Source of the DNA: Ostreococcus lucimarinus
Taxonomy: Eukaryota
NCBI GenBank assembly: GCA_000092065.1
Contig: CP000592.1
Reading direction: 5' to 3' (one strand)
Length of the DNA stretch: 64,000 nt
Shown: positions 1 to 64,000 of the stretch, piece after piece
Layout: every line of letters begins with the position of its first letter
Numbering within the stretch: the stretch's first letter is position 1
Position numbers and translations under genes: made by a program
Notes under the pieces: model-generated
The model's input: only the letters and a program-made list of their open reading frames with translations
What the model was told of the DNA's origin: nothing
Database searches by the model: none

Positions 1-6
1 GCTGTT

Positions 7-222
7 TTGTTGATTTCGGACATAGACAAGAAGCGTGCCACGTTAGAGCGCGTCGCGACGCCCATTTTGAGCCGCCCCAAGCCGGCGCCAAAGGTTGAGA
101 CGCCGCCGCCCGCGGCTGAAGACGCCGAACCGATGGACGACGGCACCGCCGAAGAAGGCGCCGAAGAAGGCGAAGAGGCAAACGATGAGGCCATGGATGA
201 CGCTGCGGACTCTCTCGACTGA
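7..222 (+). CDS. Acidic C-terminal tail (D/E/A-rich, ends ...DDAADSLD*) of a gene that starts upstream of the window; 3' partial.
   Basis: The open frame enters from the window edge. The composition is an acidic low-complexity tail. Identity is unknown. Confidence 0.2.
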   Translation: MLISDIDKKRATLERVATPILSRPKPAPKVETPPPAAEDAEPMDDGTAEEGAEEGEEANDEAMDDAADSLD

Positions 223-340
223 GCTCCTTTTGCGAATTGATTTCAATACCATTTCATTACCTTTACACTACCCGTACCGACCCGACGACGGCTAACACGA
301 CGGCTAACAACGGCTGTGTGCACAACGGCTGCGGGCGCAT

Positions 341-1969
341 GTGGAGCCGCACACACGCGCACCCACCATGCACACAACATTGATCGCCATCGCCATCGTG
401 CACGCACTCGTCAAGCACGTTTCAGCGCAGACGTGCGCGCTCGCTAGCGAAATCGCGCGAGAAGATGTCAAGAACGCGCTGGCGTCGGCGTTTTACGTCG
501 ACGAAGGCTCCACGTGGATGTTCGATTTCGACCAACTTCCTGCCGATTGTACTGATTGCGGAAACGCAAATCCAGCTTCCACGTACGGGTGTCCACGATT
601 CAGCGTCTCGCGCGTGAGACGCCGTAGCCGCCGCACACGTGGCGACGATGAAGATGCGCCGCGGCGCGTCGTGAGAGCGTCGGCGACCGAACCGGAATAT
701 CACACGTTGCCGGTTTTGGACAGCCCGAACATCGAGTTTGCGGAGGGATCATCTCCGGGTGCGCAACGGGATGGAGTTCTGCCACAGACGTGTGAATGGA
801 CTCTTGAACCGACGGAAGTCGTACTTATTTATGGTTGCACTCCGTCCGCGCTGGCTTACTTCGGAATCACCCCGTATTGGTATCGGTTAGGGGGAGCCAC
901 GTCAAGTCTCGTGTTTGCGAGTTTGAGTGACACGTTCAGCATGGGTGAAAACGGCGACTTCGGCGCGTTTACGCGTTTGAGCACAGAGGCAGCCACCGTG
1001 TCTCCCGGGACGTTCATTCGTGCGCCAACTGCGCCCTGGAACTCCTCGTTTTCGTTTATAATGTCGCGAAACAGAGCCGCGCTTTCCCTCGCCGCGGCGG
1101 TACTGCGTGACCGCGGTTTAGTGGTGAACGAAGTGGGCGTACCGCCACCGCCATCTTCCGATTCGACGTATACGGTGCTTTATCGCGGCGCCTTACCGGC
1201 GTCATCTGAGGCTTGGAAAAACTGGGTAAGGGCTCCACCCATCACGACGCTTCGACTAAAACCGAAGTCCGCCGCCGCGCCGGAAGCGATTTTCGAAGCC
1301 GCCGCGCCGTTGATCGCAAGGCGCACGGTCGATGAGCTCAGTCTCACGCAAGCGTACGACGCTCTCGTGAGCGCGGTCCGCGAACGCGTGGCGAGCGTTC
1401 CCGGACGAGACGCCGCGGTTGCGGCCACCGTGAGACCTCAAATCGTGATTGATTCTTCGATGACATGCGTCAACTTTCGCATCAATTGCGGCGGAGACAA
1501 CCGTGACACGAACTACATTCGAGCGCCAGCGTTTACGCTCGCATCGAACGACGACTTGGTGTACGCCATCGGCGTGCGTCACGTCTGGACGCGAAACGCC
1601 TATTATCACAGCGTCGCGTTGTACAATCGCGCCCGGCGTCTCGCCGTCGTATCCATCGAAGACGCCGTCTTCAAAAACTCCGCCGCGCCGTGGTCGACAT
1701 CCGACGCGTTTTACGTCGTCGCGTTCGCGCGCGATTGCTCTCGACACGACGTCCCCATCGGCGTCCCGTGCGTCGACGTGCCGCAAAACGGATTTCCGAG
1801 CGCCTCCCGCGACGAATCCATCGAGCTCTGGGAGCGTCCGTACTCCACCTATTCCACCACCATCGGTCCGTGGTGGCAATCTATGATTTTACCGACGCTA
1901 GTGCGTTCGATCCCGGCGCCGCCGCCGTCGTCGTCGAACCCGTTCTCCGCGCTCTTCGCGTCGTTTTAA
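341..1969 (+). CDS. Hypothetical secreted protein (542 aa) with an N-terminal signal peptide.
   Basis: N-terminus MHTTLIAIAIVHALVKHVSAQ has a hydrophobic h-region followed by AQ. The body has mixed composition with many Cys, Trp and Tyr. I recognise no domain. Confidence 0.35.
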   Translation: MEPHTRAPTMHTTLIAIAIVHALVKHVSAQTCALASEIAREDVKNALASAFYVDEGSTWMFDFDQLPADCTDCGNANPASTYGCPRFSVSRVRRRSRRTRGDDEDAPRRVVRASATEPEYHTLPVLDSPNIEFAEGSSPGAQRDGVLPQTCEWTLEPTEVVLIYGCTPSALAYFGITPYWYRLGGATSSLVFASLSDTFSMGENGDFGAFTRLSTEAATVSPGTFIRAPTAPWNSSFSFIMSRNRAALSLAAAVLRDRGLVVNEVGVPPPPSSDSTYTVLYRGALPASSEAWKNWVRAPPITTLRLKPKSAAAPEAIFEAAAPLIARRTVDELSLTQAYDALVSAVRERVASVPGRDAAVAATVRPQIVIDSSMTCVNFRINCGGDNRDTNYIRAPAFTLASNDDLVYAIGVRHVWTRNAYYHSVALYNRARRLAVVSIEDAVFKNSAAPWSTSDAFYVVAFARDCSRHDVPIGVPCVDVPQNGFPSASRDESIELWERPYSTYSTTIGPWWQSMILPTLVRSIPAPPPSSSNPFSALFASF

Positions 1970-2347
1970 CAAAACTTTCACTCCGCGCGTCAACTCATGA
2001 ACGCCCGCACCGCTCGCCCGCGATGGTCGTACTCGTCGAAATCGCTGACGTTCGCGTCGTACGGTTTCGCGCCGTCGTCTCGTTCGACGCGCATGGGTTT
2101 AAACGCCTCCGTCGCGCGCAACGCCGCGTAGCAGTGCAGGACCAGAGCGATGATGACGAGCGCGGCGATCGACGCTTTCGACGCCGACGCGTCGTCGCTG
2201 GCGATGACGGCCGTGCGACACGCGGCGGCGAGCGCGATGGAACCGCCCGCGGCGGCGGCGACGGCATCGCGACGCATGGCGCGTTGTGCAGCGTGAACAA
2301 CTCGAAAATCAGCAATACAGGAGACTAGTGACTACAGCTAGAGGCGC

Positions 2348-3904
2348 TCACACCGCGGCGCCGTATTGACGGGTTAAATCATTCGCCCTCGCGGATTCTA
2401 ACAGCGCGAAGCTCGAAGACCGCGGAACGTAGCCCGCTTCGGCGGCGTGAGACGTCGAAAGCGCGTGACGATCGCGCGCAGAGACGACTTCGGCGTCCCA
2501 ATCGAGACGGCGCGCGATGACGAAGCCGAGCGCGCCGGTGTGGACCACCGTGGCGACTAAACCGCCGAGAACGAGACCGAGGGCGCCCATGTGCGCACCG
2601 AAGGCTAATGCGAGCGATAGTGGAATACCTATGATCCAGTACGCGACGACGACGATTTTTGCGGCGAGCGATTGCTTACCGCACGCTCGCATCACGCCCG
2701 CTTGCACGGCGCCTGCGCAATCAAACAGCGCGTACGCCGCAAGCGCAATCATGAGCTCGGACACGAGCTCGCGCACCTCTTCACGCGAGGTGAACAAGTT
2801 TGCCCAATCTTTCCTCGCGACGATGATGCCCACGCTCGCGATGACGCCAACGCAGGCGATGAGTTGGAACGAGACGGCGACGGCGCGCCGCGCCCTCTTA
2901 GCGTTGCCGGCGCCGAGCTCGTGCGTTACGCGCGTCAACGACGCCACGCCGAGCCCGATCGACGCGTCGAACACGAACGCATTCGTACTGCCGTAAATAG
3001 ACAGCGCTGAGAGCGCAATCTCGGGATTCGGCAAGTATCCCGCCATTACTACCGTCATCTCGCTGGCCCACCACTCCATCTTCATAGCAACGCCCGGCAA
3101 CGCGAGCGCGAAGTATTCCCGCAATCCCTCCGTCGAGATCGCGCGTCGCAGTTGCCATCCTGGCCAGCACATATCGCGCTTGAGCGCCAACGCCTCGTCG
3201 CGTTCGCGAAACATTCTTCGCCAGACCGTCGCGTACGCCACCTGCGTAGCCAAACAAACCGCCGACGACGCGCTCCACGCCAACGCCGCGCCGATGACCC
3301 CGATCTCCCATCGCCACACGAAGTAATAGCACAAAATCGGATGCGCGATCGCCGCGAGCACGCCGCCCAACGCCTGCGGCCGCGTGATTCCCTGCGAATG
3401 CAAGTACGTCATCGTGCACTGCGTCCACGCGTAGCACAACACCCCCGGCGTCGCCGCTCGCAAAAATCGTCCCGCCTCGCGACTCACGCCCGCGTCTTGC
3501 CCCGTCGCCGCTAAAAATTCCTCACCCCTCGTCGCGAACACCGCGCACGTCAACGCCGCGTACGTCGTCGTCACCAAGAGCGCGCGTTGCGTCGTCTCTC
3601 CCACGCGCTCGTACGCCCCTAATCCGTACGCCGTACCGGCCAGCGTGTTCACCGCGCTCGCCAGTCCCACCAGCACCGATTTACACGCGATGTTTATCGT
3701 CGTCATCGCGAGCGCGGCGCCCGCGAGCTCGACCGTCGCGCGCGCTCGTCCGACGAAGACGAGCGTCACTAAATCTCTCAGCGTGTTCATCGTCATCGAC
3801 ACGCTCACCGGGATCGCGAGCGCGATCTGCGCCGCGCGCTCGACGCTCGCGCCGTCGTCGTCGTCGTCGTCGCCCGCCGCGCCGTCGCGATCGTCCGCGC
3901 CCAT
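2348..3904 (-). CDS. MATE (multidrug and toxic compound extrusion / DTX-type) efflux transporter.
   Basis: 518 aa with about 12 predicted TM helices. Typical MATE layout with an acidic N-terminus (DDDDDDG). The motifs LATQIQ..., VGLGVASLTRV and GNAKRARRA resemble eukaryotic MATE proteins. Confidence 0.75.
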   Translation of the reverse strand: MGADDRDGAAGDDDDDDGASVERAAQIALAIPVSVSMTMNTLRDLVTLVFVGRARATVELAGAALAMTTINIACKSVLVGLASAVNTLAGTAYGLGAYERVGETTQRALLVTTTYAALTCAVFATRGEEFLAATGQDAGVSREAGRFLRAATPGVLCYAWTQCTMTYLHSQGITRPQALGGVLAAIAHPILCYYFVWRWEIGVIGAALAWSASSAVCLATQVAYATVWRRMFRERDEALALKRDMCWPGWQLRRAISTEGLREYFALALPGVAMKMEWWASEMTVVMAGYLPNPEIALSALSIYGSTNAFVFDASIGLGVASLTRVTHELGAGNAKRARRAVAVSFQLIACVGVIASVGIIVARKDWANLFTSREEVRELVSELMIALAAYALFDCAGAVQAGVMRACGKQSLAAKIVVVAYWIIGIPLSLALAFGAHMGALGLVLGGLVATVVHTGALGFVIARRLDWDAEVVSARDRHALSTSHAAEAGYVPRSSSFALLESARANDLTRQYGAAV

Positions 3905-3926
3905 GACGCGCGCGACGCGTCGGTGA

Positions 3927-4643
3927 GTGCGGCGGCGTCGAGCGTCGACGTCGAATCGTCACTCGGCGCCGCTCGACGCGCGTCGCGACCGCGCGTCGTC
4001 TCGATCGCGCGACATGCGCGCGTCCACGTCCGCCGCGCCGCCGCGCGCGTCGTGGGCGCGTCGCGGCGCGTCGGCGCGCGCGCGAGCGCCGCGAACGCGC
4101 TCCGCCGCCGGTCGCGACGTCACGCGTCGCGGGCTTCACCGCCAGCCCGTCGCGCTCGGAGAGACGCTGCCGATGGACGTCCAGGTGTCGTACTTCGACG
4201 ACGACGGGAACCTGGTGCGGTGCGAGTTCGGGGATTTGCTGCGAGGGAAGACGGCGGTGGTGTTCGCGGTGCCCGGCGCGTTTACGCCGACGTGCTCGAC
4301 GAAACATTTGCCGGGATACGTCGAACGCGCGGACGCGATGCGCGAGCGCGGCGTGGATGAGGTGATTTGCGTGTCCGTGAACGATGCCTTCGTGATGAAC
4401 GCGTGGGGGAACAGCGCGGGAGCGAAGATGGCGAAAATTAAGATGGTCGCGGACGGGTCGGCGGCGTGGAGCAAGGCGTGCGGAGTGGATTTGGATCTTC
4501 ACGAGCAAGGGATGGGAACGCGCAGTCGCCGCTACGCGCTCATCGCGCGCGATGGGGTGATCGAGTACTTGGCCATGGAGTCGGGGCAAAAGTACGAGAC
4601 GAGTGGTGCGGCGGATATTTTGGAAAGGTTGCCGCTTCCGTGA
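3927..4643 (+). CDS. Peroxiredoxin, type II / Prx5 class, with an Arg/Ala/Ser-rich N-terminal extension that is probably an organellar transit peptide.
   Basis: Core sequence KTAVVFAVPGAFTPTCSTKHLPGYVERADAMRERGVDEVICVSVNDAFVMNAWG carries the PrxII/Prx5 signature with peroxidatic Cys in a TPTC context. The start codon is uncertain. The ORF begins 23 bp from the divergent MATE start. Confidence 0.8.
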   Translation: MRRRRASTSNRHSAPLDARRDRASSRSRDMRASTSAAPPRASWARRGASARARAPRTRSAAGRDVTRRGLHRQPVALGETLPMDVQVSYFDDDGNLVRCEFGDLLRGKTAVVFAVPGAFTPTCSTKHLPGYVERADAMRERGVDEVICVSVNDAFVMNAWGNSAGAKMAKIKMVADGSAAWSKACGVDLDLHEQGMGTRSRRYALIARDGVIEYLAMESGQKYETSGAADILERLPLP

Positions 4644-4832
4644 ACGAGCGCGACGGCGATTTACTCTTCGTTTTACTCTTCGCATAGATACCCTAGCGCG
4701 CGACGGATGAGCGATGAATCATTTAATCAAAGATACTTACGTCTTCTTCTACGAGTGGTTTCGAAGAGATAATTACGTCTTCTTTTACAAGTGGATTTGA
4801 ACAATACTCATGTGGACGATGTATCAAGACGT

Positions 4833-6524
4833 TCATCGCGCCGGGGCATTTTGAGTGACGCCCTTTTTGCCCTTTCCTCTACCCGCGGCCTCGAGCGCTT
4901 CGAGGTAAGGCTCGTCGATATCGCCCGTGACGTAATCGCCATCGAAGCACGACGCATCGAAACGCGGGATTTGCGCGTTCATGCCGAGACCCGCTTGCAA
5001 GAGGTCTTCGACGGTTTGGTAAATCAAACCATCCGCGCCGAGGGTGGCGCAAATTTCATCCTCAGTCTTGTCGTCGGCGACGAATTCCTTGCGCGACGGC
5101 ATGTCGACGCCGTACACGTTGGGAAAGCGAACTGGCGGCGCTGCGGAGGCGAGGTAGACCTTGACCGCACCCGCGGCGCGGCACATTTGCACGATTTGGT
5201 TCATCGTCGTCCCGCGAACGATGGAGTCGTCGATGAGCAAGACGCGCTTACCGTTGAACACCGATCGCATGGCGTTGAGCTTACGCCGCACGGACAATTC
5301 GCGGATGCGCTGGTCGGGCATGATGAACGTACGACCGACGTATCGGTTCTTGACCAAACCTTCGCGGTAAGGCAAGTCGAGCGCCGACGCGACTTCGATG
5401 GCGCTCGGACGAGAGCCATCCGGCACGGGCACGATGGTATCAATCTCCCATCCGCGCTCGCTGATGCGCTTAGCCAAACGGCGGCCGAGTTCAAGTTGGA
5501 ACTCGTACACGGAGATGCCGTTGATTTGAGAATCCGGGCGCGCCAAGTAAATGTACTCGAAGATGCACGGCGAGATGGAACCCTTCATGCACTGACGAGA
5601 AATCATCTTGCCCTCGGCCGTGATCAGGATCGCCTCCCCGGGATTGACATCACGCACGGTGGTGAATCCGAGCGGTCCGAACGCGGCGTCTTCACTCGCG
5701 ACGCACCACTCGTCTTCGCCGTCGGCGTTTTGACGTTGCCCCAACACGAGCGGGCGAATGCCGTTCGGGTCGCGAAACGCGAACATGCCTTGGCCGTTGA
5801 TGAGCGAGATGATCGAGTACGCCCCTTTCACCTTACCCATCGTCACCGTCACCGCGTCAAACAACTGCTTGTCGCTATCCTTATCGGGGTGCGCCGCGAT
5901 TTCCTTGCTCAAATCTTCCGCGAAGACGTTCAACAAAACCTCCGAATCGCTCCCGGTGCGCAAGTGCCTGTTGTTCAGCTCCTTCGCCCGCAGCTCATCC
6001 GTGTTCGTGAGATTCCCGTTATGAATCAAATAAATCCCCAGCGGTTGGTTCACGAAGAACGGTTGCGCCTCGGTCGCGCTCAGCCCCCCGGCCGTGGGAT
6101 ATCGCACGTGTCCCATGCCGATGTGTCCGTCCAAATACTTCATCGCGCTCTTATCGAACACGTCCTTCACCAGCCCGTTATCCTTCTTCTCCTTGAACCT
6201 CATCCCGTCGTACGTCACCATTCCCGCGCTGTCCTGACCTCGATGTTGCAGCATGAGCAATCCTTCGTAAATCTCCGCCGCCACGCCCTTGCCCTCGTCC
6301 CTCGTGACGACGCCGATGATCCCGCACGCGCGCGCCGCGCCGTCCCCGCGTCTCGCGCCTCGTCCTCGCGTCCCCGCGTTCGCGCGCGCGCGCGCGCCCA
6401 GCGCGTCGCCCGCGCCGCCGCGCCGCATCGCGCACGCGCGGCTCGACAGCGCCGTCGTCGCGCGTCGCGCATCCCGCGTCGCGCGCGTCGTCGTCGCCGT
6501 CGTCGTCGCCGTCGCCGCCGTCAT
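4833..6524 (-). CDS. purF: Amidophosphoribosyltransferase (glutamine-PRPP amidotransferase, plant/plastid type) with an N-terminal transit peptide.
   Basis: The catalytic Ntn Cys follows the presequence (...ACGIIGVV). PRTase motif VLLIDDSIVRGTTM and a C-terminal 4Fe-4S Cys cluster region are present. 563 aa. Confidence 0.9.
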   Translation of the reverse strand: MTAATATTTATTTRATRDARRATTALSSRACAMRRGGAGDALGARARANAGTRGRGARRGDGAARACGIIGVVTRDEGKGVAAEIYEGLLMLQHRGQDSAGMVTYDGMRFKEKKDNGLVKDVFDKSAMKYLDGHIGMGHVRYPTAGGLSATEAQPFFVNQPLGIYLIHNGNLTNTDELRAKELNNRHLRTGSDSEVLLNVFAEDLSKEIAAHPDKDSDKQLFDAVTVTMGKVKGAYSIISLINGQGMFAFRDPNGIRPLVLGQRQNADGEDEWCVASEDAAFGPLGFTTVRDVNPGEAILITAEGKMISRQCMKGSISPCIFEYIYLARPDSQINGISVYEFQLELGRRLAKRISERGWEIDTIVPVPDGSRPSAIEVASALDLPYREGLVKNRYVGRTFIMPDQRIRELSVRRKLNAMRSVFNGKRVLLIDDSIVRGTTMNQIVQMCRAAGAVKVYLASAAPPVRFPNVYGVDMPSRKEFVADDKTEDEICATLGADGLIYQTVEDLLQAGLGMNAQIPRFDASCFDGDYVTGDIDEPYLEALEAAGRGKGKKGVTQNAPAR

Positions 6525-7524
6525 TTTTTCAAACCCGGCGCGTCGCGCGTTCGATCGACGTCTCTTCGCGCGTTCGCGCCTCGCTCGCGGTCTCTCTCGG
6601 CGGCGAGTCGATCGTCACCGTCGTCGGGTCGCCGTCGCCGTCGGCGCGCGCGCGTCGCGGTGTGCGTCGACGCCGACGCCGCGCGCGCCGACGGGTCCAC
6701 ATCGCGGTCGGGCAAACGTATGCGCAAACAGTCCGACTGCGTGTATATTGATGCAGGTGCGCCATCGAGGAGGGGTGTTCATACTCGGCACCCGCGCGAG
6801 GGTCGCCGCGACGCCGCGACTCCGCGACGCCGCGACGCGGAAGCGCGCCGAAGAGCGCCGCGAGCGACGCGAACGGTCGACCGCGCGCGCGTCCGCGCGG
6901 ACCGGCGACGCCGCGAACGCGCGCGCGAGCGCGAACGCGCGCGAATCTCGATCGACGCCGCGCGATGGGGCGATGGACGCGCGCGTGCGGCGCGCTCGCG
7001 CGACGCGCGCTCGCGATCGAGATTCGCGCGCCGGCGCGCGCGCCGGTGATGGCGATGCGCGCGCTCGAGCGACGGTTCGCGACGATGACGACGACGACGA
7101 CGACGACGACGACGGCGAGCGCGGCGAGCGCGGCGGCGGCGCGAGGACGCGGCGACGCGACGACGACGACGACGGCGGCGGCGGCGGCGGCGACGAGCGC
7201 GGACGCGACGACGGCGACGGTTTTCGGTGAGAGCGCGCGGATGGTCGACGCGCGATCGAACGAGAGCGATCACGGGAAACACGCGACGACGGGGATGACG
7301 GTGGGCGCGCTGCTCGGACGCCTGCGCGCGCTCGAGCGAGACGCCGAGCGCGATATCGGTGGGTTTTTCGACATGGCGAGCGTGAAACGGAAGCGGAAGA
7401 AGGCGATGAATAAGCACAAGCATCGCAAGCGCAGGCGTAGGGATAGGCACCAGAACAAGTAGCATTCGTAATCGCAAACCTCACACGGCGACTCGACGCT
7501 CGACGCGCGCGTCTGCAGACAGCC

Positions 7525-7869
7525 ATGCTCGCCCGATCGCTCGCGCGGCGCGCGCGCGCGATCGTTGACCGCGCGTCCGCGCGCTCGCGCGTCGCCGCGG
7601 CGACGACGCGCGAGAGTCGCGCGTTTTCCGACGAAACCTCGGAGGACGCGGCCGCGCCTTCGCCGAGCGCCGAAGACGTTGAGCGCGTGCGAGCGCTGTT
7701 GGCGCGCGCGAACGTCGACGGCAAACACGCGGATAAGTTTCCATCGTTTGAGCACGCGTTAGGGGCGAAGAGCGAGCGGCTGAAAGCGATGGGACTCGGG
7801 GTGAAGGAACGCAAAGCGTTTCTGCGCGAGGCAAACTTACAGCGGCGAGAGCGAGGTAGCACACGATAG
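7525..7869 (+). CDS. Small basic protein (114 aa) with an Arg-rich, mitochondrial-presequence-like N-terminus.
   Basis: MLARSLARRARAIVDRASARSR... then ...FPSFEHALGAKSERLKAMGLGVKERKAFLREANLQRRER. A mitoribosomal or IGR-type small protein is possible. The assignment is weak. Confidence 0.25.
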   Translation: MLARSLARRARAIVDRASARSRVAAATTRESRAFSDETSEDAAAPSPSAEDVERVRALLARANVDGKHADKFPSFEHALGAKSERLKAMGLGVKERKAFLREANLQRRERGSTR

Positions 7870-7926
7870 ATTGATTTTGAAACAGCACGTAGTAGATTAC
7901 AACACAAAACGAAACGAGCGACGCGA

Positions 7927-8733
7927 TCACGCCGCGACGTTGGCGTCGGCGTCCGCGTCGGAGGCCTCGGCGCTCGCGCTCGCGCTCGCTCGACTCGTCG
8001 CGCGAAGGCGAAATCGAGACAACCCATCCGCGAGCGAGCTCGCGAGCTTATTCGCGTTCGCCGTGATCGCGGCGCCAAATTTTACCCCAGCTGCGCCTCG
8101 GGCGTCGCCCTCGCCCTCGTCGTGGTCGTCGTCGTCGAAGTAATACGCTCCGGGCGACGTCGGCGACGTCGGCGACGCCGCCGCCGTCTCTCCGCCCTCC
8201 GTCCCTCTCCCCGCGGACATCCGCCACGTCTCCGTGATCGCTCCCACCTTACCGAACAAGCTTCCAAACTGCGTCTTCACGCTCTCCAGCGCCTTCCCGG
8301 CGTGTCGTCCAATCTCTAGTTCCGCGCGTTCCGCGCCCCCCGTCGCTCGCTCGAGCGACGTCAGCGCGTTCTCGATCGACCGCAGCGCGTCCTCGATCGA
8401 GTCGATCAGCGCGTAGTCCCTTCGCACGTTTACCAGCGTTTGTTCGAGCGCGTCTCGAGACGCCGCGCTTCCCCGCCGCGCCTCGTCGCGCGCGCGCTGG
8501 ACGCTCCGTTCCGTCTCGTCGAGTCGCGCGAGCAAGACTTCGACCGTTTGCGTCAGCGACTCGGCGTACTCGCGCGCGGACGCGCTCGTGCGGTCGCACG
8601 CGTCGGCGACGTCGCGGCACAGGTCGTTTCGCAGCGTCGCGTCGTCCAGCGCGCGCATCGCCGCGTCGCCGACTGCGGACGATCGAAGACGATGATGATG
8701 ATGAATGCGCGAAACGTTTCGAGCGCCGCACAC
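7927..8733 (-). CDS. Hypothetical coiled-coil protein; the true start may be the internal Met (MRALDDATLRND...).
   Basis: Heptad-like segment ALIDSIEDALRSIENALTSLERA, mixed composition and an acidic C-terminal half. I recognise no domain. Confidence 0.25.
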   Translation of the reverse strand: MCGARNVSRIHHHHRLRSSAVGDAAMRALDDATLRNDLCRDVADACDRTSASAREYAESLTQTVEVLLARLDETERSVQRARDEARRGSAASRDALEQTLVNVRRDYALIDSIEDALRSIENALTSLERATGGAERAELEIGRHAGKALESVKTQFGSLFGKVGAITETWRMSAGRGTEGGETAAASPTSPTSPGAYYFDDDDHDEGEGDARGAAGVKFGAAITANANKLASSLADGLSRFRLRATSRASASASAEASDADADANVAA

Positions 8734-8747
8734 GGCGCCGCGGCGCG

Positions 8748-8892
8748 ATGCGCGCGCGCGCGGGCGACGACGCGAGCGCGGACGTGCGAGAGGAGGAAGA
8801 CTTCGAGGTCGACGACGCGATGGACGACGCGAGCGACGACGAGAGCGATGACGAGAGCGGTGACGAGAGCGACGAGAGCGACGACGACGCGA

Positions 8893-8927
<35 letters not shown>

Positions 8928-11279
8928 GAAGACGACCGCAGCGTTCGTCGCGACCGTTGGGACGAGTTTTATCGGCTCAGATCCATGATCGACGACACCG
9001 ACGAGGGCCGCGTCGCGCGAGCGATGGCGCTGAGAGCCTTCCAGGACGAGGTTCGAGCGATGTACGCTCCCGAGAACCTTCATAGCGGTGAGTCGGATAG
9101 CGACTACGAGAACGGAAACGAGAGCGTGAGCGTGGACTCGGGAATGTTTCACGAGGGAGAGTCGTCGGAGGACGAAGTCGACGACGAAGTCCCCGCCGGG
9201 CCGTTCGTGACGTACGGAGACTACCAGGATCTTCGGAGGTTGCATGAACAGTACGACCATTGTGAGGAACGGTTGCGTATTGGGGGGAATAAGGATGAAT
9301 TTCATCATCAAGTCGCGGATTGTCTGTGCGCGTTTCCGCGCCATCGACGATTGGCGACCAAGTACTTGTCGCACTCGGAACGGACAAAACCGCGCGCGAT
9401 GGATAGGCGCGAATTCTACGAGGACTATACGTGCTCCGATCTAAAGTATTTTGTCTCTGGAGAGGCTGTCATGCTACGTAACGGATTCAAGCTAGCTGCG
9501 CACACCAACGAACCGAGATACAGCGACGACGATCGCGTTCCGTTTACAGTGTATAGCATGGCGTACGACGAGGAGTCACGCACCCTCGCGGTGTGCGGGA
9601 CGGGATCACAAAATACGCGCGCGTACAACGTCATGGTATACCGTTGCGAGCAGAGCGAGACGGATACAGTGGTCGAGCGTATCGAAGAAGACATGGGTGG
9701 TTTGATGGCCCTCGCCCATAACCCTGGGCGAGTTTGGTCGAATGGGCAGCGCGAGGTTGGAGCGATGTGGAAGGACGACGACCCGGCGTGGGATTTCGTT
9801 CAACTCTGCAAGGCTAACATTGGCTTCGAATATGGTCACGATGATTATTCGGACGACGACGACTACGATCCTTTCCACGAAGACTCCATGCACGAGGTCG
9901 AACAGGCAAATTGTGTTCGATTCGGCTGGTTAGAGGACCCTAGAGAACCCGGAAAACCGCGCGAGTTGCGCCTCATTCTTTCGAGCAATGACGGGCACGT
10001 ATACGTGTGCCGTTTAGATGAAAATGACCGTGCCATCCTAGGAGCTTCACCGTACAAACTGGAGAAAGACTTCGTTATCGACAACCCAGTGCCCGTGAAC
10101 TGTGCAGTGGCATCGCCGTGTGGCAAGTTCATAGCGTTTTCGGGTGACTCACACTATGTCTGCTTGAAGGAATTCAGTCTGAGAGAGGCAGGGGACGATG
10201 GTTTAGCGGTATACTGTAGATGCAGTGAGTCAGGCAGCAGATCGGCGAGATCATATGTCGACGCCGGCGCCGAGTATAGCTTTCGCATTCCATGTGCTGA
10301 TGACAACGATGAAAGGATGAGTAGCCAGTACTTGACGTATAGCGGAGACGGTCGTTACTTGGCGGCAACGAGCGATGCATACCACTCTGTCACGGTTTGG
10401 CGCGTTGAGAACGTGATCGGTTATAGAGGCGAGGCAGTAGACGGCATTTACCCGATCGCACACTTCTACGCGTGTACATATGCGTGCTTACCGGTGACTT
10501 TTTCAATTTCGAACCCATCCATCATGATTTGGGCAGAGCGCGGGGCGAAGTTGCACGTGTTTGACTGCGCAGAGGCCGAGGAACACCGCGAGGAAATGCT
10601 CAACATAAGAGACGATTTCCTGGAAAAGTTTGGATCTGAGGCGGAGCTTCGCGAGCGTCTGCGACGCGAAAAAGCATCATTCACGAAAGAACACGACGGC
10701 CGCGATGATTATTTCTTTGGCTCTGCAGAGCCCACTAGTAAGGATTACGCCGATCCGGATGCTCTAGCAATGTGTGCGTTTGTCGACATGACGCGGAAGT
10801 CACGATTGCAAGCGGGGTGGTACAAACCAAATCTATCGCTCCGCGAACGCTACGAAGTTTGGCGCAACAGCTTGGTCGACAAGAACACTGGCAAGCACTT
10901 CTCCATTCAAACAATACGTTACGGTGTGCATAGAACGTTCATCACTGGGCTAAGCGTAAGTCAAGGCGTACCGATCCAAAAGGAAAGCGATGTGTCGATG
11001 GACGAGCATGTCTCGGATGTAATCTTGTACTCGAGTGGTACCGCCGTGCACAAGCTAGAGTTGCAAACGGGACTGCGCCGAGACATGAAAAACTTTCAAG
11101 ATTTCTCACGTTCTTTCCAGCGCGCCGTGGTAGCATTTTTGCTTTGCGTCAAACGTAGTCGCCGAAATTCGAGTGGAGATATTTGTCTCGCCGATTTGCC
11201 GAGCGATGTGATTCGCGACATCATCGCGAAGATGGCGATGCCAGTGTACAAATGGCGACAGAAACCTCACGTTCGGTGA
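8748..11279 (+). CDS. Large hypothetical protein (843 aa) with a poly-Asp/Glu N-terminus, a Cys/Trp-rich globular body (possible beta-propeller) and a C-terminal F-box-like motif.
   Basis: Long ORF in lower-GC sequence with conserved-looking non-repetitive composition. The C-terminal motif is ICLADLPSDVIRDIIAKM. The 5' region encodes (GAC)n-derived poly-D. Confidence 0.45.
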
Positions 11280-11353
11280 GACGAAGATTGTACGTTACAG
11301 TAGCGAATCCGATCGATAAATTTGTAATGGATACGACAAGAACTAGAACAGCG

Positions 11354-12685
11354 CTATGTCGAAACTTTGTAAATGTCCTGTAACCACACGAATAAGATGC
11401 AGTAGCCCGCGAAGAGGAGATACGCGACGAGGAAGGCGCCCCCAGCGCGACGAGTGAGTCGCCAGCCATTAAAAAATAACGCGAAATAGTACATGGCTAG
11501 CACGCCAAAGAGAATACCGATGGAAGGCATGAGCTGAGATGTCTCGATGAGTACTCGGCCGCCTGGCTTTGTCGGTAAAATGATGAGCCAAGGAAGACCG
11601 AGGCCGAGCCAAATGTCAAACACGTTGCTGCCGACGGCGTTCGCTACGGCCATGTCGCCTTCGCCGGCTTTCGCCACGGCAATGGAACCGAGAGCATCTG
11701 GGATCGAGGTACCGGCGGCGACGACCAACATTCCCATGACGACTTCGGGGATCCCGATTATGCATCCCATGCGAGCGGCCCATGAAACCATAAAGTAGGA
11801 AATCACGCTGATCCATGAGATGGACGCGAGGAAGGCGACGACGAACCACTTCTCGAGATGGCGCTTTGAGCAGTCTGGAATGGTGTAATGAAATGCATAT
11901 CTCCACGGTAGGCCCAGGACGTGTAATGGAACCGCGGCCATGGAATCGGGCCATTCGAATCCTTCATCGACACCGTGAGTTTCCTCCTTCGTCGGTCTTC
12001 GAGACTGTCGACGCGTATCTGCGCGTCGCAAGACTGGCATCGCCAGGGGCGCCGGCTCGGGATTCGGTTGTTTCGCACCTTTACCACTCATCCATCGCAT
12101 AATTTTTTCGTTGTAACACATGAAACAGACATACGTGAAGTACAATATAACTGAAATCAGCCCCTCGTACCAGTACACTTCACCGTCGTGAAAGATCAGC
12201 AGAATGGTTGTAATGGCGAGGGCGTAAAACGAGCAATCGCGCGTCACCGGTCGCCAATCCAACTCGAGCGTCTGACCAGCGCAGAGCACCGTGGCACCTA
12301 TGATGAAGAGTATGTTGAAAACTGCGGAACCAACGATTGCGCTAATTCCAATCTCATTCGTAGCGTCGGGGGATATCAAGCTCATCCCAGAGGAGAAGAG
12401 TTCTGGAGCAGACGATCCCGCCGCCATGAACGTCGCGCCTGCGACGTCTTCGCTCAGGTTGAGCTTGTCGCAAATCTTTTCCAACGAAGCCACGAAGTAA
12501 TCGTCGCATACGATGGCTATGCCTAAAAACATGTATAAGATACCGATTACGTACAGCGTCCAGCCACCTTGATGAATCCAATCTGGGTACTCGTCAGAGC
12601 ATCCGCCGCTCGAGGCGAGCCGGCGCGAATGCGCCATTGGCGACGACATTACGCGATCAACCCCGTAGAGCAGTTGATAAGACAC
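11354..12685 (-). CDS. K+-dependent Na+/Ca2+ exchanger (NCKX / CaCA superfamily).
   Basis: Two alpha-repeat regions: GATFMAAGSSAPELFSS and GDMAVANAVGSNVFDIWLGLGLPW. A cytosolic loop lies between two TM clusters. 443 aa, slightly short; a 5' exon upstream is possible. Confidence 0.8.
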   Translation of the reverse strand: MSYQLLYGVDRVMSSPMAHSRRLASSGGCSDEYPDWIHQGGWTLYVIGILYMFLGIAIVCDDYFVASLEKICDKLNLSEDVAGATFMAAGSSAPELFSSGMSLISPDATNEIGISAIVGSAVFNILFIIGATVLCAGQTLELDWRPVTRDCSFYALAITTILLIFHDGEVYWYEGLISVILYFTYVCFMCYNEKIMRWMSGKGAKQPNPEPAPLAMPVLRRADTRRQSRRPTKEETHGVDEGFEWPDSMAAVPLHVLGLPWRYAFHYTIPDCSKRHLEKWFVVAFLASISWISVISYFMVSWAARMGCIIGIPEVVMGMLVVAAGTSIPDALGSIAVAKAGEGDMAVANAVGSNVFDIWLGLGLPWLIILPTKPGGRVLIETSQLMPSIGILFGVLAMYYFALFFNGWRLTRRAGGAFLVAYLLFAGYCILFVWLQDIYKVST

Positions 12686-13074
12686 CGTACAAAACGATAT
12701 TAAAGCGATTGAAGTGCATCTACGGTCGCGAGTCGCGAGATCAAGACGCTCGACGTGTTAGTCAATCCGAGTCTGAGTCGAAGTTGGGTCTTTACGCTCG
12801 CTCGCCGACACAATACGTACACGAAAATACGCCACGAACGACGCGTGCGCGTGCGGAGCGCGCGTCGTTGACGCAGTACACTCGTCGTTTTCGACATTTC
12901 AAGTTCGATGCTCTCGCACGGCGCGCGCGTACACTCAGGTCTCGTTCGCGCGAGAGTCATAAAAATAGCCAAATGTTACCGTCGCTCTGAAATAAATAAC
13001 AACATCTCGGTTCGGCGCCGGCAATCGATGCGACTAAAACTACCATGGTACAACACGCATACGATTAATATCCA

Positions 13075-13728
13075 TCACTCAAATTTCGCCACGTACGGCA
13101 AAACTAACCTTCGCAGCGTCGCGCTTTCGTCTTGTTCGACTCGCGTCAGCAACGCCGCGCGCGCCAACTCCTCCCCATCCCGCGTTCGCGCGATTACCTC
13201 GAACGCCCCGACGTTCAACGCATCGTGTCGAATCACAGAGCTCAGATCGACCGCATCGAACGCGCACATCACCTCTATTTCGTCGGCGGCGCCACCGCCG
13301 CCGCTCAAAGCCGTCGCTCTCGCCTCTTCGCCGGCAGCCACCACCCTCGCGCGTGCGCGCGCGTGCGCGACGTCACAAGCGAAAGAACACTCGAACGTGC
13401 AATTCTCTACCTCGCGCAAACCGACGAATCGCGCGCGAATGACACCCGCGGCGTCGAGCTTCGCCCAACTCTCTAACCCAGCGCCAAAGAATTTCCGTCG
13501 CCCGTTCGCGCCTATCGCGCTCGCGTCGTCCGTGACCCCGTCCGACGTCGTGCACTCATCCAGCGTCGTCTCTGAAAACGCGCACGACGCGCAGCGCGCC
13601 ATGCGAACCGCGCGACACACTGTGTGAACGTTGCGAGGAGATTTAAATCGCTTTATGCCGCACTTTGCAGCGCCTCGCGAGCATCGCCGCGCGCTTCGAC
13701 GCTCGAGGTGATCGTCGAACGCGAACAC
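13075..13728 (-). CDS. Hypothetical protein (217 aa).
   Basis: Mixed amino-acid composition with Cys pairs (CASCAF, CTFECSFAC). It overlaps an antisense low-complexity ORF. No homolog recognised. Confidence 0.25.
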   Translation of the reverse strand: MFAFDDHLERRSARRCSRGAAKCGIKRFKSPRNVHTVCRAVRMARCASCAFSETTLDECTTSDGVTDDASAIGANGRRKFFGAGLESWAKLDAAGVIRARFVGLREVENCTFECSFACDVAHARARARVVAAGEEARATALSGGGGAADEIEVMCAFDAVDLSSVIRHDALNVGAFEVIARTRDGEELARAALLTRVEQDESATLRRLVLPYVAKFE

Positions 13729-14332
13729 GAAACGTGCGCGACGCGTGTGCGACGCGAATCGCGGCGTGAACGCGCGGCGGCGACCCGAGAGCTTCGGGAC
13801 GACGTTTCAGAGAAGCGTGACGTCTGAGGGTTCGCGGTCGGTGCTGAAGCTCTGACGCGCGACGCGACGGTGCGAAGCGCGCGCGGGGGCGAACGATACG
13901 TGCGCGAGAAATTCTCGTGGCGAACGCGCGCGAAACACGCGCCGTACGACGCGAGACGGGCGCGTGAGAATCGTAAAGTTCGGAACTTTTTGGGGCCGGA
14001 TAAAGGCTGAGCCTGAGAAAGCGCACGCGACGACTTGCAACGGGGCGCGTGCATTCGCATACGAGATTTGGACACAAAAGCGGTCGTGAACGTAAATGCG
14101 AACGGAGATTGAAACGAGATACGAACGCTTGAAGGCGTTGGTGGTCGTGAATACGCGACATTTGGACGCCGGTCGAGGTGGGGAGGCGCGCGAGGGCGCC
14201 GAGCCGAACGACGTGACGCAGTTGAGCGCGGGTGGAGGCCAGGTTTAGGCGAACTATCGAAGGCTGAGTCGTATTAGTTAGAAGGTTTAGGAACGCCTGG
14301 GGCTGATCGCGGGAATCGCTGACGCTACCGTC

Positions 14333-15703
14333 ATGACGGAGACCCTGAGCCGAACGGCGACGCCGAGACCTTCGACGCCGAGCGTGTTGTCGCTGCATCA
14401 ACTCGATGATCTTGACAGCGACAAAAGTTCGGCGAAAGTCGGGGCACTGTCACGCACGTCGAAGTTTCAACTCCCGAAGATCGGATACTTGAAACACGAA
14501 GCCGTGCAAGTGTTCAAGCGCGTGCGTTCGTTTGGGTCTTTTCAAGATCTCATCGTTCCCGACATTGATGGGTACGCTTCGAGCGTGTCCGACGACGAAG
14601 ACGATGACAACGACTCTTGGGGTCTTTCTGGTTACGTCACCGACGCGAGTGAATTCGATCGCATTTTGATCTCCGCGTGGGAAGATCGATTCGCCGGCGG
14701 CTTGTTTCGGTACGACGTCACCGCGGTCAGCACAAAGGTTATAGACGGCAAAAAGAAGTACGTCGCGCAGTTCAACATCGGTCGAGCGACGAATAAACGC
14801 CCGACAGAGTTTTCTGTGGATAAGGTTTGCCAAGACTTTGACGCGAACAAGTTCAACTTCACGAAAGCGGATCTCAAAGAGGTGCTCTTTTCTTTCACCA
14901 AGCTCGCTGGTGAGGCGGACGAAAACGTCAGTCGCTCTGTGTTTGAACCGTCAGCAGCCGTGGGTGAGAGCCCGACCGTGGTTCTGATCAATGTTTCGCC
15001 GATCGAGTACGGACACGTGCTGCTTTGTCCTCGCGTGACAGACATGCTTCCGCAGCAAATCAGCCCAGAAAATTTGCTTCCGGCGCTGTACATGGCGGCT
15101 GAATCGCGAAATCCGTACTTCCGCGTAGGATACAACTCCCTCGGAGCGTACGCGACGATCAATCATCTTCATTTTCAGGCGTACTATCTCATGGAAGCGT
15201 TTCCCATCGAGCGTGCGAACACGGTCGAAATCTTCCCGGGTACGCATGGCGACTGCACCGTATACCGCGTGAACGGTTACCCGGTGCGCTGCTTGTGCTT
15301 TGAAGTCGGCGATTCCTTCGAAGAGCTCGCCTCGCTCGTGGGTGGATGCGCCGTGAAGTTGCAAGGGGCGAACATTCCGTTTAACATTTTGATCGCCGAT
15401 CACGGCGCGAGAGTGTTTTTGATCCCTCAGGTCTTTTCGATTCGCATCGCGAACAACAAAATTCCAGAGCACGTCATTCACACGGGCGTAAATCCGGCGG
15501 TGTTTGAAATATCTGGACATCTTCTCTACAAACAAGAATCGGACTACGATCAGTGCACCGAGACTAGTGCAGAGGAGCTTTTGGCGTGCGCATCGTTGAC
15601 TGAAGAGCAGTTCGTTAAGCTCATCGACCACACAGTGGGCGATAAAAAATCAAACGAAGACGCCGTCGCGGCGTTGGCTTCTATTGTTGAGTCTGAGTTG
15701 TGA
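14333..15703 (+). CDS. VTC2: GDP-L-galactose phosphorylase (VTC2/VTC5-like, HIT superfamily), the Smirnoff-Wheeler ascorbate-pathway enzyme.
   Basis: HIT-like catalytic region GYNSLGAYATINHLHFQAYY. Also LNVSPIEYGHVLLCP and the flanking conserved blocks typical of VTC2. I verified the ATG at 14333. 456 aa. Confidence 0.85.
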   Translation: MTETLSRTATPRPSTPSVLSLHQLDDLDSDKSSAKVGALSRTSKFQLPKIGYLKHEAVQVFKRVRSFGSFQDLIVPDIDGYASSVSDDEDDDNDSWGLSGYVTDASEFDRILISAWEDRFAGGLFRYDVTAVSTKVIDGKKKYVAQFNIGRATNKRPTEFSVDKVCQDFDANKFNFTKADLKEVLFSFTKLAGEADENVSRSVFEPSAAVGESPTVVLINVSPIEYGHVLLCPRVTDMLPQQISPENLLPALYMAAESRNPYFRVGYNSLGAYATINHLHFQAYYLMEAFPIERANTVEIFPGTHGDCTVYRVNGYPVRCLCFEVGDSFEELASLVGGCAVKLQGANIPFNILIADHGARVFLIPQVFSIRIANNKIPEHVIHTGVNPAVFEISGHLLYKQESDYDQCTETSAEELLACASLTEEQFVKLIDHTVGDKKSNEDAVAALASIVESEL

Positions 15704-15924
15704 AGACGCAGACGTTACTTTGATTGCTCGGGCGAGTTGAACGTTCTCACGCGTCCAGCCGTATATCACCACCATCTGATTCTATTTTTTCATTGACAAC
15801 ATTGCACGTAGGCGCGTTGCCGCGGATTCCAGCGCGCTCGTCAGACGCCTTTTTGACGCACAGTTTTTTCGTTTGGTAGCGGATTAAACGTGTTTTGCTA
15901 TATCATATATCATATATCAGTTAT

Positions 15925-17268
15925 CTACTTGCGGTGCGCCGCGCCGATGGCGTCTTGCACACTCTTGAAACCGTCGCGCGCCAAGCACTCCTCGAGTTCT
16001 CGCTTGATTCTAGGTATCAAAGGCGGACCTTCGAAGGCAAACGCGGTGTACAACTGCACCAACGACGCGCCCGCGCGAATCTTTGCGTACGCGTCTTCGC
16101 CGCTGGCGATGCCGCCGCATCCCACCAAGGTGATTTTGCCGCCCGTGAGCTTGTACAGGTCGTGCAACACCTTAGTGCTCGGCTCCATGAGCGGTTTACC
16201 GCTCAGACCGCCCGCTTCGTCGCCGTGCGCGTGCGCTTTGATGGCGTCCGGTCGCGCGATGGTGGTGTTGCTCACGATGACTCCGTCGACCTTTTCGCTC
16301 TTCACCACGCTCGCGATATCCCTCAACGCGGCGTCGGTGAGATCGGGGGCGATTTTCACCAACACCGGCGTCTTCGCGGTGCCCGGATTTTTGTCGCGCG
16401 CGTCCAAAACCTTGCGCAGCAACCCGCTCAAATGCTTGCGACCTTGCAAGTTTCTCAAACCCGGCGTGTTCGGCGAGGAAATGTTCACGACGATGTAATC
16501 GCCGAATTCCCCGATATTCTCCACCCCCAAGACGTAATCATCCGCCGCGTTGTCTTCAGGAGTGAGCTTATTCTTCCCGAGATTTACGCCGAGCACCCCG
16601 CGCGGCTCCGCCGTCGCGTCGTCGCCCTCGGCGGCGACGGCGTCGCGCCGCCTCGCCAATCGCGTCCTCGCGCTCTCGTGTCCCTGGCTGTTGAACCCAT
16701 ACCGATTGATCACCGCCCCGTGTTCGCGCAGGCGGAACGCGCGCGGTTTCGGATTCCCCGGCTGCGGCTTCGGCGTCACGCTCCCGATCTCCACGAACCC
16801 GAATCCCACCCTCAGCAACGCCTCGAACGCCCTCGCGTCCTTATCGAATCCCGCCGCCAGACCGATCGGGTTCGAAAACGTCGTCCCGAGCGCCTCCACG
16901 CGCAGCGCCTCCCCGTCTCGCCGCCTTCGTCTCGGTCCCAGTCCCAGCGCGAGCGCCGCCACCGCGACGTCGTGCGCCGTCTCCGCGTCGAGCGCTCGCA
17001 GCGCCGGCGTCGCCGCGCCGTACGCCGCGAACTCCGCGTCCTCCGCCCAGTCTCCGTCCGCGAATCGCACCGCCGCCATCGCGCCGCAGACGCCGAGCGC
17101 GCCGGCCGCGAGCGTCGAGATTCCGCCTCGGCGCGCGCGCGGCGCCGTCGCGCAATCATCCGCCGCGCGCGACGCGAACGCGCGCGCGCCGTCGCTCGCG
17201 CCGCGATGGCGAACGGCGCGCAGCGCGATTTCGACGCCGCGACGCGCGGCGCGCCGACCGGCGTCCAT
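15925..17268 (-). CDS. DHODH: Dihydroorotate dehydrogenase (quinone), class 2, mitochondrial.
   Basis: N-terminal presequence plus membrane anchor, then a class-2 DHOD core. Motifs GLDKDA, GFGFVEIGSVTPKPQPGNPKPR, NRYGFNSQG, IIGVGGISSG-like LVGCGGIASGEDAY and a catalytic Ser region. Confidence 0.9.
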   Translation of the reverse strand: MDAGRRAARRGVEIALRAVRHRGASDGARAFASRAADDCATAPRARRGGISTLAAGALGVCGAMAAVRFADGDWAEDAEFAAYGAATPALRALDAETAHDVAVAALALGLGPRRRRRDGEALRVEALGTTFSNPIGLAAGFDKDARAFEALLRVGFGFVEIGSVTPKPQPGNPKPRAFRLREHGAVINRYGFNSQGHESARTRLARRRDAVAAEGDDATAEPRGVLGVNLGKNKLTPEDNAADDYVLGVENIGEFGDYIVVNISSPNTPGLRNLQGRKHLSGLLRKVLDARDKNPGTAKTPVLVKIAPDLTDAALRDIASVVKSEKVDGVIVSNTTIARPDAIKAHAHGDEAGGLSGKPLMEPSTKVLHDLYKLTGGKITLVGCGGIASGEDAYAKIRAGASLVQLYTAFAFEGPPLIPRIKRELEECLARDGFKSVQDAIGAAHRK

Positions 17269-17598
17269 GGCGACGCGACGCGCGACGGCGAGTGCGGCAC
17301 ATCGCGACGCGAACGCAGAGGTGCGACGGCGCGACGCGAACGCGCATCGCGAGGCGCGACGCGAACGCGATTCGCGAGAGGCGGTCGCGCGTCGCGACGT
17401 CGCGCCGCGTCCGCGCGCGACGCGGCGCGACGCGGCGCGACGCGCGAAAGATTATCCAAAGCGTCGACGTCGACGCGATGACGGCGGCGCGACGACGACG
17501 ACGACGACGACGGGACGACGACGAGAGACGAGGACTGACGATGATGGATGCCGCGCTCCGAACGCGACGCGCAGGCGCGACGCGAACGAATAATCGAG

Positions 17599-18312
17599 AT
17601 GTCGACGACGACGCGCGCGCTCGGGACGCGATCGGCGACGCTCGCGACGACGCGAGGACGCGCGGCGAGACGACGAGGCGGTGCGGTCAGAGCGGAGGGC
17701 GGCGACGCGAGCGCGTGGAAACCGATGGCGGTGACGAAACCGAACTTGGTGAATAATCTGGACGGGAAGACGACGCGAAACATCGATGGGAAGGTGTACA
17801 CGATCGAGGCGAGAGGGGACGAAGTCGCGGTGACGGATAAATTCGGGGCGTCGTTCGAGACGCGAGTGAACAAGGCGGGCGTGATCGAGGCGGACATGTC
17901 GAAGAAGACGGGCGCGAGCGCTGGGGATGACGTGGATTTTGCGTCGTTGCAAATCACCGATTTCGTTGGATTTAACGCCAAGTATAAGATTCCGGAGGTG
18001 GTGAACGGACGCGCGGCGATGGTGGGCGCCGTCTTGGCGTTGCTGTCGAAAATCGGCGGCGGCGGCTCGGTGGCGCATCAAATGTTCACCGCCGGCGGCT
18101 TCAGTTCCATGCTCTTCATCATGGCTGCCGTTACCGCGGCGACGATCGCGCCCGCGGCGACCGGCGCGACGTCTCTTCGCGGCGCCATTCCGGACGAGAA
18201 CGCCACGTTCCCGGACGAGCGCTTGCCCACGACGTGGACGGCGACCGCCGAGGGCGTCAACGGCAAGGTCGCCATGGTGATCCTCACCCTCGCGCTCATC
18301 ACGGGCAACTAA
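17599..18312 (+). CDS. Light-harvesting-complex-like (ELIP/SEP/LHC-like) protein with a plastid transit peptide, three predicted helices and two chlorophyll-binding E-x-x-N-G-R/K-x-A-M motifs.
   Basis: Motifs PEVVNGRAAMVG (helix 1) and AEGVNGKVAMVI (helix 3) with a hydrophobic helix 2 between them. An N-terminal soluble extension of about 110 aa is present. I chose the internal Met (MSTTTRALG...) as start. A gACTGAC...CAG intron-end-like sequence just upstream (~17530-17574) suggests a 5' intron. Confidence 0.6.
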   Translation: MSTTTRALGTRSATLATTRGRAARRRGGAVRAEGGDASAWKPMAVTKPNLVNNLDGKTTRNIDGKVYTIEARGDEVAVTDKFGASFETRVNKAGVIEADMSKKTGASAGDDVDFASLQITDFVGFNAKYKIPEVVNGRAAMVGAVLALLSKIGGGGSVAHQMFTAGGFSSMLFIMAAVTAATIAPAATGATSLRGAIPDENATFPDERLPTTWTATAEGVNGKVAMVILTLALITGN

Positions 18313-18444
18313 TCACGCGCGAGTAGGCCGCTCCGAGGCAAGCATTCATTTTTAATTTTCAAAGCGAGAAAATGACGTATTCGCGCCTTTGCCTAAACAC
18401 GGGTGATGTGAATATTAAATTCGTGTGTCGGGAAACGGGAGCGC

Positions 18445-20013
18445 TTAGGACTGACGGTACCCTTGGCCGCCGTACTGCGCGTATTGCTGCGCGTACTGCG
18501 ACTGCTGGGTGTAGTAGCCTTGTTGTTGCATCTGCTGCTCGGTGTATTGAGCCGCGCGACCGTTGTTCTGACGCGCGCCGTTTTGATCGGATCCGTCTTG
18601 GGTCTTGTATCCCGGCGGAGCGCCTTGCTTGGCGCCCGGCGCCGCGGCATACGCCGGGGGGTACGCGGGAGGGTAGGCTTGCTGCACCGCGTACGGGTAC
18701 GCAGGTTGGTGCGGCATGGCGTAAGGGTAGGAGTACATGGGATGGCCATACGCGTTGGGCATGTTGGCGAACGCTTGTTGCGGCGCCGCGCTCGAGCCCG
18801 AAGTGGACTGCGTCTTGTCGCCGCCCGCTTGTTGGCTCTGCGCCGCGGCTTGTTGCTTGTAGTAATCCGCATACGCGTTGTTTTGATCAGCGGGTTGCGC
18901 CGATTGCTGGTAACCTTCGTAGCCAGTGTAGCCGCCCGCCATGGGCACCGCCGGAGGCATCATGTAGTTGCCGTAGGCGTTGGGCATCATACCGCCAAAG
19001 TACGCCGGGTACGCTGCTTGCTGCTCCGCGGCACCGCTCGTCGTCGTGCTGCCGTTGACGGCGTCCGGCAACTTGGAGGCCACACCAGAATTTCTGCTAG
19101 ATTGCTTCTTGTTCGCTTGCGGCTGTTGCTGCTGCACGCCCCAGCCCGCCGCCGAGCCGTTGACGGCTGAGGACGAATCAAATCCAAAGCCAAAGTCACC
19201 GCCTGAGGTGGAGAAGTTGCCAAACTGAAGGCCAAGATCTTGCGCTTGCGCGCGATCGTTCGCTTGCGCTTGCTGCGGTCGCGGCACCGCAGCAGCCTGC
19301 GCGGCGGCGTCGAAACCAAAGCCAAAGCTCTCGGCGGATTGTTGCTGCGCCGCCGCGGGTCGTTGCTGTTGCTGTTGCTGCTGCGCGGGAGGTTGCGCCG
19401 CCACCGGCGCCGCCGCCGCGGGCGCGGGCGCACCCGGACCCGCCACCTTCTTGGCCCAGTTCATCGTCGCCTCGGCCGCGCTCGCCGGCGCCGCAGCTTG
19501 TTTGGGCGCCGGCTTGCCGCCTTGCGGGCGCGGCACCGCGCCACCCTTGGCGCCGCCGCGACCAGCTTGCGGCGCCGCCGACGGCGCCGGAGCCGCCACC
19601 GCGGGCTCACCACGAACTAAATCAGCGAGTGTTTTCCCACCAGGCCGAATCGGCGCGGGATTCGGCGCCGGTTCGAGCTTCGCCGGCGCCGCCGAGGGCG
19701 CCGCCGCCGCCGCGGGCGCCGCCGCGGCTCTCGCCGGCTTCCCTCCGCGCTCATCCCCGCGCTCACCCGCGCGCGGCGTCGGGAACTTCCCACCATTCTC
19801 AAACTTCCCATTTCTCCCCGGCTTACCATCGCGCCCTTGACCGTCGTACGCGCGTCCGTTCGTCCGTTCCCCGCCGAACTTTCCGCCTCGTCGTTCGCCG
19901 CCGTCTCTGTTATTATGTTGATTCCCAACCTTACCCCCCGCCCCGCTCTGCGCCCCGTTCGCCGGCTTCTTCTTCTGTTTCTTTCCGATCGTCTCAAACT
20001 TATCCACTGTCAT
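18445..20013 (-). CDS. Intrinsically disordered Q/A/G/P/Y-rich protein with FGFGFD repeats (522 aa).
   Basis: Begins MTVDKFETIGKKQKKK. Gly/Arg-rich N-terminal quarter, long poly-Q, FG repeats and a YxxQQ-rich C-terminus. Prion-like or FG-nucleoporin-like low complexity. Function unknown. Confidence 0.4.
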   Translation of the reverse strand: MTVDKFETIGKKQKKKPANGAQSGAGGKVGNQHNNRDGGERRGGKFGGERTNGRAYDGQGRDGKPGRNGKFENGGKFPTPRAGERGDERGGKPARAAAAPAAAAAPSAAPAKLEPAPNPAPIRPGGKTLADLVRGEPAVAAPAPSAAPQAGRGGAKGGAVPRPQGGKPAPKQAAAPASAAEATMNWAKKVAGPGAPAPAAAAPVAAQPPAQQQQQQQRPAAAQQQSAESFGFGFDAAAQAAAVPRPQQAQANDRAQAQDLGLQFGNFSTSGGDFGFGFDSSSAVNGSAAGWGVQQQQPQANKKQSSRNSGVASKLPDAVNGSTTTSGAAEQQAAYPAYFGGMMPNAYGNYMMPPAVPMAGGYTGYEGYQQSAQPADQNNAYADYYKQQAAAQSQQAGGDKTQSTSGSSAAPQQAFANMPNAYGHPMYSYPYAMPHQPAYPYAVQQAYPPAYPPAYAAAPGAKQGAPPGYKTQDGSDQNGARQNNGRAAQYTEQQMQQQGYYTQQSQYAQQYAQYGGQGYRQS

Positions 20014-20596
20014 CGCGCGCGCTCAGTCGTCGTCAGTCGTCCGCGTCGTTCGCGTCGTCGCGCGTCGTCCCCATCCCTCGAGTCGCGATTCGTCAGCCGC
20101 CAAACGCGGCGGGGCCGCGATCGCCCGTCGTCCCATCGTCTACCGTCGCTCGCGCGTTCGCCGCGCCTCGCTCGCCCGTCCGCGCCGTCTCGTCGCACGC
20201 ACTGTTTAACAACCGATCGATCGCGCGATCGACGTCGCCGCCGCACGCGTCGAGGACGTCGGCGCAGTCTCGCTCGGCGTGCCCGCTCATCTGCGCGAGC
20301 GCCTTCGCGGACGTCATCTTTCGCGGTCCGCGAGCGGTGCGACGCGCGCGGCGGGTTCGCGCGCGGGTGACGCGGCGCGTGGATTTTTTTCTCGGCGGCG
20401 CGAGCGAGTCGAGCGACGCGGGAGGCGGCGCGCGCGCGTGTGCGGCGGCGCGCGCGCGCGCGAGGGCGTGACGTCTTTCGCGGGGCGCTACAATACGGAA
20501 CCATCCCTATGTACATCGCGGTGTCGATTTCGCGCGGGAAACTTTGGAATTTGGCTGGGTGGCTAGAGGGAGTTTGTTTTGTTTTAGGCGATCGTT

Positions 20597-21581
20597 TCAG
20601 GCGTCTCCGGGCGCGAGCGCGCGCATCGCGCACTCGTACGCGAAGAAACTGAGCGAACTCATCGGGATGGTTTTCACGGTCGTCGCGCGAAGGCCGGCGT
20701 AGAAACCGCGGAGACCGCGGTCGCGGAATAACGCGCGGGCGACGGCGAGAAAACCGCCGCGCTCGACGACCATTCGACGGGAGACGACGTCGAGGGGAAA
20801 GCTCACGGCTTGACCACACGCGGCGCTGATCATGCCGAACGCGAGGCTCGGAGCGGCGGCGGCGGCGGCGGAGCGAGCGGCGGACTTGGCGCGACGGCTG
20901 CGACGAAGACGCGCGTCAGTCGGACGAAAAAGCGACGAGGCGAAAGAGGACGCACCCGTACCAATCGCGCATTAAATCGTAACTCCCGAACGTGATCGCG
21001 GCCTCGGGAACGACGGCTATCGCCGCCGGTAACGCGCCTCGGTACAGGCCCCGCGCGCCTTCGTCGCGAAAAATTTTACGCAACCCGCGTCCCAAGCCGA
21101 GCGTCGCCGCGCTCGGCCCGCCCGTCGCCTGTCGCACCAGCAACGAGTCGAGCGGGTACAACAGCGCGAGCGACGACAATCCCGCGACCGCGCCCGAGAT
21201 CAGCGCGTCGCTCGCGCGCGCCGCGTTCGACGTCGACGTCCCCGCGGCGGCTCGAGCGCGCCGCAGCGCCTCCTTCACCGCGCCGAAGACCAAAAAGTTC
21301 AACCCTTTCGCGGGCGCGTGTCGCGCGACCGAGGCTTTGGTGCCGGCGAACAGCGCGGACGCGCCCTCGGTGCGATAGATGGCGCGCAGGGACGTGGATT
21401 CGTTGGAACCGCGACCCGTCATCACGCGCAGCCGTCGCACCTCCAACGGCTGCGTCGCGATCCGCGACACCGCGCCGGACGCGCATCCGGCGACGAAGCG
21501 CGCGGACGCGTTCGTCGTCGACGACGGCGCGTCGTCGCGCGAAGTCGACGACGGGGCGTCGACGACGCGCGAACGCGCCAT
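20597..21581 (-). CDS. Mitochondrial carrier family (SLC25) protein with two exons.
   Basis: Three carrier repeats with P-x-[DE]-x-x-[KR] signatures (PLEVRR, PLDSLL, PLDVVSRR). Exon 1 is ~21581..20956, ending ...RDWYG followed by GTGCGT. I place a micro-intron of about 58 nt with gACTGAC 16 nt before the CAG, and exon 2 at ~20897..20597. An alternative acceptor 63 nt downstream is also in frame. Confidence 0.65.
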
Positions 21582-21708
21582 GACGCGTCGAGCGAGTCGA
21601 CGAGTGCGGGACGAGGCGCCGCGTCGACGGGAAACGACGAGAAACGAGGCGCCTAAATGCGTCGCGGTTAAAAGAACGCGCGTGACGACGCTCGAAATCG
21701 TCGCGGCT

Positions 21709-22167
21709 TCACTTCTTCGGACGCAAAGCGACCTCGAGCTCGGCGCCGTCCGGGCCGTCGACGACGCACTGACACGATAACCGCCAACTCTCCTTCAACT
21801 TTCCAGCGCTGAGCTTTCGCGCCTCGGGGTCGGTGCGCTCGCTCAGAAATTCGCCGCCTCGGAGAACGTCGACGCCGCACGTGCCGCAGTTGCCCATGCC
21901 GCCGCAGTTGAGCAATTTGTTCACGCCCGCGTACAGCTCGCGCTTCGCGTCCAACGCGACGGTTCGCAGCACCTCCGGTTTCTCCACCGTCGTCGTCACC
22001 GGCGCCGATTTACCGTCCTCGGAGATGAACGTCACCTTTACGGCCGCGCGCGGCGTCGGCGCGCGCGCGGTGGAGGACGCGCGCGCGCGCGTTCGGCGGT
22101 GCCGGAAAGCGTCGCAGTTTGAGCGGGGACACGCGCGCGCGACGCGCGCGGCGGTGAAGCCGGGCAT
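21709..22167 (-). CDS. 2Fe-2S ferredoxin-like iron-sulfur protein with a plastid-type transit peptide.
   Basis: Cys cluster LNCGGMGNCGTCGVDV...RLSCQC at the C-terminus of a beta-grasp-like domain. Ala/Arg/Ser/Thr-rich N-terminal presequence. Confidence 0.5.
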   Translation of the reverse strand: MPGFTAARVARACPRSNCDAFRHRRTRARASSTARAPTPRAAVKVTFISEDGKSAPVTTTVEKPEVLRTVALDAKRELYAGVNKLLNCGGMGNCGTCGVDVLRGGEFLSERTDPEARKLSAGKLKESWRLSCQCVVDGPDGAELEVALRPKK

Positions 22168-22312
22168 GAGGGACGCGCGAGAGAGAGTCTTCGCGTTCGC
22201 GCGTCCGCGAGCGCGGCGTCGAGCGCGAGCGGGAGCGCGCGCTGAAGAGTGCGGTGGGAAAGCGGCGCGCGCGGTTTGCTGTTACAAGGCGAAGATTTCG
22301 ACTCGCGATCGA

Positions 22313-23434
22313 TCACGTGCGACCGCCGAATCGACGGTCGCGCTTGGCGTAGGCGTATAACGCCCGGCGCAGTTCTGCTTCGCCGAACTCGGGCCAAAAC
22401 ATTTGCGCAAAGTACAGTTCGGTGTACGCGAGGTCCCAGAGGAGAAAGTTGCTCAGGCGCTGCTCGCCGCTCGTGCGAATCAATAAATCCGGCGCCTGCG
22501 CGAAATCGATCTCGTTCGTCGCCGCGCGTGCGTCGTATGTCGATAAATGCGCGCTCAGTGCCGCTTCGTCGATGTCCTCGGCGCGCATCTCCCCGTCCGC
22601 AACCTTTTGCGCGAGCGTCTTGGCGGCTTGCACGATGTCCTGCCGACCGCCGTAACTCAACGCCACCACCAGACGCAACGAATCGTTATCCTTCGTCGCC
22701 TCCATCGCTCGCGTCACCGCACTGCGCACGCCCTCGTTCACTTTACTCAAATCCCCGATGACTTCCACGCGCACGCCTTCCTTGACGAGCAACGGCAACT
22801 CCTCTCGCATCGCCGTCTCCACGAGCGCCATGAGCTCTTCAATTTCCGCTTGGTTCCGCCCCCAGTTCTCCTGACTGAACGCAAACACCGTCAGTGTGCT
22901 TATGCCCCAAGCCACGCAGCATTTCACCACCCCCCGCAGCGCGTTCACGCCGCGTTCGTGTCCAATCGTCCGCGGCAATCGCCGCCGTTCCGCCCACCGC
23001 GAGTTCCCATCCATGATGATCGCCACGTGTCTCGGCACCTGATCCCTCGCCAAGTCCCGCAGCGCGCTCGGTTTACTGTCCCATCTCGACACCGCCCCTC
23101 GCGGCAGGTTCAGAATCCCGGGAAATCCGAGCAAACCGGGGAATCGTCCTCCCGGCGTCGCGTTCGCCGTCGTCGCCGTCCCGTTCGCCGCGCGTCGGCC
23201 CTCGACGCCGTCGTCCTCGTCGCTCGACGCCTCATCCGCGGTCGACGCCGCGATCGCATCGTTCGCGGGCGCGCCGTCGGCGTCGTCTCGCCACGACGAC
23301 GCCCGCGCGCGCGAAGAGAAGGCGCGAAACGAATTCGTTGGATGAATTCGCGGTCGATCGCACGGTCGCCGCGCCGCGCGACGCGCGCGCGGCGCGGTTC
23401 GCGGCGCGCTCGACGCGCTCGCGCGCGCGCGCAT
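22313..23434 (-). CDS. cis-Prenyltransferase (undecaprenyl / dehydrodolichyl diphosphate synthase family), plastid-type with a presequence.
   Basis: HVAIIMDGNSRWA (catalytic Asp), RTIGHERG, LTVFAFSQENW...R and the C-terminal LSYGGRQDIV motif are all diagnostic of UPPS/DHDDS. Confidence 0.85.
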   Translation of the reverse strand: MRARASASSAPRTAPRARRAARRPCDRPRIHPTNSFRAFSSRARASSWRDDADGAPANDAIAASTADEASSDEDDGVEGRRAANGTATTANATPGGRFPGLLGFPGILNLPRGAVSRWDSKPSALRDLARDQVPRHVAIIMDGNSRWAERRRLPRTIGHERGVNALRGVVKCCVAWGISTLTVFAFSQENWGRNQAEIEELMALVETAMREELPLLVKEGVRVEVIGDLSKVNEGVRSAVTRAMEATKDNDSLRLVVALSYGGRQDIVQAAKTLAQKVADGEMRAEDIDEAALSAHLSTYDARAATNEIDFAQAPDLLIRTSGEQRLSNFLLWDLAYTELYFAQMFWPEFGEAELRRALYAYAKRDRRFGGRT

Positions 23435-23590
23435 CGACGCCGGCGACGACGGCGGCGGGACGCGACGCGCGGGAGTCTCGCAGTGCGGACGGCGTCGGCG
23501 CGGCGCGTCGACGACGAGCGAGCGCGCGCGAGCGCGGAATCGACGACGACGCGCGACGAACGAGCGTCGAGATGTGAAGATGATGACGAT

Positions 23591-25126
23591 TCACGCGCGA
23601 TCGAATAGGATTAAGTGCTCGGTGCGAGCCTGGTTGTACACCCTGCCCTCCTCCGTGGTGGTCGTGAGCTTCATCGTGCAGCCGGCGACTTCGCGCAGGG
23701 CGAATTTGGCGGCGGCGGCGACGATGGAGGCGCGAGTGTCGATGTTTGCGCCGTCGCCGACCATGATCGCGGCGCGACCGCGAGGGGTGAGCGAATCGGC
23801 GACGACGGCGAGCCATTCCTCTTGTTCGCGCTGCCAGACGTCCTTGAAGGCGTAAGGATCGGAACGGAGCGCGCGCCGAGAACCTATTTCGCCCTCCGTC
23901 CAACCGGCGGGCCAATTTCTGTCTCCCGGAACGACGGTGTTGACGTACGAGGACGTCGGACCGGATCGCGCCGAGAACGACGCGGATGATGGCACGACCG
24001 CACCGCTCCCAGCGCGCACCTTGCGCGCGAACGACAAGTAATCGTACACCGCCGGGTACGGACACGACGTCAACACGGCGTCGACTTTGTCCTCCGCCGA
24101 AAGCTTGAATTTCCTGACGTCGACGTTGTGAATCGACGCGGGCGGCGCGGGCGCACCCGCATGTTTCGCACATTCCTCTCGAAACTGCTCCAAACGATTC
24201 GCGTATTCCTCGACAGTTTTAAGAAACGTCTCCGCATTGACGCGCGAGGCGTCGTCGCCGCCGCCGCCGCGTTTTCCCTTACTCTTACCCTTATGCCGAC
24301 GCTTGTTTTGAGACTTTTGCGTCCTTTGCAGCGCGACTGACATGCAAAACCACAACCCCTCGGCGACGCGCGGCGCACCGACGAACGCATCGCTCGCCAA
24401 GTATTCCCTCAACGCGTCCCGAACCGCCCGCCAAGATCTCGGGACGTCGCTCGCGTCCTCATCGTTCGCTCCGTCTTTCTCCTCCCTCGTCCCCGCTCGA
24501 TCCGTCACCGTCCGCGCGCTTTCGAGCATCACTTCCACCTCCTCCTCGCTCGCGCGCCAATTTCTATTCGCGCTCACGAAGCACGCCAACGGCGACACGT
24601 CCGCGCCGACGGCGCGCCACCCGAGCGTCTGCGCGCACACCAGCGTCGTCCCTCCACCCGCGAACGGATCCAGCACGCTCCGCGTCTCCGTCGCCTCGAA
24701 GCACTCTCGCATTATCAAATCGCACGCCGCGGGCTGCATGCCCGCCAGAATCTCCCCGAATCCGTGCGTGCACCGCGCGAACCCGCTCGGCGCGCTCGCG
24801 TAGCCGTGCGTCCACTGCACGCGCATCGCCCGCAGGCACGACTCCGCGAGCGCGGCGTCGCCGAACGCGCGCTCGGTGAAGACATCGCTCGGCGTCGACG
24901 CGCGCTCGAGGTACTCGAGCTCGCGCTCGCGCGCGGCGTCGCTCGAGCGCGCGGCGGCGGTTCGAGTCCCGACGCCGCGTCGCGCGCGTCGCGCCGCGCT
25001 CGAGCGACGCGACGCGTCGCGCGCGTCGCGACGCGTCGAGATCACCGCGCGCGAGGTCGCGCGCGCGACGCGCGCCATCGGGCGCGTCGCGAGGCGGCGC
25101 GAAGTGCCGACCGCCGGCGCCGTCAC
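23591..25126 (-). CDS. Putative N6-adenine/N2-guanine-type nucleic-acid methyltransferase (UPF0020/Trm11-like Rossmann methyltransferase) without a recognisable THUMP domain.
   Basis: AdoMet motif I VLDPFAGGGTTLVCAQTLGWRAVGADVSP sits about 240 aa upstream of a degenerate motif IV TSCPYPAVYDY, equivalent to (D/N/S)PPY. A Lys-rich linker and an Arg-rich N-terminus are present. Confidence 0.55.
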   Translation of the reverse strand: MTAPAVGTSRRLATRPMARVARATSRAVISTRRDARDASRRSSAARRARRGVGTRTAAARSSDAARERELEYLERASTPSDVFTERAFGDAALAESCLRAMRVQWTHGYASAPSGFARCTHGFGEILAGMQPAACDLIMRECFEATETRSVLDPFAGGGTTLVCAQTLGWRAVGADVSPLACFVSANRNWRASEEEVEVMLESARTVTDRAGTREEKDGANDEDASDVPRSWRAVRDALREYLASDAFVGAPRVAEGLWFCMSVALQRTQKSQNKRRHKGKSKGKRGGGGDDASRVNAETFLKTVEEYANRLEQFREECAKHAGAPAPPASIHNVDVRKFKLSAEDKVDAVLTSCPYPAVYDYLSFARKVRAGSGAVVPSSASFSARSGPTSSYVNTVVPGDRNWPAGWTEGEIGSRRALRSDPYAFKDVWQREQEEWLAVVADSLTPRGRAAIMVGDGANIDTRASIVAAAAKFALREVAGCTMKLTTTTEEGRVYNQARTEHLILFDRA

Positions 25127-25159
25127 TTTTCGTCACTTTTCCGCGCGGTTTTCGGCGGC

Positions 25160-26119
25160 ATGCGCCGTCGCGGCGCGTCGACGGCGGCGCGCGGCGCCGC
25201 GGTCGGGTTCATCGGAATGGGCATCATGGGCGCCGCGATGTCGCGCGCGCTCGCGCGCGCGGGCGCGCGCGTGGTGGCGTGGAATCGGTCGCGGGACAAG
25301 GCGGAGGCGACGCGCGCGGCGTTCGAGCGCGACGACGCCGAGGCGATGCGCGCGAACGGAGGGGCGATCGACGTCGTGGACGCCGTGGCGGACGTCGCGG
25401 CGCGGTGCGAGGTGACGTTCGCGATGCTGGCGGATCCGCGAGCGGCGCTGGAGGTGGCGAGGGCGTACGCGGCGGCGAGCGGGACGCGGGACGGAGACGC
25501 GAGGACGTACGTCGATTGTTCCACCGTCGACGGCGCGTGCGGAGAGGCGACGCGAGAGATTTTGGGAGAAAACGTGCGGTTCTTAGCCGCGCCGGTGTCT
25601 GGGGGGTGGCGCGACGCGGCGAAAGGGGAGCTTTTGTTCCTGGGAGGCGGCGACGCGCGGGCGTACGAAGACGGCGCGCGGTTCATGGACGTCATGGGCG
25701 CGAAGCGTTGGCTCGTCGGTGACAGCCCGACGCACGCGGCGAGGGCGAAATTGATGTTGCAAATCATGATGGGGAACGTCGTCGGCGCGCTCGGGGAGAT
25801 GCACGCGCTGAGCGAACGCGCGGGGTTGGACTCGAACGCTATTTTGGAAATGCTGTCGCACAGCGCGATGGGATCGCCGCTCACGACGGCCAAGGGTAAG
25901 CTCATGGCCGATCGGAACTTTGCCCCGAATTTCCAGGTGTATCTACAACAGAAAGACCTACGTCTAGCGTTGAACTTGGCGGATGAGCTTGATTTCGCCG
26001 CGCCGATCACGGCGGCGACGAACGCGCAATATCTCAAGGCGAAATCGCTCGGGCACGCCAACAGCGATTTCGCCGCCGTCGCCGCGGCGTACACGGGCGA
26101 AAAGCCCGATTCGAGTTGA
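25160..26119 (+). CDS. Beta-hydroxyacid dehydrogenase family protein (3-hydroxyisobutyrate dehydrogenase / glyoxylate-succinic semialdehyde reductase-like).
   Basis: N-terminal dinucleotide fold VGFIGMGIMGAAMSRALARAGARVVAWNRS and a 6PGD-like C-terminal helical domain. I chose the internal ATG at 25160, because the longer ORF from 24764 overlaps the upstream gene. Confidence 0.75.
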   Translation: MRRRGASTAARGAAVGFIGMGIMGAAMSRALARAGARVVAWNRSRDKAEATRAAFERDDAEAMRANGGAIDVVDAVADVAARCEVTFAMLADPRAALEVARAYAAASGTRDGDARTYVDCSTVDGACGEATREILGENVRFLAAPVSGGWRDAAKGELLFLGGGDARAYEDGARFMDVMGAKRWLVGDSPTHAARAKLMLQIMMGNVVGALGEMHALSERAGLDSNAILEMLSHSAMGSPLTTAKGKLMADRNFAPNFQVYLQQKDLRLALNLADELDFAAPITAATNAQYLKAKSLGHANSDFAAVAAAYTGEKPDSS

Positions 26120-26212
26120 CGCGTGTAAAGCGCGAAAGAAGCCGAAAGCACGCGATGGACGCGCTGTCGTCGTCACCATTAATCCCCACGAGTTGTATTG
26201 CGAACGATTTGA

Positions 26213-27034
26213 TTGACGCTCGTCGCTCGTCGCTCGCCGCTCGCCGCCGCCGCCTCAGACGACGCCGCGTCCGGCATGCCGCCCACCGCGCGCGAGTGGC
26301 GCCACTTCACCGCATCCAGCGACGGCACGCGCATCGAATGTCTCATCACCGATTTCCCGCGCGCCGAGGACGAGAAGCGCGCGCGCGAGGACTGGTTTAT
26401 TCTCGTCCACGCCCATCCAAAGCTCGGTGGTTGTCGACAGATGATGCTCCCGCTCGCGCGTTCTCTCGCCGCTCGCGGGCACGGCTCGGTGTGCGTCGCG
26501 CTGCGCGGTACTTCTGAGTCCCTGGGCTCGAGCACGTGGCGAGGGAGCGAGGCGGAGGGAGAGGACGTGCTCGCGGCGTGCGCGCTCGCGGCGAACGGGA
26601 CGCTCGCGGGCGCGAACGCGAACGCGCGATGTCATTTGGTCGGATATTCGTACGGTGGGACGATATGCGGGTACGCGCTGAAGAGGAAACATCCGAACGT
26701 GGCGTCGTACATCGCGATCGGGTACCCGCGAGGGTCGTACGGGTGTGGATTGTACGGAGTCGGGGCGAAGTGGTTGATGCGAGACCACTTCGACGCGCTC
26801 GCGGAGAGCGAGACGCCGAAATTGTTCATTCATCCCGAACGCGACGAGTTTACGACGGTGAAGACGATGGAAACGCTCGTAGAGGAGAAGCTCGAGCGTG
26901 GAGTGAGGGAACTGCGAGTGTTAAAGGGGGCGGATCACTTTTCCGCCGCGACGGACGCGCGCGTCGTCGAGCAGACGGTGGATTGGATCTTAGAGTTTGT
27001 GGCGCGTTGTGCGCGACGGGAGGATTCTTCTTAG
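26213..27034 (+). CDS. Alpha/beta-hydrolase fold protein (esterase / dienelactone-hydrolase-like).
   Basis: Nucleophile elbow HLVGYSYGGTICGYA (G-x-S-x-G) and a downstream His region (KGADHF). 273 aa. The start may be the internal Met. Confidence 0.5.
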   Translation: MTLVARRSPLAAAASDDAASGMPPTAREWRHFTASSDGTRIECLITDFPRAEDEKRAREDWFILVHAHPKLGGCRQMMLPLARSLAARGHGSVCVALRGTSESLGSSTWRGSEAEGEDVLAACALAANGTLAGANANARCHLVGYSYGGTICGYALKRKHPNVASYIAIGYPRGSYGCGLYGVGAKWLMRDHFDALAESETPKLFIHPERDEFTTVKTMETLVEEKLERGVRELRVLKGADHFSAATDARVVEQTVDWILEFVARCARREDSS

Positions 27035-27098
27035 AAATAGACATAGCATTTCAATAGTCAAGAGTTAGCAAGGCATCTATATATAAGGTACAGTAGCT

Positions 27099-29381
27099 CT
27101 ACTTGGCGACGAGGATAACGCTCGCGCGCGGCGCGACGTTATATCGCGACTCGACGCCAAATTTGCCCTCCGCGATGAAGTCTTCGGGCGATGGCAAGTT
27201 TGTGTCCACGACTCTCGCCCAACGCTTACCGTGAGGTGGCGCAGGTAGCGCGGCGTCGACGTAGAATTCGTGCGCGTTGAAGGCGATGTATGTATCGCCG
27301 AAACCTTGCCCGCGGTCGTGCAACGTAAACGCCAAAAACTTTGACGACGGATCGTCCCATCGATCTTCGTGCCACGTGACGTCATCGTCGTTCAAGAAGT
27401 CTTCGCGACCGAGCAAAGGGTTCGCAAGTCGGAACTTGATCATCTCGGACGAAAATCGAAAGTAGTGCGCTTTTTGCTTTTCGAGTTCGTTCCACTGAAA
27501 GTTGTTCAACTTGTCGTCGTGGCCGTACGTGTTATTATTCCCGTACCGTGTGTGACCGTACTCATCGCCCATCACCATCATGGGCGTCCCTTGAGAGATC
27601 ATCAGCGCCACTTGAAAGTTTTTCATCTGACGCCAGCGAAGTCCTCGCACCGCCTTGTCGCCAGTTTCGCCCTCGTGTCCGCAGTTCCAAGACAAGTTGT
27701 CGTTCGAGCCGTCGTTGTTTGATTCCCCGTTTGCCATGTTGTGCTTACCGTTGTAGCTGACCAGATCGTGAAGCGTGAACCCATCGTGCGCGGTGATAAA
27801 GTTGACCGAGTGGTATGGCTTGCGTTTGTTCGTGTGGTACATGTCGGCAGAGCCGCTGATGCGTCTCGCAAAGTCGCTCTTGACGCCCTCGTCGCCCTTT
27901 ATGAAGCGCCGCAACACGTCGCGATAGGCGCCGTTCCATTCAGACCAGCGGTCCCAGTTGGGGAAACTACCGACTTGGTACAGTCCGCCGCAATCCCAAG
28001 GCTCGGCGATGAGCTTGACGTGCGAAAGTTCGGGATCCTTCGCGATGGCTCGAATCACCGGAGGCGAGTTCATGGGATGTCCCTTCTCGTCCCGGCACAG
28101 CGCGCTGGCGAGATCGAAACGGAAGCCGTCGACGTGATATTCTCGCACCCAGTGTTTCAGCGAATCGACGATGAACTTGGAAACGTACGGATGGTTCGCA
28201 TTCAGCGTGTTGCCGCACCCCGTAAAGTTTAACATTTGCACGTACTTTGACGTGTCCGTCATGTAATACGTCTTGTTGTCGATTCCACGCATAGAACACA
28301 GGTTCGGCAACTCGTCGTTCATCTCTCCCGTGTGATTGTACACGACGTCGAGAATGACTTGGATCCCGGCCGCGTGTAACGCTTTCACCATCTCCTTGAA
28401 CTCTCGAGACGCTCGCGCCGCGGACGCGCCCTTTGTGCCGAACCGCGACATCGGCGCGAAGAAACTCATCGTACTGTAACCCCACGTGTTTATCATGTGA
28501 TCGCGCGGGTTCGGAATGCGTTGAAACTCCATCTCGTCGTATTCGAACACCGGCAAGAGCTCGACGACGTTGACGCCGAGCGCTTTCAAGTGATCCACCC
28601 TGGCGGCGACGCCCGCGTACGAACCTCTCGTCTTCTCATCCAACCCCGAGCTCGCATCCGCGGTGAACGCGCGCACCGTCATTTCATAAACGATCATATC
28701 TTTCTCTTCGATCTTCGGCGATTCCACGCCCGCCCAATCGAACGGCTCGGATTCGAAATCGTACCCGCTCAACATGTCGGGATCGTTGACGTCGCCGTGC
28801 GTCGCGTGTTTCGGCCCTTCCCCGAAAACCTTCCTTCGCGCCTCCACGAGCGGCGCGTACGGATCCATCATCACCCGATCCTCGTACCATCGCGCGCCCG
28901 TCTCCCACCCCCCCGCGCCCTTGCATCGATACCCGTACCTCGCCCCTCGTCTCGGCGCCCCGCGCTCGACGCGCGCGTGCCACACGTTCCCCGTCCTCGT
29001 CATCGGCACCTCCCACCGCGGCGTCGCCTCGCTCCAATCATCGCTCTCATCGTACACGCACAGGCTCACCTCGCTCGCGCTCTCGCTGTACGTCGCGAAG
29101 TTTATCCCTCCCGACGTCGTCGCCGTCGGTCCCAGCGGCGCCGGTTCGCCGCTCGAAATCTCCAATCCATCCGTCCTCGTCCCTCTCGCCGTCGCCGTCG
29201 CCCTCGCGCGCGCGCCGTCCGGTCTCGACGCGCGCGCGCCGCCCATCGCGCGTCGCGCGTCGCGCGCGCGCGTCGTCGCGCGCCGTCGTCGCGCGCGCGA
29301 TGCCGTCCCGACGCGATTCAAATCGCTTCGCGCGACGCGCGCGCCGCCGTCGCGCGTCGCGCGCGCCGCGCCGGGGCGCAT
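27099..29381 (-). CDS. ISA: Isoamylase-type starch debranching enzyme (GH13), plastid-targeted.
   Basis: CBM48-like N-domain, then the GH13 catalytic regions [21 protein letters not shown] and [10 protein letters not shown]. Arg-rich presequence. 760 aa. Confidence 0.9.
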
Positions 29382-29756
29382 GCGTTCGCGCCGCGCCGCG
29401 CGTCGCGCGCGCGACGATCGCGCGGCGCGCGTCGACGAGCGCGGACGACGACGACGACGACCGCGGCGTCAAAAAGCGACGCGGGATGGCGGACGCGACG
29501 ACGACGGCGACGACGGCGACGGCGACGGCGGGCGCGAGCGCGGGCGTGCCCGGGGCCAAGGTGCGCGCGACGGCGCGACGCGCGCGCGAGGAAAACCGAC
29601 GACGCGACGCGCGCGATCGCGTTGACTCGCGGGACGAACGTCCGGTCGACGTCGAAACGACGAACGACGACGACGCGCGCGCGCGAGCGCGCGAGAGACT
29701 GACGTGCGACGCGTCGGACGCATACGCGATAGTTCATCGAGGACGTCGCGGCGCAC

Positions 29757-30233
29757 GTGGGCGAGCGCGCGATCGATGAGGTCATGGAGGAGATGCGCGC
29801 GCGGTACGGACGATACAAACGCCTCGAGGCGGAGCTGCAGCAGGCGCGGATACGACTCTCGACGCAGCTGCCGGACGTGCGGCGATCGCTCGAGGCCGTG
29901 GAGACGCTGTGTGAGAAGCGCGATCGCGGCGACGCGAGCGGGACGACGGTGAAGTATCAGTTGACCGAGGCGACGTTCGCGGAGGCGACGGTGGAGACGC
30001 CGGAGAGCGCGTACCTGTGGCTCGGGGCGAACGTGATGCTGGAGTACACGCTGGACGAGGCGAAGGAACTGTTGGAGACGAACGTGACGGCGTGCGAGAG
30101 CGGGCTGGAGGCGAACGCGAGGGATTTGGCGGTTTTGAAGGACAACGCGACAATCATGGAGGTGAACATGGCGCGCGTGTATAATTTCGACGTCAAGCGC
30201 CAGCGCGAGCGCGAGGCGGCGGCGGCGAAGTGA
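29757..30233 (+). CDS. PFD3: Prefoldin subunit 3 (VBP1-like, alpha-class prefoldin).
   Basis: Two coiled-coil arms flank the beta hairpin (TVKYQLTEATFAEATVETPESAYLWLGANVMLEY), which is the characteristic PFD3 layout. 158 aa. A short 5' exon is possible. Confidence 0.7.
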   Translation: MGERAIDEVMEEMRARYGRYKRLEAELQQARIRLSTQLPDVRRSLEAVETLCEKRDRGDASGTTVKYQLTEATFAEATVETPESAYLWLGANVMLEYTLDEAKELLETNVTACESGLEANARDLAVLKDNATIMEVNMARVYNFDVKRQREREAAAAK

Positions 30234-31183
30234 GCGTCGCGTCGACCGCTCGAACCGCAACACGGATTAGGACGCTTAGAATGAATGAGAGAGCGATTCG
30301 CGCCCACCGCGCCGCGCCCGCCGCGCCGTCCCGCACGCCTCGCCGCGCCCGCCGCGCCGTCCCGCACACCTCTCCGCGCATGCGCGCCGTCGCGCGCGCG
30401 CCCGCCGCCCTCGTCGCGCGCGAGCGACGCGCGACGATTCGTTCGAACCGCGCGCGTCGCGACGCGCGCGTCGACGCGACGAATGAGAGAGAAAACGCGA
30501 CGTCATCGCCCATCACCCGACGCGGCATCATCAACGCCGCGTCGCTCGCCCTGGCCGCGCCGCTCGCGATCGACGCCGCGCACGACCTCGGTTTCATCAC
30601 CGGTGACGAGGATTTACCCGCGGATTTACCCGCGGTCGGCGCGAACGAGGCCGTGGCCGTGTTCGCGGGAGGATGCTTTTGGTGCATGACGGCGCCGTTC
30701 GAGACGCTCGACGGCGTGCGCGCGGTGACGAGCGGGTTCATCGGTGGCGACGTGGCGCGTCCTCGATATCGCGACGTGGGATCGGGAAAGACTGGTCACG
30801 TCGAAAGCGTGAGAGTGGTGTACGACGCGGCGAAGACGAGTTATGAAAAGTTGTTGAGCGTTTACTGGCGTCAAATAGACGCGACGAGAGACGACGGGCA
30901 GTTCGTGGACGCGGGCAAACAATATCGCCCGGTTATCTGGGCGATGGACGACGCGCAGAAGCGGGCGGCGGAGAAGTCAAAGGAAGAGCTCGAACGGGCG
31001 AACGTGTTCGGGGCGCCGATTAAAGTTGAAGTCGTGGACGCGAGCGGGATGACTTTTTGGCCGGCGGAGCGATACCATCAAGATTATTATTTGAAGAACC
31101 CGAATAGATATCGGTTCTATCGCGCGGTGTCCGGGCGAGACGAGTACATCGCATCGGTTTGGGGCATCGAGCGGTCGTCGTGA
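30230..31183 (+). CDS. msrA: Peptide methionine sulfoxide reductase MsrA, with an N-terminal targeting extension.
   Basis: Active-site motif AVFAGGCFWCMTAPFE and the conserved downstream HVESVRVVYD...YHQDYYLKNP. The true start is probably an internal Met, because the ORF overlaps the prefoldin stop. Confidence 0.85.
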   Translation: MSVASTARTATRIRTLRMNERAIRAHRAAPAAPSRTPRRARRAVPHTSPRMRAVARAPAALVARERRATIRSNRARRDARVDATNERENATSSPITRRGIINAASLALAAPLAIDAAHDLGFITGDEDLPADLPAVGANEAVAVFAGGCFWCMTAPFETLDGVRAVTSGFIGGDVARPRYRDVGSGKTGHVESVRVVYDAAKTSYEKLLSVYWRQIDATRDDGQFVDAGKQYRPVIWAMDDAQKRAAEKSKEELERANVFGAPIKVEVVDASGMTFWPAERYHQDYYLKNPNRYRFYRAVSGRDEYIASVWGIERSS

Positions 31184-31546
31184 GTGAGTGTTTGCGGGTC
31201 AATCGCTCGATGTCCGAACGCGGGCGTCGCGCGGTTTGGAGGACGCGCGTGAGATCCTCAGAAGTTAGTTAATGTGAGTAGTTTTATCGTTGTAGTCGTT
31301 ATGTGCCGGAATCGCTGACGGATGATCGATCAGAAAGCGAGGCGAACGAAGAGCGCGGGTGAGGGAGACGACTCGAAGGCGCGTAAAGGGAACCACGAAG
31401 TGCACATACGTATGTGGTTCAATAACACGCCAAAGTCATCTCTCGTATCATCTCGCGCGTTCGTTCGCTACTAAACAATGTGATCCGATCGGGTTCTCCG
31501 CCTTCCGATTTCCAGCTGTAAATCAATTCGTTCGCCCGTTATTTAT

Positions 31547-31786
31547 TTAATACGGTCTCGATCCGAATGGGTTTCCGCCGCCACTGCCGCCGCCACCAGC
31601 CCAGCCGCCGCCGCCGCCGCCGCCGTAGCCGCCGCCACCGCCGCCGCCGTAGCCGCCGCCTCGTTGCGGGCCACCGTAGCCGCCGCCTCCCCCGTAGCCG
31701 CCACCACCACCGCCGTAGCCGCCGCCGCCGCCGCCGTAGCCGCCGCCGCCGCCGCCGTAGCCGCCGCCGCCGCCGCCGTAGCCGCC

Positions 31787-31821
<35 letters not shown>

Positions 31822-33391
31822 CGCGACGACCACCACCACCGCGACGACCGCCCTTGGGGCGACCGAACCCGGCAGAACGCGCCATCTCTTCAATTTCCGG
31901 CGACACGATTTGGTTCGCGTCGCGAAGAATGGGGATGAGCTTGCGAGCCATGTTGCCTTCGCCGCCGTCGATGAACGAGAACGCCCAGCCCTTTTTGCCG
32001 GCGCGACCAGTACGACCGATACGGTGGACATAGTCTTCGATTTGGTTGGGGAAATCGTAATTAATGACCAAGTTGCAGTCCTTGACGTCCAACCCACGCG
32101 CGGCGACATCAGTGGCGACGAGCACGGGCGTTCGACCTTGGCGAAACTGGTTCAAGATCCAGTCGCGCTCGCGCTGTTCCTTGTCGCCGTGAATGATCCC
32201 GGCCAAGTTACCGACGGATCGACCGAGTTGGTCGCACATACGCTTGGTGGAGCAGAAAACGAGCGCCTTGAGAGGATCGCAACCTTCGGGCGGGTTATTT
32301 AAAATCTCCATCAGGCGCTTCTCCTTCTCGAACCCGGAGCAAACTTCGATGGTTTGCGTGATGTCCTTGTTCGCGACGAGCTGGTCGGTGTCGCCGATGT
32401 TGACTTGAATCGGGTTGGTCAAGATGGCGGTCGCGACGCGAATCACCGCCTTGGGCCACGTCGCGGTGAAAAACAGCGTTTGGCGGTCCACCGGGACGTG
32501 TTGAAGAATCTTGCGAATTTGCGGCTCGAAACCCATGTCGAGCATGCGATCGGCCTCGTCGAGCACGACGTACGTCGCGGAAGACATGTCCACCATGCGG
32601 CTTTCCAACAAATCGTTCAAGCGACCCGGGGTGGCGATGCAGATTTGCGGACGGTTGCGCAACTGCTGCAGCTGACGCCCCTTGGGCGCGCCCCCGTACA
32701 AGCACACCGACCCGACGCCGCACGAAGAGCCAAACTTCATGCATTCCTCTTGAATTTGCGTCGCGAGTTCGCGCGTCGGCGCGAGCGCCAACATCATCGG
32801 CCCTCGCGCGTTGCGCCCATTACCGCGTTCGGCGATGTGCATCAAACCCGGGAACAAGAACGCCACCGTCTTCCCGCTCCCCGTCTTCGCCACGGAGATC
32901 ATATCGTACCCTTGCAACGCGATCGGCCACGACTGCGATTGAATCGCCGTCGGCTCGGTGTATCCCGCGCGCTTCACCGCGTCCAACAACGGCTTCGGCC
33001 ACGGTCCCGCGTCAAAGTTCATCATCGGATCGGGCACCGTCAGCCCCGGCGGCGCTCGCACGCTAATCTCGTGCCTCTTTCGAAAATCATTCCCACTCTC
33101 CGTCGCGCCGTACCCCAAATCCTTCAGCTCCAGTCCTTTCCCTCGACTGTACGCGTCAGGCGGCGGCGCGTTGTACTCCTCCGCACCGTACGAATCATCC
33201 GCGCCCAAGTGCGTGAACGACGCCCCGGAGTGCCCGAGATATCCAAACTTATTCTCCGCCTTCGTCGTCTCTGTCGGGCGATCGTACGTCGTCACGTTCG
33301 TCGCCATGTGCCAATAATACACCTTCCCCTCCGCGTGCACCTCCTGCCATCCCGCGGGCAATCCCACGGACGACACCGTTCCCTGCACCAT
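31547..33391 (-). CDS. DEAD-box ATP-dependent RNA helicase (DDX5/DDX17 or plant RH-type) with an N-terminal WW domain and a C-terminal Gly-rich tail.
   Basis: WW domain LPAGWQEVHAEGKVYYWHMATNVTTYDRP. Q-motif, Walker A AKTGSGKT, DEAD box VLDEADRMLDMGF, SAT, HRIGRTGR, and a (GGGGGY)n tail encoded by tandem 15-nt repeats. The four antisense plus-strand ORFs at 31567-32408 are artefacts. Confidence 0.9.
31590..31860. repeat. Coding minisatellite: ~15-nt unit (GCCGCCGCCGCCGTA)n on the plus strand, encoding (GGGGGY)n in the DEAD-box helicase tail.
   Basis: At least 7 near-perfect tandem units are visible. They are the source of the multiple spurious antisense ORFs. Confidence 0.85.
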
Positions 33392-33835
33392 CGCGTCTCG
33401 TCCAGAGTCAAAGATTTAAGATTTCGATTTCGCGCGTCGATTTCGCGCGTCCTCGCGCGTTCGTCGCGGGTTCGCCCCCCTCCGAGTCGCTCGAGGCGTC
33501 GCTCGCGGCGTCGCTCGCGCTCGAGCGTCGAGTGCGCGCGTGCGCGACGTCGCGCGCGCGAATGTGACGGCGCGATCACATTCGCGGCGTCACATTCGCG
33601 ACGCCGCCGCCACGTTGACTCCGCGATCGTCTCGACATGGGGTTTCGTGGGAATTATATGCGCGTTTTCGTGCGTACGGAACGTGGTTTTAAGAGTATGT
33701 GTCCGACCGACCGCGTTGCCAGCTGTCCGAAACGGTCGGTCGGTCGTTTTCGGCGCGCCGCGTCGGCGCGCGGCACAGCGCGACGACGGCGACGCGCGCG
33801 AGACGCGCGAGCGAACGGACGGGAAAAGTATAATC

Positions 33836-34648
33836 ATGCCCGCGCGCGAGATGGCGGTGAAACGCCCGACGTACGCGAAAGATGGACTGAAGTCGATCAA
33901 CGCGCGAGGGTGCATCATCGAATTCGTGGCCACCATGACGTACGTGGCGCTGTGCGTGCCGGTGCAGATGATGTACGGGAACGGGTTCACGACGGCGGTG
34001 ACGTACGGGGTGGTCGTGACGCTGCTGACGTACGCGTTCCGAAAGGAAACGGTGGCGCAGATGAACCCGAGCGTGTCGGTGACGTTTATGGCCACCGGGA
34101 AAATCACGGTGGAGCAAATGATCGGGAACATCGTGTCTCAGATCGCCGGTGCGCTCATCGGGGTGTGTTGGACGTGCGTTTGGGTCGCGGGCGGTAACGA
34201 TCCCACCGGATACGTCGGCGCCACCTTGGGGTACTGGGGGCAGGCGAACGCCGGACGCGTCTTCTTCTGCGAAACCGTCGCGAACTGGCTGTTCCTCGTG
34301 ACCATCGTGCAAGCCACGCACCCTTCGCTGAAGCAGAGCGCGTTCTTCTCTTCAATCTTCATCGGTTTTGCATATTATGTGTGCTTGCTGTTCACTGGCT
34401 CCGTCAGCGGTGGCATGATTAACGCCGCGAGGAGTTTCGCCTCCGCGTGCGCGGGTTCCATTCGCATCAAGGGTCGCGCCGCACCCGGCGCAGTCGTCTC
34501 CACGAAGATTCTCTGGGACCGTCACTGGATTGCCTGGGTCGCTCCTATGGCTGGCGGCGCCGCCGCGATCGTCGTTGACTTTTTCATGACCGGGTTCCCG
34601 GAGAAGAAGAACACCGAAGCGCCCCACTGGCTCGACGCGACAGTTTAA
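33836..34648 (+). CDS. MIP-family channel (aquaporin-like) with non-canonical NPS and NAA signature motifs.
   Basis: Six TM helices. First half-helix motif AQMNPSVSVTF; second GGMINAARSF, with NAAR in place of NPAR. I chose the ATG at 33836 inside the long spurious ORF 32354..34648. Confidence 0.7.
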   Translation: MPAREMAVKRPTYAKDGLKSINARGCIIEFVATMTYVALCVPVQMMYGNGFTTAVTYGVVVTLLTYAFRKETVAQMNPSVSVTFMATGKITVEQMIGNIVSQIAGALIGVCWTCVWVAGGNDPTGYVGATLGYWGQANAGRVFFCETVANWLFLVTIVQATHPSLKQSAFFSSIFIGFAYYVCLLFTGSVSGGMINAARSFASACAGSIRIKGRAAPGAVVSTKILWDRHWIAWVAPMAGGAAAIVVDFFMTGFPEKKNTEAPHWLDATV

Positions 34649-34814
34649 GGATCGCCCCGGGCGCAGCGCTGCCGCGTTTTATATATATCGCGTTTCATAT
34701 ATCGCGTTTTCATGTTTAATAATTATACGTAATACTATCGCGTCGACGATCGTGCGTGCGCGGTCCAAACAAGGGAAACGTGCGCGAAGAATGTTTTGCA
34801 ACTCGCGGGCAGAG

Positions 34815-35837
34815 CTAGTGAATCGCGGGCGGTGGTTCTTCGACGTTCGCGTCTGCGACGAGCGCGAAGACGGTGGGAGCGATGAAAATGCCACCAGCGA
34901 GTTCGCCCGCGGTCAGGGAGGCGTAGGTGCCCCAGCTGACGACGCGCGGTCCCGCGCCGCGCGGGCGACAAAAGGTGAAGGCGGCGCACGCGGCGGCGCC
35001 GCCGACGAGCACCGAGCCAGCTTTGCACGCCGCTCGAAGCAACGCGCGCCGCCACGCCCGAGATATCGCGCGAGACGACGCTTTAGACGATCGACGACGC
35101 AACCAGCGAGCCTCGTACGACGCTAAGGTGACGTCGACGACGAATTCTCCCGAAACGTTGATGGCGTTGGCGAGCGTCACCGTGCGAAACATATTCCCAG
35201 CCTGCGCGAATTTCCCCAACCCGCGCTCCCAACTCACCCTCTGCGCCTTTCGTCTCGCGCTGTACCTTATATCTTTACACAATTTTGCGCTCAAGCGCTT
35301 GCTCGATCGTCCGACGACGAGATATTCCAAAATCCGTCTCGTCGCCGCCACCACCGAATCGCGCTTAAACGCCCACCACGCCGCCCTCGTCGGCTCGATG
35401 TAATCAAACTCCGGCAGCTCGCTCGGCTCGCCCGTTTCAGTTTCCTTAGTAATCCTCGCGTCAACCTCGTTCAACCACTCCTGTACCGGCCTCTGAAACG
35501 CCACGACAGCGCATCGAACCGCCCGCCACGCGCACGCGCTCGCCGTCAGCGTCGACCCGATCGTCTTCCTCTCGATCGCGTACTCCTTCAGCGCCTCGTC
35601 CGGGTACGCGTCCGTCAAAAACGAACACTGCACTTCACTCGCGACGACGGCGAGCCGCGACTCGCGCGCCAGCGCGCGCAGCGCGTCCCATGCGTCCATT
35701 TTATGCGTCACCAGCGCCCCATCGCTCGGGCTCAAACGCACGGGAAACGCCGCTTGAGCGTCGCAGCGCGCGCGCGTCGGCGTCAACAGCGTCGCCGAGG
35801 CGTTTATCGCATCGCGCGCGACGTTCACGACGCCCAT
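34815..35837 (-). CDS. Hypothetical protein (340 aa).
   Basis: Mixed non-repetitive composition with a hydrophobic C-terminal segment. No domain recognised. Confidence 0.3.
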   Translation of the reverse strand: MGVVNVARDAINASATLLTPTRARCDAQAAFPVRLSPSDGALVTHKMDAWDALRALARESRLAVVASEVQCSFLTDAYPDEALKEYAIERKTIGSTLTASACAWRAVRCAVVAFQRPVQEWLNEVDARITKETETGEPSELPEFDYIEPTRAAWWAFKRDSVVAATRRILEYLVVGRSSKRLSAKLCKDIRYSARRKAQRVSWERGLGKFAQAGNMFRTVTLANAINVSGEFVVDVTLASYEARWLRRRSSKASSRAISRAWRRALLRAACKAGSVLVGGAAACAAFTFCRPRGAGPRVVSWGTYASLTAGELAGGIFIAPTVFALVADANVEEPPPAIH

Positions 35838-35960
35838 GACGCGCGCGCGCGCCCGCGTTCGACGCGAACGCGCGTCGCAAAATGCGTGCGTCTTCGTCCT
35901 CTGACGAGACGTCGCGGAAGAATTCCAACTTTATCCGCACTTCCCGCGTGCGCGCGCGCG

Positions 35961-38870
35961 ATGCGGTGCGCGTGCGCGCCGTCGACGAGCGGACGCGCGC
36001 GCGTGACGCGCGCGCGCGTCGCGACGCGCGCGAAACCGTCGCGGAGGACGGCGCGCGCGACGCGCGAACGTCGACTTGGGCGCGGAAGCGAAACGACGGC
36101 GCGCGCGATTGACGACGCGCGACGCGACGTCTCGGACGTGGACGCGGCGAGAGACGTCGTGGGTGGTTCGTTTGAAGTCGTCAAGGCGTCGGAAGCGCGA
36201 ACGAAGAAAGAGGCGCGGAGAGCGTTCACGAAATTCTTACTCGAGCGGGACGGAGGCGCGGCGCCGAGCGCGGCGGCGACGTTGGCGCACGCGCGAGGGT
36301 TGGCGGAGGCGAGAAACGCGCGATTGAGCGATGTGATATGGGCGCCCGCGCTGTGGGCGAGCGTTGCGCGCGTTTGGTCGGCGGAAGATTTGCGGAAGAC
36401 GCTCGTGGCGCTCGAGGGGAGTGGGGCGGTAGATTTGACGCGACGGCTGGCGAGACGACGGGACGCGCGAGGATGCGAGATTATTTATAAGGAATGCATC
36501 GCGCGAGGGTACGACGATGGTGGTGGGGAGGTAACGGTAGAGATGGCAAAGGTATTGGCGTGGACACCGGGGCGCAAGAATGATGCGGAGAGACTCTGGG
36601 GGGAGATTTTTGAACGCGCGCGGGGCGACGCAAAGAGGCGATGCGAGGCGCACTGCGCGTTGTTAGAAGCGCGGTGTTTGCGACCGACGGCGGTGCATGA
36701 ATTCTTACGAGCGTACGATGCATTTCGAGACGAATTCCGCAACGACGAGGGATGGAAGAGTCGATGGATGACGCCCATGGTGCAACGCGCGTACACGGCG
36801 GCGTGTCGGCTGTGCAACGACTCGCACGACGAGCGACTGGCGAGGCGAGTGACGTACGATTTATTACGTGACCACAAGCAAATGAAAGCGGCGAATAATT
36901 TCGCACTTGCGACGGAGTATTGCGTGAGTTCGCTACTTTCTGCAGCAACGCCGAGCTCGGCGCACGCGGCGGCTGAACTGTTTGAGGTTGCCCTCGAAGA
37001 CGGCGTGAAATTCGGCGGCACCGCTTGGTCGTACGCGGTAAGCATGTACGCGGGAATGAACAAGGCGGACGAGGCAATCGCGCTATTGGACCGTTTAGAA
37101 ACTTTGGATTTCATGCAATCCGGTTCTCTCGGCGCTTTGGCTTTCGCCGCCGCGTTTTCTGGCAAGAAGTCTGCCTCGTCCTCGGATGCGGTGATGAAAT
37201 TGGAGCGCCGCGCAAACGATTTGAAGATGGTCGAAGCGCGCAACGCGAAGGAGCGCGCTAAAGTGGAACGCGCTTACGCGCAGGTGATGCATATGCTAAA
37301 CAAGCAAGAGCGATTTAAGCTCGCACTTCGCATGTTCACTCGCATGCAATCCTCAGGCGTTCGCCCGCTCGGCGCGCAGACGTACATCAACTTGTACGAC
37401 GCGCTGAGTGAAACACCCGCAGATGACGCACTTTCTAAGAGTAAACGCAGAGACAATTTGCATCGCGTCATGCAAACGGTAAAAACACACTTGAAGAGCT
37501 TAGAGGCGCTCATGGTTGGTATTGAATTGGCGTCGCATGCCGGCGTCGCAGACGTCTGCGAGGATATTCAAGACCGTCTACGTTGGAACGGGCACTTACA
37601 AAGCGACAGCGTTCGATCGAGGGTGTGGCAGTGTATGATGATCGTGCGATACAAAACATACGACAGACAAGGAACAATGCAGCTCTACGAAGAGTGGCTG
37701 CGTTCGGGTGAGGAAAAAATCGCCGTCGGTGATGACTTTTGGTTTTATCTCATCAAGTCGTATTGCGACGATCCCGTCAACGTGGACGTCGCGGCGCTCC
37801 TGCTAGAGGACGCCATTCGTGAGAACGCCATGGTGAGGCGTAAAACGGTCCCAGTACGGACGTTCAATATTGTTATTCAAGCGTGCGCGCAAGATCGACG
37901 CCCAGCGCTCGCGCTGACCGTCATCGATCGTATGCGCGCCGCCGGCGTCAATCCCACAGACGTGACGTATTTAGCCGCCCTACGCGCGTGCGCGTCGGCG
38001 GCAAAAATAGACCGTCGACGGGATGAAAAGGCTGAAAATGACTCCGAAGAGTCGCTCGTGAGGGTAGCGCGGACGTTGATTGTGACCGCGTGCACAGAAG
38101 GAATTCAGCCGACGAGCAAGATGTGGAGCGCGGCGCTACACGTCTGCGCTCTGTGCGGCGATGTCGCCGCGGCGACGGAAATCTTTGCGGACATGCGCGC
38201 TAGTGGATCTGCGCCAAACGTGCACAGTTGTACCGCGCTTATGCGTGCGTACGCTAGCGTGCGAGACTTGAGCGGTGCGATTGACGCGTACTGGACCATG
38301 AGAAACGAATTCGACGTCGCGCCGGATTCAAGCACGCTACAAACGATGCTCGAAGTCGTCCGCGCCGCCGGGCACAACAAATCCCGAGGAACTAGTGACG
38401 TCATATCGCGAGTGCAAGAAGTGTACGCCGACATGCGCGCGCTCAACGTCCGTCCGAACAACGCCGTCTTATCCCTGCTCACGGAATCCGTCGTGGAGGA
38501 CGTCTTGGCGCTTGGCTCGCCGAATTCAGCCATCGACGTCAAGCGTCTCACCTTGGCCATCGATGGCTGCGTCAGCGTGGAATCCGAGATCACGCAAACT
38601 TGGGACGATATCGCATCGATGAATCTCAAGGAGTACTCCGTCGCCGAGGCACGGGTCGCGTTTTTGGGTCTATTGCAGACGCTTCGCGATCGCCGCGCCG
38701 CTCGATTGCGCGTCGGCGACGTCCGCGTCGGTGTTGGTCGCGGTAAAATTCGTGATTCCATCGAAACCTTGGCCAGGGACGTAAGTTTGATGTTGTCTTA
38801 CGCCGAAGACGACGATGGTGTCGTGGTGTTGACGTCCGCGGCGATCGAGCACTGGTTCGCCAAGCCGTAG
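35961..38870 (+). CDS. Pentatricopeptide-repeat (PPR) protein, organelle-targeted.
   Basis: Multiple 35-aa PPR-like units, for example TFNIVIQACAQ..., VTYLAALRACASA... and WSAALHVCALCGDVAAATEIFADMRASGSAPNVHSCTALMRAYA. I picked the internal ATG at 35961, because the ORF 5' end overlaps the neighbouring minus-strand gene. Confidence 0.6.
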   Translation: MRCACAPSTSGRARVTRARVATRAKPSRRTARATRERRLGRGSETTARAIDDARRDVSDVDAARDVVGGSFEVVKASEARTKKEARRAFTKFLLERDGGAAPSAAATLAHARGLAEARNARLSDVIWAPALWASVARVWSAEDLRKTLVALEGSGAVDLTRRLARRRDARGCEIIYKECIARGYDDGGGEVTVEMAKVLAWTPGRKNDAERLWGEIFERARGDAKRRCEAHCALLEARCLRPTAVHEFLRAYDAFRDEFRNDEGWKSRWMTPMVQRAYTAACRLCNDSHDERLARRVTYDLLRDHKQMKAANNFALATEYCVSSLLSAATPSSAHAAAELFEVALEDGVKFGGTAWSYAVSMYAGMNKADEAIALLDRLETLDFMQSGSLGALAFAAAFSGKKSASSSDAVMKLERRANDLKMVEARNAKERAKVERAYAQVMHMLNKQERFKLALRMFTRMQSSGVRPLGAQTYINLYDALSETPADDALSKSKRRDNLHRVMQTVKTHLKSLEALMVGIELASHAGVADVCEDIQDRLRWNGHLQSDSVRSRVWQCMMIVRYKTYDRQGTMQLYEEWLRSGEEKIAVGDDFWFYLIKSYCDDPVNVDVAALLLEDAIRENAMVRRKTVPVRTFNIVIQACAQDRRPALALTVIDRMRAAGVNPTDVTYLAALRACASAAKIDRRRDEKAENDSEESLVRVARTLIVTACTEGIQPTSKMWSAALHVCALCGDVAAATEIFADMRASGSAPNVHSCTALMRAYASVRDLSGAIDAYWTMRNEFDVAPDSSTLQTMLEVVRAAGHNKSRGTSDVISRVQEVYADMRALNVRPNNAVLSLLTESVVEDVLALGSPNSAIDVKRLTLAIDGCVSVESEITQTWDDIASMNLKEYSVAEARVAFLGLLQTLRDRRAARLRVGDVRVGVGRGKIRDSIETLARDVSLMLSYAEDDDGVVVLTSAAIEHWFAKP

Positions 38871-38919
38871 CGTCGAATCGGCGCCGATTCGACGACGTCG
38901 AGACACACCTCGACGCGCC

Positions 38920-39582
38920 ATGTCGCGAAGATTTCTTCGTCCCGCGCCCGCGCTCGTCCTGGCGCTCGTCTTAGCGACAATGATCGACGGCACGCACGCC
39001 GTGAAACGGGCGTACGCGACGAAACCGCGTCGGGAGGACAACGAAACGTTCAACGTTTTCGACGCGAGCGCGCGGCGAGTCGCGCTCCCGAGTGAACTCT
39101 CGCGCGCTGTCACGCGCGTGACTCGCGTCGTCGTCCCTGGAGACGTGCACGTGCGCGCGCCAAATGCGCTCGATCGCGTGTTTCGCGCGTACGCGCTCGC
39201 GACGAACGAAACGATGGTTCGTCTGGAAAAGCGGCGGCGGAGGCAGAGGCAGCCGATCGGCGACGGCGACTCCGCAAAGACGATCAATCTTCTCGTGCGG
39301 AAATTCGCGAGAACCAACGATGCGCGACGCGCTAGTTGGCGCGTCGTCGATGCCATCGTCGGTGAGGGCGAAAGCGCGTGGGTCGTGTTCGAGACGTGCG
39401 ACGATGATTGGATCGACGACGACGAATCGATCGGTATCGGTTTTGACTATCGCCTGCGCGTCGATTTCGTCAACTCGAGCGCGGCGACGACGGGTGATAT
39501 CGCGGCGTTCATCGCCACGACAGATCCCGCGCGCACCGGAGGCAAGTCTCGACGGTGTGCTCGGAGACGTGCGTACGGGTGA
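38920..39582 (+). CDS. Hypothetical secreted protein (220 aa).
   Basis: Signal peptide MSRRFLRPAPALVLALVLATMIDGTHA. No domain recognised. Confidence 0.3.
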   Translation: MSRRFLRPAPALVLALVLATMIDGTHAVKRAYATKPRREDNETFNVFDASARRVALPSELSRAVTRVTRVVVPGDVHVRAPNALDRVFRAYALATNETMVRLEKRRRRQRQPIGDGDSAKTINLLVRKFARTNDARRASWRVVDAIVGEGESAWVVFETCDDDWIDDDESIGIGFDYRLRVDFVNSSAATTGDIAAFIATTDPARTGGKSRRCARRRAYG

Positions 39583-39627
39583 CGCGTCGACGCGCGAATT
39601 CCGCCGCGGGGTTCGTTCGCGCGCGCG

Positions 39628-39663
39628 CTCGCATTCATCTATTCATTCATTCATTCATTCATT
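39628..39663. repeat. (TCAT)n microsatellite, about 8 units, in the intergenic/UTR region.
   Basis: cattcatctattcattcattcattcattcattattcattc, read directly from the sequence. Confidence 0.8.
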
Positions 39664-39746
39664 ATTCATTCGCCCGCGCGCTCGCGCCGTGTAAAATTTA
39701 TGAACTAGTACATTACGCTATACCTCCGACGCGCCGCGCGCGTGGA

Positions 39747-40625
39747 CTAGATGCGATCCGTCGTTTCCTTTCGCAGACGAATCAACAACAAATCGTCGTC
39801 GGCGTCGTCGTCCGAAAACGGCACGGCTTCGCCGAACAATCCCGCCTCTTCGCACACGTCCCAAAACGTCGCGAGTGATTCCCAATCCCCTCGATCCTCG
39901 TACCCGATCACGATGGCTGTGTGCTCGTCCGACAACCGCGCCACGGTGTCCGCGAGCGCGCTAAACGTTTCCCGCGTCTGCGAATACAACAAATCCGTCC
40001 CCACGATCAAGTGCGGCAGCCCACCGCTCGCCTCGAGCGCGTCCCCGTACTCGCAAACCTCTCGCCAGCACTCGCCGTCCTTTCGCGCCCAAAGCAAGGT
40101 TTTCGTCTCTAAATTTTTCGCCCCGTCCTCGTTCGCGTTCGCCTCGCACAACCCGACGTTCGCGTCCGACATCGTCACCCGCGCCGCCCCGAGCCTCGCG
40201 AGCACCATTCCCAGCACTCCGATCCCACTCCCGAGCTCTAACACCCTCGTCTCGCGCGTGATCACCATCTCCCGCGCCCGCGCGCACGTCCTCGCGCGCG
40301 TCTCGCCCTCGCCCTCCGCGCCGCCCTCGCCCTCGCCCTCGCCCTCCGCGCCGCCCTCGCCGCGCGCTCGCCCCGTGGCGTCGCAAAACCGCGCGCACGC
40401 CCTGAGCGCGATCGGCCACACGACGCTCGACGTGTCGCCGACGAAATCCGCGCACGCCGACCCGCGCTGCCGCGCGCGGACGCCGTCGCGCGACGCCGAC
40501 GGTCCGTCTCCCGCCCCCCGCGCGTCCGCGCGCCGCAGGGCGTCGTGTCGAAACTCCACGAACGCCGCGCGCTGATCGACGCCGTGGATCCGGGTCCAGT
40601 CCTCGCGCGCGCCGTCGACCGCCAT
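39747..40625 (-). CDS. Class I SAM-dependent protein-lysine methyltransferase (Methyltransf_16 / METTL21-FAM86 family).
   Basis: VLELGSGIGVLGMVLARLGAARVTMSD (motif I) ... LIVGTDLLYSQ (motif II, DxxY). An inserted (GEGEG)n acidic repeat is present. Confidence 0.7.
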   Translation of the reverse strand: MAVDGAREDWTRIHGVDQRAAFVEFRHDALRRADARGAGDGPSASRDGVRARQRGSACADFVGDTSSVVWPIALRACARFCDATGRARGEGGAEGEGEGEGGAEGEGETRARTCARAREMVITRETRVLELGSGIGVLGMVLARLGAARVTMSDANVGLCEANANEDGAKNLETKTLLWARKDGECWREVCEYGDALEASGGLPHLIVGTDLLYSQTRETFSALADTVARLSDEHTAIVIGYEDRGDWESLATFWDVCEEAGLFGEAVPFSDDDADDDLLLIRLRKETTDRI

Positions 40626-41026
40626 CCGGCGTCGGATGCGGCGTCGCGCGCGTGTGCCGCGGCGACGCGGACCGACGCGGCGCGACGGCGCGCGCGCGAT
40701 CGTTTTTTATTTTTCCGTCGTCCGCGTTTTGAGACGCATTCGAGCACCGCGAACGGGGATGAAGCGCGACGCCATCTGGCTCCGAATGTCCGAATATTCC
40801 CGTATGCGCAAACAGTGACGCCCCGATCACCGCGCGCCAACCGCCCGGATACGCATCGGCGCCCGCGTCGCGCGACGCCGCGCGCGCGCGACCGCACACC
40901 CGCGCGCCCCGTCGTCGAACGCCGCACCAGAATGTTCACCATCACCGCCTCCGCCGTGAAGCCCGTCGCGGCTAGTCAAACGCCGCGCGCGAACGCGCGA
41001 AAGTCCGCCGAGGCGTACGTTATCTG

Positions 41027-41581
41027 ATGCGTATCAACGTCGCGGATCGCGCGCGAAAGCGCGTCGACGCGTCGGCGCGCGCGGCGCGGCGCGCGAACGC
41101 GCTCGACGCGCGATGGGACGCGCGAACGATGGGTCGAAATACGCGGCGCGGGAATCGCGCGGCGCGGCGGGCGAGCGCGACGGCGACGCGACGCGGCGAC
41201 GGGACGCGCGCGATCGGACGAGAAACCGCGGGACGGGGGCGCGCAAGATGTGGAGTGACTGACGAGGGGACGATTTTCGATGCGAACAGTGCGTTCGTCG
41301 CGCCGGTCGCCGCGACGGCGATGGCGATCTTGCTCGCCGGTCCGGCGCACGCCGGTGAAGGCGGACGCCTGGGCTTGGAGCTCAAGAACGGCACTGGTTT
41401 GGCGCCGGGCAAGTACGAGCAACCCTTTTACGATCCGCGACCGGTGGTGACCGTGCAAACGGACGGCCCGGGTGACGTGACCAAGGACGAGGCGCGAATC
41501 TTGCCGAACAGACAAATCGGACCGGGTGCGTGCAAGCTCATCACCGGTGCGCCGTGCGTTGACTTCCAATCCGGCAAGTAA
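41027..41581 (+). CDS. Small Cys-containing protein with a bipartite presequence that looks like thylakoid-lumen targeting.
   Basis: Arg-rich transit region, then hydrophobic FVAPVAATAMAILLAGPAHA with an AxA cleavage motif. The mature part is about 75 aa and ends GACKLITGAPCVDFQSGK. Identity unknown. Confidence 0.4.
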   Translation: MRINVADRARKRVDASARAARRANALDARWDARTMGRNTRRGNRAARRASATATRRGDGTRAIGRETAGRGRARCGVTDEGTIFDANSAFVAPVAATAMAILLAGPAHAGEGGRLGLELKNGTGLAPGKYEQPFYDPRPVVTVQTDGPGDVTKDEARILPNRQIGPGACKLITGAPCVDFQSGK

Positions 41582-41733
41582 ATCTTGCGAGGAGCGCGAC
41601 GCGAAGGACGCCGGGGGCGAGAGGGCGTCGTTCGCCGACGATTAGCCGAGAGCGAACGAATTTTATGATACGATAACAATGGTTCATGTTTCTTTCTAAA
41701 ATATGCGGTCTTTACACTCATACTACCTAGTCG

Positions 41734-43878
41734 CTAAAACGCGCGCGCCCAAGAGACGTTTTCGCACGTGCGATTGCCTCGCAAAAAGCCGACGAGGACG
41801 GTGACGTTGTCGCCCGACAGGCGCGTCAACGCTTCGCATCCGAGTCTCTTGGCACACATGGATGGCTCTTTCACCGTGTCTTTGATCATCGCCAAGGCAT
41901 CGTGATTATCGACGACGTCCCACAAGCCATCACACGCGAGAACGAGGCAGTCGTCGGTGGCGAGATTGACGGACACCGTCGTCATCTCCGGCTCGGCGAC
42001 GACGCCGAAAGCCTTGGCGTCGGCGTCTCCGATGGCTCGCGTCACGGCCACACCAGCGTCTCCGACGCGCCAAACGCCGTTGTGCTGACGCAATGCCCCT
42101 GGAAAGTCGCGCTCGATGCGATGACGCTCACTCGCGTTGCTCTCAGCGTCGTGATCGACGCTCAACGGGAGCGCCACGCCGTCGCGCGAGAGAATCGCGC
42201 GGCAATCGCCCGCGTTGGCGACGCACAATCGATCACCCCACAGCAAACCCACGATGGCGGTGCAGCCTGGATTACGTTTGCTTTGTTGCGCACTTTTTGA
42301 TGCGCTCATCTCTTTCGCCTTGATCGCCTCGAAACGCGCGCAAAACGCGGCGTCTAATTTCGTCACCGCGGCGGAGAGCGCGCTCTCGACGTCGTCGCCG
42401 TGAGCGCCCCACTCGCTTCGAATCGCACGTTCGATGTGCACCATGGCGAACTCCGCGGCTTCGTGCCCTCGATGTCCGTCGAACACAGCGACAAGATGGG
42501 CGTGCGCGCGACCACCGAGGTTGTTGACGACGATGTGACGATCTTCCATCTTGTCTGCGCCGCGCGCGCCGGGCGTGCTAAAGACGCCGGCGGAAAAGTC
42601 GGCGGCGGCGATCGCGTGCTCCGGATTCGGTGCCGCAAACGCTGGCTCTTGCATTTCCCAATCTAAAGGCTCGTTGAGCGCCGTCGCCGCCGCCGTCGCC
42701 GCCTCGGCACGATCGTTCGCTGGGGGCAACCACACCGCGGCGACGTCGTCCAAGCCGTTTTCGGCGCAATACGCCGCGACGACGCCTTCGAGCTCGCGAG
42801 TGATCTCCGGCATTCGCGGTCGCGACGATTCTACGGGTGCCCATGCACGTGTGATGAGGTCGTTCAAACCGTCGGGAACCTTGCCCGCTCCCCCCGCCGC
42901 GGTCTCTCCTGGTAAAATCGGTCTCAAGTGCTCGCTCGCGATGGCGATGGCTAAATCCTGTTCGTTGTAGCTCGCGTCGAGCACGGTGTGCGCGAGCGCG
43001 ACGTTTCTCGCCCGATCGCTGAACGGCACCGTCCCTGTGGCTATCTCACATATCGTCACCGCATACGCGTACACATCCGCGCCGTACCCGCTCACTTGTC
43101 GCATCAACACCTCCGGCGACATGTACAACATCGACCCCACCATGTGCTGCTTCTGAAACCCCCCGCTCGGCGCGCCGTGCTCGCCCGCGATCCATTTCCC
43201 CTCCACCCTCGCCTTACCCTCGGCGTCTTCGGTGGAATAAATCGCCGCCTGCAAAGACGCTCGCAGCTCGCTCTCGCGCTCGGCCAAGCCAAAGTCCCCG
43301 ATCTTCGCCGTCCACGATCCGTCCAACAGCACGTTGCTCGGCTTTACGTCTCGATGCACGACGCCGACGTCGTGTAAATACGTCAACCCCGCGCACACCT
43401 CTCGCGCCAGTTTCAGCACCGCCTGCCACGTCGGCGTCCATCCTTGCTCATACACCACCTCATCCACCGCGCCGTTCTCCATGAACGGAAAGAACAACTC
43501 ATAATTCGGCGGCGCCGCGCGCGCGCCGACCACGCCCAGCACGTTTTCGTGTCGCGCCTCGAGCATGAGTCCCAACTCCGCGTGGTACCGATCGATCTCG
43601 CGCGTCGTCCGCAGCTTTGGCCTTTTTATCGCGATCGCCTCGTCGCGATAGCGCCCGTAGAACACCACGCTCAGCGGTCCCGCGTACAGGACGTCGCCGC
43701 GCGCGACGCTGTCGTCGCCGTCGTCGTCGCTTCCGCGTCGTCCCTCGCGCGCGCCGACGTCGCAGTCCAATCGCACGCGCGCGGTGCCGACGCAACACCC
43801 TCGAAAGCATCGATTCGCGCGCGCGCCGTCGCGCGTCGCCATCGCGTCGCGTCGTGACGACGCGAAGCGCGTCGTCAA
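41734..43878 (-). CDS. Fusion protein: N-terminal Ser/Thr protein kinase domain plus C-terminal PP2C phosphatase domain.
   Basis: Kinase motifs HRDVKPSNVLL, KIGDFGLAE and APE-like SPEV. PP2C motifs FDGHRGHEAAEF, ANAGDCRA, the metal-binding GDAD... pattern and LACDGLWDVV. 714 aa. Confidence 0.8.
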   Translation of the reverse strand: MTTRFASSRRDAMATRDGARANRCFRGCCVGTARVRLDCDVGAREGRRGSDDDGDDSVARGDVLYAGPLSVVFYGRYRDEAIAIKRPKLRTTREIDRYHAELGLMLEARHENVLGVVGARAAPPNYELFFPFMENGAVDEVVYEQGWTPTWQAVLKLAREVCAGLTYLHDVGVVHRDVKPSNVLLDGSWTAKIGDFGLAERESELRASLQAAIYSTEDAEGKARVEGKWIAGEHGAPSGGFQKQHMVGSMLYMSPEVLMRQVSGYGADVYAYAVTICEIATGTVPFSDRARNVALAHTVLDASYNEQDLAIAIASEHLRPILPGETAAGGAGKVPDGLNDLITRAWAPVESSRPRMPEITRELEGVVAAYCAENGLDDVAAVWLPPANDRAEAATAAATALNEPLDWEMQEPAFAAPNPEHAIAAADFSAGVFSTPGARGADKMEDRHIVVNNLGGRAHAHLVAVFDGHRGHEAAEFAMVHIERAIRSEWGAHGDDVESALSAAVTKLDAAFCARFEAIKAKEMSASKSAQQSKRNPGCTAIVGLLWGDRLCVANAGDCRAILSRDGVALPLSVDHDAESNASERHRIERDFPGALRQHNGVWRVGDAGVAVTRAIGDADAKAFGVVAEPEMTTVSVNLATDDCLVLACDGLWDVVDNHDALAMIKDTVKEPSMCAKRLGCEALTRLSGDNVTVLVGFLRGNRTCENVSWARAF

Positions 43879-43898
43879 AAAGCGACGCGCCGGGACGC

Positions 43899-45126
43899 AT
43901 GAATCGCGGACGCGGCAAGGACTTCTACGCCGCCCTCGGGCTGCAGCGCGGCGCGGACGAGAACGACGTGCGCAAGGCGTACAGGAAACTCGCGATGAAG
44001 TGGCACCCGGTGCGTGGACGCGCGCGACGCGCGAAGCGATCGAGCGGCGATGATGGACATCTGATGAAGACGAATGAAACGCGACGCGCGACGCGCGCGA
44101 CGCGCGAACGACGCGCGCGAGACGGCGAAACGACGCTCGATGATGGTGATGTTCGCGCGGGACGCTGACCGAACGACGCGCGCGCGACGCCGAACGCGAG
44201 CGCAGGATAAAAACCCCGACGACAAGGATGGACGCGCGGAGAAGAAGTTTAAAGAAGTCTCCGAGGCGTACGAAGTGCTGTCGGATCCGAAGAAGAAGGA
44301 GCTGTACGACACGTACGGCGAGGATGGATTAAAAGATGGGGGCGGGATGCCGGGAGGAGGGTTCTCGGCGCAGCACGCGGAGGATATATTCGCGAATTTT
44401 TTCGGCGGCGGCGGCGGCGGGTTTCCGGGGGGCGGCGGCTTCGGCGGCGGATTTCCGGGAGGCGGCGGATTTCCGGGAGGCGGGGGATTCGGCGGACATC
44501 CTGGGTTCGGTGGAATGCCGGGTGGTGGTGGGTTCGGGGGACAGGATTTTCGCGAGCCGCCGCAGAAACAGCGTAAGAAGGCGCCGAAGATTGAGCAGAC
44601 GCTCAGGCTGTCGCTCGAGGAGCTGTTTTACGGAACGCAAAAGAATTTCAGCGTCACGCGAAAGGTGATTCGAAACGGTCGGCAGGAGAGCGTGCAAGAG
44701 ACGCTTCCGATCGATGTTAAGCCCGGGTGGAAGAGCGGGACGAAGATTACGTTTCAGGAGAAAGGGGACGAAACCCCGACGACGATCGCCGCCGACATCG
44801 TCTTCACGTTGGAGCAAAAACCGCACCCGCAGTTTGAGCGCGAGGGCAACGATCTCGTGAAGACGGTCAAGGTTGATTTGAACGAAGCCTTACTCGGAAC
44901 GTCGTTCAGCGTGTACACCTTGGACGGGAAGGCGATGGACGTCAAGGTCGACGACATCATCTCCCCGACCTTCGTCAAGGTGTTGCCGGGCGAAGGCATG
45001 CCGCTGAGCAAGTCCCCCGGCGAGCGCGGCGACTTGAAGATCAAGTTTCACATTCGTTTCCCGAAATCGCTCGGCGACGACCAAAGGAACGCTTTGCGCG
45101 ACGCGCTCGCGGGCGCGACGTATTGA
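43899..45126 (+). CDS. DNAJ: DnaJ/Hsp40 (type II/B, G/F-rich), two exons.
   Basis: Exon 1 is 43899..44009 (J-domain helices I-II ...[10 protein letters not shown]). Intron 44010..44205 runs GTGCGT...gCTGAC...CAG. Exon 2 is 44206..45126 and starts DKNPDDKD, completing the HPD motif, then the G/F region and the C-terminal substrate-binding domain. The frames check against the ORF track. Confidence 0.85.
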
Positions 45127-45377
45127 AAATGTAGCTCGTGTAAGTAACGCTTTAGGACGGACAAACCGCGCGTCGCGTCGCGTCGACTAAAAAGATGCGC
45201 TTCTCGTTGATTAAAAATTCTCGGCGTACGTCCTCTTAAAAACATCCACCTCCTCCGATCTAGATCGTTCATTCTCAAGTCAAACGAAGCACGCGCGCTA
45301 TTTTCCGCGACCTAACAGGAGTGCGTCTTCGTGCTGACGAACGCGACTCGTAAACGCGCTTCGTCTCGACCGAGCGT

Positions 45378-45683
45378 TTACTTCTCCGGGCGCATGCCCA
45401 AGCCCTTGCCCTTGAGCACGGCGGCTTCGTTCGTCTTCTTGTCGCCTCGCTTCTTCGACTTATCGTAGTACTCTTGCGAGAAACCACCCGAGACGTTACC
45501 CTCGGACGACGACTTGACGTACAAGACGATCAAAAACGCCGTCGGAATGATGATGAAGAGCGCCGTCGCGATGACGCCCAAAATGTTCACGTCCGCGAGC
45601 GCGACTTGCTCGAGCGCTTCGCTCGCCGCGAACGCCGGCGCGGCGATCGCCGCCGGCGTCGCCGCGACCGCGGTCGTTCGCAC
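45378..45683 (-). CDS. psbM: Nuclear-encoded photosystem II PsbM-like protein with an N-terminal targeting presequence and a Lys-rich C-terminal extension.
   Basis: Mature core [32 protein letters not shown] closely matches plastid PsbM ([29 protein letters not shown]...). It is preceded by [30 protein letters not shown], which is transit- and AxA-like. Confidence 0.6.
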
Positions 45684-46210
45684 TTTTTGCTGCGCCTTCG
45701 TCGTCGTCGCCGCCTGTCGTTCGCGCGCGTGCTTCGTCGTCAGTCACCCCTCACTGTTTCCCCATACGATTATCCACGATCGATCGCGAATCCCGCGCGC
45801 AAAGATACGCCCCGTCCGCGTCCCCGATCGATCGATCGATCGTGCCTCGACGCGCGCGTTCGCCCGCACGCGCGTCGACGTCGCTACCGACGCGCGACGG
45901 TCCGCGCGTCGTCGCGCGCGCGCGATCGATCGTCGTCGTCGCGCGTCGTCGCCGTCGTTCGTTCGTTCGTCGCGCGTCGTCGCGGTCGATCGTCGTCATC
46001 GCGTCGTTCGTCGCGATCGCGCGCGGTCGTCGCGTCGGTCGCGTCGCGGTCGCACCTTGGGCGCGACGACGCGCTTGGTCGCGGTTCGCCGCGTCGCGGC
46101 GCGCGCCGCGAGCGGGATCAATCCGGTGTTCAACGCGAGGACGGCCATGGCGCGCGCGAGTGTGCCGATCGCGCGATCGCGCGTCGATCGCGCGGGGGCG
46201 CGGGGCGTAC

Positions 46211-46475
46211 TTTGATCGTCTTCAAAGCACGCCGTGTATGTGTTTGCATGGACGTTTGGGGTATTTATGTTTGATGGGTCGTGACTCTTACGAGCGGGGG
46301 TCGAGCGCGCGAGGTGGTGTTAGGGTTTAGACGCCGGCTCGGGGTGGGTTTGATAATCTTCAAAGCACGCTGTGTACGTGTTTGCATGGACGTTTGGGGT
46401 ATTTATGTGTGATGGGTCGTGACTCGTACGAGAGGGGGTCGAGCGCGGATCGGTCGGTGTTAGGGTTTAGACGCC
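46211..46475. repeat. Tandem duplication of a ~125-bp AT-richer element, two copies at ~46211-46335 and ~46350-46475 with ~90% identity, in the 5' flank of the LysM-protein gene.
   Basis: Copy 1 reads tgatcgtcttcaaagcacgccgtgtatgtgtttgcatggacgtttggggtatttatgtttgatgggtcgtgactcttacgagcgggggtcgagcgcg...tagggtttagacgcc. Copy 2 repeats it with a few substitutions. Confidence 0.8.
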
Positions 46476-46528
46476 ACAGCGCGACCGTTTCATCTGAGAT
46501 CGCCATTGCGCGCCGCGACGCGCTCTTC

Positions 46529-48163
46529 ATGCGCGCGCTCGACGTCGCCGTCGTCGAGGGACGCGGCGAGGTGTTCGCCGATCCCGGCGCGACGGTTCGA
46601 ATCGTCCCGATCGTGCGCGCGACGTCCGAAAACGACGACGACGGCGATCGCGATGACGATGCAATCGCGACGCGAATCTGCGCGACGGCGACGGCTCAAA
46701 CGGCGCGCGACGATCGCGACGAGCCGCGAACTATGTTTCGCGAGGAATTCTCGGGCGCGGTGACGACGGAAAACGCGAGAGCGCTCGCGCGGGTGACGGG
46801 GATCGAGATTTTCGTGACGAGCGCGTCGGGACGCGACGCGGCGCGCGGCGCGGCGACGCTGGACGCGGACGCGCTCGCGAGGCTCGACGACGACGACGGC
46901 GAGGCGCGGGCGGTGGTGCGAGGGACGTGGTGCGAGGTGCGGGAGATCGTGGGCGAGGACGATGGGGTCGGGGCGACGGTCGGGCGGGTGTGCGCGCGGG
47001 TGACGGCGCGAGGCGACGGCGCGAGGACGCGAGGCGCGAGCGAGGGGGGGGGTCGCGAACGGCGAACGGCGAGGGAGGGCGCGACGACGACGACGACGAC
47101 GGCGGCGGTGCGCGCGGAGATCGAGGGGGGGGGGGGCGAGCGCGCGGTGGTGGAGGCGGGCGAGGGGGGGGCGGCGGCGACGGCGACGGCGACGCCGGCG
47201 CCGAGGCGGGAAAACGTCGCCGCCGTCGCCGCGGGGTGGCTTCGGGGAGTCGTCGCGCGCGGACGACGCGACGACGGGGCGCGAGAGAGAGAACGCGAGA
47301 GAAAACGACGGGAGCGCGAGGCGGAGATCGAGGAGAAGCGCGCGCGCAAGGAACGAGATAGGATTGAACGCGAGCGAGTCGAGGCGGCGAAACTGGAACG
47401 CGAGGCGCAACTCGAGGCGTTTCGCGCCGCGGAGCGGGATCGACGCGCGAACGACGAGACGGCGTCGGGGGGAGGCGCGCGTGATGTCGATCGGGGCGAT
47501 GCGTCGCAGCCTGGCTCGCCGCGTCGCAGCTTTCACATCCCCAACGTCGAGGAGATTAAGCAACGCGTCAGCGAAGGCGCGCATCAACTCGGCGAAGTCG
47601 CGCATCAACTCGGCGATCGGCTTCGCGATACCGGCGATAAAATCGCGCACAACGTGAACGAACAAGCGCATCACGTCAAGGACGCGCTTCGCGATACGAA
47701 CAATCGCGTCGGCAAAGCGCTCGCGAAGAAGCGCTGGGTGCGCGACATCGCGGCGCGGCTGTCGCCCAATTCCATTCTCGTCGTCGCCATCGCCATCGCG
47801 CTGGCGGGTCTTCCCGAAAACCGCGACAAGGCGAGACGCAAGGCGCAATCGGTGAAGAAGCGCATAAAAGAAACGCGACGCGAATCATCGGAGACGGCAA
47901 AGGCGAAGAAGAAGACGGCGAGCGAAGAAGAAGAAGACTTACCCGAAGTCATTTACAACGAACTCGCCGATCCGGACGAAGATACGCCTTTCATCGGTCG
48001 CGGGCCGACACCGCGCGGCGTGTACGAGGTCGTCGAAGGCGACACGTTGTGTTCCATCGCGGGTTGCTTCAACCTCGATTTGATGGAGATCATCGATAAG
48101 AACGGCGACGTGATTAGAAACCCAGACGCTTTAGCGCCGGGAGATCGCATTCGCATCTACTAA
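46529..48163 (+). CDS. LysM-domain protein with a charged coiled-coil (ER/K-rich) region, one TM segment and a C-terminal LysM.
   Basis: C-terminal YEVVEGDTLCSIAGCFNLDLMEIIDKNGDVIRNPDALAPGDRIRIY is a LysM fold motif. TM segment ILVVAIAIALAGL. I chose the ATG at 46529, downstream of the tandem repeat. G8-G9 homopolymers inside the ORF make the frame fragile. Confidence 0.5.
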   Translation: MRALDVAVVEGRGEVFADPGATVRIVPIVRATSENDDDGDRDDDAIATRICATATAQTARDDRDEPRTMFREEFSGAVTTENARALARVTGIEIFVTSASGRDAARGAATLDADALARLDDDDGEARAVVRGTWCEVREIVGEDDGVGATVGRVCARVTARGDGARTRGASEGGGRERRTAREGATTTTTTAAVRAEIEGGGGERAVVEAGEGGAAATATATPAPRRENVAAVAAGWLRGVVARGRRDDGARERERERKRREREAEIEEKRARKERDRIERERVEAAKLEREAQLEAFRAAERDRRANDETASGGGARDVDRGDASQPGSPRRSFHIPNVEEIKQRVSEGAHQLGEVAHQLGDRLRDTGDKIAHNVNEQAHHVKDALRDTNNRVGKALAKKRWVRDIAARLSPNSILVVAIAIALAGLPENRDKARRKAQSVKKRIKETRRESSETAKAKKKTASEEEEDLPEVIYNELADPDEDTPFIGRGPTPRGVYEVVEGDTLCSIAGCFNLDLMEIIDKNGDVIRNPDALAPGDRIRIY

Positions 48164-48254
48164 AGCGCGTAATGTTGCAATATGTTGACGTGATCTTTCT
48201 TTCTCGTAAAAGAGTATATCGTTACAATCGACTGCTACACGTGTTAAGCACGAA

Positions 48255-50321
48255 TTATACCGCGCCGGATTCTCGGGCTTCGGTGCACTTCGCCATGGTG
48301 GCGGAAGTGCGCGAAATGATATCCGTCATGAAAAAGTTCTCCACCGAGCTCTTGAGCGGAATCGACGCCTCCAACTTTTTGCCTTTTGCGTTCGCGTACG
48401 TCGCGCCGTTCATCCATAAAGTCGCCTCAACTTCATCCACCTTGGCGAAGTGCGGGGCGACTTGAGCCAAACGCTCGTGCACGGCTTGGTGGGTGTTGTA
48501 CGGTAACGGCACACCCGCGAATTCGCTCAACGCTCGCAAGATTCGCCAATCCTCCTTCGCCTTGCCGACGGGCCCCATGGATGCGATGGCCACTTGAGCG
48601 CGACCTTCGGTGTTGACGTAGGTGCCAGTCTTTTCTGTGTACGCCGCGCCGGGCAAAATGACGTCGGCGCGCGCCGCGCCCTTGTCGCCGTGGTGGCCTT
48701 GGTACACGACGAAAGCGTCCTCCGGGGCGTCGAACTCCTCGGCGCCCAACGAGTAGACGAGCTGCGCCGGGACGGCATCCGAGGCGGACGTTCCCGGAAC
48801 GAAGCCGATATCGAGCGCGCCGACGGTGCCACCGGCATCGTGAAGGACGTTGAAACCGTTCCAGTCACCGTTGACGACGCCGAGCTCATCGCACATGGCG
48901 TGAATCTTCTTCAGCATCACCTTGGCATCCGGACGTCTCAAAAGTTCGCTACCGACGATGACCATCGGATTCTGCGCCGCCTTGATCGCTTCGCACGCCG
49001 CGTGCTTACCCGAGGTGACTTCCTCGAGCGTCGCTGTCGTGTCACCCAAGTGTTGGCTCGGGTAGGAAAGGTCGGCTTTCGGTCCGACGCTCGCGACGGT
49101 GGCGCCGCCGGCGATCACCGCGCGACGTAAACGCACGTTGAGCACTGGAGCCTCCGTTCGCGGGTTGGTTCCGATCAACAACACGTAATCCGCGTCTTCG
49201 ACGCCGACTAGGTTGGAATTGAAGAGGTACGACGAGCGCACATCCGCAGAGGCGCCGGGCAAACCTTCGGGGGTGAGATGAGAAGCGCCCAGCTTGTTCA
49301 TCATGTCCTTCAAAGAGATCATGGACTCGGCGTCGCAAAGCTTACCCGCCACCGCGCGCATGGCGTTCGGTTCGGCAGCCTTCAACTTTTCCGCGACGTA
49401 CTCGAGCGCGAATTCCCAAGACGTTTCTTGGAGTTTTCCATCACCACCTCGCACCATCGGCCTGTCCAATCTCTGACGCTTCAGCGCGTCATACGAGAAC
49501 CTCGCCTTGTCACTAATCCACTCCTCGTTGACCTCTTCGTTTGCGCGTGGGACGATGCGCATCACCTCGTTCCCGCGCGTGTCGACGCGAATGTTACTTC
49601 CTAATCCATCCGTCACGTCGATGCTATTGGTAGATTCGAGCTCCCAAGAACGCGCCGAAAACGCGAACGGCTTCGACGTCAGCGCTCCGACTGGGCAAAG
49701 ATCGATGACGTTGCCGCTCAGCTCGCTCGCCAAGAGCTTGGAAATGTACGTCCCGACCTCGGCTTGGTTGCCGCGACCGGTGATGCCCATGTCTTGAACG
49801 CCCGCGATCTCGGTAGAGAACCGAACGCAGCGCGTGCAGTGAATGCAACGCGTCATCACCGTCTTCACCAACGGCCCGAGTTCCTTGTCCTCCACCGCGC
49901 GCTTGTACTCGGTGAATCTCGAGCGGTCGCTCCCAAAGATGTAACTCTGGTCTTGCAACTCGCACTCCCCACCTTGATCGCAAATCGGACAATCAAGCGG
50001 GTGATTGATCAGCAAGAACTCCATCACGCCTTCGCGCGCCTTCTTCACCAGATCCGTCGTCGTCTTGATGTTCATCCCCGGCATCACCGGCATCGCGCAC
50101 GACGCCACCGGTTTCGGGCTCTTCTCCACCTCGACCAAGCACATCCGGCAATTCCCGGCGATCGACAGCTTGTGATGATAACAAAATCTCGGCACGTCCA
50201 CCCCAGCTTGCTCACACGCGTACAGCACGGTCACGCCCTTGGGCACGTGCACCTCTTGTCCGTTCACCGTCACCGGCACCGTCTCCGGCGCCGGCGCCGC
50301 CTCCGCGCTCATCATTCGCAT
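48255..50321 (-). CDS. NDUFS1: NADH dehydrogenase (ubiquinone) 75 kDa subunit (complex I NDUFS1 / NuoG homolog), mitochondrial.
   Basis: N-terminal 2Fe-2S and 4Fe-4S Cys motifs (CYHHKLSIAGNCRMCLVE, HPLDCPICDQGGECELQD, CIHCTRCVRF...), then the molybdopterin-like domain. 688 aa. Confidence 0.9.
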   Translation of the reverse strand: MRMMSAEAAPAPETVPVTVNGQEVHVPKGVTVLYACEQAGVDVPRFCYHHKLSIAGNCRMCLVEVEKSPKPVASCAMPVMPGMNIKTTTDLVKKAREGVMEFLLINHPLDCPICDQGGECELQDQSYIFGSDRSRFTEYKRAVEDKELGPLVKTVMTRCIHCTRCVRFSTEIAGVQDMGITGRGNQAEVGTYISKLLASELSGNVIDLCPVGALTSKPFAFSARSWELESTNSIDVTDGLGSNIRVDTRGNEVMRIVPRANEEVNEEWISDKARFSYDALKRQRLDRPMVRGGDGKLQETSWEFALEYVAEKLKAAEPNAMRAVAGKLCDAESMISLKDMMNKLGASHLTPEGLPGASADVRSSYLFNSNLVGVEDADYVLLIGTNPRTEAPVLNVRLRRAVIAGGATVASVGPKADLSYPSQHLGDTTATLEEVTSGKHAACEAIKAAQNPMVIVGSELLRRPDAKVMLKKIHAMCDELGVVNGDWNGFNVLHDAGGTVGALDIGFVPGTSASDAVPAQLVYSLGAEEFDAPEDAFVVYQGHHGDKGAARADVILPGAAYTEKTGTYVNTEGRAQVAIASMGPVGKAKEDWRILRALSEFAGVPLPYNTHQAVHERLAQVAPHFAKVDEVEATLWMNGATYANAKGKKLEASIPLKSSVENFFMTDIISRTSATMAKCTEARESGAV

Positions 50322-51001
50322 CGCGCCCTGCGTCGTCGACGAAAACCCAATCCCCGCGCGCGTTCGTCAGTCCTCATTCGCTCCCGTCTCATCCGTCCGA
50401 TCGTCTTTTCGCCGCCCGCGCGACTTCCGACGTCCTCGGCGTCGCCGCGTCGCAAACCCCACACCCGATCCCCACGCGCGATCGATCGCCGTCGCCGCTC
50501 GCCCTCGTCGCGCCTCGCGCGCGTCCCCCCGTCCCGTCGTTCGATCGCGCGATATCTTTCGCGCGTCGCGCGCGATCGCGAACCGCCGTCGCGCGTTCGC
50601 GCGCGTCGCGCGCGCGGTTTTTCGCGTCGCCCCCGCGACCGGTCGCGCGTCGCGCGATCGCATCCCTCTCGCACCTTTCGCGCGCCGAGCGTCGCGCGCG
50701 CGGCGCGGCGCAGCGCCGTGGACATCGCGAACGTTTTCGCGCGTCCGCGGAAGCGCGCTTCCGGCGACGCGAGACGTCGCGTCGCGGTCTGGCGACGTCA
50801 GACGCGACGACGTCAAGACGCGCGACGGAATCGACACTCGACGACGCGCGCGCGCGCGCGCGCGCCGGAGCGCGCGCGCCGTCTCGCGCGGGTCGCCGAC
50901 GCGCGCCGGCGCGCGCGACGGCGGACCGCGCGACGGCGCGGACGCGATCGAGAAACGCATCGCGCGTCGAAAAACGCATCTCTGTCGTGGGCTAAAAATA
51001 C

Positions 51002-51841
51002 ATGTCGGCGCCGCGCGCCGCGCCGCTGGCGGCGTTCGCGCGACGACGGGCGACGCGCGGGCGAGGAAAAATCGACCGCGTCGACGACGCGGGCGCGAAC
51101 GAGAAACGCGCGCGCGAGGACGACGTCGAGGAGACGCGAGAGGACGACGGGTGGACGCGGTTGACGACGACGCGCGACGGCATCGAGCTGTGGACGCGAC
51201 CGGCGCCGGCGTGGGCGAACGCGCGAGGGAAGGTTCGGGAGATATTGGCGACGTGTACGTTCGAGAACGTCGAGCGAAGCGCGCTCTGGGCGGCGATCTG
51301 TGACATCGAGCGGTACGACGAATTCGTGCCGTACGTGCGGCGGTCGACGGTTTTGGCCAAGCGCGGAACGCGGACGTGGAATCACGCCGAGATTCGCGCG
51401 CCCGTGGCGGGCGATCGCGCGTACACAATCGTGATAGACGATCACTCCCGCGCGAACGTCAACGCGGGCGCGTGGAGAACGACGAAGGAGATGGAGCCGC
51501 GTCGGTTAAGTCCCGGCGCGAGACCCATGCGCGCCAACTGCGGTAGCTGGCACCTTCGCGACGCCGCGTCCGGCGCGGGCGTGCGCGTGCGATACACCCT
51601 CATCACCGATCCCGGTCGCGGCGTCCCGCAGTGGTTGCTGTCGCAGACGCCCAAAACGGTGCCCGACACGCTTCGCGCGTTTCGCGACCGCGCGCTCTCC
51701 GGCGCCGGCCGAGCGTCGCCTTCGACCCGTCGCCCTTACGCCGTCGCGCGCGATCTCGCGCGACGGTGCGTCCGCGAGTCTGAAATCATCGTCGCTCGCC
51801 TTCGCGCCGCCCTCGACGTCGTCGCGCCGTCGCTTAAGTAA
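51002..51841 (+). CDS. START / Bet v1-like lipid-transfer domain protein (PCTP-like).
   Basis: Central domain of about 200 aa with the START pattern (WTR..., ...RAYTIVIDDHS..., CGSWHLRD..., VRYTLITDPGRGVPQWLLSQTPKTVPDTL). Confidence 0.5.
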   Translation: MSAPRAAPLAAFARRRATRGRGKIDRVDDAGANEKRAREDDVEETREDDGWTRLTTTRDGIELWTRPAPAWANARGKVREILATCTFENVERSALWAAICDIERYDEFVPYVRRSTVLAKRGTRTWNHAEIRAPVAGDRAYTIVIDDHSRANVNAGAWRTTKEMEPRRLSPGARPMRANCGSWHLRDAASGAGVRVRYTLITDPGRGVPQWLLSQTPKTVPDTLRAFRDRALSGAGRASPSTRRPYAVARDLARRCVRESEIIVARLRAALDVVAPSLK

Positions 51842-51894
51842 AAGTGCCCGACGCGCTATCTCTGAAACATTCAAATCGTCACTTTTCGTCGCGG

Positions 51895-53139
51895 ATGCCG
51901 CGCTTCGTCGCCCTCGCGCTCGCGCTGTCCATCGTCGCGCGCTCGAGCGCCGCGCGCGTCGACGCGTCGATCGACTCGCGCGCGCTTCGCGACGCCGGCG
52001 CGCTGCTCGACGTCCCGAGCGACGACGCCGCGTGGTACGCCGCGGCGTCCTGGGACGACAATCACTACGCGCGCGCGCTCGGGACGTCGACCGGACGCGC
52101 GACGACGGTGACGACGACCGCGGAACTGCTCGCGGCGCTTCGCGATCCGCTCGTGGAGTTCGTCGAGGTGAACGCGACGACGCTGACGCTCGACGAGGAC
52201 GCGTGGCCGCGGCGCGGCGTCGCGGTGCGAAGACGCGCGACGCTGCGAGGCGCGTGCGACGGACGGTGCGTCGTCGACGCGAACGGGACGAGCGTGGCGA
52301 GCGTCGTCGACGGTGGGAGTCTCACAGTGGAGAGATTGGCGTTCGAGGGCGCGCGAGGGGATTTCGGGGGGGCGTTTTACTTTGGACGCGCGCACGGGGG
52401 AGGATCGTTCGACGACGCGGCGTTCGAGGGGTGCGAGGCGAGGGAGGGAGGGGCGGTGTTCGTCGCGAGCGACGCGAGGGCGGGGAACGTGGTGTTTCGG
52501 AACGTGACGTTTGAATCGTGCGGGGCGACGGCGACGAATGGGCGAGGGGGGGGGGCGTTCGTCGCGGCGTCGGGGCCGGCGTACGTGGCGTTTGAATCGT
52601 GCGCGTTCGAGGGGAACGTCGCGAATGGGCTGGGGGGGGGGGTGTACGCCGACGGTGGGCACGTCGTGATCAATGAGTGCGAGTTTAAGACGAACGCGGC
52701 GGCGAGCGGCGGCGGCGCCGCGCTTCGAGGCGGCGGCGTGGTGTCGTCGAGCGCGTTCGACGGGAACGACGCGACGCGCGCGGGCGGGGGGGTGCACGTC
52801 GCGTCTCCGTCCGACGTCGTCGTCGGGCATCGCGCGAGCTCGGTGCAGAGGAGCGCGTTCACGAATAACACCGCCGCCGTCGCCGGCGCGGGGGCGTTCG
52901 CGTACGGGCGCGTGAAGATGCTCGCCAATACGTTTTCGCGAAACGCGCTCCCGGCGAGCGCGCCGAGCGCGCTCGATCCGAATTACTACGTGTGCACGGA
53001 CACCTCCGACGCGGGGTGCTCGATGAAGCCGACGTTGGCGGACGACGTGTACGATCCAGCGGCGTACGATCCCTTCACGCCGCAAACCTCGTTCGCGACG
53101 GTGCCGGAGACGACGACGACGACGACGACGTACGCGTGA
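51895..53139 (+). CDS. Secreted parallel beta-helix repeat protein with Chlamydia polymorphic-membrane-protein-like GGA(F/V/L) and FxxN repeats.
   Basis: Signal peptide MPRFVALALALSIVARSSA. Repeated units such as GGAFYFGRA, GGAVFVASDARAGNVVFRNVTFESC and GGGAFVAASGPAYVAFESCAFEGNVANGLGGGVYADGG. A C-terminal poly-Thr tail. Confidence 0.6.
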   Translation: MPRFVALALALSIVARSSAARVDASIDSRALRDAGALLDVPSDDAAWYAAASWDDNHYARALGTSTGRATTVTTTAELLAALRDPLVEFVEVNATTLTLDEDAWPRRGVAVRRRATLRGACDGRCVVDANGTSVASVVDGGSLTVERLAFEGARGDFGGAFYFGRAHGGGSFDDAAFEGCEAREGGAVFVASDARAGNVVFRNVTFESCGATATNGRGGGAFVAASGPAYVAFESCAFEGNVANGLGGGVYADGGHVVINECEFKTNAAASGGGAALRGGGVVSSSAFDGNDATRAGGGVHVASPSDVVVGHRASSVQRSAFTNNTAAVAGAGAFAYGRVKMLANTFSRNALPASAPSALDPNYYVCTDTSDAGCSMKPTLADDVYDPAAYDPFTPQTSFATVPETTTTTTTYA

Positions 53140-53254
53140 CGACGAACGGAGGCGCCGCGAATTGGGATATTACAACTGCGTTTAAAAGTATAGCGTATAG
53201 TAGTCTAGTGATACAGCGTATTGTTGCGATAATAATGTACAGAAAGAAAGAAAG

Positions 53255-55723
53255 TCACGCCAAAGGCGCGCACGATTCGAGAATCGCCAGCCACTCGTGT
53301 TTGGAAATTTTCCCGTCGCCGTCGACGTCGAAGAGACGAATCATGCTGTCCGCCTCTTGCCTGCTCGACGCACTTTCGGTGAACTTTTCGAGCGCCACGC
53401 GCACGTCGTCGGCGACGAGCGCGCCGTCGCCGTCGGTGTCCATGTCTTCGAACGAAATCGTCTCGTTCAGTTGCCCCCAACGCCATCGACACAGATGACG
53501 CATGATGAGAATCTTGAACGGGACGCCGTCCGCGCTGAACGTGGCGCTCGACATGGATCCTGTTTCGACGCCCAAACTCGCCGCCAAGCGTTCGCCGACC
53601 TCTTCGAATGCGGGAATACCGTCTGCGCCGTCGAGCAAACCGGCCCAGGTGACGACGCGATACGTGCGTTCGCGCTCGAGCGGCTCGCCGCGAATCGTAA
53701 TGTTCAAGTTGTCGAAACCCGAACCCGCGTCTGTGGGAATTTCCACGGCGACGTCGTTGTCCCACAACAAATATCCGCCCCACGAGCAAGTTTCCGTCTT
53801 TTGCTCCTCGCTGAACGACAACGCGCGATGAATGTCGTCGCCGCTCATCTCAAGCGTGATGATGTTGTTTTCAAACGGCACCTCGGCGACAAAGTCGCCG
53901 TACGTCAACGGCGCGTCGTACACCTTGTTCGCGCGCACGCCGCCTGAGTTGTACAGGCACAAGTCCACGCAACACTCGTCGCGTAGAATCGTGGCAAAAA
54001 GTGTTCCGAGGGTGGTTTGCTGCTGTCGCACGTCGAAACTCGACAGCGGCAACAAACCGAGTCGTTCGGCGTGTTCGTGCAACGGCAAGACGTACTCGTG
54101 CAAGTCTCTCAACACCTCCGAGCGTTCCCAGATGTCGCGATCGATCTCGGCGCAGCGCTCGTAGCCGTAGAGAGAGTGAAGTGTCGCGGTGATGTGAACG
54201 TTCCCACGACGCGCGCGCACCGTGCTCTCCGGTCCCGACTTCACGTCCCAGCCCGGGCCGCGCGACGTCTCAAACGCCGCGCCGGCGACGACCTCCTCTA
54301 TGAATTCTTCGCCGAATTCATTCACTCGCGAAGCTTCCATCGTGCGACGCGTGTTCGTCGTAGATGCCGCTAGTGTTTGCGTGACTGCGTCATCGTTTTC
54401 GTCGTACGATGTCGTCCCTCCCGGGGCGCCTACGCGAATCGCGCGAGGCACGCTCGCCGCGCCTCGTCGTCCGCTCGACGGCGAGCTCCCCGAAGCCTCT
54501 TCAACGTCGTCTTCCCCGTTCGGCGCCAGCTCCAAGGTGACCATGACGACGTTTTCGCTATCCATCCCCGCTTTCAAGCACAAGACGTCCGTCCCGTCGA
54601 TGGCGCCGTGAAACGGATGGTGCTCGTGGCCGCCTAAAATCAACCCGAGATTCGGCACTTCGCGCGCCAGCGTCTCGTCTTCGCACAGCGTCTGGTGCGT
54701 CAGCGCGATCGTCAAATCCACCGCGTCCTTCGGCGTTTTCGGGTTGTCGAAATCGTGCACGATATCGCGAACGATCGGGACGACGTCGTTGAAAATCACC
54801 CCTCGCGGCTTCACCGCGCTCGACAACGGCGTCGACGTCGTGCACACGCCGAGCAGACCGATGCGCAAACCGCCCAACTCCAAAACTTCCGTCGACGGCA
54901 AATCGTCCACGAACGCCCCCACGCGATTACCGTTCTCGTCCAGCCCGTGCATATCGTCCGTACTGACGATGTTTGAATTCAAAACCGTCGCCTCGAGCTC
55001 GCTCAGCCGCTGTCCCAAAATCATCGTCGAGTGGTCAAACTCGTGATTTCCCAAACACGCGTGCGTCACCGGCACCGCGTTCATCACCGAAACCGCGGCG
55101 GCACCGAGATCGTACGACGACAACAGCGACGGCGACAGGAAATCACCGTTCAAAGTGCAAATGAACGGATCGCGGTACTGATTCGTGTTGTCGCGCACGA
55201 ACGCGCTCAGGCGGCTTAAATTTTCCAGCTCGTACACGTCGTTCACGCTGAAAATCTTCAGCATCTTCGGCCCCGAGCCGCTCTGTTTTTGTTCCCACGT
55301 TCGAATTCCATTCGCGTCGCCCTCCCCCGAGCCGTCCTCGCTCGACGCCGACGCCCGCGCGCCCGTCGCCGCGCGTCGTCCATTTAAAATTCGCCCGCGC
55401 GCCGTCCCCCCGTCTCGTCGTCTCCACCGCGTCCCAGCGCGCGCGCGTCGCGACGACGATCGTCGCGCGATATCGCACGCGACGCACCGACGCGACGTTT
55501 CGGCCGTCGGCATCGCGAACCGCGTCGCGCGCGACGAAAGATCGACGCGTCGCGAGCTATCTCTTCGCGCGTCCGCGTCCGCGTTCGACGCGTTCGCGAC
55601 GCCTCGAGCGCGCGGATTCGCGTTTCGGGCGTTCGCGCGGCTCGAGGGCGCGTCGCGCGCGTCGCGGGCGCGCCGCGGGCGGCGGCGGGCGGCGCGGTCG
55701 AGCGCGCGCGTGTGCCGAGGCAA
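53255..55723 (-). CDS. Calcineurin-like metallophosphoesterase (5'-nucleotidase / UshA-type) fused to a C-terminal EF-hand pair.
   Basis: N-terminal phosphoesterase motifs SVNDVYEL (DxH-like), GDF, GNHEFD and LGGHEHH. A 5'-NT C-terminal-like domain follows. Two EF-hands: DMDTDGDGALVADD and DVDGDGKISKHEW. The start is uncertain because the N-terminus is Arg-rich. Confidence 0.65.
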   Translation of the reverse strand: MPRHTRALDRAARRRPRRARDARDAPSSRANARNANPRARGVANASNADADARRDSSRRVDLSSRATRFAMPTAETSRRCVACDIARRSSSRRARAGTRWRRRDGGTARGRILNGRRAATGARASASSEDGSGEGDANGIRTWEQKQSGSGPKMLKIFSVNDVYELENLSRLSAFVRDNTNQYRDPFICTLNGDFLSPSLLSSYDLGAAAVSVMNAVPVTHACLGNHEFDHSTMILGQRLSELEATVLNSNIVSTDDMHGLDENGNRVGAFVDDLPSTEVLELGGLRIGLLGVCTTSTPLSSAVKPRGVIFNDVVPIVRDIVHDFDNPKTPKDAVDLTIALTHQTLCEDETLAREVPNLGLILGGHEHHPFHGAIDGTDVLCLKAGMDSENVVMVTLELAPNGEDDVEEASGSSPSSGRRGAASVPRAIRVGAPGGTTSYDENDDAVTQTLAASTTNTRRTMEASRVNEFGEEFIEEVVAGAAFETSRGPGWDVKSGPESTVRARRGNVHITATLHSLYGYERCAEIDRDIWERSEVLRDLHEYVLPLHEHAERLGLLPLSSFDVRQQQTTLGTLFATILRDECCVDLCLYNSGGVRANKVYDAPLTYGDFVAEVPFENNIITLEMSGDDIHRALSFSEEQKTETCSWGGYLLWDNDVAVEIPTDAGSGFDNLNITIRGEPLERERTYRVVTWAGLLDGADGIPAFEEVGERLAASLGVETGSMSSATFSADGVPFKILIMRHLCRWRWGQLNETISFEDMDTDGDGALVADDVRVALEKFTESASSRQEADSMIRLFDVDGDGKISKHEWLAILESCAPLA

Positions 55724-56473
55724 CGGGCGCGCGGCACCTCGGATCGAATCGGCGGGTGCGTGTGGGTAAACAGTGCGACGTGGATATTTTCTGACGTCCG
55801 TGTGTTAATTTTGGTCGGTCGCCGGGGGGGGTCTCACGGTTTTCGTGTTGAGTTTTTCGTTTTTCGCCGATCGGCGATCTCGAGCGCGCGCGCGGTGGGG
55901 GGGGGTGGAAAAGGGAACGAAAGGAAAAAAGGGCGATGCATTCACGTACATCGAGGTTTTTAAGCGCCTAATCGCGAGCGGCGATGCGATGACGCGATAA
56001 TTGAGGGGTGCATTTTGTGAATGTATAGGTTTTCGACTCTTAAAGTACCGACACGGCGTCAAAAGTACCCGTAACGTTCGCGCCGTGACCCCGCGTGGTG
56101 CGCGGCTAAAGGGTCGTGCGTCACGTGGTGTTATCAAGCGACCACACCCGCGGAAAATCACAGAAACCCATCGGAACTTCTCAGTTAAGACCGCGTGGGC
56201 CGGATAAGTACCGATGTCGGAAGACGTCAGGAACCCCCGGTATCGCTTGGTTTCTTTATGCTTTTCGCGCCGACGGCGAGAACTTTTCGTTCTCCAGCTT
56301 TTCCCAACTTTTCGTCGACATCGGACGCGATTTAAGCGCCCGAACGGTGGACTTTGCACATTTGACGCGCTTCGCGTCGACGGCGCTCGACGGTTCGCGA
56401 ACGATTTCAAGCGTCAACCTTCGATGCGTGCCGCGGCATACATTTACATACATTTACATAACATTACACGTTT

Positions 56474-57561
56474 TCACGCGATCGGCGACGCGAGCGACGC
56501 CGTCGCGGCGGCGAGGTCGCGAAGATCGACGACGCGAGCGCGCTCGAGGACGTCGACGCGTTCGGCGAGCGCGGCGGCGAGCGCTTCCGCCTCGGCGCGG
56601 TGAGCCCTCGCGCGCGCGAGCGCCGTGTGGGTGTTCTCTGCTTCGCCCCGACCGACGTCGCACGACGACAAATCTAAAATCTCGCGCGCCATCTCGCGTC
56701 TACCGCGACATAAATCCAAAATCTTGGCGTGCGTCGCGACTCGGCTCTCCTGTTCCTCACTCAGTCGCTCTCGAAGTTCACCCACGTCGACGCTTTGCGG
56801 CGACGCCATCTTCGACGGCGGCGATTTCATCGTCGGCGACGGCGTCGAGTGCCGTCTCGCCGACGCGCGTTCGAGCGCGCGCTCGACGTCGTCGCTCGTC
56901 GCCGCCAGTCGCGCGTTCAAGCTCGACACCCGACGCTCTAAATCGCGCACCGTCGCCTCGTACTCCATCTCCCGCGTCCTCCACTCCTTCGCGAACTCGC
57001 GACGCGCGCGCTCTAAGTCCGCCACCGCCACGCTCGCCACCGCTCGCGCCTCGGCGACGTCGTACGCGCGCGCGTCCGCCTCGGCGCGATTCGTCCCCGC
57101 CGTCCTCGCCTCCCTGAGCTCCCTTCGCAGCGACTCCACGTCTCCCGCCCCACGCGTCCTCGTCTCATCCAACGCTCGCTCGGCGTCCCTCGCGCGCCGC
57201 TCCGCGTCGAGCCGCGCCTCGCGCTCGCGCTCGAGCGCGTCCGACGCGTCGCGCGTCGCTCGCCTCGCCGCCGCCGCGTCCTCTTCCCCTCGCGTCCGTC
57301 GACGCTCGCTCTCGCGCAGCGCGTCGCACGTCTGCCGCAGTTTTTCAGTCAGCGACCGCGTCGTCGACGCCAGCAGCGCGCCGACGTCGTCGTCGTCGTC
57401 CTCGTCGTCCTCGTCGTCGTCGTCGCCGAAATCATCGCCCTCGCGTCCCGACGCGCGCGCGCCGTCGACGCGCCGTCGCGCGCCGTCGACGCGCGCGCGA
57501 TCGTCGTCGCCGTCGCCGTCGTCCTCCAGCTCGCCGCGCGCGGACGCGAACGAGTCGTCCA
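56474..57561 (-). CDS. Hypothetical acidic coiled-coil protein; the start is probably the internal Met (MDDSFASARGE...).
   Basis: Long heptad-like ER/A-rich segments, a poly-D/E block and a Ser/Pro-rich linker. The ORF's upstream extension overlaps NDUFS5 exon 1 antisense and is probably not coding. Confidence 0.35.
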
Positions 57562-57626
57562 TCGCGTCGCGCGATGGCGACGCGAACCGCGCCGCTCGGC
57601 ACACGCGCGCGCGCGACGCGCCGGCG

Positions 57627-57767
57627 ATGGCGAGCGGATTCGGCGCGCGCGGGAGCGAGGGGCGATGCGCGCCGGTCTGGCGCGAGTTCACCAAGGTGCG
57701 CGCGCGCGCGAGGCGCGCGCGAGGGCGCGCGGACGCGCGACGAGCCCTAAACGATCGACGCGAACGA

Positions 57768-57810
<43 letters not shown>

Positions 57811-58086
57811 CGAACGCGCGAGCGCGAATCGAACGACGAGAGACTGACGAACGACGACGACGCGCAGTGCGTGAACGAGGCGGACGATCGAAGCGCGTGC
57901 TTTAAGTTTCGCGAGGATTACGTGGAGTGCTTGCACCACAAGAAGGAGTATCGACGCGAGAACGAGATCGAGAACGAACGGCAGAGAAGGAACGAGGAGC
58001 ACGCGAACGCGAAGAAGGAGGCGTTGTTGAAGGAGATGCGGACGTTTAGTTGGGTGACGGATGAGAAGTACGCGCCGAAGAAGTAG
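57627..58086 (+). CDS. NDUFS5: Complex I subunit NDUFS5-like (15 kDa, twin Cx9C / CHCH), two exons.
   Basis: Exon 1 is 57627..57695: MASGFGARGSEGRCAPVWREFTK. Compare plant MASGWG..GRCYDFWMDFSEC. Intron 57696..57867 runs GTGCGC...(GAC)n...aGACTGAC...CAG. Exon 2 is 57868..58086 and contains CVNEADDRSACFKFREDYVECLHHKKEY; compare plant C..DCTLLREDYLECLHHSKEF. Joining the exons restores the Cx9C pairs. Confidence 0.75.
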
Positions 58087-58234
58087 CGACGACGTCGAAG
58101 CGGCGAACGAGCGGGCGCGCGTAGTGTATTCTCATGAAATGATATCTGTATAGTCTAATGTGCGCGCTGCCGATCGCTATTCGCTAAAAGAAATGCTATG
58201 TCGCTATGTTTTGTGTGTTCTCGTCTAACGCGCG

Positions 58235-59503
58235 CTACTGACGCTTCGCGCGCTTGGCGTCGTGTCTCGCGGGCTTCGCCTCGTCGTCGGGCGGTTTGTC
58301 GCCCTCGTGCGTGATCTTACGGTGTGGATACACGATTCTGTGCTCGCCAGCGGCGAGTTCGTAATCAAATATGTTCCTCGTCGGCTCCGGTTCGGTCTTG
58401 GCGAAGTAATCCATGGCCGTGAGCGCCTCGAACGCCGTCGGACGTCGCTCGGGGTCGTACGCGCAGAGCTCGTCGAAGACGGCGGCGAGTTCGGGATCGC
58501 TCCGCATCGGCGAGCTTTCGTCCGCGGGAACGCCCTCGGGGTGCTCGGGCGGATAAAAGAACTTCTTCGCGCGTTCGTAATACGGATGTTCCCTGAGCAA
58601 AGGCCACGTCTCTTCGCTCGGCGTGCCTTTGCATCTCACGATGGCTTCGATTTGCTCCTCTTGGTACATCGTTCTCGGGTCCTCCTTACCCTTCGGCACG
58701 CCCTTGAACGGCACGACGAGCGTGCAGAGTTCGGCGAAAATGCACCCAGCGGCCCAAATGTCGACCGCACGCGTGTAATGTCGCGCCCCGAGCAACAGCT
58801 CGGGCGCGCGATACCACAAAGTCACCACTGGTCCGTTTTCGTGCAACGGCTTGAGCAAAGTCCCCGGGTCCACGAACCGCGCCAAACCGAAATCGGCAAT
58901 CTTCACCACCCCGCACTCGCTCCCATCGCCCATCACGAGCACGTTTTGCGGCTTTATGTCCCTGTGCATGATCCAATTCGAGTGCAAATAATGCAATCCG
59001 TGCAACAACTGCCACGTCGCGCTCTTCACCATCCGTCTCGACACCAACCGTCGATGCCTTCGATGCCACGTCAATATCACCCCCAAATCGTACTCCGCGT
59101 AATCTATCGCCAACGACAGCGACCGTTCCTCCTTATTCACGATCACCCGGTGCAAGTGCACGATGTTTTCGTGCTTCATCGCTCGCAGCGTCGTCACCTC
59201 GCGAAACGTCGGCGTCGGCAGTCCCACGACTTGATCCCTCGCGATCGCCCCCGTCTTCGCGTCCCGTCGCACGGGCGGCGTCTTGAACGTCTTAATCGCG
59301 TACACTCGACCTGCATCAAGCGCGCGCGCGCGCGTCCCGTCAGTCCTCGCGCCCTCGTCGCGTCCTCGCGCGCCCTCGTCGTTCGATCGCGTCGCGAATC
59401 ATCCGTCGCGCCGCGCCTCGCGCGCACCCGCCGTCGTCCGCGCGTACATCACGCGTCCGAACGCGCCCTCCCCGATCTGTCCCACGATCTCGCCGTCGTC
59501 CAT
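58235..59503 (-). CDS. CDK8: Cyclin-dependent kinase 8-like (Mediator kinase module CDK8/CDKE), two exons.
   Basis: Exon 1 is 59503..~59428: MDDGEIVGQIGEGAFGRVMYARTTAG (Gly loop). The intron is about 117 nt: GTGCGC...gGACTGAC...CAG. Exon 2 is ~59310..58235: ...YAIKTFK..., PTPTFREVTTLRAMKHENIV (compare SACREIALLREL), HRDIKPQN, KIADFGLAR and WYRAPELLLGARHYT. The ORF track starts exon 2 at a GTG codon. Confidence 0.75.
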
Positions 59504-59678
59504 CGCCGCGCGCGCGCGCGCGCCGCGCGTCGACGTCGAGTGCCGCGCGTCGATCGAATCCGCACTCGGCGTCGCGCGGCGTCCGTCGCGTCGTCTCGCG
59601 CGCGTCGTCGACGGCGTCTCGACGCGCGCGATCGCGGCGCGCCGATCCGACGCGTCGACGCGCGATCGCGAGCGCGCG

Positions 59679-60670
59679 ATGAGCGACGCGGAGGACGAAG
59701 ATCTCACCGCGATCGTCGAGGCGGGCGAGGACGCGGTCGACCGGAGCGTGCACCCGAGCGGGATCGTGCCGGTGCTGCAGTGCGTGTCGAGCGAGGCGAA
59801 AACCCGCGCGCACTCGCGCGCGGCGCTCGACGCGCGGAAGAGCGCGGCGTCGGGGAGGCGCGGCGAGGGAATTCATTCGGCGCGGAATTCAATTGGCGCG
59901 ACGCATTCGGCGCGCGCGGGAAGCGGCGCGGACGAAGGCGAAGCGAGCGTCGCGAGGGCGATGGACTGACGACGCGATGCGCGCGCGTAGGAATATCGTG
60001 GCGACGGTGAACCTGGACTGTAAGCTGGATCTGAAGACGATCGCGTTTCACGCGAGAAACGTCGAGTATAATCCAAAGGTGCGGCAACCCTAAGGCGACG
60101 CGGCGAGAGACGCGCGAAACGCGCGCGATGGGTGCGACGATGACTGACGACGAACGACGGTGGTTTGAATGCGCGTAGCGATTCGCGGCGGCGATCATGC
60201 GGATTCGTAATCCGAAGACGACGGCGTTGATTTTCAGCTCGGGCAAGATGGTGTGCACGGGCGCGAAGACGGAGGCGTTGGCGCGCGAGGCGGCGCGAAA
60301 ATACGCCAAGGTCATCATCAAGCTCGGATTTCCCGCGCAATTCAAAGACTTTAAGATTCAAAACATGGTCGGTTCGTGCGACGTGCAGTTTCCGATTCGA
60401 TTGGAAGGCTTGGCTTGGCAGCACGGCCACTTCGCGCAGTACGAGCCCGAACTCTTTCCGGGTTTGATTTACCGCATGCAAATGCCCAAGATTGTGCTCT
60501 TAATCTTCGTGTCGGGGAAGATTGTGTTGACCGGCGGCAAGCGTCGCGAGGATATATACCAGGCGTTCGAGAATATATACCCCGTGCTCACAGAGTTTAA
60601 AAAGCTCGCGCAGCCGGACGAAGCCGCCGCGGCGCCCAAGGCGCTCCCGGCGGCCAAGGGGAAAAAATAG
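59679..60670 (+). CDS. TBP: TATA-box-binding protein (TBP), three exons.
   Basis: Exons are 59679..59779 (...SGIVPVLQ), 59991..60078 ([29 protein letters not shown]) and 60179..60670 ([32 protein letters not shown]...second repeat). Both introns begin GTGCG(T/G) and carry GACTGACGACG 19-29 nt before (C/T)AG. The frames check against three ORF-track entries. Confidence 0.85.
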
Positions 60671-61173
60671 AGCGATCAGCACCAAATAGAAACACACACA
60701 CAGAGGGGAGAGAGAAAGAGGGAAACGCAGCGCGCGCGCGCGGAGACGGAGACAGAGGAGAGGAGAAGAGAGAGAAGAGAAGAGAAGAGACGGAGGAGAA
60801 TTTCAAACCAAAAGTAGTAGAGCTAGCCGACGCGCGTCGCATCTCGAGACCACCGCGCGCGCGTGTCGCGGTCCGGGCGTTCGTCCCACCGCGCGCCCGC
60901 GCGTTTCTCGAGTCGCGCACGCCGATACAACATTCGCCTCATCGCGACGACGAGAGCTCGTCCGCGCGTGTAATCGCGAACCAACGTCAAAACCATCAAT
61001 CATCACACGTCGTACGAGCATTCAGTGACACGACACTTATAAATCACCATCAAAAACCCGCGGAATACGACGATCGAGGTCGAGATCCGCTCGTATCCGC
61101 CCACCGTTCGGATCGCGGGCGCGACGCGATCGACACTCGGCGACGACGCGCGCGACACACCGCGCCGCACACG

Positions 61174-62707
61174 ATGCTCACGTTGACGCGCACGCAAATC
61201 ACGCTCCCCGCCCGCGCGCCCGCGCGCGCGAGGCGCACGGCGCGCACGGCGCAAAGCGCGCGCGTCATCGCGCGCGCGCGGACGTCCGCGGTCGTCGAGG
61301 ATGAATTCGCGACGGACGACGACGTCGTCAGACGAGGACAGGTGCGCGCGAACGACCGCGGGCGCGATGCGCAAGAATTCGATGCGTCGCGCGGTAGGAC
61401 GCGCGAACGCGCGCGGGCGTCGATGGACGCGCGAGGGCGACGAAGCGATCGATCGGACGGGGGTGCGATCGATATCTGGATAAATGGCGCGCGCTGGAAA
61501 ACGACGCGTTCGGTCGAACGCTGACGGCGATGCGACGCGTGAGGGCGGAGAAAGGGCGAAAGGTAAAATGTGTGAACGAATGACTGACGACGTGACGCGC
61601 GATGCGGTGCTTTCGCGATCGTAGACGGCGGCTATGGCGACGGCGGCTTCCATGTTTTTCGCGGATCGCGCCGACGCGGCGCAAGAGTTGATGCAAACCG
61701 CGCTCGATGGACGCCCGCTCATCTTCTTGGCGGTGTTTGGACCGGTCTTGGGTTGGGTGGCGTATAACATTCTCTCCCCGGGGTTGAGACAGCTTGAAAA
61801 CATGCAAGCGGTGAACGCAAAGTCGAGCAAGAAGCGCGCCGCCGGCGCGCTGGCGGGCGGCTTGACGGCGAGTGCCTTGATGGGCATGCCGGAAGCGTCT
61901 GATGCGGCTCAAAACGTTGCGGATCTTGCCGGCATCGATGGCCGCATCGCCATCTTTTTTGTGTTCGCCCCGGTTCTCGGCTGGGTGGCGTACAACATTC
62001 TCGGCCCGGGTCTTCGTCAGTTCGAAGACATGCAAAAGGCTGCCGCGAAGAAGAAGGGTGTGCTCGCGGGTGCGGGTCTCTCGGCTGCCGCTTTGATGGG
62101 CATGCCGGAAGCCTCCGACGCTGCGGAACAGCTCGGTGAGCTCGCCGGCATCGATGGCCGCATCGCCATCTTTTTTGTGTTCGCCCCGGTTCTCGGCTGG
62201 GTGGCGTACAACATTCTCGGCCCGGGTCTTCGTCAGTTCGAAGACATGCAAAAGGCTGCCGCGAAGAAGAAGGGTGTGCTCGCGGGTGCGGGTCTCTCGG
62301 CTGCCGCTTTGATGGGCATGCCGGAAGCGTCTGATGCGGCTCAAGAAATTGGCACCCTCGCTGGCATCGATGGCCGCATCGCCATCTTTTTTGTGTTCGC
62401 CCCGGTTCTCGGCTGGGTGGCGTACAACATTCTCGGCCCGGGTCTTCGTCAGTTCGAAGACATGCAAAAGGCTGCCGCGAAGAAGAAGGGTGTGCTCGCG
62501 GGTGCGGGTCTCTCGGCTGCCGCTTTGATGGGCATGCCGGAAGCCTCCGACGCTGCGGAACAGCTCGGTGAGCTCGCCGGCATCGATGGCCGCATCGCCA
62601 TCTTTTTTGTGTTCGCCCCGGTTCTCGGCTGGGTGGCGTACAACATTCTCGGCCCGGGTCTTCGTCAGTTCGAAGACATGCAAAAGGCTGCCGCGAAGAA
62701 GAAGTAG
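61174..62707 (+). CDS. psbY: Photosystem II PsbY polyprotein precursor with five tandem PsbY units, preceded by a transit-peptide exon.
   Basis: Exon 1 is 61174..61341: MLTLTRTQITLPARAPARARRTARTAQSARVIARARTSAVVED...RRGQ. Intron 61342..61624 runs GTGCGCG...aTGACTGAC...GTAG. Exon 2 is 61625..62707 and carries five units: x-F-x-x-A/F-x-P-V-L-G-W-V-A-Y-N-I-L-x-P-G-L-R-Q-x-E-(N/D)-M-Q, each followed by a spacer with an AxA site. Confidence 0.75.
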
Positions 62708-62880
62708 ACATTTCGCAAGAGCTGCGTCAAGTCTCCGATTCACGAACTCGACAACAAACACATAGTATTTAGTCCTCCGAGAACGTTGCGCTCTCGACAG
62801 AGCATCGCTCGAAAATGCAAGCTTGTAACACATAACCTGTGAGCTTATCAATCTAAAATCATGTTACACGCGAACGGAAG

Positions 62881-63945
62881 CTAGTTTTGCGGAAAGAGAT
62901 CGGCGAAAGGATCCTTTACGGACGTTCCCTTCGCGGTGCCTCCGCTCAAGGAAACCTGACCGCCCGTCTTCGGCGGCGTTGCCTTCGGAGGCGTCAAGGA
63001 CATCAAATCTACCTGTGCAAGTAGATCAACGGATGTTGACGCTTGAGCTGCGCTCGTCGTGGGCACGACGAGTTCCGATAAGAGATCCACAGCCGGTGGC
63101 GACGCTTGAGCGGATTTCATCGTCGCAGCGCCTCTCGGTGGGGGCGCAAATGGCGTGATTGCTTCTTTCGCGCGCGTGGGGGCAGGCGCATCGCCGAACA
63201 ATGCGTCTGCGAGTTTCATCTTCGTATCATCCGCCGTGTGTTCTGGTGGCCGAACGGACGGTTGAGCGGGCACGTTCTCAAACCCGCCGAGGAACGACTC
63301 CAAGTCATTCTTTCGCGCCGCCGCCGCCGCGGGTCGAATTGGTGGCGGCAGTCCTTCTGGGACGATATCCGACGAGTGCGTCGTTTGATGATGCTCAAAC
63401 ACTAAAGGACCCGTCCCACGCGATGCATTCGTAGTGTCTTTCATTCGAGACTCGATGGCACGCACGCGTGCCTCGGCGTCCGCCGCCGCCGCAGCGTCTC
63501 GTTGCGCCTTTTCCTGGTACGGCTTTGCACCGTTTGCGAGCGCATTTGAGACGTATTGATTCAGCATACTCAGCGATGCATCCACGTTGACATCTACTGC
63601 GGAAGGTGCGATGACACCCGAAAGTATCTGCGTCTCCTCACCCACGAGCACATCGACTTCGAGCGCACGTTGCTGCTTCTCTACGAATTTGCTCTTCGCG
63701 TTTTGCTCGACGAATGCGCGCGCGTTTGGGCTCAACCCACCACTGGCGCGACGTGCTATCTTCGCTATGGCGCTCAAAACTAAAGTCTCAACTGCGGGGC
63801 CATGAATTTGCTTCTCCGTGACTTCAACGAGCATGTCCATCAGCGTCTCGGCGTTCCGACCGCTCAGTTCCCCGAGCTCGCCGAGGACCCAAACCATCGT
63901 CTTCAACAAGACGAGAGGAAGTTTTGGCTTGTGAAGCAAATTCAC
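62881..63945 (-). CDS. C-terminal portion of an adaptin / AP-complex large-subunit-like protein; 5' partial, continuing beyond the window end.
   Basis: ...TMVWVLGELGELSG... is an end-of-trunk alpha-solenoid motif. A Pro/Ala-rich hinge is followed by an appendage-like C-terminus. The ORF is open to its upstream end near the window edge. Confidence 0.35.
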   Translation of the reverse strand: MNLLHKPKLPLVLLKTMVWVLGELGELSGRNAETLMDMLVEVTEKQIHGPAVETLVLSAIAKIARRASGGLSPNARAFVEQNAKSKFVEKQQRALEVDVLVGEETQILSGVIAPSAVDVNVDASLSMLNQYVSNALANGAKPYQEKAQRDAAAAADAEARVRAIESRMKDTTNASRGTGPLVFEHHQTTHSSDIVPEGLPPPIRPAAAAARKNDLESFLGGFENVPAQPSVRPPEHTADDTKMKLADALFGDAPAPTRAKEAITPFAPPPRGAATMKSAQASPPAVDLLSELVVPTTSAAQASTSVDLLAQVDLMSLTPPKATPPKTGGQVSLSGGTAKGTSVKDPFADLFPQN

Positions 63946-64000
63946 GTACGCATTAACGGCAGATTTGCGCGAAAGATCATCGATAGCATCATCTCCCGTG

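Follow-up and report, generated by a model that had tools for sequence, protein, structure and literature searches.

The introns identified in the window, by which we mean the whole stretch of 64,000 nucleotides of Ostreococcus lucimarinus contig CP000592.1 that was analysed, are very probably ordinary U2-type (GT-AG) spliceosomal introns of the non-outlier part of this nuclear genome, old introns that carry strict signals. This reading draws on their boundaries, their signals, the enrichment of those signals within introns and their conservation in related species. Twelve introns with a common grammar were found (Table 1), seven of them named in the original prediction and five more, in a census that was mainly motif-led, so that introns without both signals could be missed and the uniformity of the set could be overstated. 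The seven named introns are all present where they had been placed; they can be read in the sequence, and most of their spliced products equal deposited proteins. Their described lengths of 58-283 nt were confirmed, and the full set of twelve, 2,469 nt in total, ranges from 58 to 347 nt, with eleven of the introns measuring 100-347 nt. Intron GC content is 62-75%, and that of the window 0.52-0.70. The window lies on a 538,963-bp O. lucimarinus chromosome that is syntenic with O. tauri record CAID01000012.2, so that the introns are held by the normal high-GC part of the genome and not by the low-GC outlier region of chromosome 2. The introns do not fit the description of the BOC1-type introns of chromosome 2 (40-65 nt, low GC, weak donor, no branch motif).

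Table 1. Introns of the window and their splice signals. A slash marks the exon/intron boundary; dots stand for omitted sequence.
Intron	Position	Strand	Length, phase	Donor, branch box, acceptor	Branch A to AG	Adjacent features
TBP intron 1	59780..59990	+	211 nt, phase 2	GCA/GTGCGTGT ... TGGACTGACGACG ... GCGCGTAG (read GTGCGT ... GGACTGACG ... GTAG)	21 nt	
TBP intron 2	60079..60178	+	100 nt	AAG/GTGCGGCA ... ATGACTGACGACG ... GCGCGTAG (read GTGCGG ... ATGACTGACG ... GTAG)	31 nt	
CDK8/11-like kinase	59311..59427	-	117 nt, phase 1	CGG/GTGCGCGC ... AGGACTGACGGG ... TGATGCAG	29 nt	exon 1 59428-59503
NDUFS5	57696..57867	+	172 nt, phase 0	AAG/GTGCGCGC ... GAGACTGACGAAC ... ACGCGCAG	20 nt	
DnaJ	44010..44205	+	196 nt, phase 0	GTGCGTGG ... 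GACGCTGACCGAA (CTGAC, not ACTGAC) ... GAGCGCAG	37 nt	cuts J domain at WHP/DKNP
PsbY polyprotein	61342..61624	+	283 nt, phase 0	CAG/GTGCGCGC ... ATGACTGACGACG ... GATCGTAG	37 nt	follows transit-peptide exon 61174-61341
SLC25 mitochondrial carrier	20898..20955	-	58 nt, phase 2	CGG/GTGCGTCC ... CCGACTGACGCGC ... CGTCGCAG	18 nt	
Prefoldin (predicted; beyond the original list)	29561..29732	+	172 nt, phase 0	AAG/GTGCGCGC ... GAGACTGACGTGC ... CGCGATAG	30 nt	exon 1 29486-29560 (MADATTT...GVPGAK)
NDUFS1, 75-kDa complex I subunit (predicted)	50328..50674	-	347 nt, phase 0	AAG/GTGCGAGA ... AGGACTGACGAAC ... CGACGCAG	39 nt	follows presequence exon 50675-50725, 51 nt (MSTALRRAARATLGARK)
Nuclear psbM	45714..46055	-	342 nt, phase 0	AAG/GTGCGACC ... 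GTGACTGACGACG ... AACGACAG	26 nt	follows transit-peptide exon 46056-46148
UBA/GIP1_N-like protein	20007..20202	-	196 nt, phase 1	ACA/GTGCGTGC ... ACGACTGACGACG ... GATGACAG	26 nt	
Small thylakoid-lumen-type protein	41015..41289	+	275 nt, phase 2	GTACGT ... GTGACTGACGAGG ... GCGAACAG	27 nt	ATG at 40932
ELIP/LHC-like gene, candidate 5'-UTR intron	17321..17574	+		GTGCGA at 17321 or GTGCGG at 17292 ... GAGGACTGACGATG from 17530 ... CGCGCAG ending 17574	36 nt	gene ATG at 17599

All twelve introns have GT-AG termini. The claim that every donor starts with GTGCG holds for the seven introns originally named and for 11 of the 12 in the full set, but it describes a strong preference and not a rule, because the intron of the lumen-type protein starts with GTACGT. 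Donor position +6 can be A as well. A (G)ACTGAC(G) box had likewise been ascribed to all of the introns; GACTGACG is present in 11/12 and CTGAC in 12/12, the exception being the DnaJ intron, whose box reads GCTGACC. The presumed branch A lies 18-39 nt from the AG, and the acceptor is YAG in all twelve introns, with R at -4 in all of them and C at -5 in seven. Pyrimidine content between the branch box and the AG was determined for 11 introns, all but that of the lumenal-protein gene, and is 0.31-0.48 in ten of them. With no pyrimidine tract in this interval, most of the 3' recognition appears to fall to the branch box. The SLC25 intron is the sole T-rich intron of the set. The proposed placement of introns behind short exons that encode an N-terminus or transit peptide is real, as in the PsbY gene. 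Such 5'-biased intron positions are typical of intron-poor genomes.

The branch box is strongly enriched within introns. On both strands of the window there are 14 copies of GACTGACG and 24 of ACTGAC, and in each case 11 of these lie on the sense strand of introns. This amounts to a density of 4.5 per kb in introns, compared with outside densities of 0.10 per kb for ACTGAC and 0.024 per kb for GACTGACG, so that GACTGACG is about 180 times denser within introns than in the rest of the window (binomial p for intron versus outside, 3e-13 for ACTGAC and 5e-17 for GACTGACG). The antisense strand of 11 introns contains neither ACTGAC nor GACTGACG. When only the seven introns defined by homology are considered, ACTGAC falls within a 30-nt zone in six, for which the chance is about 1e-14, and with a probability of 0.038 for GCG following GT the seven GTGCG donors out of seven give p of about 1e-10. 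A loose composite of GTGCG, ACTGAC and YAG was counted 11 times, against 3.2 +/- 1.6 in dinucleotide shuffles; this count was dropped as evidence because commoner permuted hexamers (TCGAAC, CATCGA) equal it, so it does not discriminate on its own, and the density within homology-defined introns took its place. Of the 14 GACTGACG sites found over 128 kb of strand, three are outside any intron or candidate intron. The ACTGAC sites at 5591, 14932, 18450, 21768, 22895, 24336, 54962 and 58237, together with four copies in the PsbY repeats, were set aside as chance matches. Most of these fall within well-supported coding ORFs or on the strand opposite them, and most are without an upstream donor; the site at 18450 is where the ELIP-like and UBA-like genes converge, in the 3' region between them.

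Six of the spliced models are exactly equal to deposited O. lucimarinus CCE9901 proteins: TBP (XP_001420584.1), the CDK8/11-like kinase (XP_001420750.1), NDUFS5 (XP_001420583.1), PsbY (XP_001420585.1), SLC25 (XP_001420738.1) and psbM (XP_001420746.1). Splicing itself is shown for the species by published ESTs and is supported indirectly for TBP, whose spliced product is also identical to an MMETSP transcript-derived protein, and for the lumenal-protein gene; for the other introns the support comes from the deposited annotation or the reading frame. On a Logan contig of a close relative (L001), the TBP ORF runs unbroken over both junctions. The Pkinase profile crosses the junction of the CDK8-like gene, splicing of the SLC25 gene yields three Mito_carr repeats, and the spliced DnaJ gene encodes a full J domain (Pfam profile 1-63/63, E 1.7e-27), of which the unspliced ORF matches 31-63. 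Orthologous introns are present in O. tauri for the CDK8-like kinase, for NDUFS5 (122 nt, with GTGCGT and GACTGACG) and for PsbY (270 nt, with the donor GTACGT and the box TGACTGACG). Alternative donors at 61463 (PsbY), 45869 (PsbM) and 20198/20246 (UBA-like) were rejected by frame, by a missing start codon or by the O. tauri orthologue.

The claim that the box could be used to find hidden exons is plausible in that it located four introns in coding sequences, those of the prefoldin, NDUFS1, UBA-like and lumenal-protein genes, but the four spliced products are absent from the public collection, as is that of DnaJ. The prefoldin intron is predicted from frame continuity and the signals, and the deposited prefoldin (XP_001420573.1), the one deposited model of the four that was viewed, is a "partial" protein of 157 aa that does not include exon 1. 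Signals and frame likewise predict the NDUFS1 intron, and neither the spliced nor the unspliced NDUFS1 product has an exact match in the public collection. The GIP1_N profile crosses the junction in the UBA-like protein with 25.8 bits, under the Pfam cut-off of 26.4; the gene range of its O. tauri orthologue is about 215 nt longer than the CDS, and contig L018 has a separately called UBA exon. For the lumenal protein, the junction ...RKSAEA/AFVAP... is unbroken in a protein from a transcript catalogue (P0349; 98% identity, full coverage), and an O. mediterraneus MMETSP protein (P0362; 64% identity, full coverage) has the N-terminal part that is encoded by exon 1.

A further exon had been suspected upstream of the ELIP/LHC-like gene on the strength of the box and acceptor at about 17530-17574. 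The signals are indeed conserved in three species, and any 5' exon that they mark would probably be non-coding. The deposited O. lucimarinus CCE9901 protein that matches the ELIP-like ORF at 100% identity starts at 17599. An in-frame ATG at 17207 (MANGAQ...) could be joined through the donor at 17321; a coding exon of this kind was rejected, and a non-coding one is more likely, because such an exon would run antisense to the N-terminal part of DHODH and because the deposited and transcript-derived proteins start with MSTTT. We lean towards the view that the GACTGACG box marks a real and apparently unannotated 5'-UTR intron of the ELIP gene in at least three Ostreococcus species, with a predicted exon 1 that would abut or overlap the divergent DHODH gene. 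Such an intron is plausible because the signals recur: the O. tauri orthologue (contig L008) has AAAG/GTGCGT at 3737, GTGACTGACGATG at 3969-3981 (ACTGAC core at 3972) and AAG/ATG, and upstream of the orthologue on contig L016 there are GTGCG, GGGACTGACGG and CAG/ATG.

Alternatively, the GACTGACGATG box (17530-17543) could have arisen by chance or could serve in regulation, as a conserved element of the promoter or 5'-UTR such as a TGACG-type bZIP site in a gene induced by light; in either case there would be no hidden exon. This explanation is possible, if somewhat doubtful. The deposited protein does not need an upstream coding exon, and no more than 23-52 nt separate the candidate donors from the start codon of the divergent DHODH gene (17268), which would leave an exon 1 that is tiny or overlaps DHODH. 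No YAG follows the box in O. tauri, where the downstream AGs are limited to GAG and AAG; five Logan contigs have their starts past the donors, at 17481-17495, and stay collinear through the box; and the window has the three GACTGACG sites outside introns mentioned above. However, the box is found upstream of the ATG in the three Ostreococcus species despite diverged flanks, each time with a GTGCG 228-242 nt upstream. In every case an AG follows the branch A at 24-36 nt, and at most 24 nt separate this AG from the ATG. The Logan contigs start within a (GAC)n microsatellite, where assemblies break, and so are no proof of a transcription start. The JGI contigs L007 and L021 begin 3' of the region that could inform on this intron.

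Taking the introns of the window as U2-type introns, we see an intron-poor genome with strict splice signals. The 5' splice site is extended, AG/GTGCGY, and the branch box GACTGACG is almost invariant; its penultimate A is presumably the branch nucleotide. SF1/BBP presumably recognises this box before U2 snRNA pairs with it, and the nearest suitable YAG, 18-39 nt farther downstream, serves as the acceptor; it has R at -4 and, in most cases, C at -5. Intron bodies drift freely, while selection holds the signals or pulls them toward the consensus. Most of the introns lie near the 5' end of the gene, often directly after an exon for a targeting peptide.

The original prediction also raised the possibility of a single propagated intron family, in which case the introns would be copies of one mobile element, like the introner elements of Micromonas pusilla CCMP1545, and would have inherited their signals from it. 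The extended donor and 8-nt branch box do superficially resemble family-specific termini, the bodies are alike in composition (G/A-rich, T-poor, with CG repeats), and the IE-C elements of Micromonas commoda carry the very same GACTGACG box (PMC3879977). The introner elements of Micromonas (IE-A to IE-D; Worden 2009, Verhelst 2013, Simmons 2015) are, like the introns here, spliceosomal and have GYGCGT donors, but they are alignable repeat families that were recently gained, whereas the introns of the window are unalignable and ancient in position. Once the signals are stripped, comparison of the bodies with each other gives only short, low-complexity local matches (best score 29.5, median z 0.7 versus shuffles), and the 5 of 66 pairs that exceed z = 3 are all due to (GAC)n or GCGCGA runs. 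Lengths vary from 58 to 347 nt. The positions are orthologous in O. tauri for all five introns tested and in Micromonas for two, with bodies that cannot be aligned, and these introns therefore predate the species compared. Three of the five are also orthologously placed on a contig from an uncultured relative (L002), where the bodies have diverged and the signals are kept; the position of TBP intron 1 is common to O. tauri, this contig and M. commoda. The idea of one propagated family is thus not supported and we regard it as very unlikely. At TBP intron 2, the same position has different donors in different species: the orthologue starts with GTGAG in O. tauri and Micromonas and with GTGCG in L002. 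GTGAG, as in Micromonas and O. tauri, may have turned in place into the GTGCG of O. lucimarinus, and the consensus would then have been reached by point change, not insertion. If this is true, TBP intron 2 is a direct example of signal convergence by substitution, and not by loss of non-conforming introns.

It is less credible still that introns with GTGCG and GACTGACG are a distinct class, comparable to U12-type introns, served by a second lineage-specific spliceosome or by compensating snRNAs: the C at donor position +4 is a mismatch to the 5' end of standard U1, but the GUAGUA box of standard U2 can pair with ACUGAC through a single G-U wobble, the termini are GT-AG, the U12-type RTATCCTT donor and TCCTTAAC branch box are found in none of the introns, and an Rfam scan of the window found no snRNA gene and one 5S rRNA gene only. 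This possibility was raised by Irimia and Roy in 2008 (PMC2483917), but a later search of five Mamiellales genomes turned up one strong U1 candidate per genome, with the standard pairing region (bioRxiv 10.1101/2022.06.08.495308).

The shared donor and branch-box signature of these U2-type introns is real but has been known for this genome since 2008. For EST-confirmed O. lucimarinus introns outside chromosome 2, Irimia and Roy described GTGCGTG, GACTGACG, a branch-to-AG distance of 20-35 nt and a CGCAG acceptor, with ACTGAC in 87% and GACTGACG in 66.5% of introns (PMC2483917). Compared with these canonical introns, nothing of substance differs here: donor, box, distance and acceptor (C at -5, R at -4) agree, and the window adds single cases and two exceptions, the GTACGT donor and the GCTGACC box, both within the published frequencies. 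The suggestion of a lineage-specific splice-site grammar is consequently borne out, far beyond chance, and had been published previously (PMC2483917, PMC3879977, bioRxiv 10.1101/2022.06.08.495308). GYGCGY donors occur across the Mamiellales with an unchanged U1 pairing region (bioRxiv 10.1101/2022.06.08.495308), and Verhelst et al. (2013; PMC3879977) reported AG/GTGCGT and NCTGAC for canonical Micromonas introns. Both of these signals are shared with the O. lucimarinus introns, and TBP introns 1 and 2 are identically placed in M. commoda. In contrast, Micromonas branch motifs are 43-52 nt from the acceptor (PMC3879977), which is farther than in O. lucimarinus, and the 3' ends of the TBP introns are rich in pyrimidines in M. 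commoda, whereas the O. lucimarinus introns have no pyrimidine tract. Hemiascomycete yeasts (GTATGT / TACTAAC) offer a parallel, with few introns, near-invariant 5' splice and branch sites and a constrained branch-to-AG distance (PMC2483917), but the words differ (GTGCGT / GACTGACG), the context here is G+C-rich and the origin is independent, that is, convergent. Introns of these yeasts also lie preferentially towards the 5' ends of genes.

As a discovery the signature carries little weight, given that the consensus was published in 2008 and later generalised to the Mamiellales, and that a compensating U1 was tested for with a negative result. Its practical worth is in the annotation of O. lucimarinus genes. 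Because GACTGACG is rare outside introns, it points precisely to first exons that older gene models of O. lucimarinus lack, and the strict grammar recovers parts of gene models not found publicly, such as those of the partial prefoldin model and the small lumenal protein. Metagenome gene callers truncate or mis-start these genes, in some cases starting at the ATG of an ATGACTGACG box.

All seven introns named in the original prediction exist, and the support for them comes from a direct reading of TBP, exact matches to deposited proteins and Pfam profiles that continue across the junctions. After splicing, TBP is a 226-aa protein, unbroken across ...VPVLQ/NIVATV... and ...EYNPK/RFAAA... (slash, junction), that is identical both to XP_001420584.1 and to a protein derived from an MMETSP transcriptome; in a Logan contig of a close relative, this ORF likewise runs uninterrupted through both junctions. 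For DnaJ, the Pfam J-domain match grows from profile positions 31-63 in the unspliced ORF to 1-63 after splicing (E 1.7e-27). Following up every ACTGAC site in the window yielded five further introns.

Introns in the window, with their signals or supporting evidence
Intron	Coordinates	Strand	Signals or support
TBP intron 1	59780-59990	+	GTGCGT ... GGACTGACG ... GTAG, read directly
TBP intron 2	60079-60178	+	GTGCGG ... ATGACTGACG ... GTAG, read directly
CDK8	59311-59427	-	exact deposited protein; Pkinase profile spans junction
NDUFS5	57696-57867	+	exact deposited protein
PsbY	61342-61624	+	exact deposited protein
SLC25	20898-20955	-	exact deposited protein; splicing reveals third carrier repeat
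DnaJ	44010-44205	+	read directly; Pfam J-domain match
Prefoldin	29561-29732	+	GTGCG/GACTGACG signals
NDUFS1	50328-50674	-	
Nuclear psbM	45714-46055	-	spliced product equals XP_001420746.1 exactly
UBA/GIP1_N-like protein	20007-20202	-	
Small lumenal-type protein	41015-41289	+	donor GTACGT, not GTGCG

The prefoldin intron separates exons at 29486-29560 (MADATTT...GVPGAK) and 29733-30233 (+), and thereby provides a first exon that is missing from the deposited O. lucimarinus prefoldin XP_001420573.1 ('partial', 157 aa). In psbM, the 342-nt intron sets off a transit-peptide first exon; the gene (45378-46148, -) is nuclear in this genome although psbM normally belongs to the chloroplast, as the deposited annotation already says. 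The gene for the small lumen-targeted protein extends from the ATG at 40932 to ~41581. Its junction, ...RKSAEA/AFVAP..., is contiguous in a transcript-catalogue protein (P0349, 98% identity), and an O. mediterraneus MMETSP protein (P0362, 64% identity) likewise has the N-terminal stretch that comes from exon 1, so these transcript-derived sequences support the spliced N-terminus. The spliced protein itself was not found in the public collection, being covered only by prokaryote-style ORF calls (77-184 aa) from metagenome and Logan assemblies.

The 12 introns, 58-347 nt in length, all have GT-AG termini and a YAG acceptor with R at -4, while C at -5 occurs in seven. The donor is GTGCG in 11/12, CTGAC is present in every intron and GACTGACG in 11, and the distance from the presumed branch A to the AG is 18-39 nt. 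A pyrimidine tract between box and AG is absent, pyrimidine content being 0.31-0.48 in 10 of the 11 introns measured (all but the lumenal-protein one). In nine cases the intron is the first of its gene and lies no more than ~170 nt from the start codon, often directly 3′ of a targeting-peptide exon. The proposed box (G)ACTGAC(G) holds for the named introns except DnaJ, which has GCTGACC, and the restriction of donor position +6 to T, C or G does not stand, as A also occurs there. The intron sense strands are T-poor (9.8% vs 18% T in the window) and G-rich (41%), for example at 57696-57867 and 50328-50674, and contain (GAC)n and GCGCGA runs; the SLC25 intron (58 nt) is the sole T-rich one of the set.

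The box occurs well above background. Both strands of the window together hold 24 ACTGAC and 14 GACTGACG. Introns make up 2,469 nt, and their sense strand has 11 copies of each word, giving 4.5 per kb; elsewhere the density is 0.10 per kb for ACTGAC and 0.024 per kb for GACTGACG (binomial p 3e-13 and 5e-17). In 11 introns that were checked, neither word occurs in antisense orientation. The chance probability that six of the seven homology-defined introns carry ACTGAC in a 30-nt zone is ~1e-14, and that of seven GTGCG donors among the same seven is ~1e-10. Given these densities and positional statistics, the box cannot be put down to background frequency in non-intronic sequence. The signal resides in the position of the word, not in its total count: as a bare word, ACTGACG is just about two-fold above shuffles (22 vs 9.5), and counts of a loose composite motif were not discriminating.

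The suggestion that these are a single propagated intron family is rejected by the comparison of their bodies and positions. With donor and branch box stripped, the bodies gave only short local alignments (best scores 28-29.5) made of (GAC)n and GCGCGA runs, with a median z of 0.7 against dinucleotide shuffles. All five introns that could be compared are at orthologous positions in O. tauri, and three of five compared (TBP 1, TBP 2 and PsbY) are so in an uncultured relative (L002); in these orthologues the bodies have diverged beyond recognition and the donor, box and YAG are kept. Both TBP introns are found at identical codons in Micromonas commoda, and a Logan contig that is collinear but lacks the introns shows that they are spliced there. 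The donor of TBP intron 2 (60079-60084) reads GTGCG in O. lucimarinus and L002 but GTGAG in M. commoda and O. tauri, which looks like a substitution that brought an old, positionally fixed intron toward the consensus of the lineage; the PsbY donor is GTACGT in O. tauri. The introns are ancient, with signals that have been conserved or drawn in place toward the consensus.

A further intron had been proposed upstream of the LHC-like gene, where the box GAGGACTGACGATG begins at 17530, CGCGCAG ends at 17574, and GTGCG sites precede the box at 17292 and 17321. The O. tauri orthologue has AAAG/GTGCGT at 3737, GTGACTGACGATG at 3969-3981 (ACTGAC core 3972) and then AAG/ATG, and that on a third Ostreococcus contig (L016) has GTGCG, GGGACTGACGG and CAG/ATG. 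The donor-to-box spacing is 228-242 nt in all three, and the persistence of this arrangement despite diverged flanking sequence favours a real intron. Against it, the divergent DHODH gene has its start codon just 23-52 nt from the donor, and the acceptor in O. tauri departs from YAG. On balance, the sequence comparison leans moderately toward a genuine intron, which would probably be in the 5′-UTR because deposited and transcript-derived proteins begin at MSTTT.

The observation of a lineage-specific splice-site grammar is accurate and statistically solid, yet it was previously published for this genome. Irimia and Roy 2008 (PMC2483917) examined 319 O. lucimarinus introns that were confirmed by ESTs and lie outside chromosome 2, and reported ACTGAC in 87% and GACTGACG in 66.5%, an 'atypical consensus GTGCGTG', the acceptor CGCAG (R at -4, C at -5) and branch-to-AG distances that peak at 20-35 nt. 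Verhelst et al. 2013 (PMC3879977) described canonical Micromonas introns as AG/GTGCGT with NCTGAC and named GACTGACG as the extended branch sequence of Ostreococcus. A 2022 preprint (10.1101/2022.06.08.495308) described GYGCGY donors as a Mamiellales trait and found the U1 snRNA pairing region unaltered in five species. All elements of the finding and the main mechanistic follow-up are thus already in print, and the use of the motif in repairing old gene models is a practical result, not new biology.

The analysis shows the boundaries, signals and conservation of these introns, which are of the standard U2 type in a genome with few introns and strict splice signals. SF1/BBP presumably binds the branch box first, the box would then pair with the U2 GUAGUA box with its penultimate A bulged, and the first suitable YAG to follow, at 18-39 nt, is the acceptor. 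As there is no pyrimidine tract, the box would bear most of the definition of the 3′ end. Which nucleotide forms the branch and which factors take part are inferred from what is generally known of splicing.

Prokaryote-style gene callers run on metagenome assemblies begin ORFs within these introns, so the entries for these genes in public catalogues have N-termini that are truncated or chimeric. The predicted protein P0003 (L002 376-915) starts at the ATG of the branch box ATGACTGACG (MTDAC...), and 254-aa ELIP calls begin at 17548, a few nt past the box upstream of the LHC-like gene.

The window is part of a normal (non-outlier) O. lucimarinus chromosome: its DNA is gene-dense, eukaryotic and G+C-rich (0.52-0.70), six spliced gene models match deposited CCE9901 proteins exactly, the LHC-like ORF (17599-18312) has 100% identity with 'possible early light inducible protein [Ostreococcus lucimarinus CCE9901]'. 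The O. tauri record CAID01000012.2 is syntenic with it. PsbY is a polyprotein of five PsbY units (61625-62707, +), in which a near-perfect 216-nt tandem repeat accounts for four identical ACTGACG matches on the antisense strand. A full-length 5S rRNA gene (56134-56251, +; Rfam RF00001, 71 bits) is located in the gap 3′ of the 5′-nucleotidase gene, ~1.4 kb upstream of NDUFS5. The SLC25 carrier and 2Fe-2S ferredoxin genes, between the UBA-like and prenyltransferase genes (~20597-22167, -), are missing from the same interval in O. tauri (L008) and two other Ostreococcus contigs (L016, L018), so the species differ here by the insertion or deletion of two genes.

Follow-up and report, generated by a model that had tools for sequence, protein, structure and literature searches.

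A five-unit psbY precursor gene in Ostreococcus lucimarinus, with downstream units that appear to be kept alike by gene conversion or unequal exchange

How many copies of the small photosystem II subunit PsbY does the psbY gene of the green picoalga Ostreococcus lucimarinus encode, and does the close likeness of those copies tell us when they arose? The window (the whole 64,000-nucleotide stretch of DNA that was analysed) carries a two-exon gene on its plus strand at 61174-62707, made up of exon 1 (61174-61341, 56 codons), an intron of 283 nt (61342-61624) and exon 2 (61625-62707, 360 codons plus stop). In exon 2 a module of three parts occurs five times, namely a hydrophobic, signal-like segment, then an (A/S)-x-A site, then a PsbY helix. 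The joined exons encode a product of 416 amino acids that is 100% identical to GenBank XP_001420585.1 from O. lucimarinus CCE9901 (also ABO98878.1 and UniProt A4S5C8), which is labelled "possible psbY, PSII-Y, photosystem II polypeptide". That record has the same two exons at the same locus, and the window gene does not differ from it. We took the identity of the product from a protein search and a cluster look-up; an exact look-up of the 416-residue product in the contig index returned no record. The long open reading frame of exon 2 (61634-62707, 357 aa) was searched for the PsbY family profile, and Pfam PF06298 matched it in five separate stretches (E=4e-39, 132.6 bits against a curated cutoff of 24), in agreement with the original prediction that the gene encodes a five-unit PsbY polyprotein. 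The locus is the nuclear psbY of O. lucimarinus, and its single precursor contains five PsbY copies. GenBank already lists the gene with its splice model, and precursors with several PsbY copies have been described before for green algae. The reading that best accounts for the evidence as a whole, and that is very probably correct, is a nuclear psbY with a transit exon and five processed units, the array being kept alike by gene conversion.

The neighbours of the gene are a protein kinase (58235-59305, minus strand), TBP (60197-60670, plus strand) and an open reading frame at 62881-63945 (minus strand) that sits where an adaptin gene stands in related loci. The order kinase, TBP, psbY, adaptin is kept across the Ostreococcus loci, which have the same synteny as the window. 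Two long antisense reading frames (507 and 330 aa) were considered as genes and rejected; they are reverse frames of a GC-rich repeat, and a Pfam-supported, conserved gene occupies the sense strand opposite them. A search of Rfam for intron-encoded or UTR RNAs gave no family match in 60700-63000 at E values up to 1.

The 357-aa reading frame starts within the first signal-like segment (TAAMATAASMFFADRADA, 61625-61678, plus strand), which ends in A-D-A, and so comes without a targeting sequence. Exon 1, which ends in ..VVRRGQ and corresponds to residues 1-56 of XP_001420585.1, is chloroplast transit-peptide-like: its first 40 residues include 9 Arg, 10 Ala and 7 Thr and no acidic residue by composition count, a composition that fits a predicted chloroplast transit peptide, and the exon is conserved across species. 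The intron between the two exons is in phase 0, with a GTGCGC donor, a branch-like motif (TGACTGAC) containing CTGAC at 61584-61588, and a TAG acceptor. Reading through from exon 1 meets a stop at 61522-61524, and the two exons join in frame. The absence of a transit peptide from the long frame, its supply by an in-frame exon at 61174-61341 and the 283-nt GTGCG...CTGAC...AG intron had all been proposed from the letters of the stretch; the coordinates and motifs proved to be as proposed, the splice model is that of XP_001420585.1, and it is conserved in four other lineages.

Those lineages are O. tauri and three Ostreococcus lineages known from metagenomes (L003, L005 and L006), all of which have the intron at the same position and in the same phase. 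The annotated O. tauri gene has a 51-codon first exon, an intron of 270 nt (GTACG...TTGACTGACG...CAG) and the phase-0 junction ..RGQ/TAAM.. (the slash marks the exon junction), which is the same as in the window. L003, L005 and L006 have equivalent exons ending in ..RGQ, followed by introns of 406, 265 and 272 nt, respectively. The splice signals in these four lineages are a GT[GA]CG donor, a (T)GACTGAC branch-like motif and a YAG acceptor, while the introns vary in length (265 to 406 nt) and are unlike in sequence between lineages. Across the exon junction, the residues G-Q-T-A-A do not vary among six Mamiellales sequences, the annotated proteins of O. tauri and Micromonas pusilla among them, and the AxA/A site (here the slash marks the predicted cleavage point) at the end of the first signal-like segment is conserved in these six as well. 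Among wild strains, exon 1 is open and the splice signals are intact in all seven of the five-unit contigs that were read; this includes L017, where exon 1 differs by 5 substitutions and the intron by 14.

This conservation bears on whether there is an upstream exon at all. An in-frame ATG is present at 61634, and prokaryote-style gene callers annotate exactly the 357-aa frame in metagenomes, so that translation might be taken to begin there, with no upstream exon, to give a product that is untargeted or differently targeted. Such a start would, however, fall inside the first signal-like segment and leave a nucleus-encoded thylakoid protein without a transit peptide, and the frame is open upstream of 61634 as far as the acceptor at 61625. 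The invariant GQ/TAA junction also argues against it, as does the retention of the donor, branch and acceptor motifs and of the phase in introns that otherwise vary in length and sequence between lineages. We consider initiation at 61634 to be highly unlikely, and return to the spliced, 416-aa precursor. When metatranscriptome proteins were searched with the N-terminal 127 aa for a spliced, transcript-derived protein, the matches were genomic reading frames only, including ones that read through from exon 1 into the intron (P0074 and P0075). Bathycoccus-like proteins occur in spliced and unspliced forms, and the stretch in which these differ lies directly ahead of the first hydrophobic segment.

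Along the 416-aa precursor, five weak, signal-like hydrophobic segments (hydropathy peaks of 1.4-1.9) alternate with five PsbY helices (peaks of 2.2-2.3), ten segments in all. There are five [AS]-x-A sites, each before an Ala, and each PsbY helix ends in a Lys-rich tail. Five units, each placed after a signal-like segment with a small-x-small motif, thus share one reading frame, where two such units would be enough to define a polyprotein, and the AxA/A site recurs across Mamiellales homologues. In the two-unit precursor of Arabidopsis, as summarised in PMC4823308 and PMC11640958 from Thompson et al. 1999 and Mant & Robinson 1998, dual signal peptides drive an SRP- and Sec-independent insertion that is followed by proteolytic processing. 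By analogy, exon 1 would encode the stromal targeting (transit) peptide and each pair of signal and helix would enter the thylakoid in hairpin form. On the lumenal side, the thylakoid processing peptidase would then cut after (A/S)-x-A, at sites that are predicted from the motif, and a stromal protease would cut after the Lys-rich tail and so separate the units. Five PsbY peptides with one helix each would result, in four kinds (one from unit 1, one A, two B and one A'), of at most 5.4-5.8 kDa and lying next to cytochrome b559; the predicted masses for units 1-5, with the lumenal cut only and the Lys-rich tail kept, are 5842, 5420, 5449, 5421 and 5449 Da.

The residues by which PsbY touches its neighbours can be followed from unit to unit. 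In the Chlorella ohadii structure (PDB 9hd7), Arg324, a Trp, Asn342 and Gln350 of PsbY contact PsbE, PsbF and PsbR (PMC12789144). When the units are aligned to chain U of that entry (9hd7_U), Arg324, Asn342 and Gln350 fall on an R, an N and a Q of every unit and the Trp is conserved, the residues concerned being the R of DGR, the W of GW, the N of YNIL and the Q of LRQ. Every unit therefore has a single helix with the residues that contact cytochrome b559 and PsbR, and since these contact residues are present throughout, all five units look, from their sequence, competent for contacts within PSII.

The five units are not equally related. Unit 1 has a type I core (PLIFLAVFGPVLGWVAYNIL, 61679-61837) that is divergent from units 2-5, with nucleotide identities of 67% to the downstream cores and of 72-82% to unit 1 of other Ostreococcus lineages. 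Units 2 (A, 61907-62056), 3 (B, 62123-62272) and 4 (A', 62339-62488) have the predicted mature N-termini AQNVADLAG, AEQLGELAG and AQEIGTLAG, respectively, and unit 5 (62555-62704) is a B unit equal to unit 3; all lie on the plus strand. Tandem Repeats Finder (TRF) reports a period of 216 nt and 3.8 copies over 61877-62704, with a fifth, divergent unit 228 nt upstream at 72% nucleotide identity. Units 2-5 are 100% identical outside a 34-nt variable patch, which occupies 61897-61930 in unit 2 (plus strand), has homologues at 62113-62146, 62329-62362 and 62545-62578, and contains the only differences among these four units. The A' patch (QEIGTL) represents a third type next to A (QNVADL) and B (EQLGEL), rather than a copy of A. 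The B-type patch AE(Q/K)LG(D/E)LAG also marks the last unit in O. tauri, L003 and L005, as AEQLGDLAG in L003 and L005 (both with the order 1-A-B) and as AEKLGDLAG in O. tauri.

Pairwise comparison within the array gave a graded picture. Units 3 and 5 agree at 180 of 180 comparable nucleotides; units 2 and 4 agree at 206 of 216, with 10 differences that all fall in the 18 nt of 61913-61930; and units 2 and 3 agree at 202 of 216, with 14 differences that all fall in 61897-61927. At a lag of 432 nt there is an exact run of 342 nt starting at 61931. The original prediction held both the pair 3/5 and the pair 2/4 to be near-identical. The former are in fact identical, while the latter are indeed close but barely closer to each other than units 2 and 3 are. 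Units 2 and 4 do share six synonymous states at 61897-61910 (GCG TCT GAT GCG GCT CAA), against GCC TCC GAC GCT GCG GAA in units 3 and 5, and it is because of these six positions, together with the identity of units 3 and 5, that an (AB)(AB) arrangement can be recognised, in the form (A B)(A' B). The identical antisense 65-aa reading frames at 62017-62214 and 62449-62646 that were first taken as a sign of this arrangement are present in the ORF list, and are the reverse frame of the repeat.

Repeat counts in assembled DNA call for independent evidence, and an artefact of assembly had been named at the outset as something that would weaken the call. At least five samples (ENA ERZ10646527/569/592/601 and JGI 3300046163) yielded environmental contigs with the exact 357-aa frame, 11 in all and 24-543 kb long, and the count stands. 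The seven five-unit contigs that were read have the same length and the same order, 1-A-B-A'-B, are 97.4-99.8% identical to the window over the 3.9-kb locus, and each carry their own flanking SNPs. Shorter arrays are also frequent. Near-identical (at least 99%) short-read contigs (MEGAHIT k127 or k141, JGI) carry three or four units in several orders: 1-A-B on 50 contigs, and further 1-A'-B, 1-A-A', 1-B-B, 1-A-B-B, 1-A-B-A' and 1-A-A'-B. Over 3.95 kb, one three-unit locus (L009) matches the window at 99.87% identity and is short by exactly 432 bp.

Such contigs, and above all the many that read 1-A-B, are what one would cite for a true gene of three units, with the count of five produced by expansion or a mis-join during assembly. 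The short versions come, however, in nearly every order, as would be expected if paths through an exact repeat of 185 nt had been collapsed or bubble-merged, and in three of the 3-unit contigs the 1.5-kb upstream flank is the same as in a five-unit contig placed earlier in the comparison. In assembly, the collapse of repeats is far commoner than their expansion. Against an artefact we also set the independence of the 11 large contigs and the private flanking SNPs of the seven that were read, and we judge a true count of three to be very improbable. The path that recurs both in large contigs and in the finished genome is the longest and most complex one, and we conclude that five units are real for the O. 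lucimarinus lineage. The shorter versions would mostly be assembly artefacts that arise from collapsed paths through the 185-nt repeat, and some of the three- or four-unit versions may be real copy-number polymorphism.

Scans of metagenomes with the patches themselves need to be read with the same care. A scan with the A' patch (CAAGAAATTGGCACCCTCGCTGGC) gave 0 hits, because at 62362 the window has a synonymous T of its own, in place of the C present in each of the seven wild five-unit contigs that were read, and the result says nothing on whether A' is absent from wild populations. A scan with the B patch gave three loci, L008, L009 (the three-unit locus above) and L010. We rejected L010 as evidence on unit number, as it matches the window only from within the B patch onward, and L008 as a PsbY locus, as it is unrelated, matches by chance and contains no reading frame for PsbY.

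With the five units established, the question becomes what their likeness means. The original prediction took the nucleotide identity as the mark of a recent duplication of a 432-bp block, and this part of it is not sustained. In the five lineages compared, the cores of the downstream units show 98-100% identity inside one species and 79-89% from one species to another. Repeats of one genome thus resemble each other more than they resemble their orthologues in other species, the usual hallmark of concerted evolution, while unit 1 forms a type of its own with orthologues in the other species. The A and B cores, and not only the two B cores, are 100% identical in the window, although in L003, L005 and O. 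tauri the A linker is of a different type from the B linker. Uniform mutation would confine the 10 differences between A and A' to 18 of 396 nt with a probability of at most about 1e-11.

A single synonymous site allows the process to be followed among strains. The third position of a Phe codon at 61960 (plus strand), with homologues at 62176, 62392 and 62608, is T in all four downstream units of the window and is variable in wild strains. Written in the order of units 2-5, the site reads TTTT in the window, CTTT in L011, L012 and L014, CTCT in L016, CTCC in L013, and CCCC in L015 and L017; O. tauri, L005 and L006, the outgroups, carry C. One variant is thus present in differing subsets of units in different individuals, at 61960 and at multiples of 216 nt from it, as read from assembled contigs. 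The series covers eight genotypes as they stand in assembled contigs; errors at the T6 run may account for some of the states, although independent samples show these patterns repeatedly. The derived T appears to have been caught at successive stages of its spread from unit to unit, which we read as gene conversion or unequal exchange in progress. From the identity of the cores within species and from the T/C series together, it follows that units 2-5 are in all probability kept alike by gene conversion or unequal exchange, and hence that their identity does not date the duplication.

The opposing account is that AB became ABAB very recently, by simple tandem duplication of a block of two units and 432 bp, and that the copies are alike through shortness of time, with no homogenisation. 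It would explain well the identity of units 3 and 5, the 342-nt exact run at a lag of 432 nt and the six synonymous marks common to units 2 and 4 as against units 3 and 5, and other Ostreococcus lineages carry only 1-A-B. It does not explain why the A and B cores should be equally identical despite their distinct linkers elsewhere, or why the differences between A and A' should cluster so tightly. The linker between B and A' is of the A-to-B type and not of the 1-to-A type, so that no clean 432-bp copy can be delimited. The array is moreover common to strains that have diverged by up to about 2.6% over the 3.9-kb locus, and the T/C site, in mid-spread, differs between units among these strains. 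For these reasons we find a recent, simple block duplication improbable.

Under homogenisation by gene conversion or unequal exchange, the history of the array might be reconstructed as follows. The ancestor would have been 1-A-B, the form that other Ostreococcus lineages still have, and the O. lucimarinus lineage would have passed from it to 1-A-B-A'-B, after which units 2-5 would have been homogenised outside the 34-nt patch. Judged from the lineages and strains compared, the expansion from 1-A-B to five units appears to be specific to the O. lucimarinus lineage and to have taken place before the sampled strains diversified. At least two events would be needed by either route, namely block duplication followed by replacement of the patch, or gains of single units followed by patch exchange; the direction and the number of the duplication steps are what we infer from the present arrays.

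Comparison with other PsbY genes places the window gene among the green algae. The Arabidopsis and spinach precursor (PsbY-A1/A2; PDB 8z9d chain 5, 199 aa) is likewise nuclear-encoded. Its transit peptide is followed by cleavable signal-like segments that alternate with PsbY helices, an AxA-type site stands before each mature unit, and the helix motif GW(V/L)xxNIL is present. The plant precursor differs in having two non-identical units, where the window gene has five, four of which appear to be kept identical by concerted evolution. The contrast with land plants that was drawn at first is correct as far as the two units of the plant precursor go, but it left out the green-algal precursors with three to five units. 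Four copies are reported for C. ohadii and three to five for Micractinium, Volvox, Chlamydomonas and Scenedesmus, against one or two in higher plants, the copies being identical or highly homologous (PMC10416949). Five units are within this known green-algal range. The same paper suggests a viral origin for PsbY polyproteins; our scan of IMG/VR for relatives found none.

The best PDB match of the window product (E=5e-39, in four matched stretches) is a precursor of four units and 367 aa, that of C. ohadii (PDB 9hd7/8bd3). Chlorophyte precursors of this kind share with the window gene the identical or near-identical units per transcript and the conserved residues that contact PsbE, PsbF and PsbR. 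They differ in that the window gene belongs to another class (Mamiellophyceae) and has five units, three linker types and a divergent first unit. Within the Mamiellales, we counted three units in O. tauri and in M. pusilla CCMP1545, three to four in other Ostreococcus- and Bathycoccus-like sequences, and seven in the Micromonas-like P0001 and P0004. These genes have the same unit design and AxA/A sites as the window gene, with the GQ/TAA junction present in Ostreococcus and Micromonas; they differ in unit number, from three to seven, and O. tauri is without a type I first unit.

The three N-terminal tails escape the homogenisation that erases all other differences among units 2-5. The three distinct lumenal tails (AQNVADL, AEQLGEL and AQEIGTL) might be kept by selection and give functionally different PsbY isoforms in the PSII of this high-light surface ecotype. 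The unit number (three in other Ostreococcus, five here, seven in the Micromonas-like genomes) might then be adaptive, adjusting the dosage of a subunit with a faster turnover than the remainder of PSII. We offer this as an unlikely reading.

The analysis largely confirms an existing annotation, and what it adds is a clear trace of gene conversion and a warning about repeat collapse. Short-read metagenome assemblies give three or four units in almost every order, and long reads or finished genomes should be trusted for counts of such units. The psbY locus of O. lucimarinus offers a compact and well-sampled case of what appears to be concerted evolution within a coding tandem array, in which a synonymous variant is seen in wild strains at every stage of its spread.

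The gene order around psbY is conserved among the Ostreococcus loci examined. In the window a kinase gene (58235-59305, minus strand) and a TBP gene (60197-60670, plus strand) precede psbY, and an ORF on the minus strand (62881-63945) lies at the adaptin position. The order kinase, TBP, psbY, adaptin is kept in the O. tauri locus (L002) and in two metagenomic Ostreococcus lineages (L005 and L006), and TBP, psbY and adaptin were seen in this order in a third (L003). A Pfam search with the 62881-63945 ORF gave no match; the ORF sits where related loci carry the C-terminal portion of adaptin.

Within this setting the make-up of the array varies. O. tauri psbY (L002 3001-4062, CAID01000012.2) has three units, every one of the downstream type. 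It lacks the divergent type-I unit that opens the array in the window and in L003, L005 and L006; in O. tauri this unit has been either lost or overwritten. In a related Ostreococcus, a pilon-polished contig (L007) carries a four-unit array at 2552-3430, in which unit 1 is a hybrid (QELMQSADVQNVADLAG...) and unit 2 is broken by two compensating frameshifts that may be residual long-read error.

At 62362, in the A' patch, the window has a synonymous T (GCT, Ala) where all seven of the wild five-unit contigs read have C, as do the A and B patches at the matching position. This T is specific to the window and explains why a metagenome scan for the A' patch gave no hits; it reflects either a SNP of the strain or an error in the reference.

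Several other features overlap or adjoin psbY. Two antisense ORFs that span the whole array (507 aa, 61328-62851, and 330 aa, 61719-62711, both minus strand) were rejected as genes, being reverse frames of GC-rich coding DNA derived from the repeat. On the plus strand, exon 1 read on into the intron gives a 116-aa ORF (61174-61524). Two environmental protein matches, P0074 and P0075, are this ORF, labelled by metagenome pipelines as a separate "hypothetical protein"; here a eukaryotic psbY is cut in two by prokaryote-style gene calling. TRF also reported short, imperfect GC-rich tandem repeats in the 5' leader (61118-61165, period 22 nt) and in exon 1 (61224-61262, period 16 nt), which are probably low-complexity GCG-rich sequence typical for the O. 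lucimarinus genome.

Beyond Ostreococcus, two Micromonas-like contigs, 1.4 and 2.3 Mb long (P0001 and P0004), carry PsbY ORFs with seven units, of which six are the same in protein sequence. This number is above the 3-5 units quoted for green algae (PMC10416949). Bathycoccus-like matches show the N-terminus in spliced and unspliced versions (P0026 versus P0048/P0049), which diverge directly before hydrophobic segment 1, between …MAKMV and STETKVEAAK…. This difference points to an intron, shared across Mamiellales, where transit peptide and signal segment meet.
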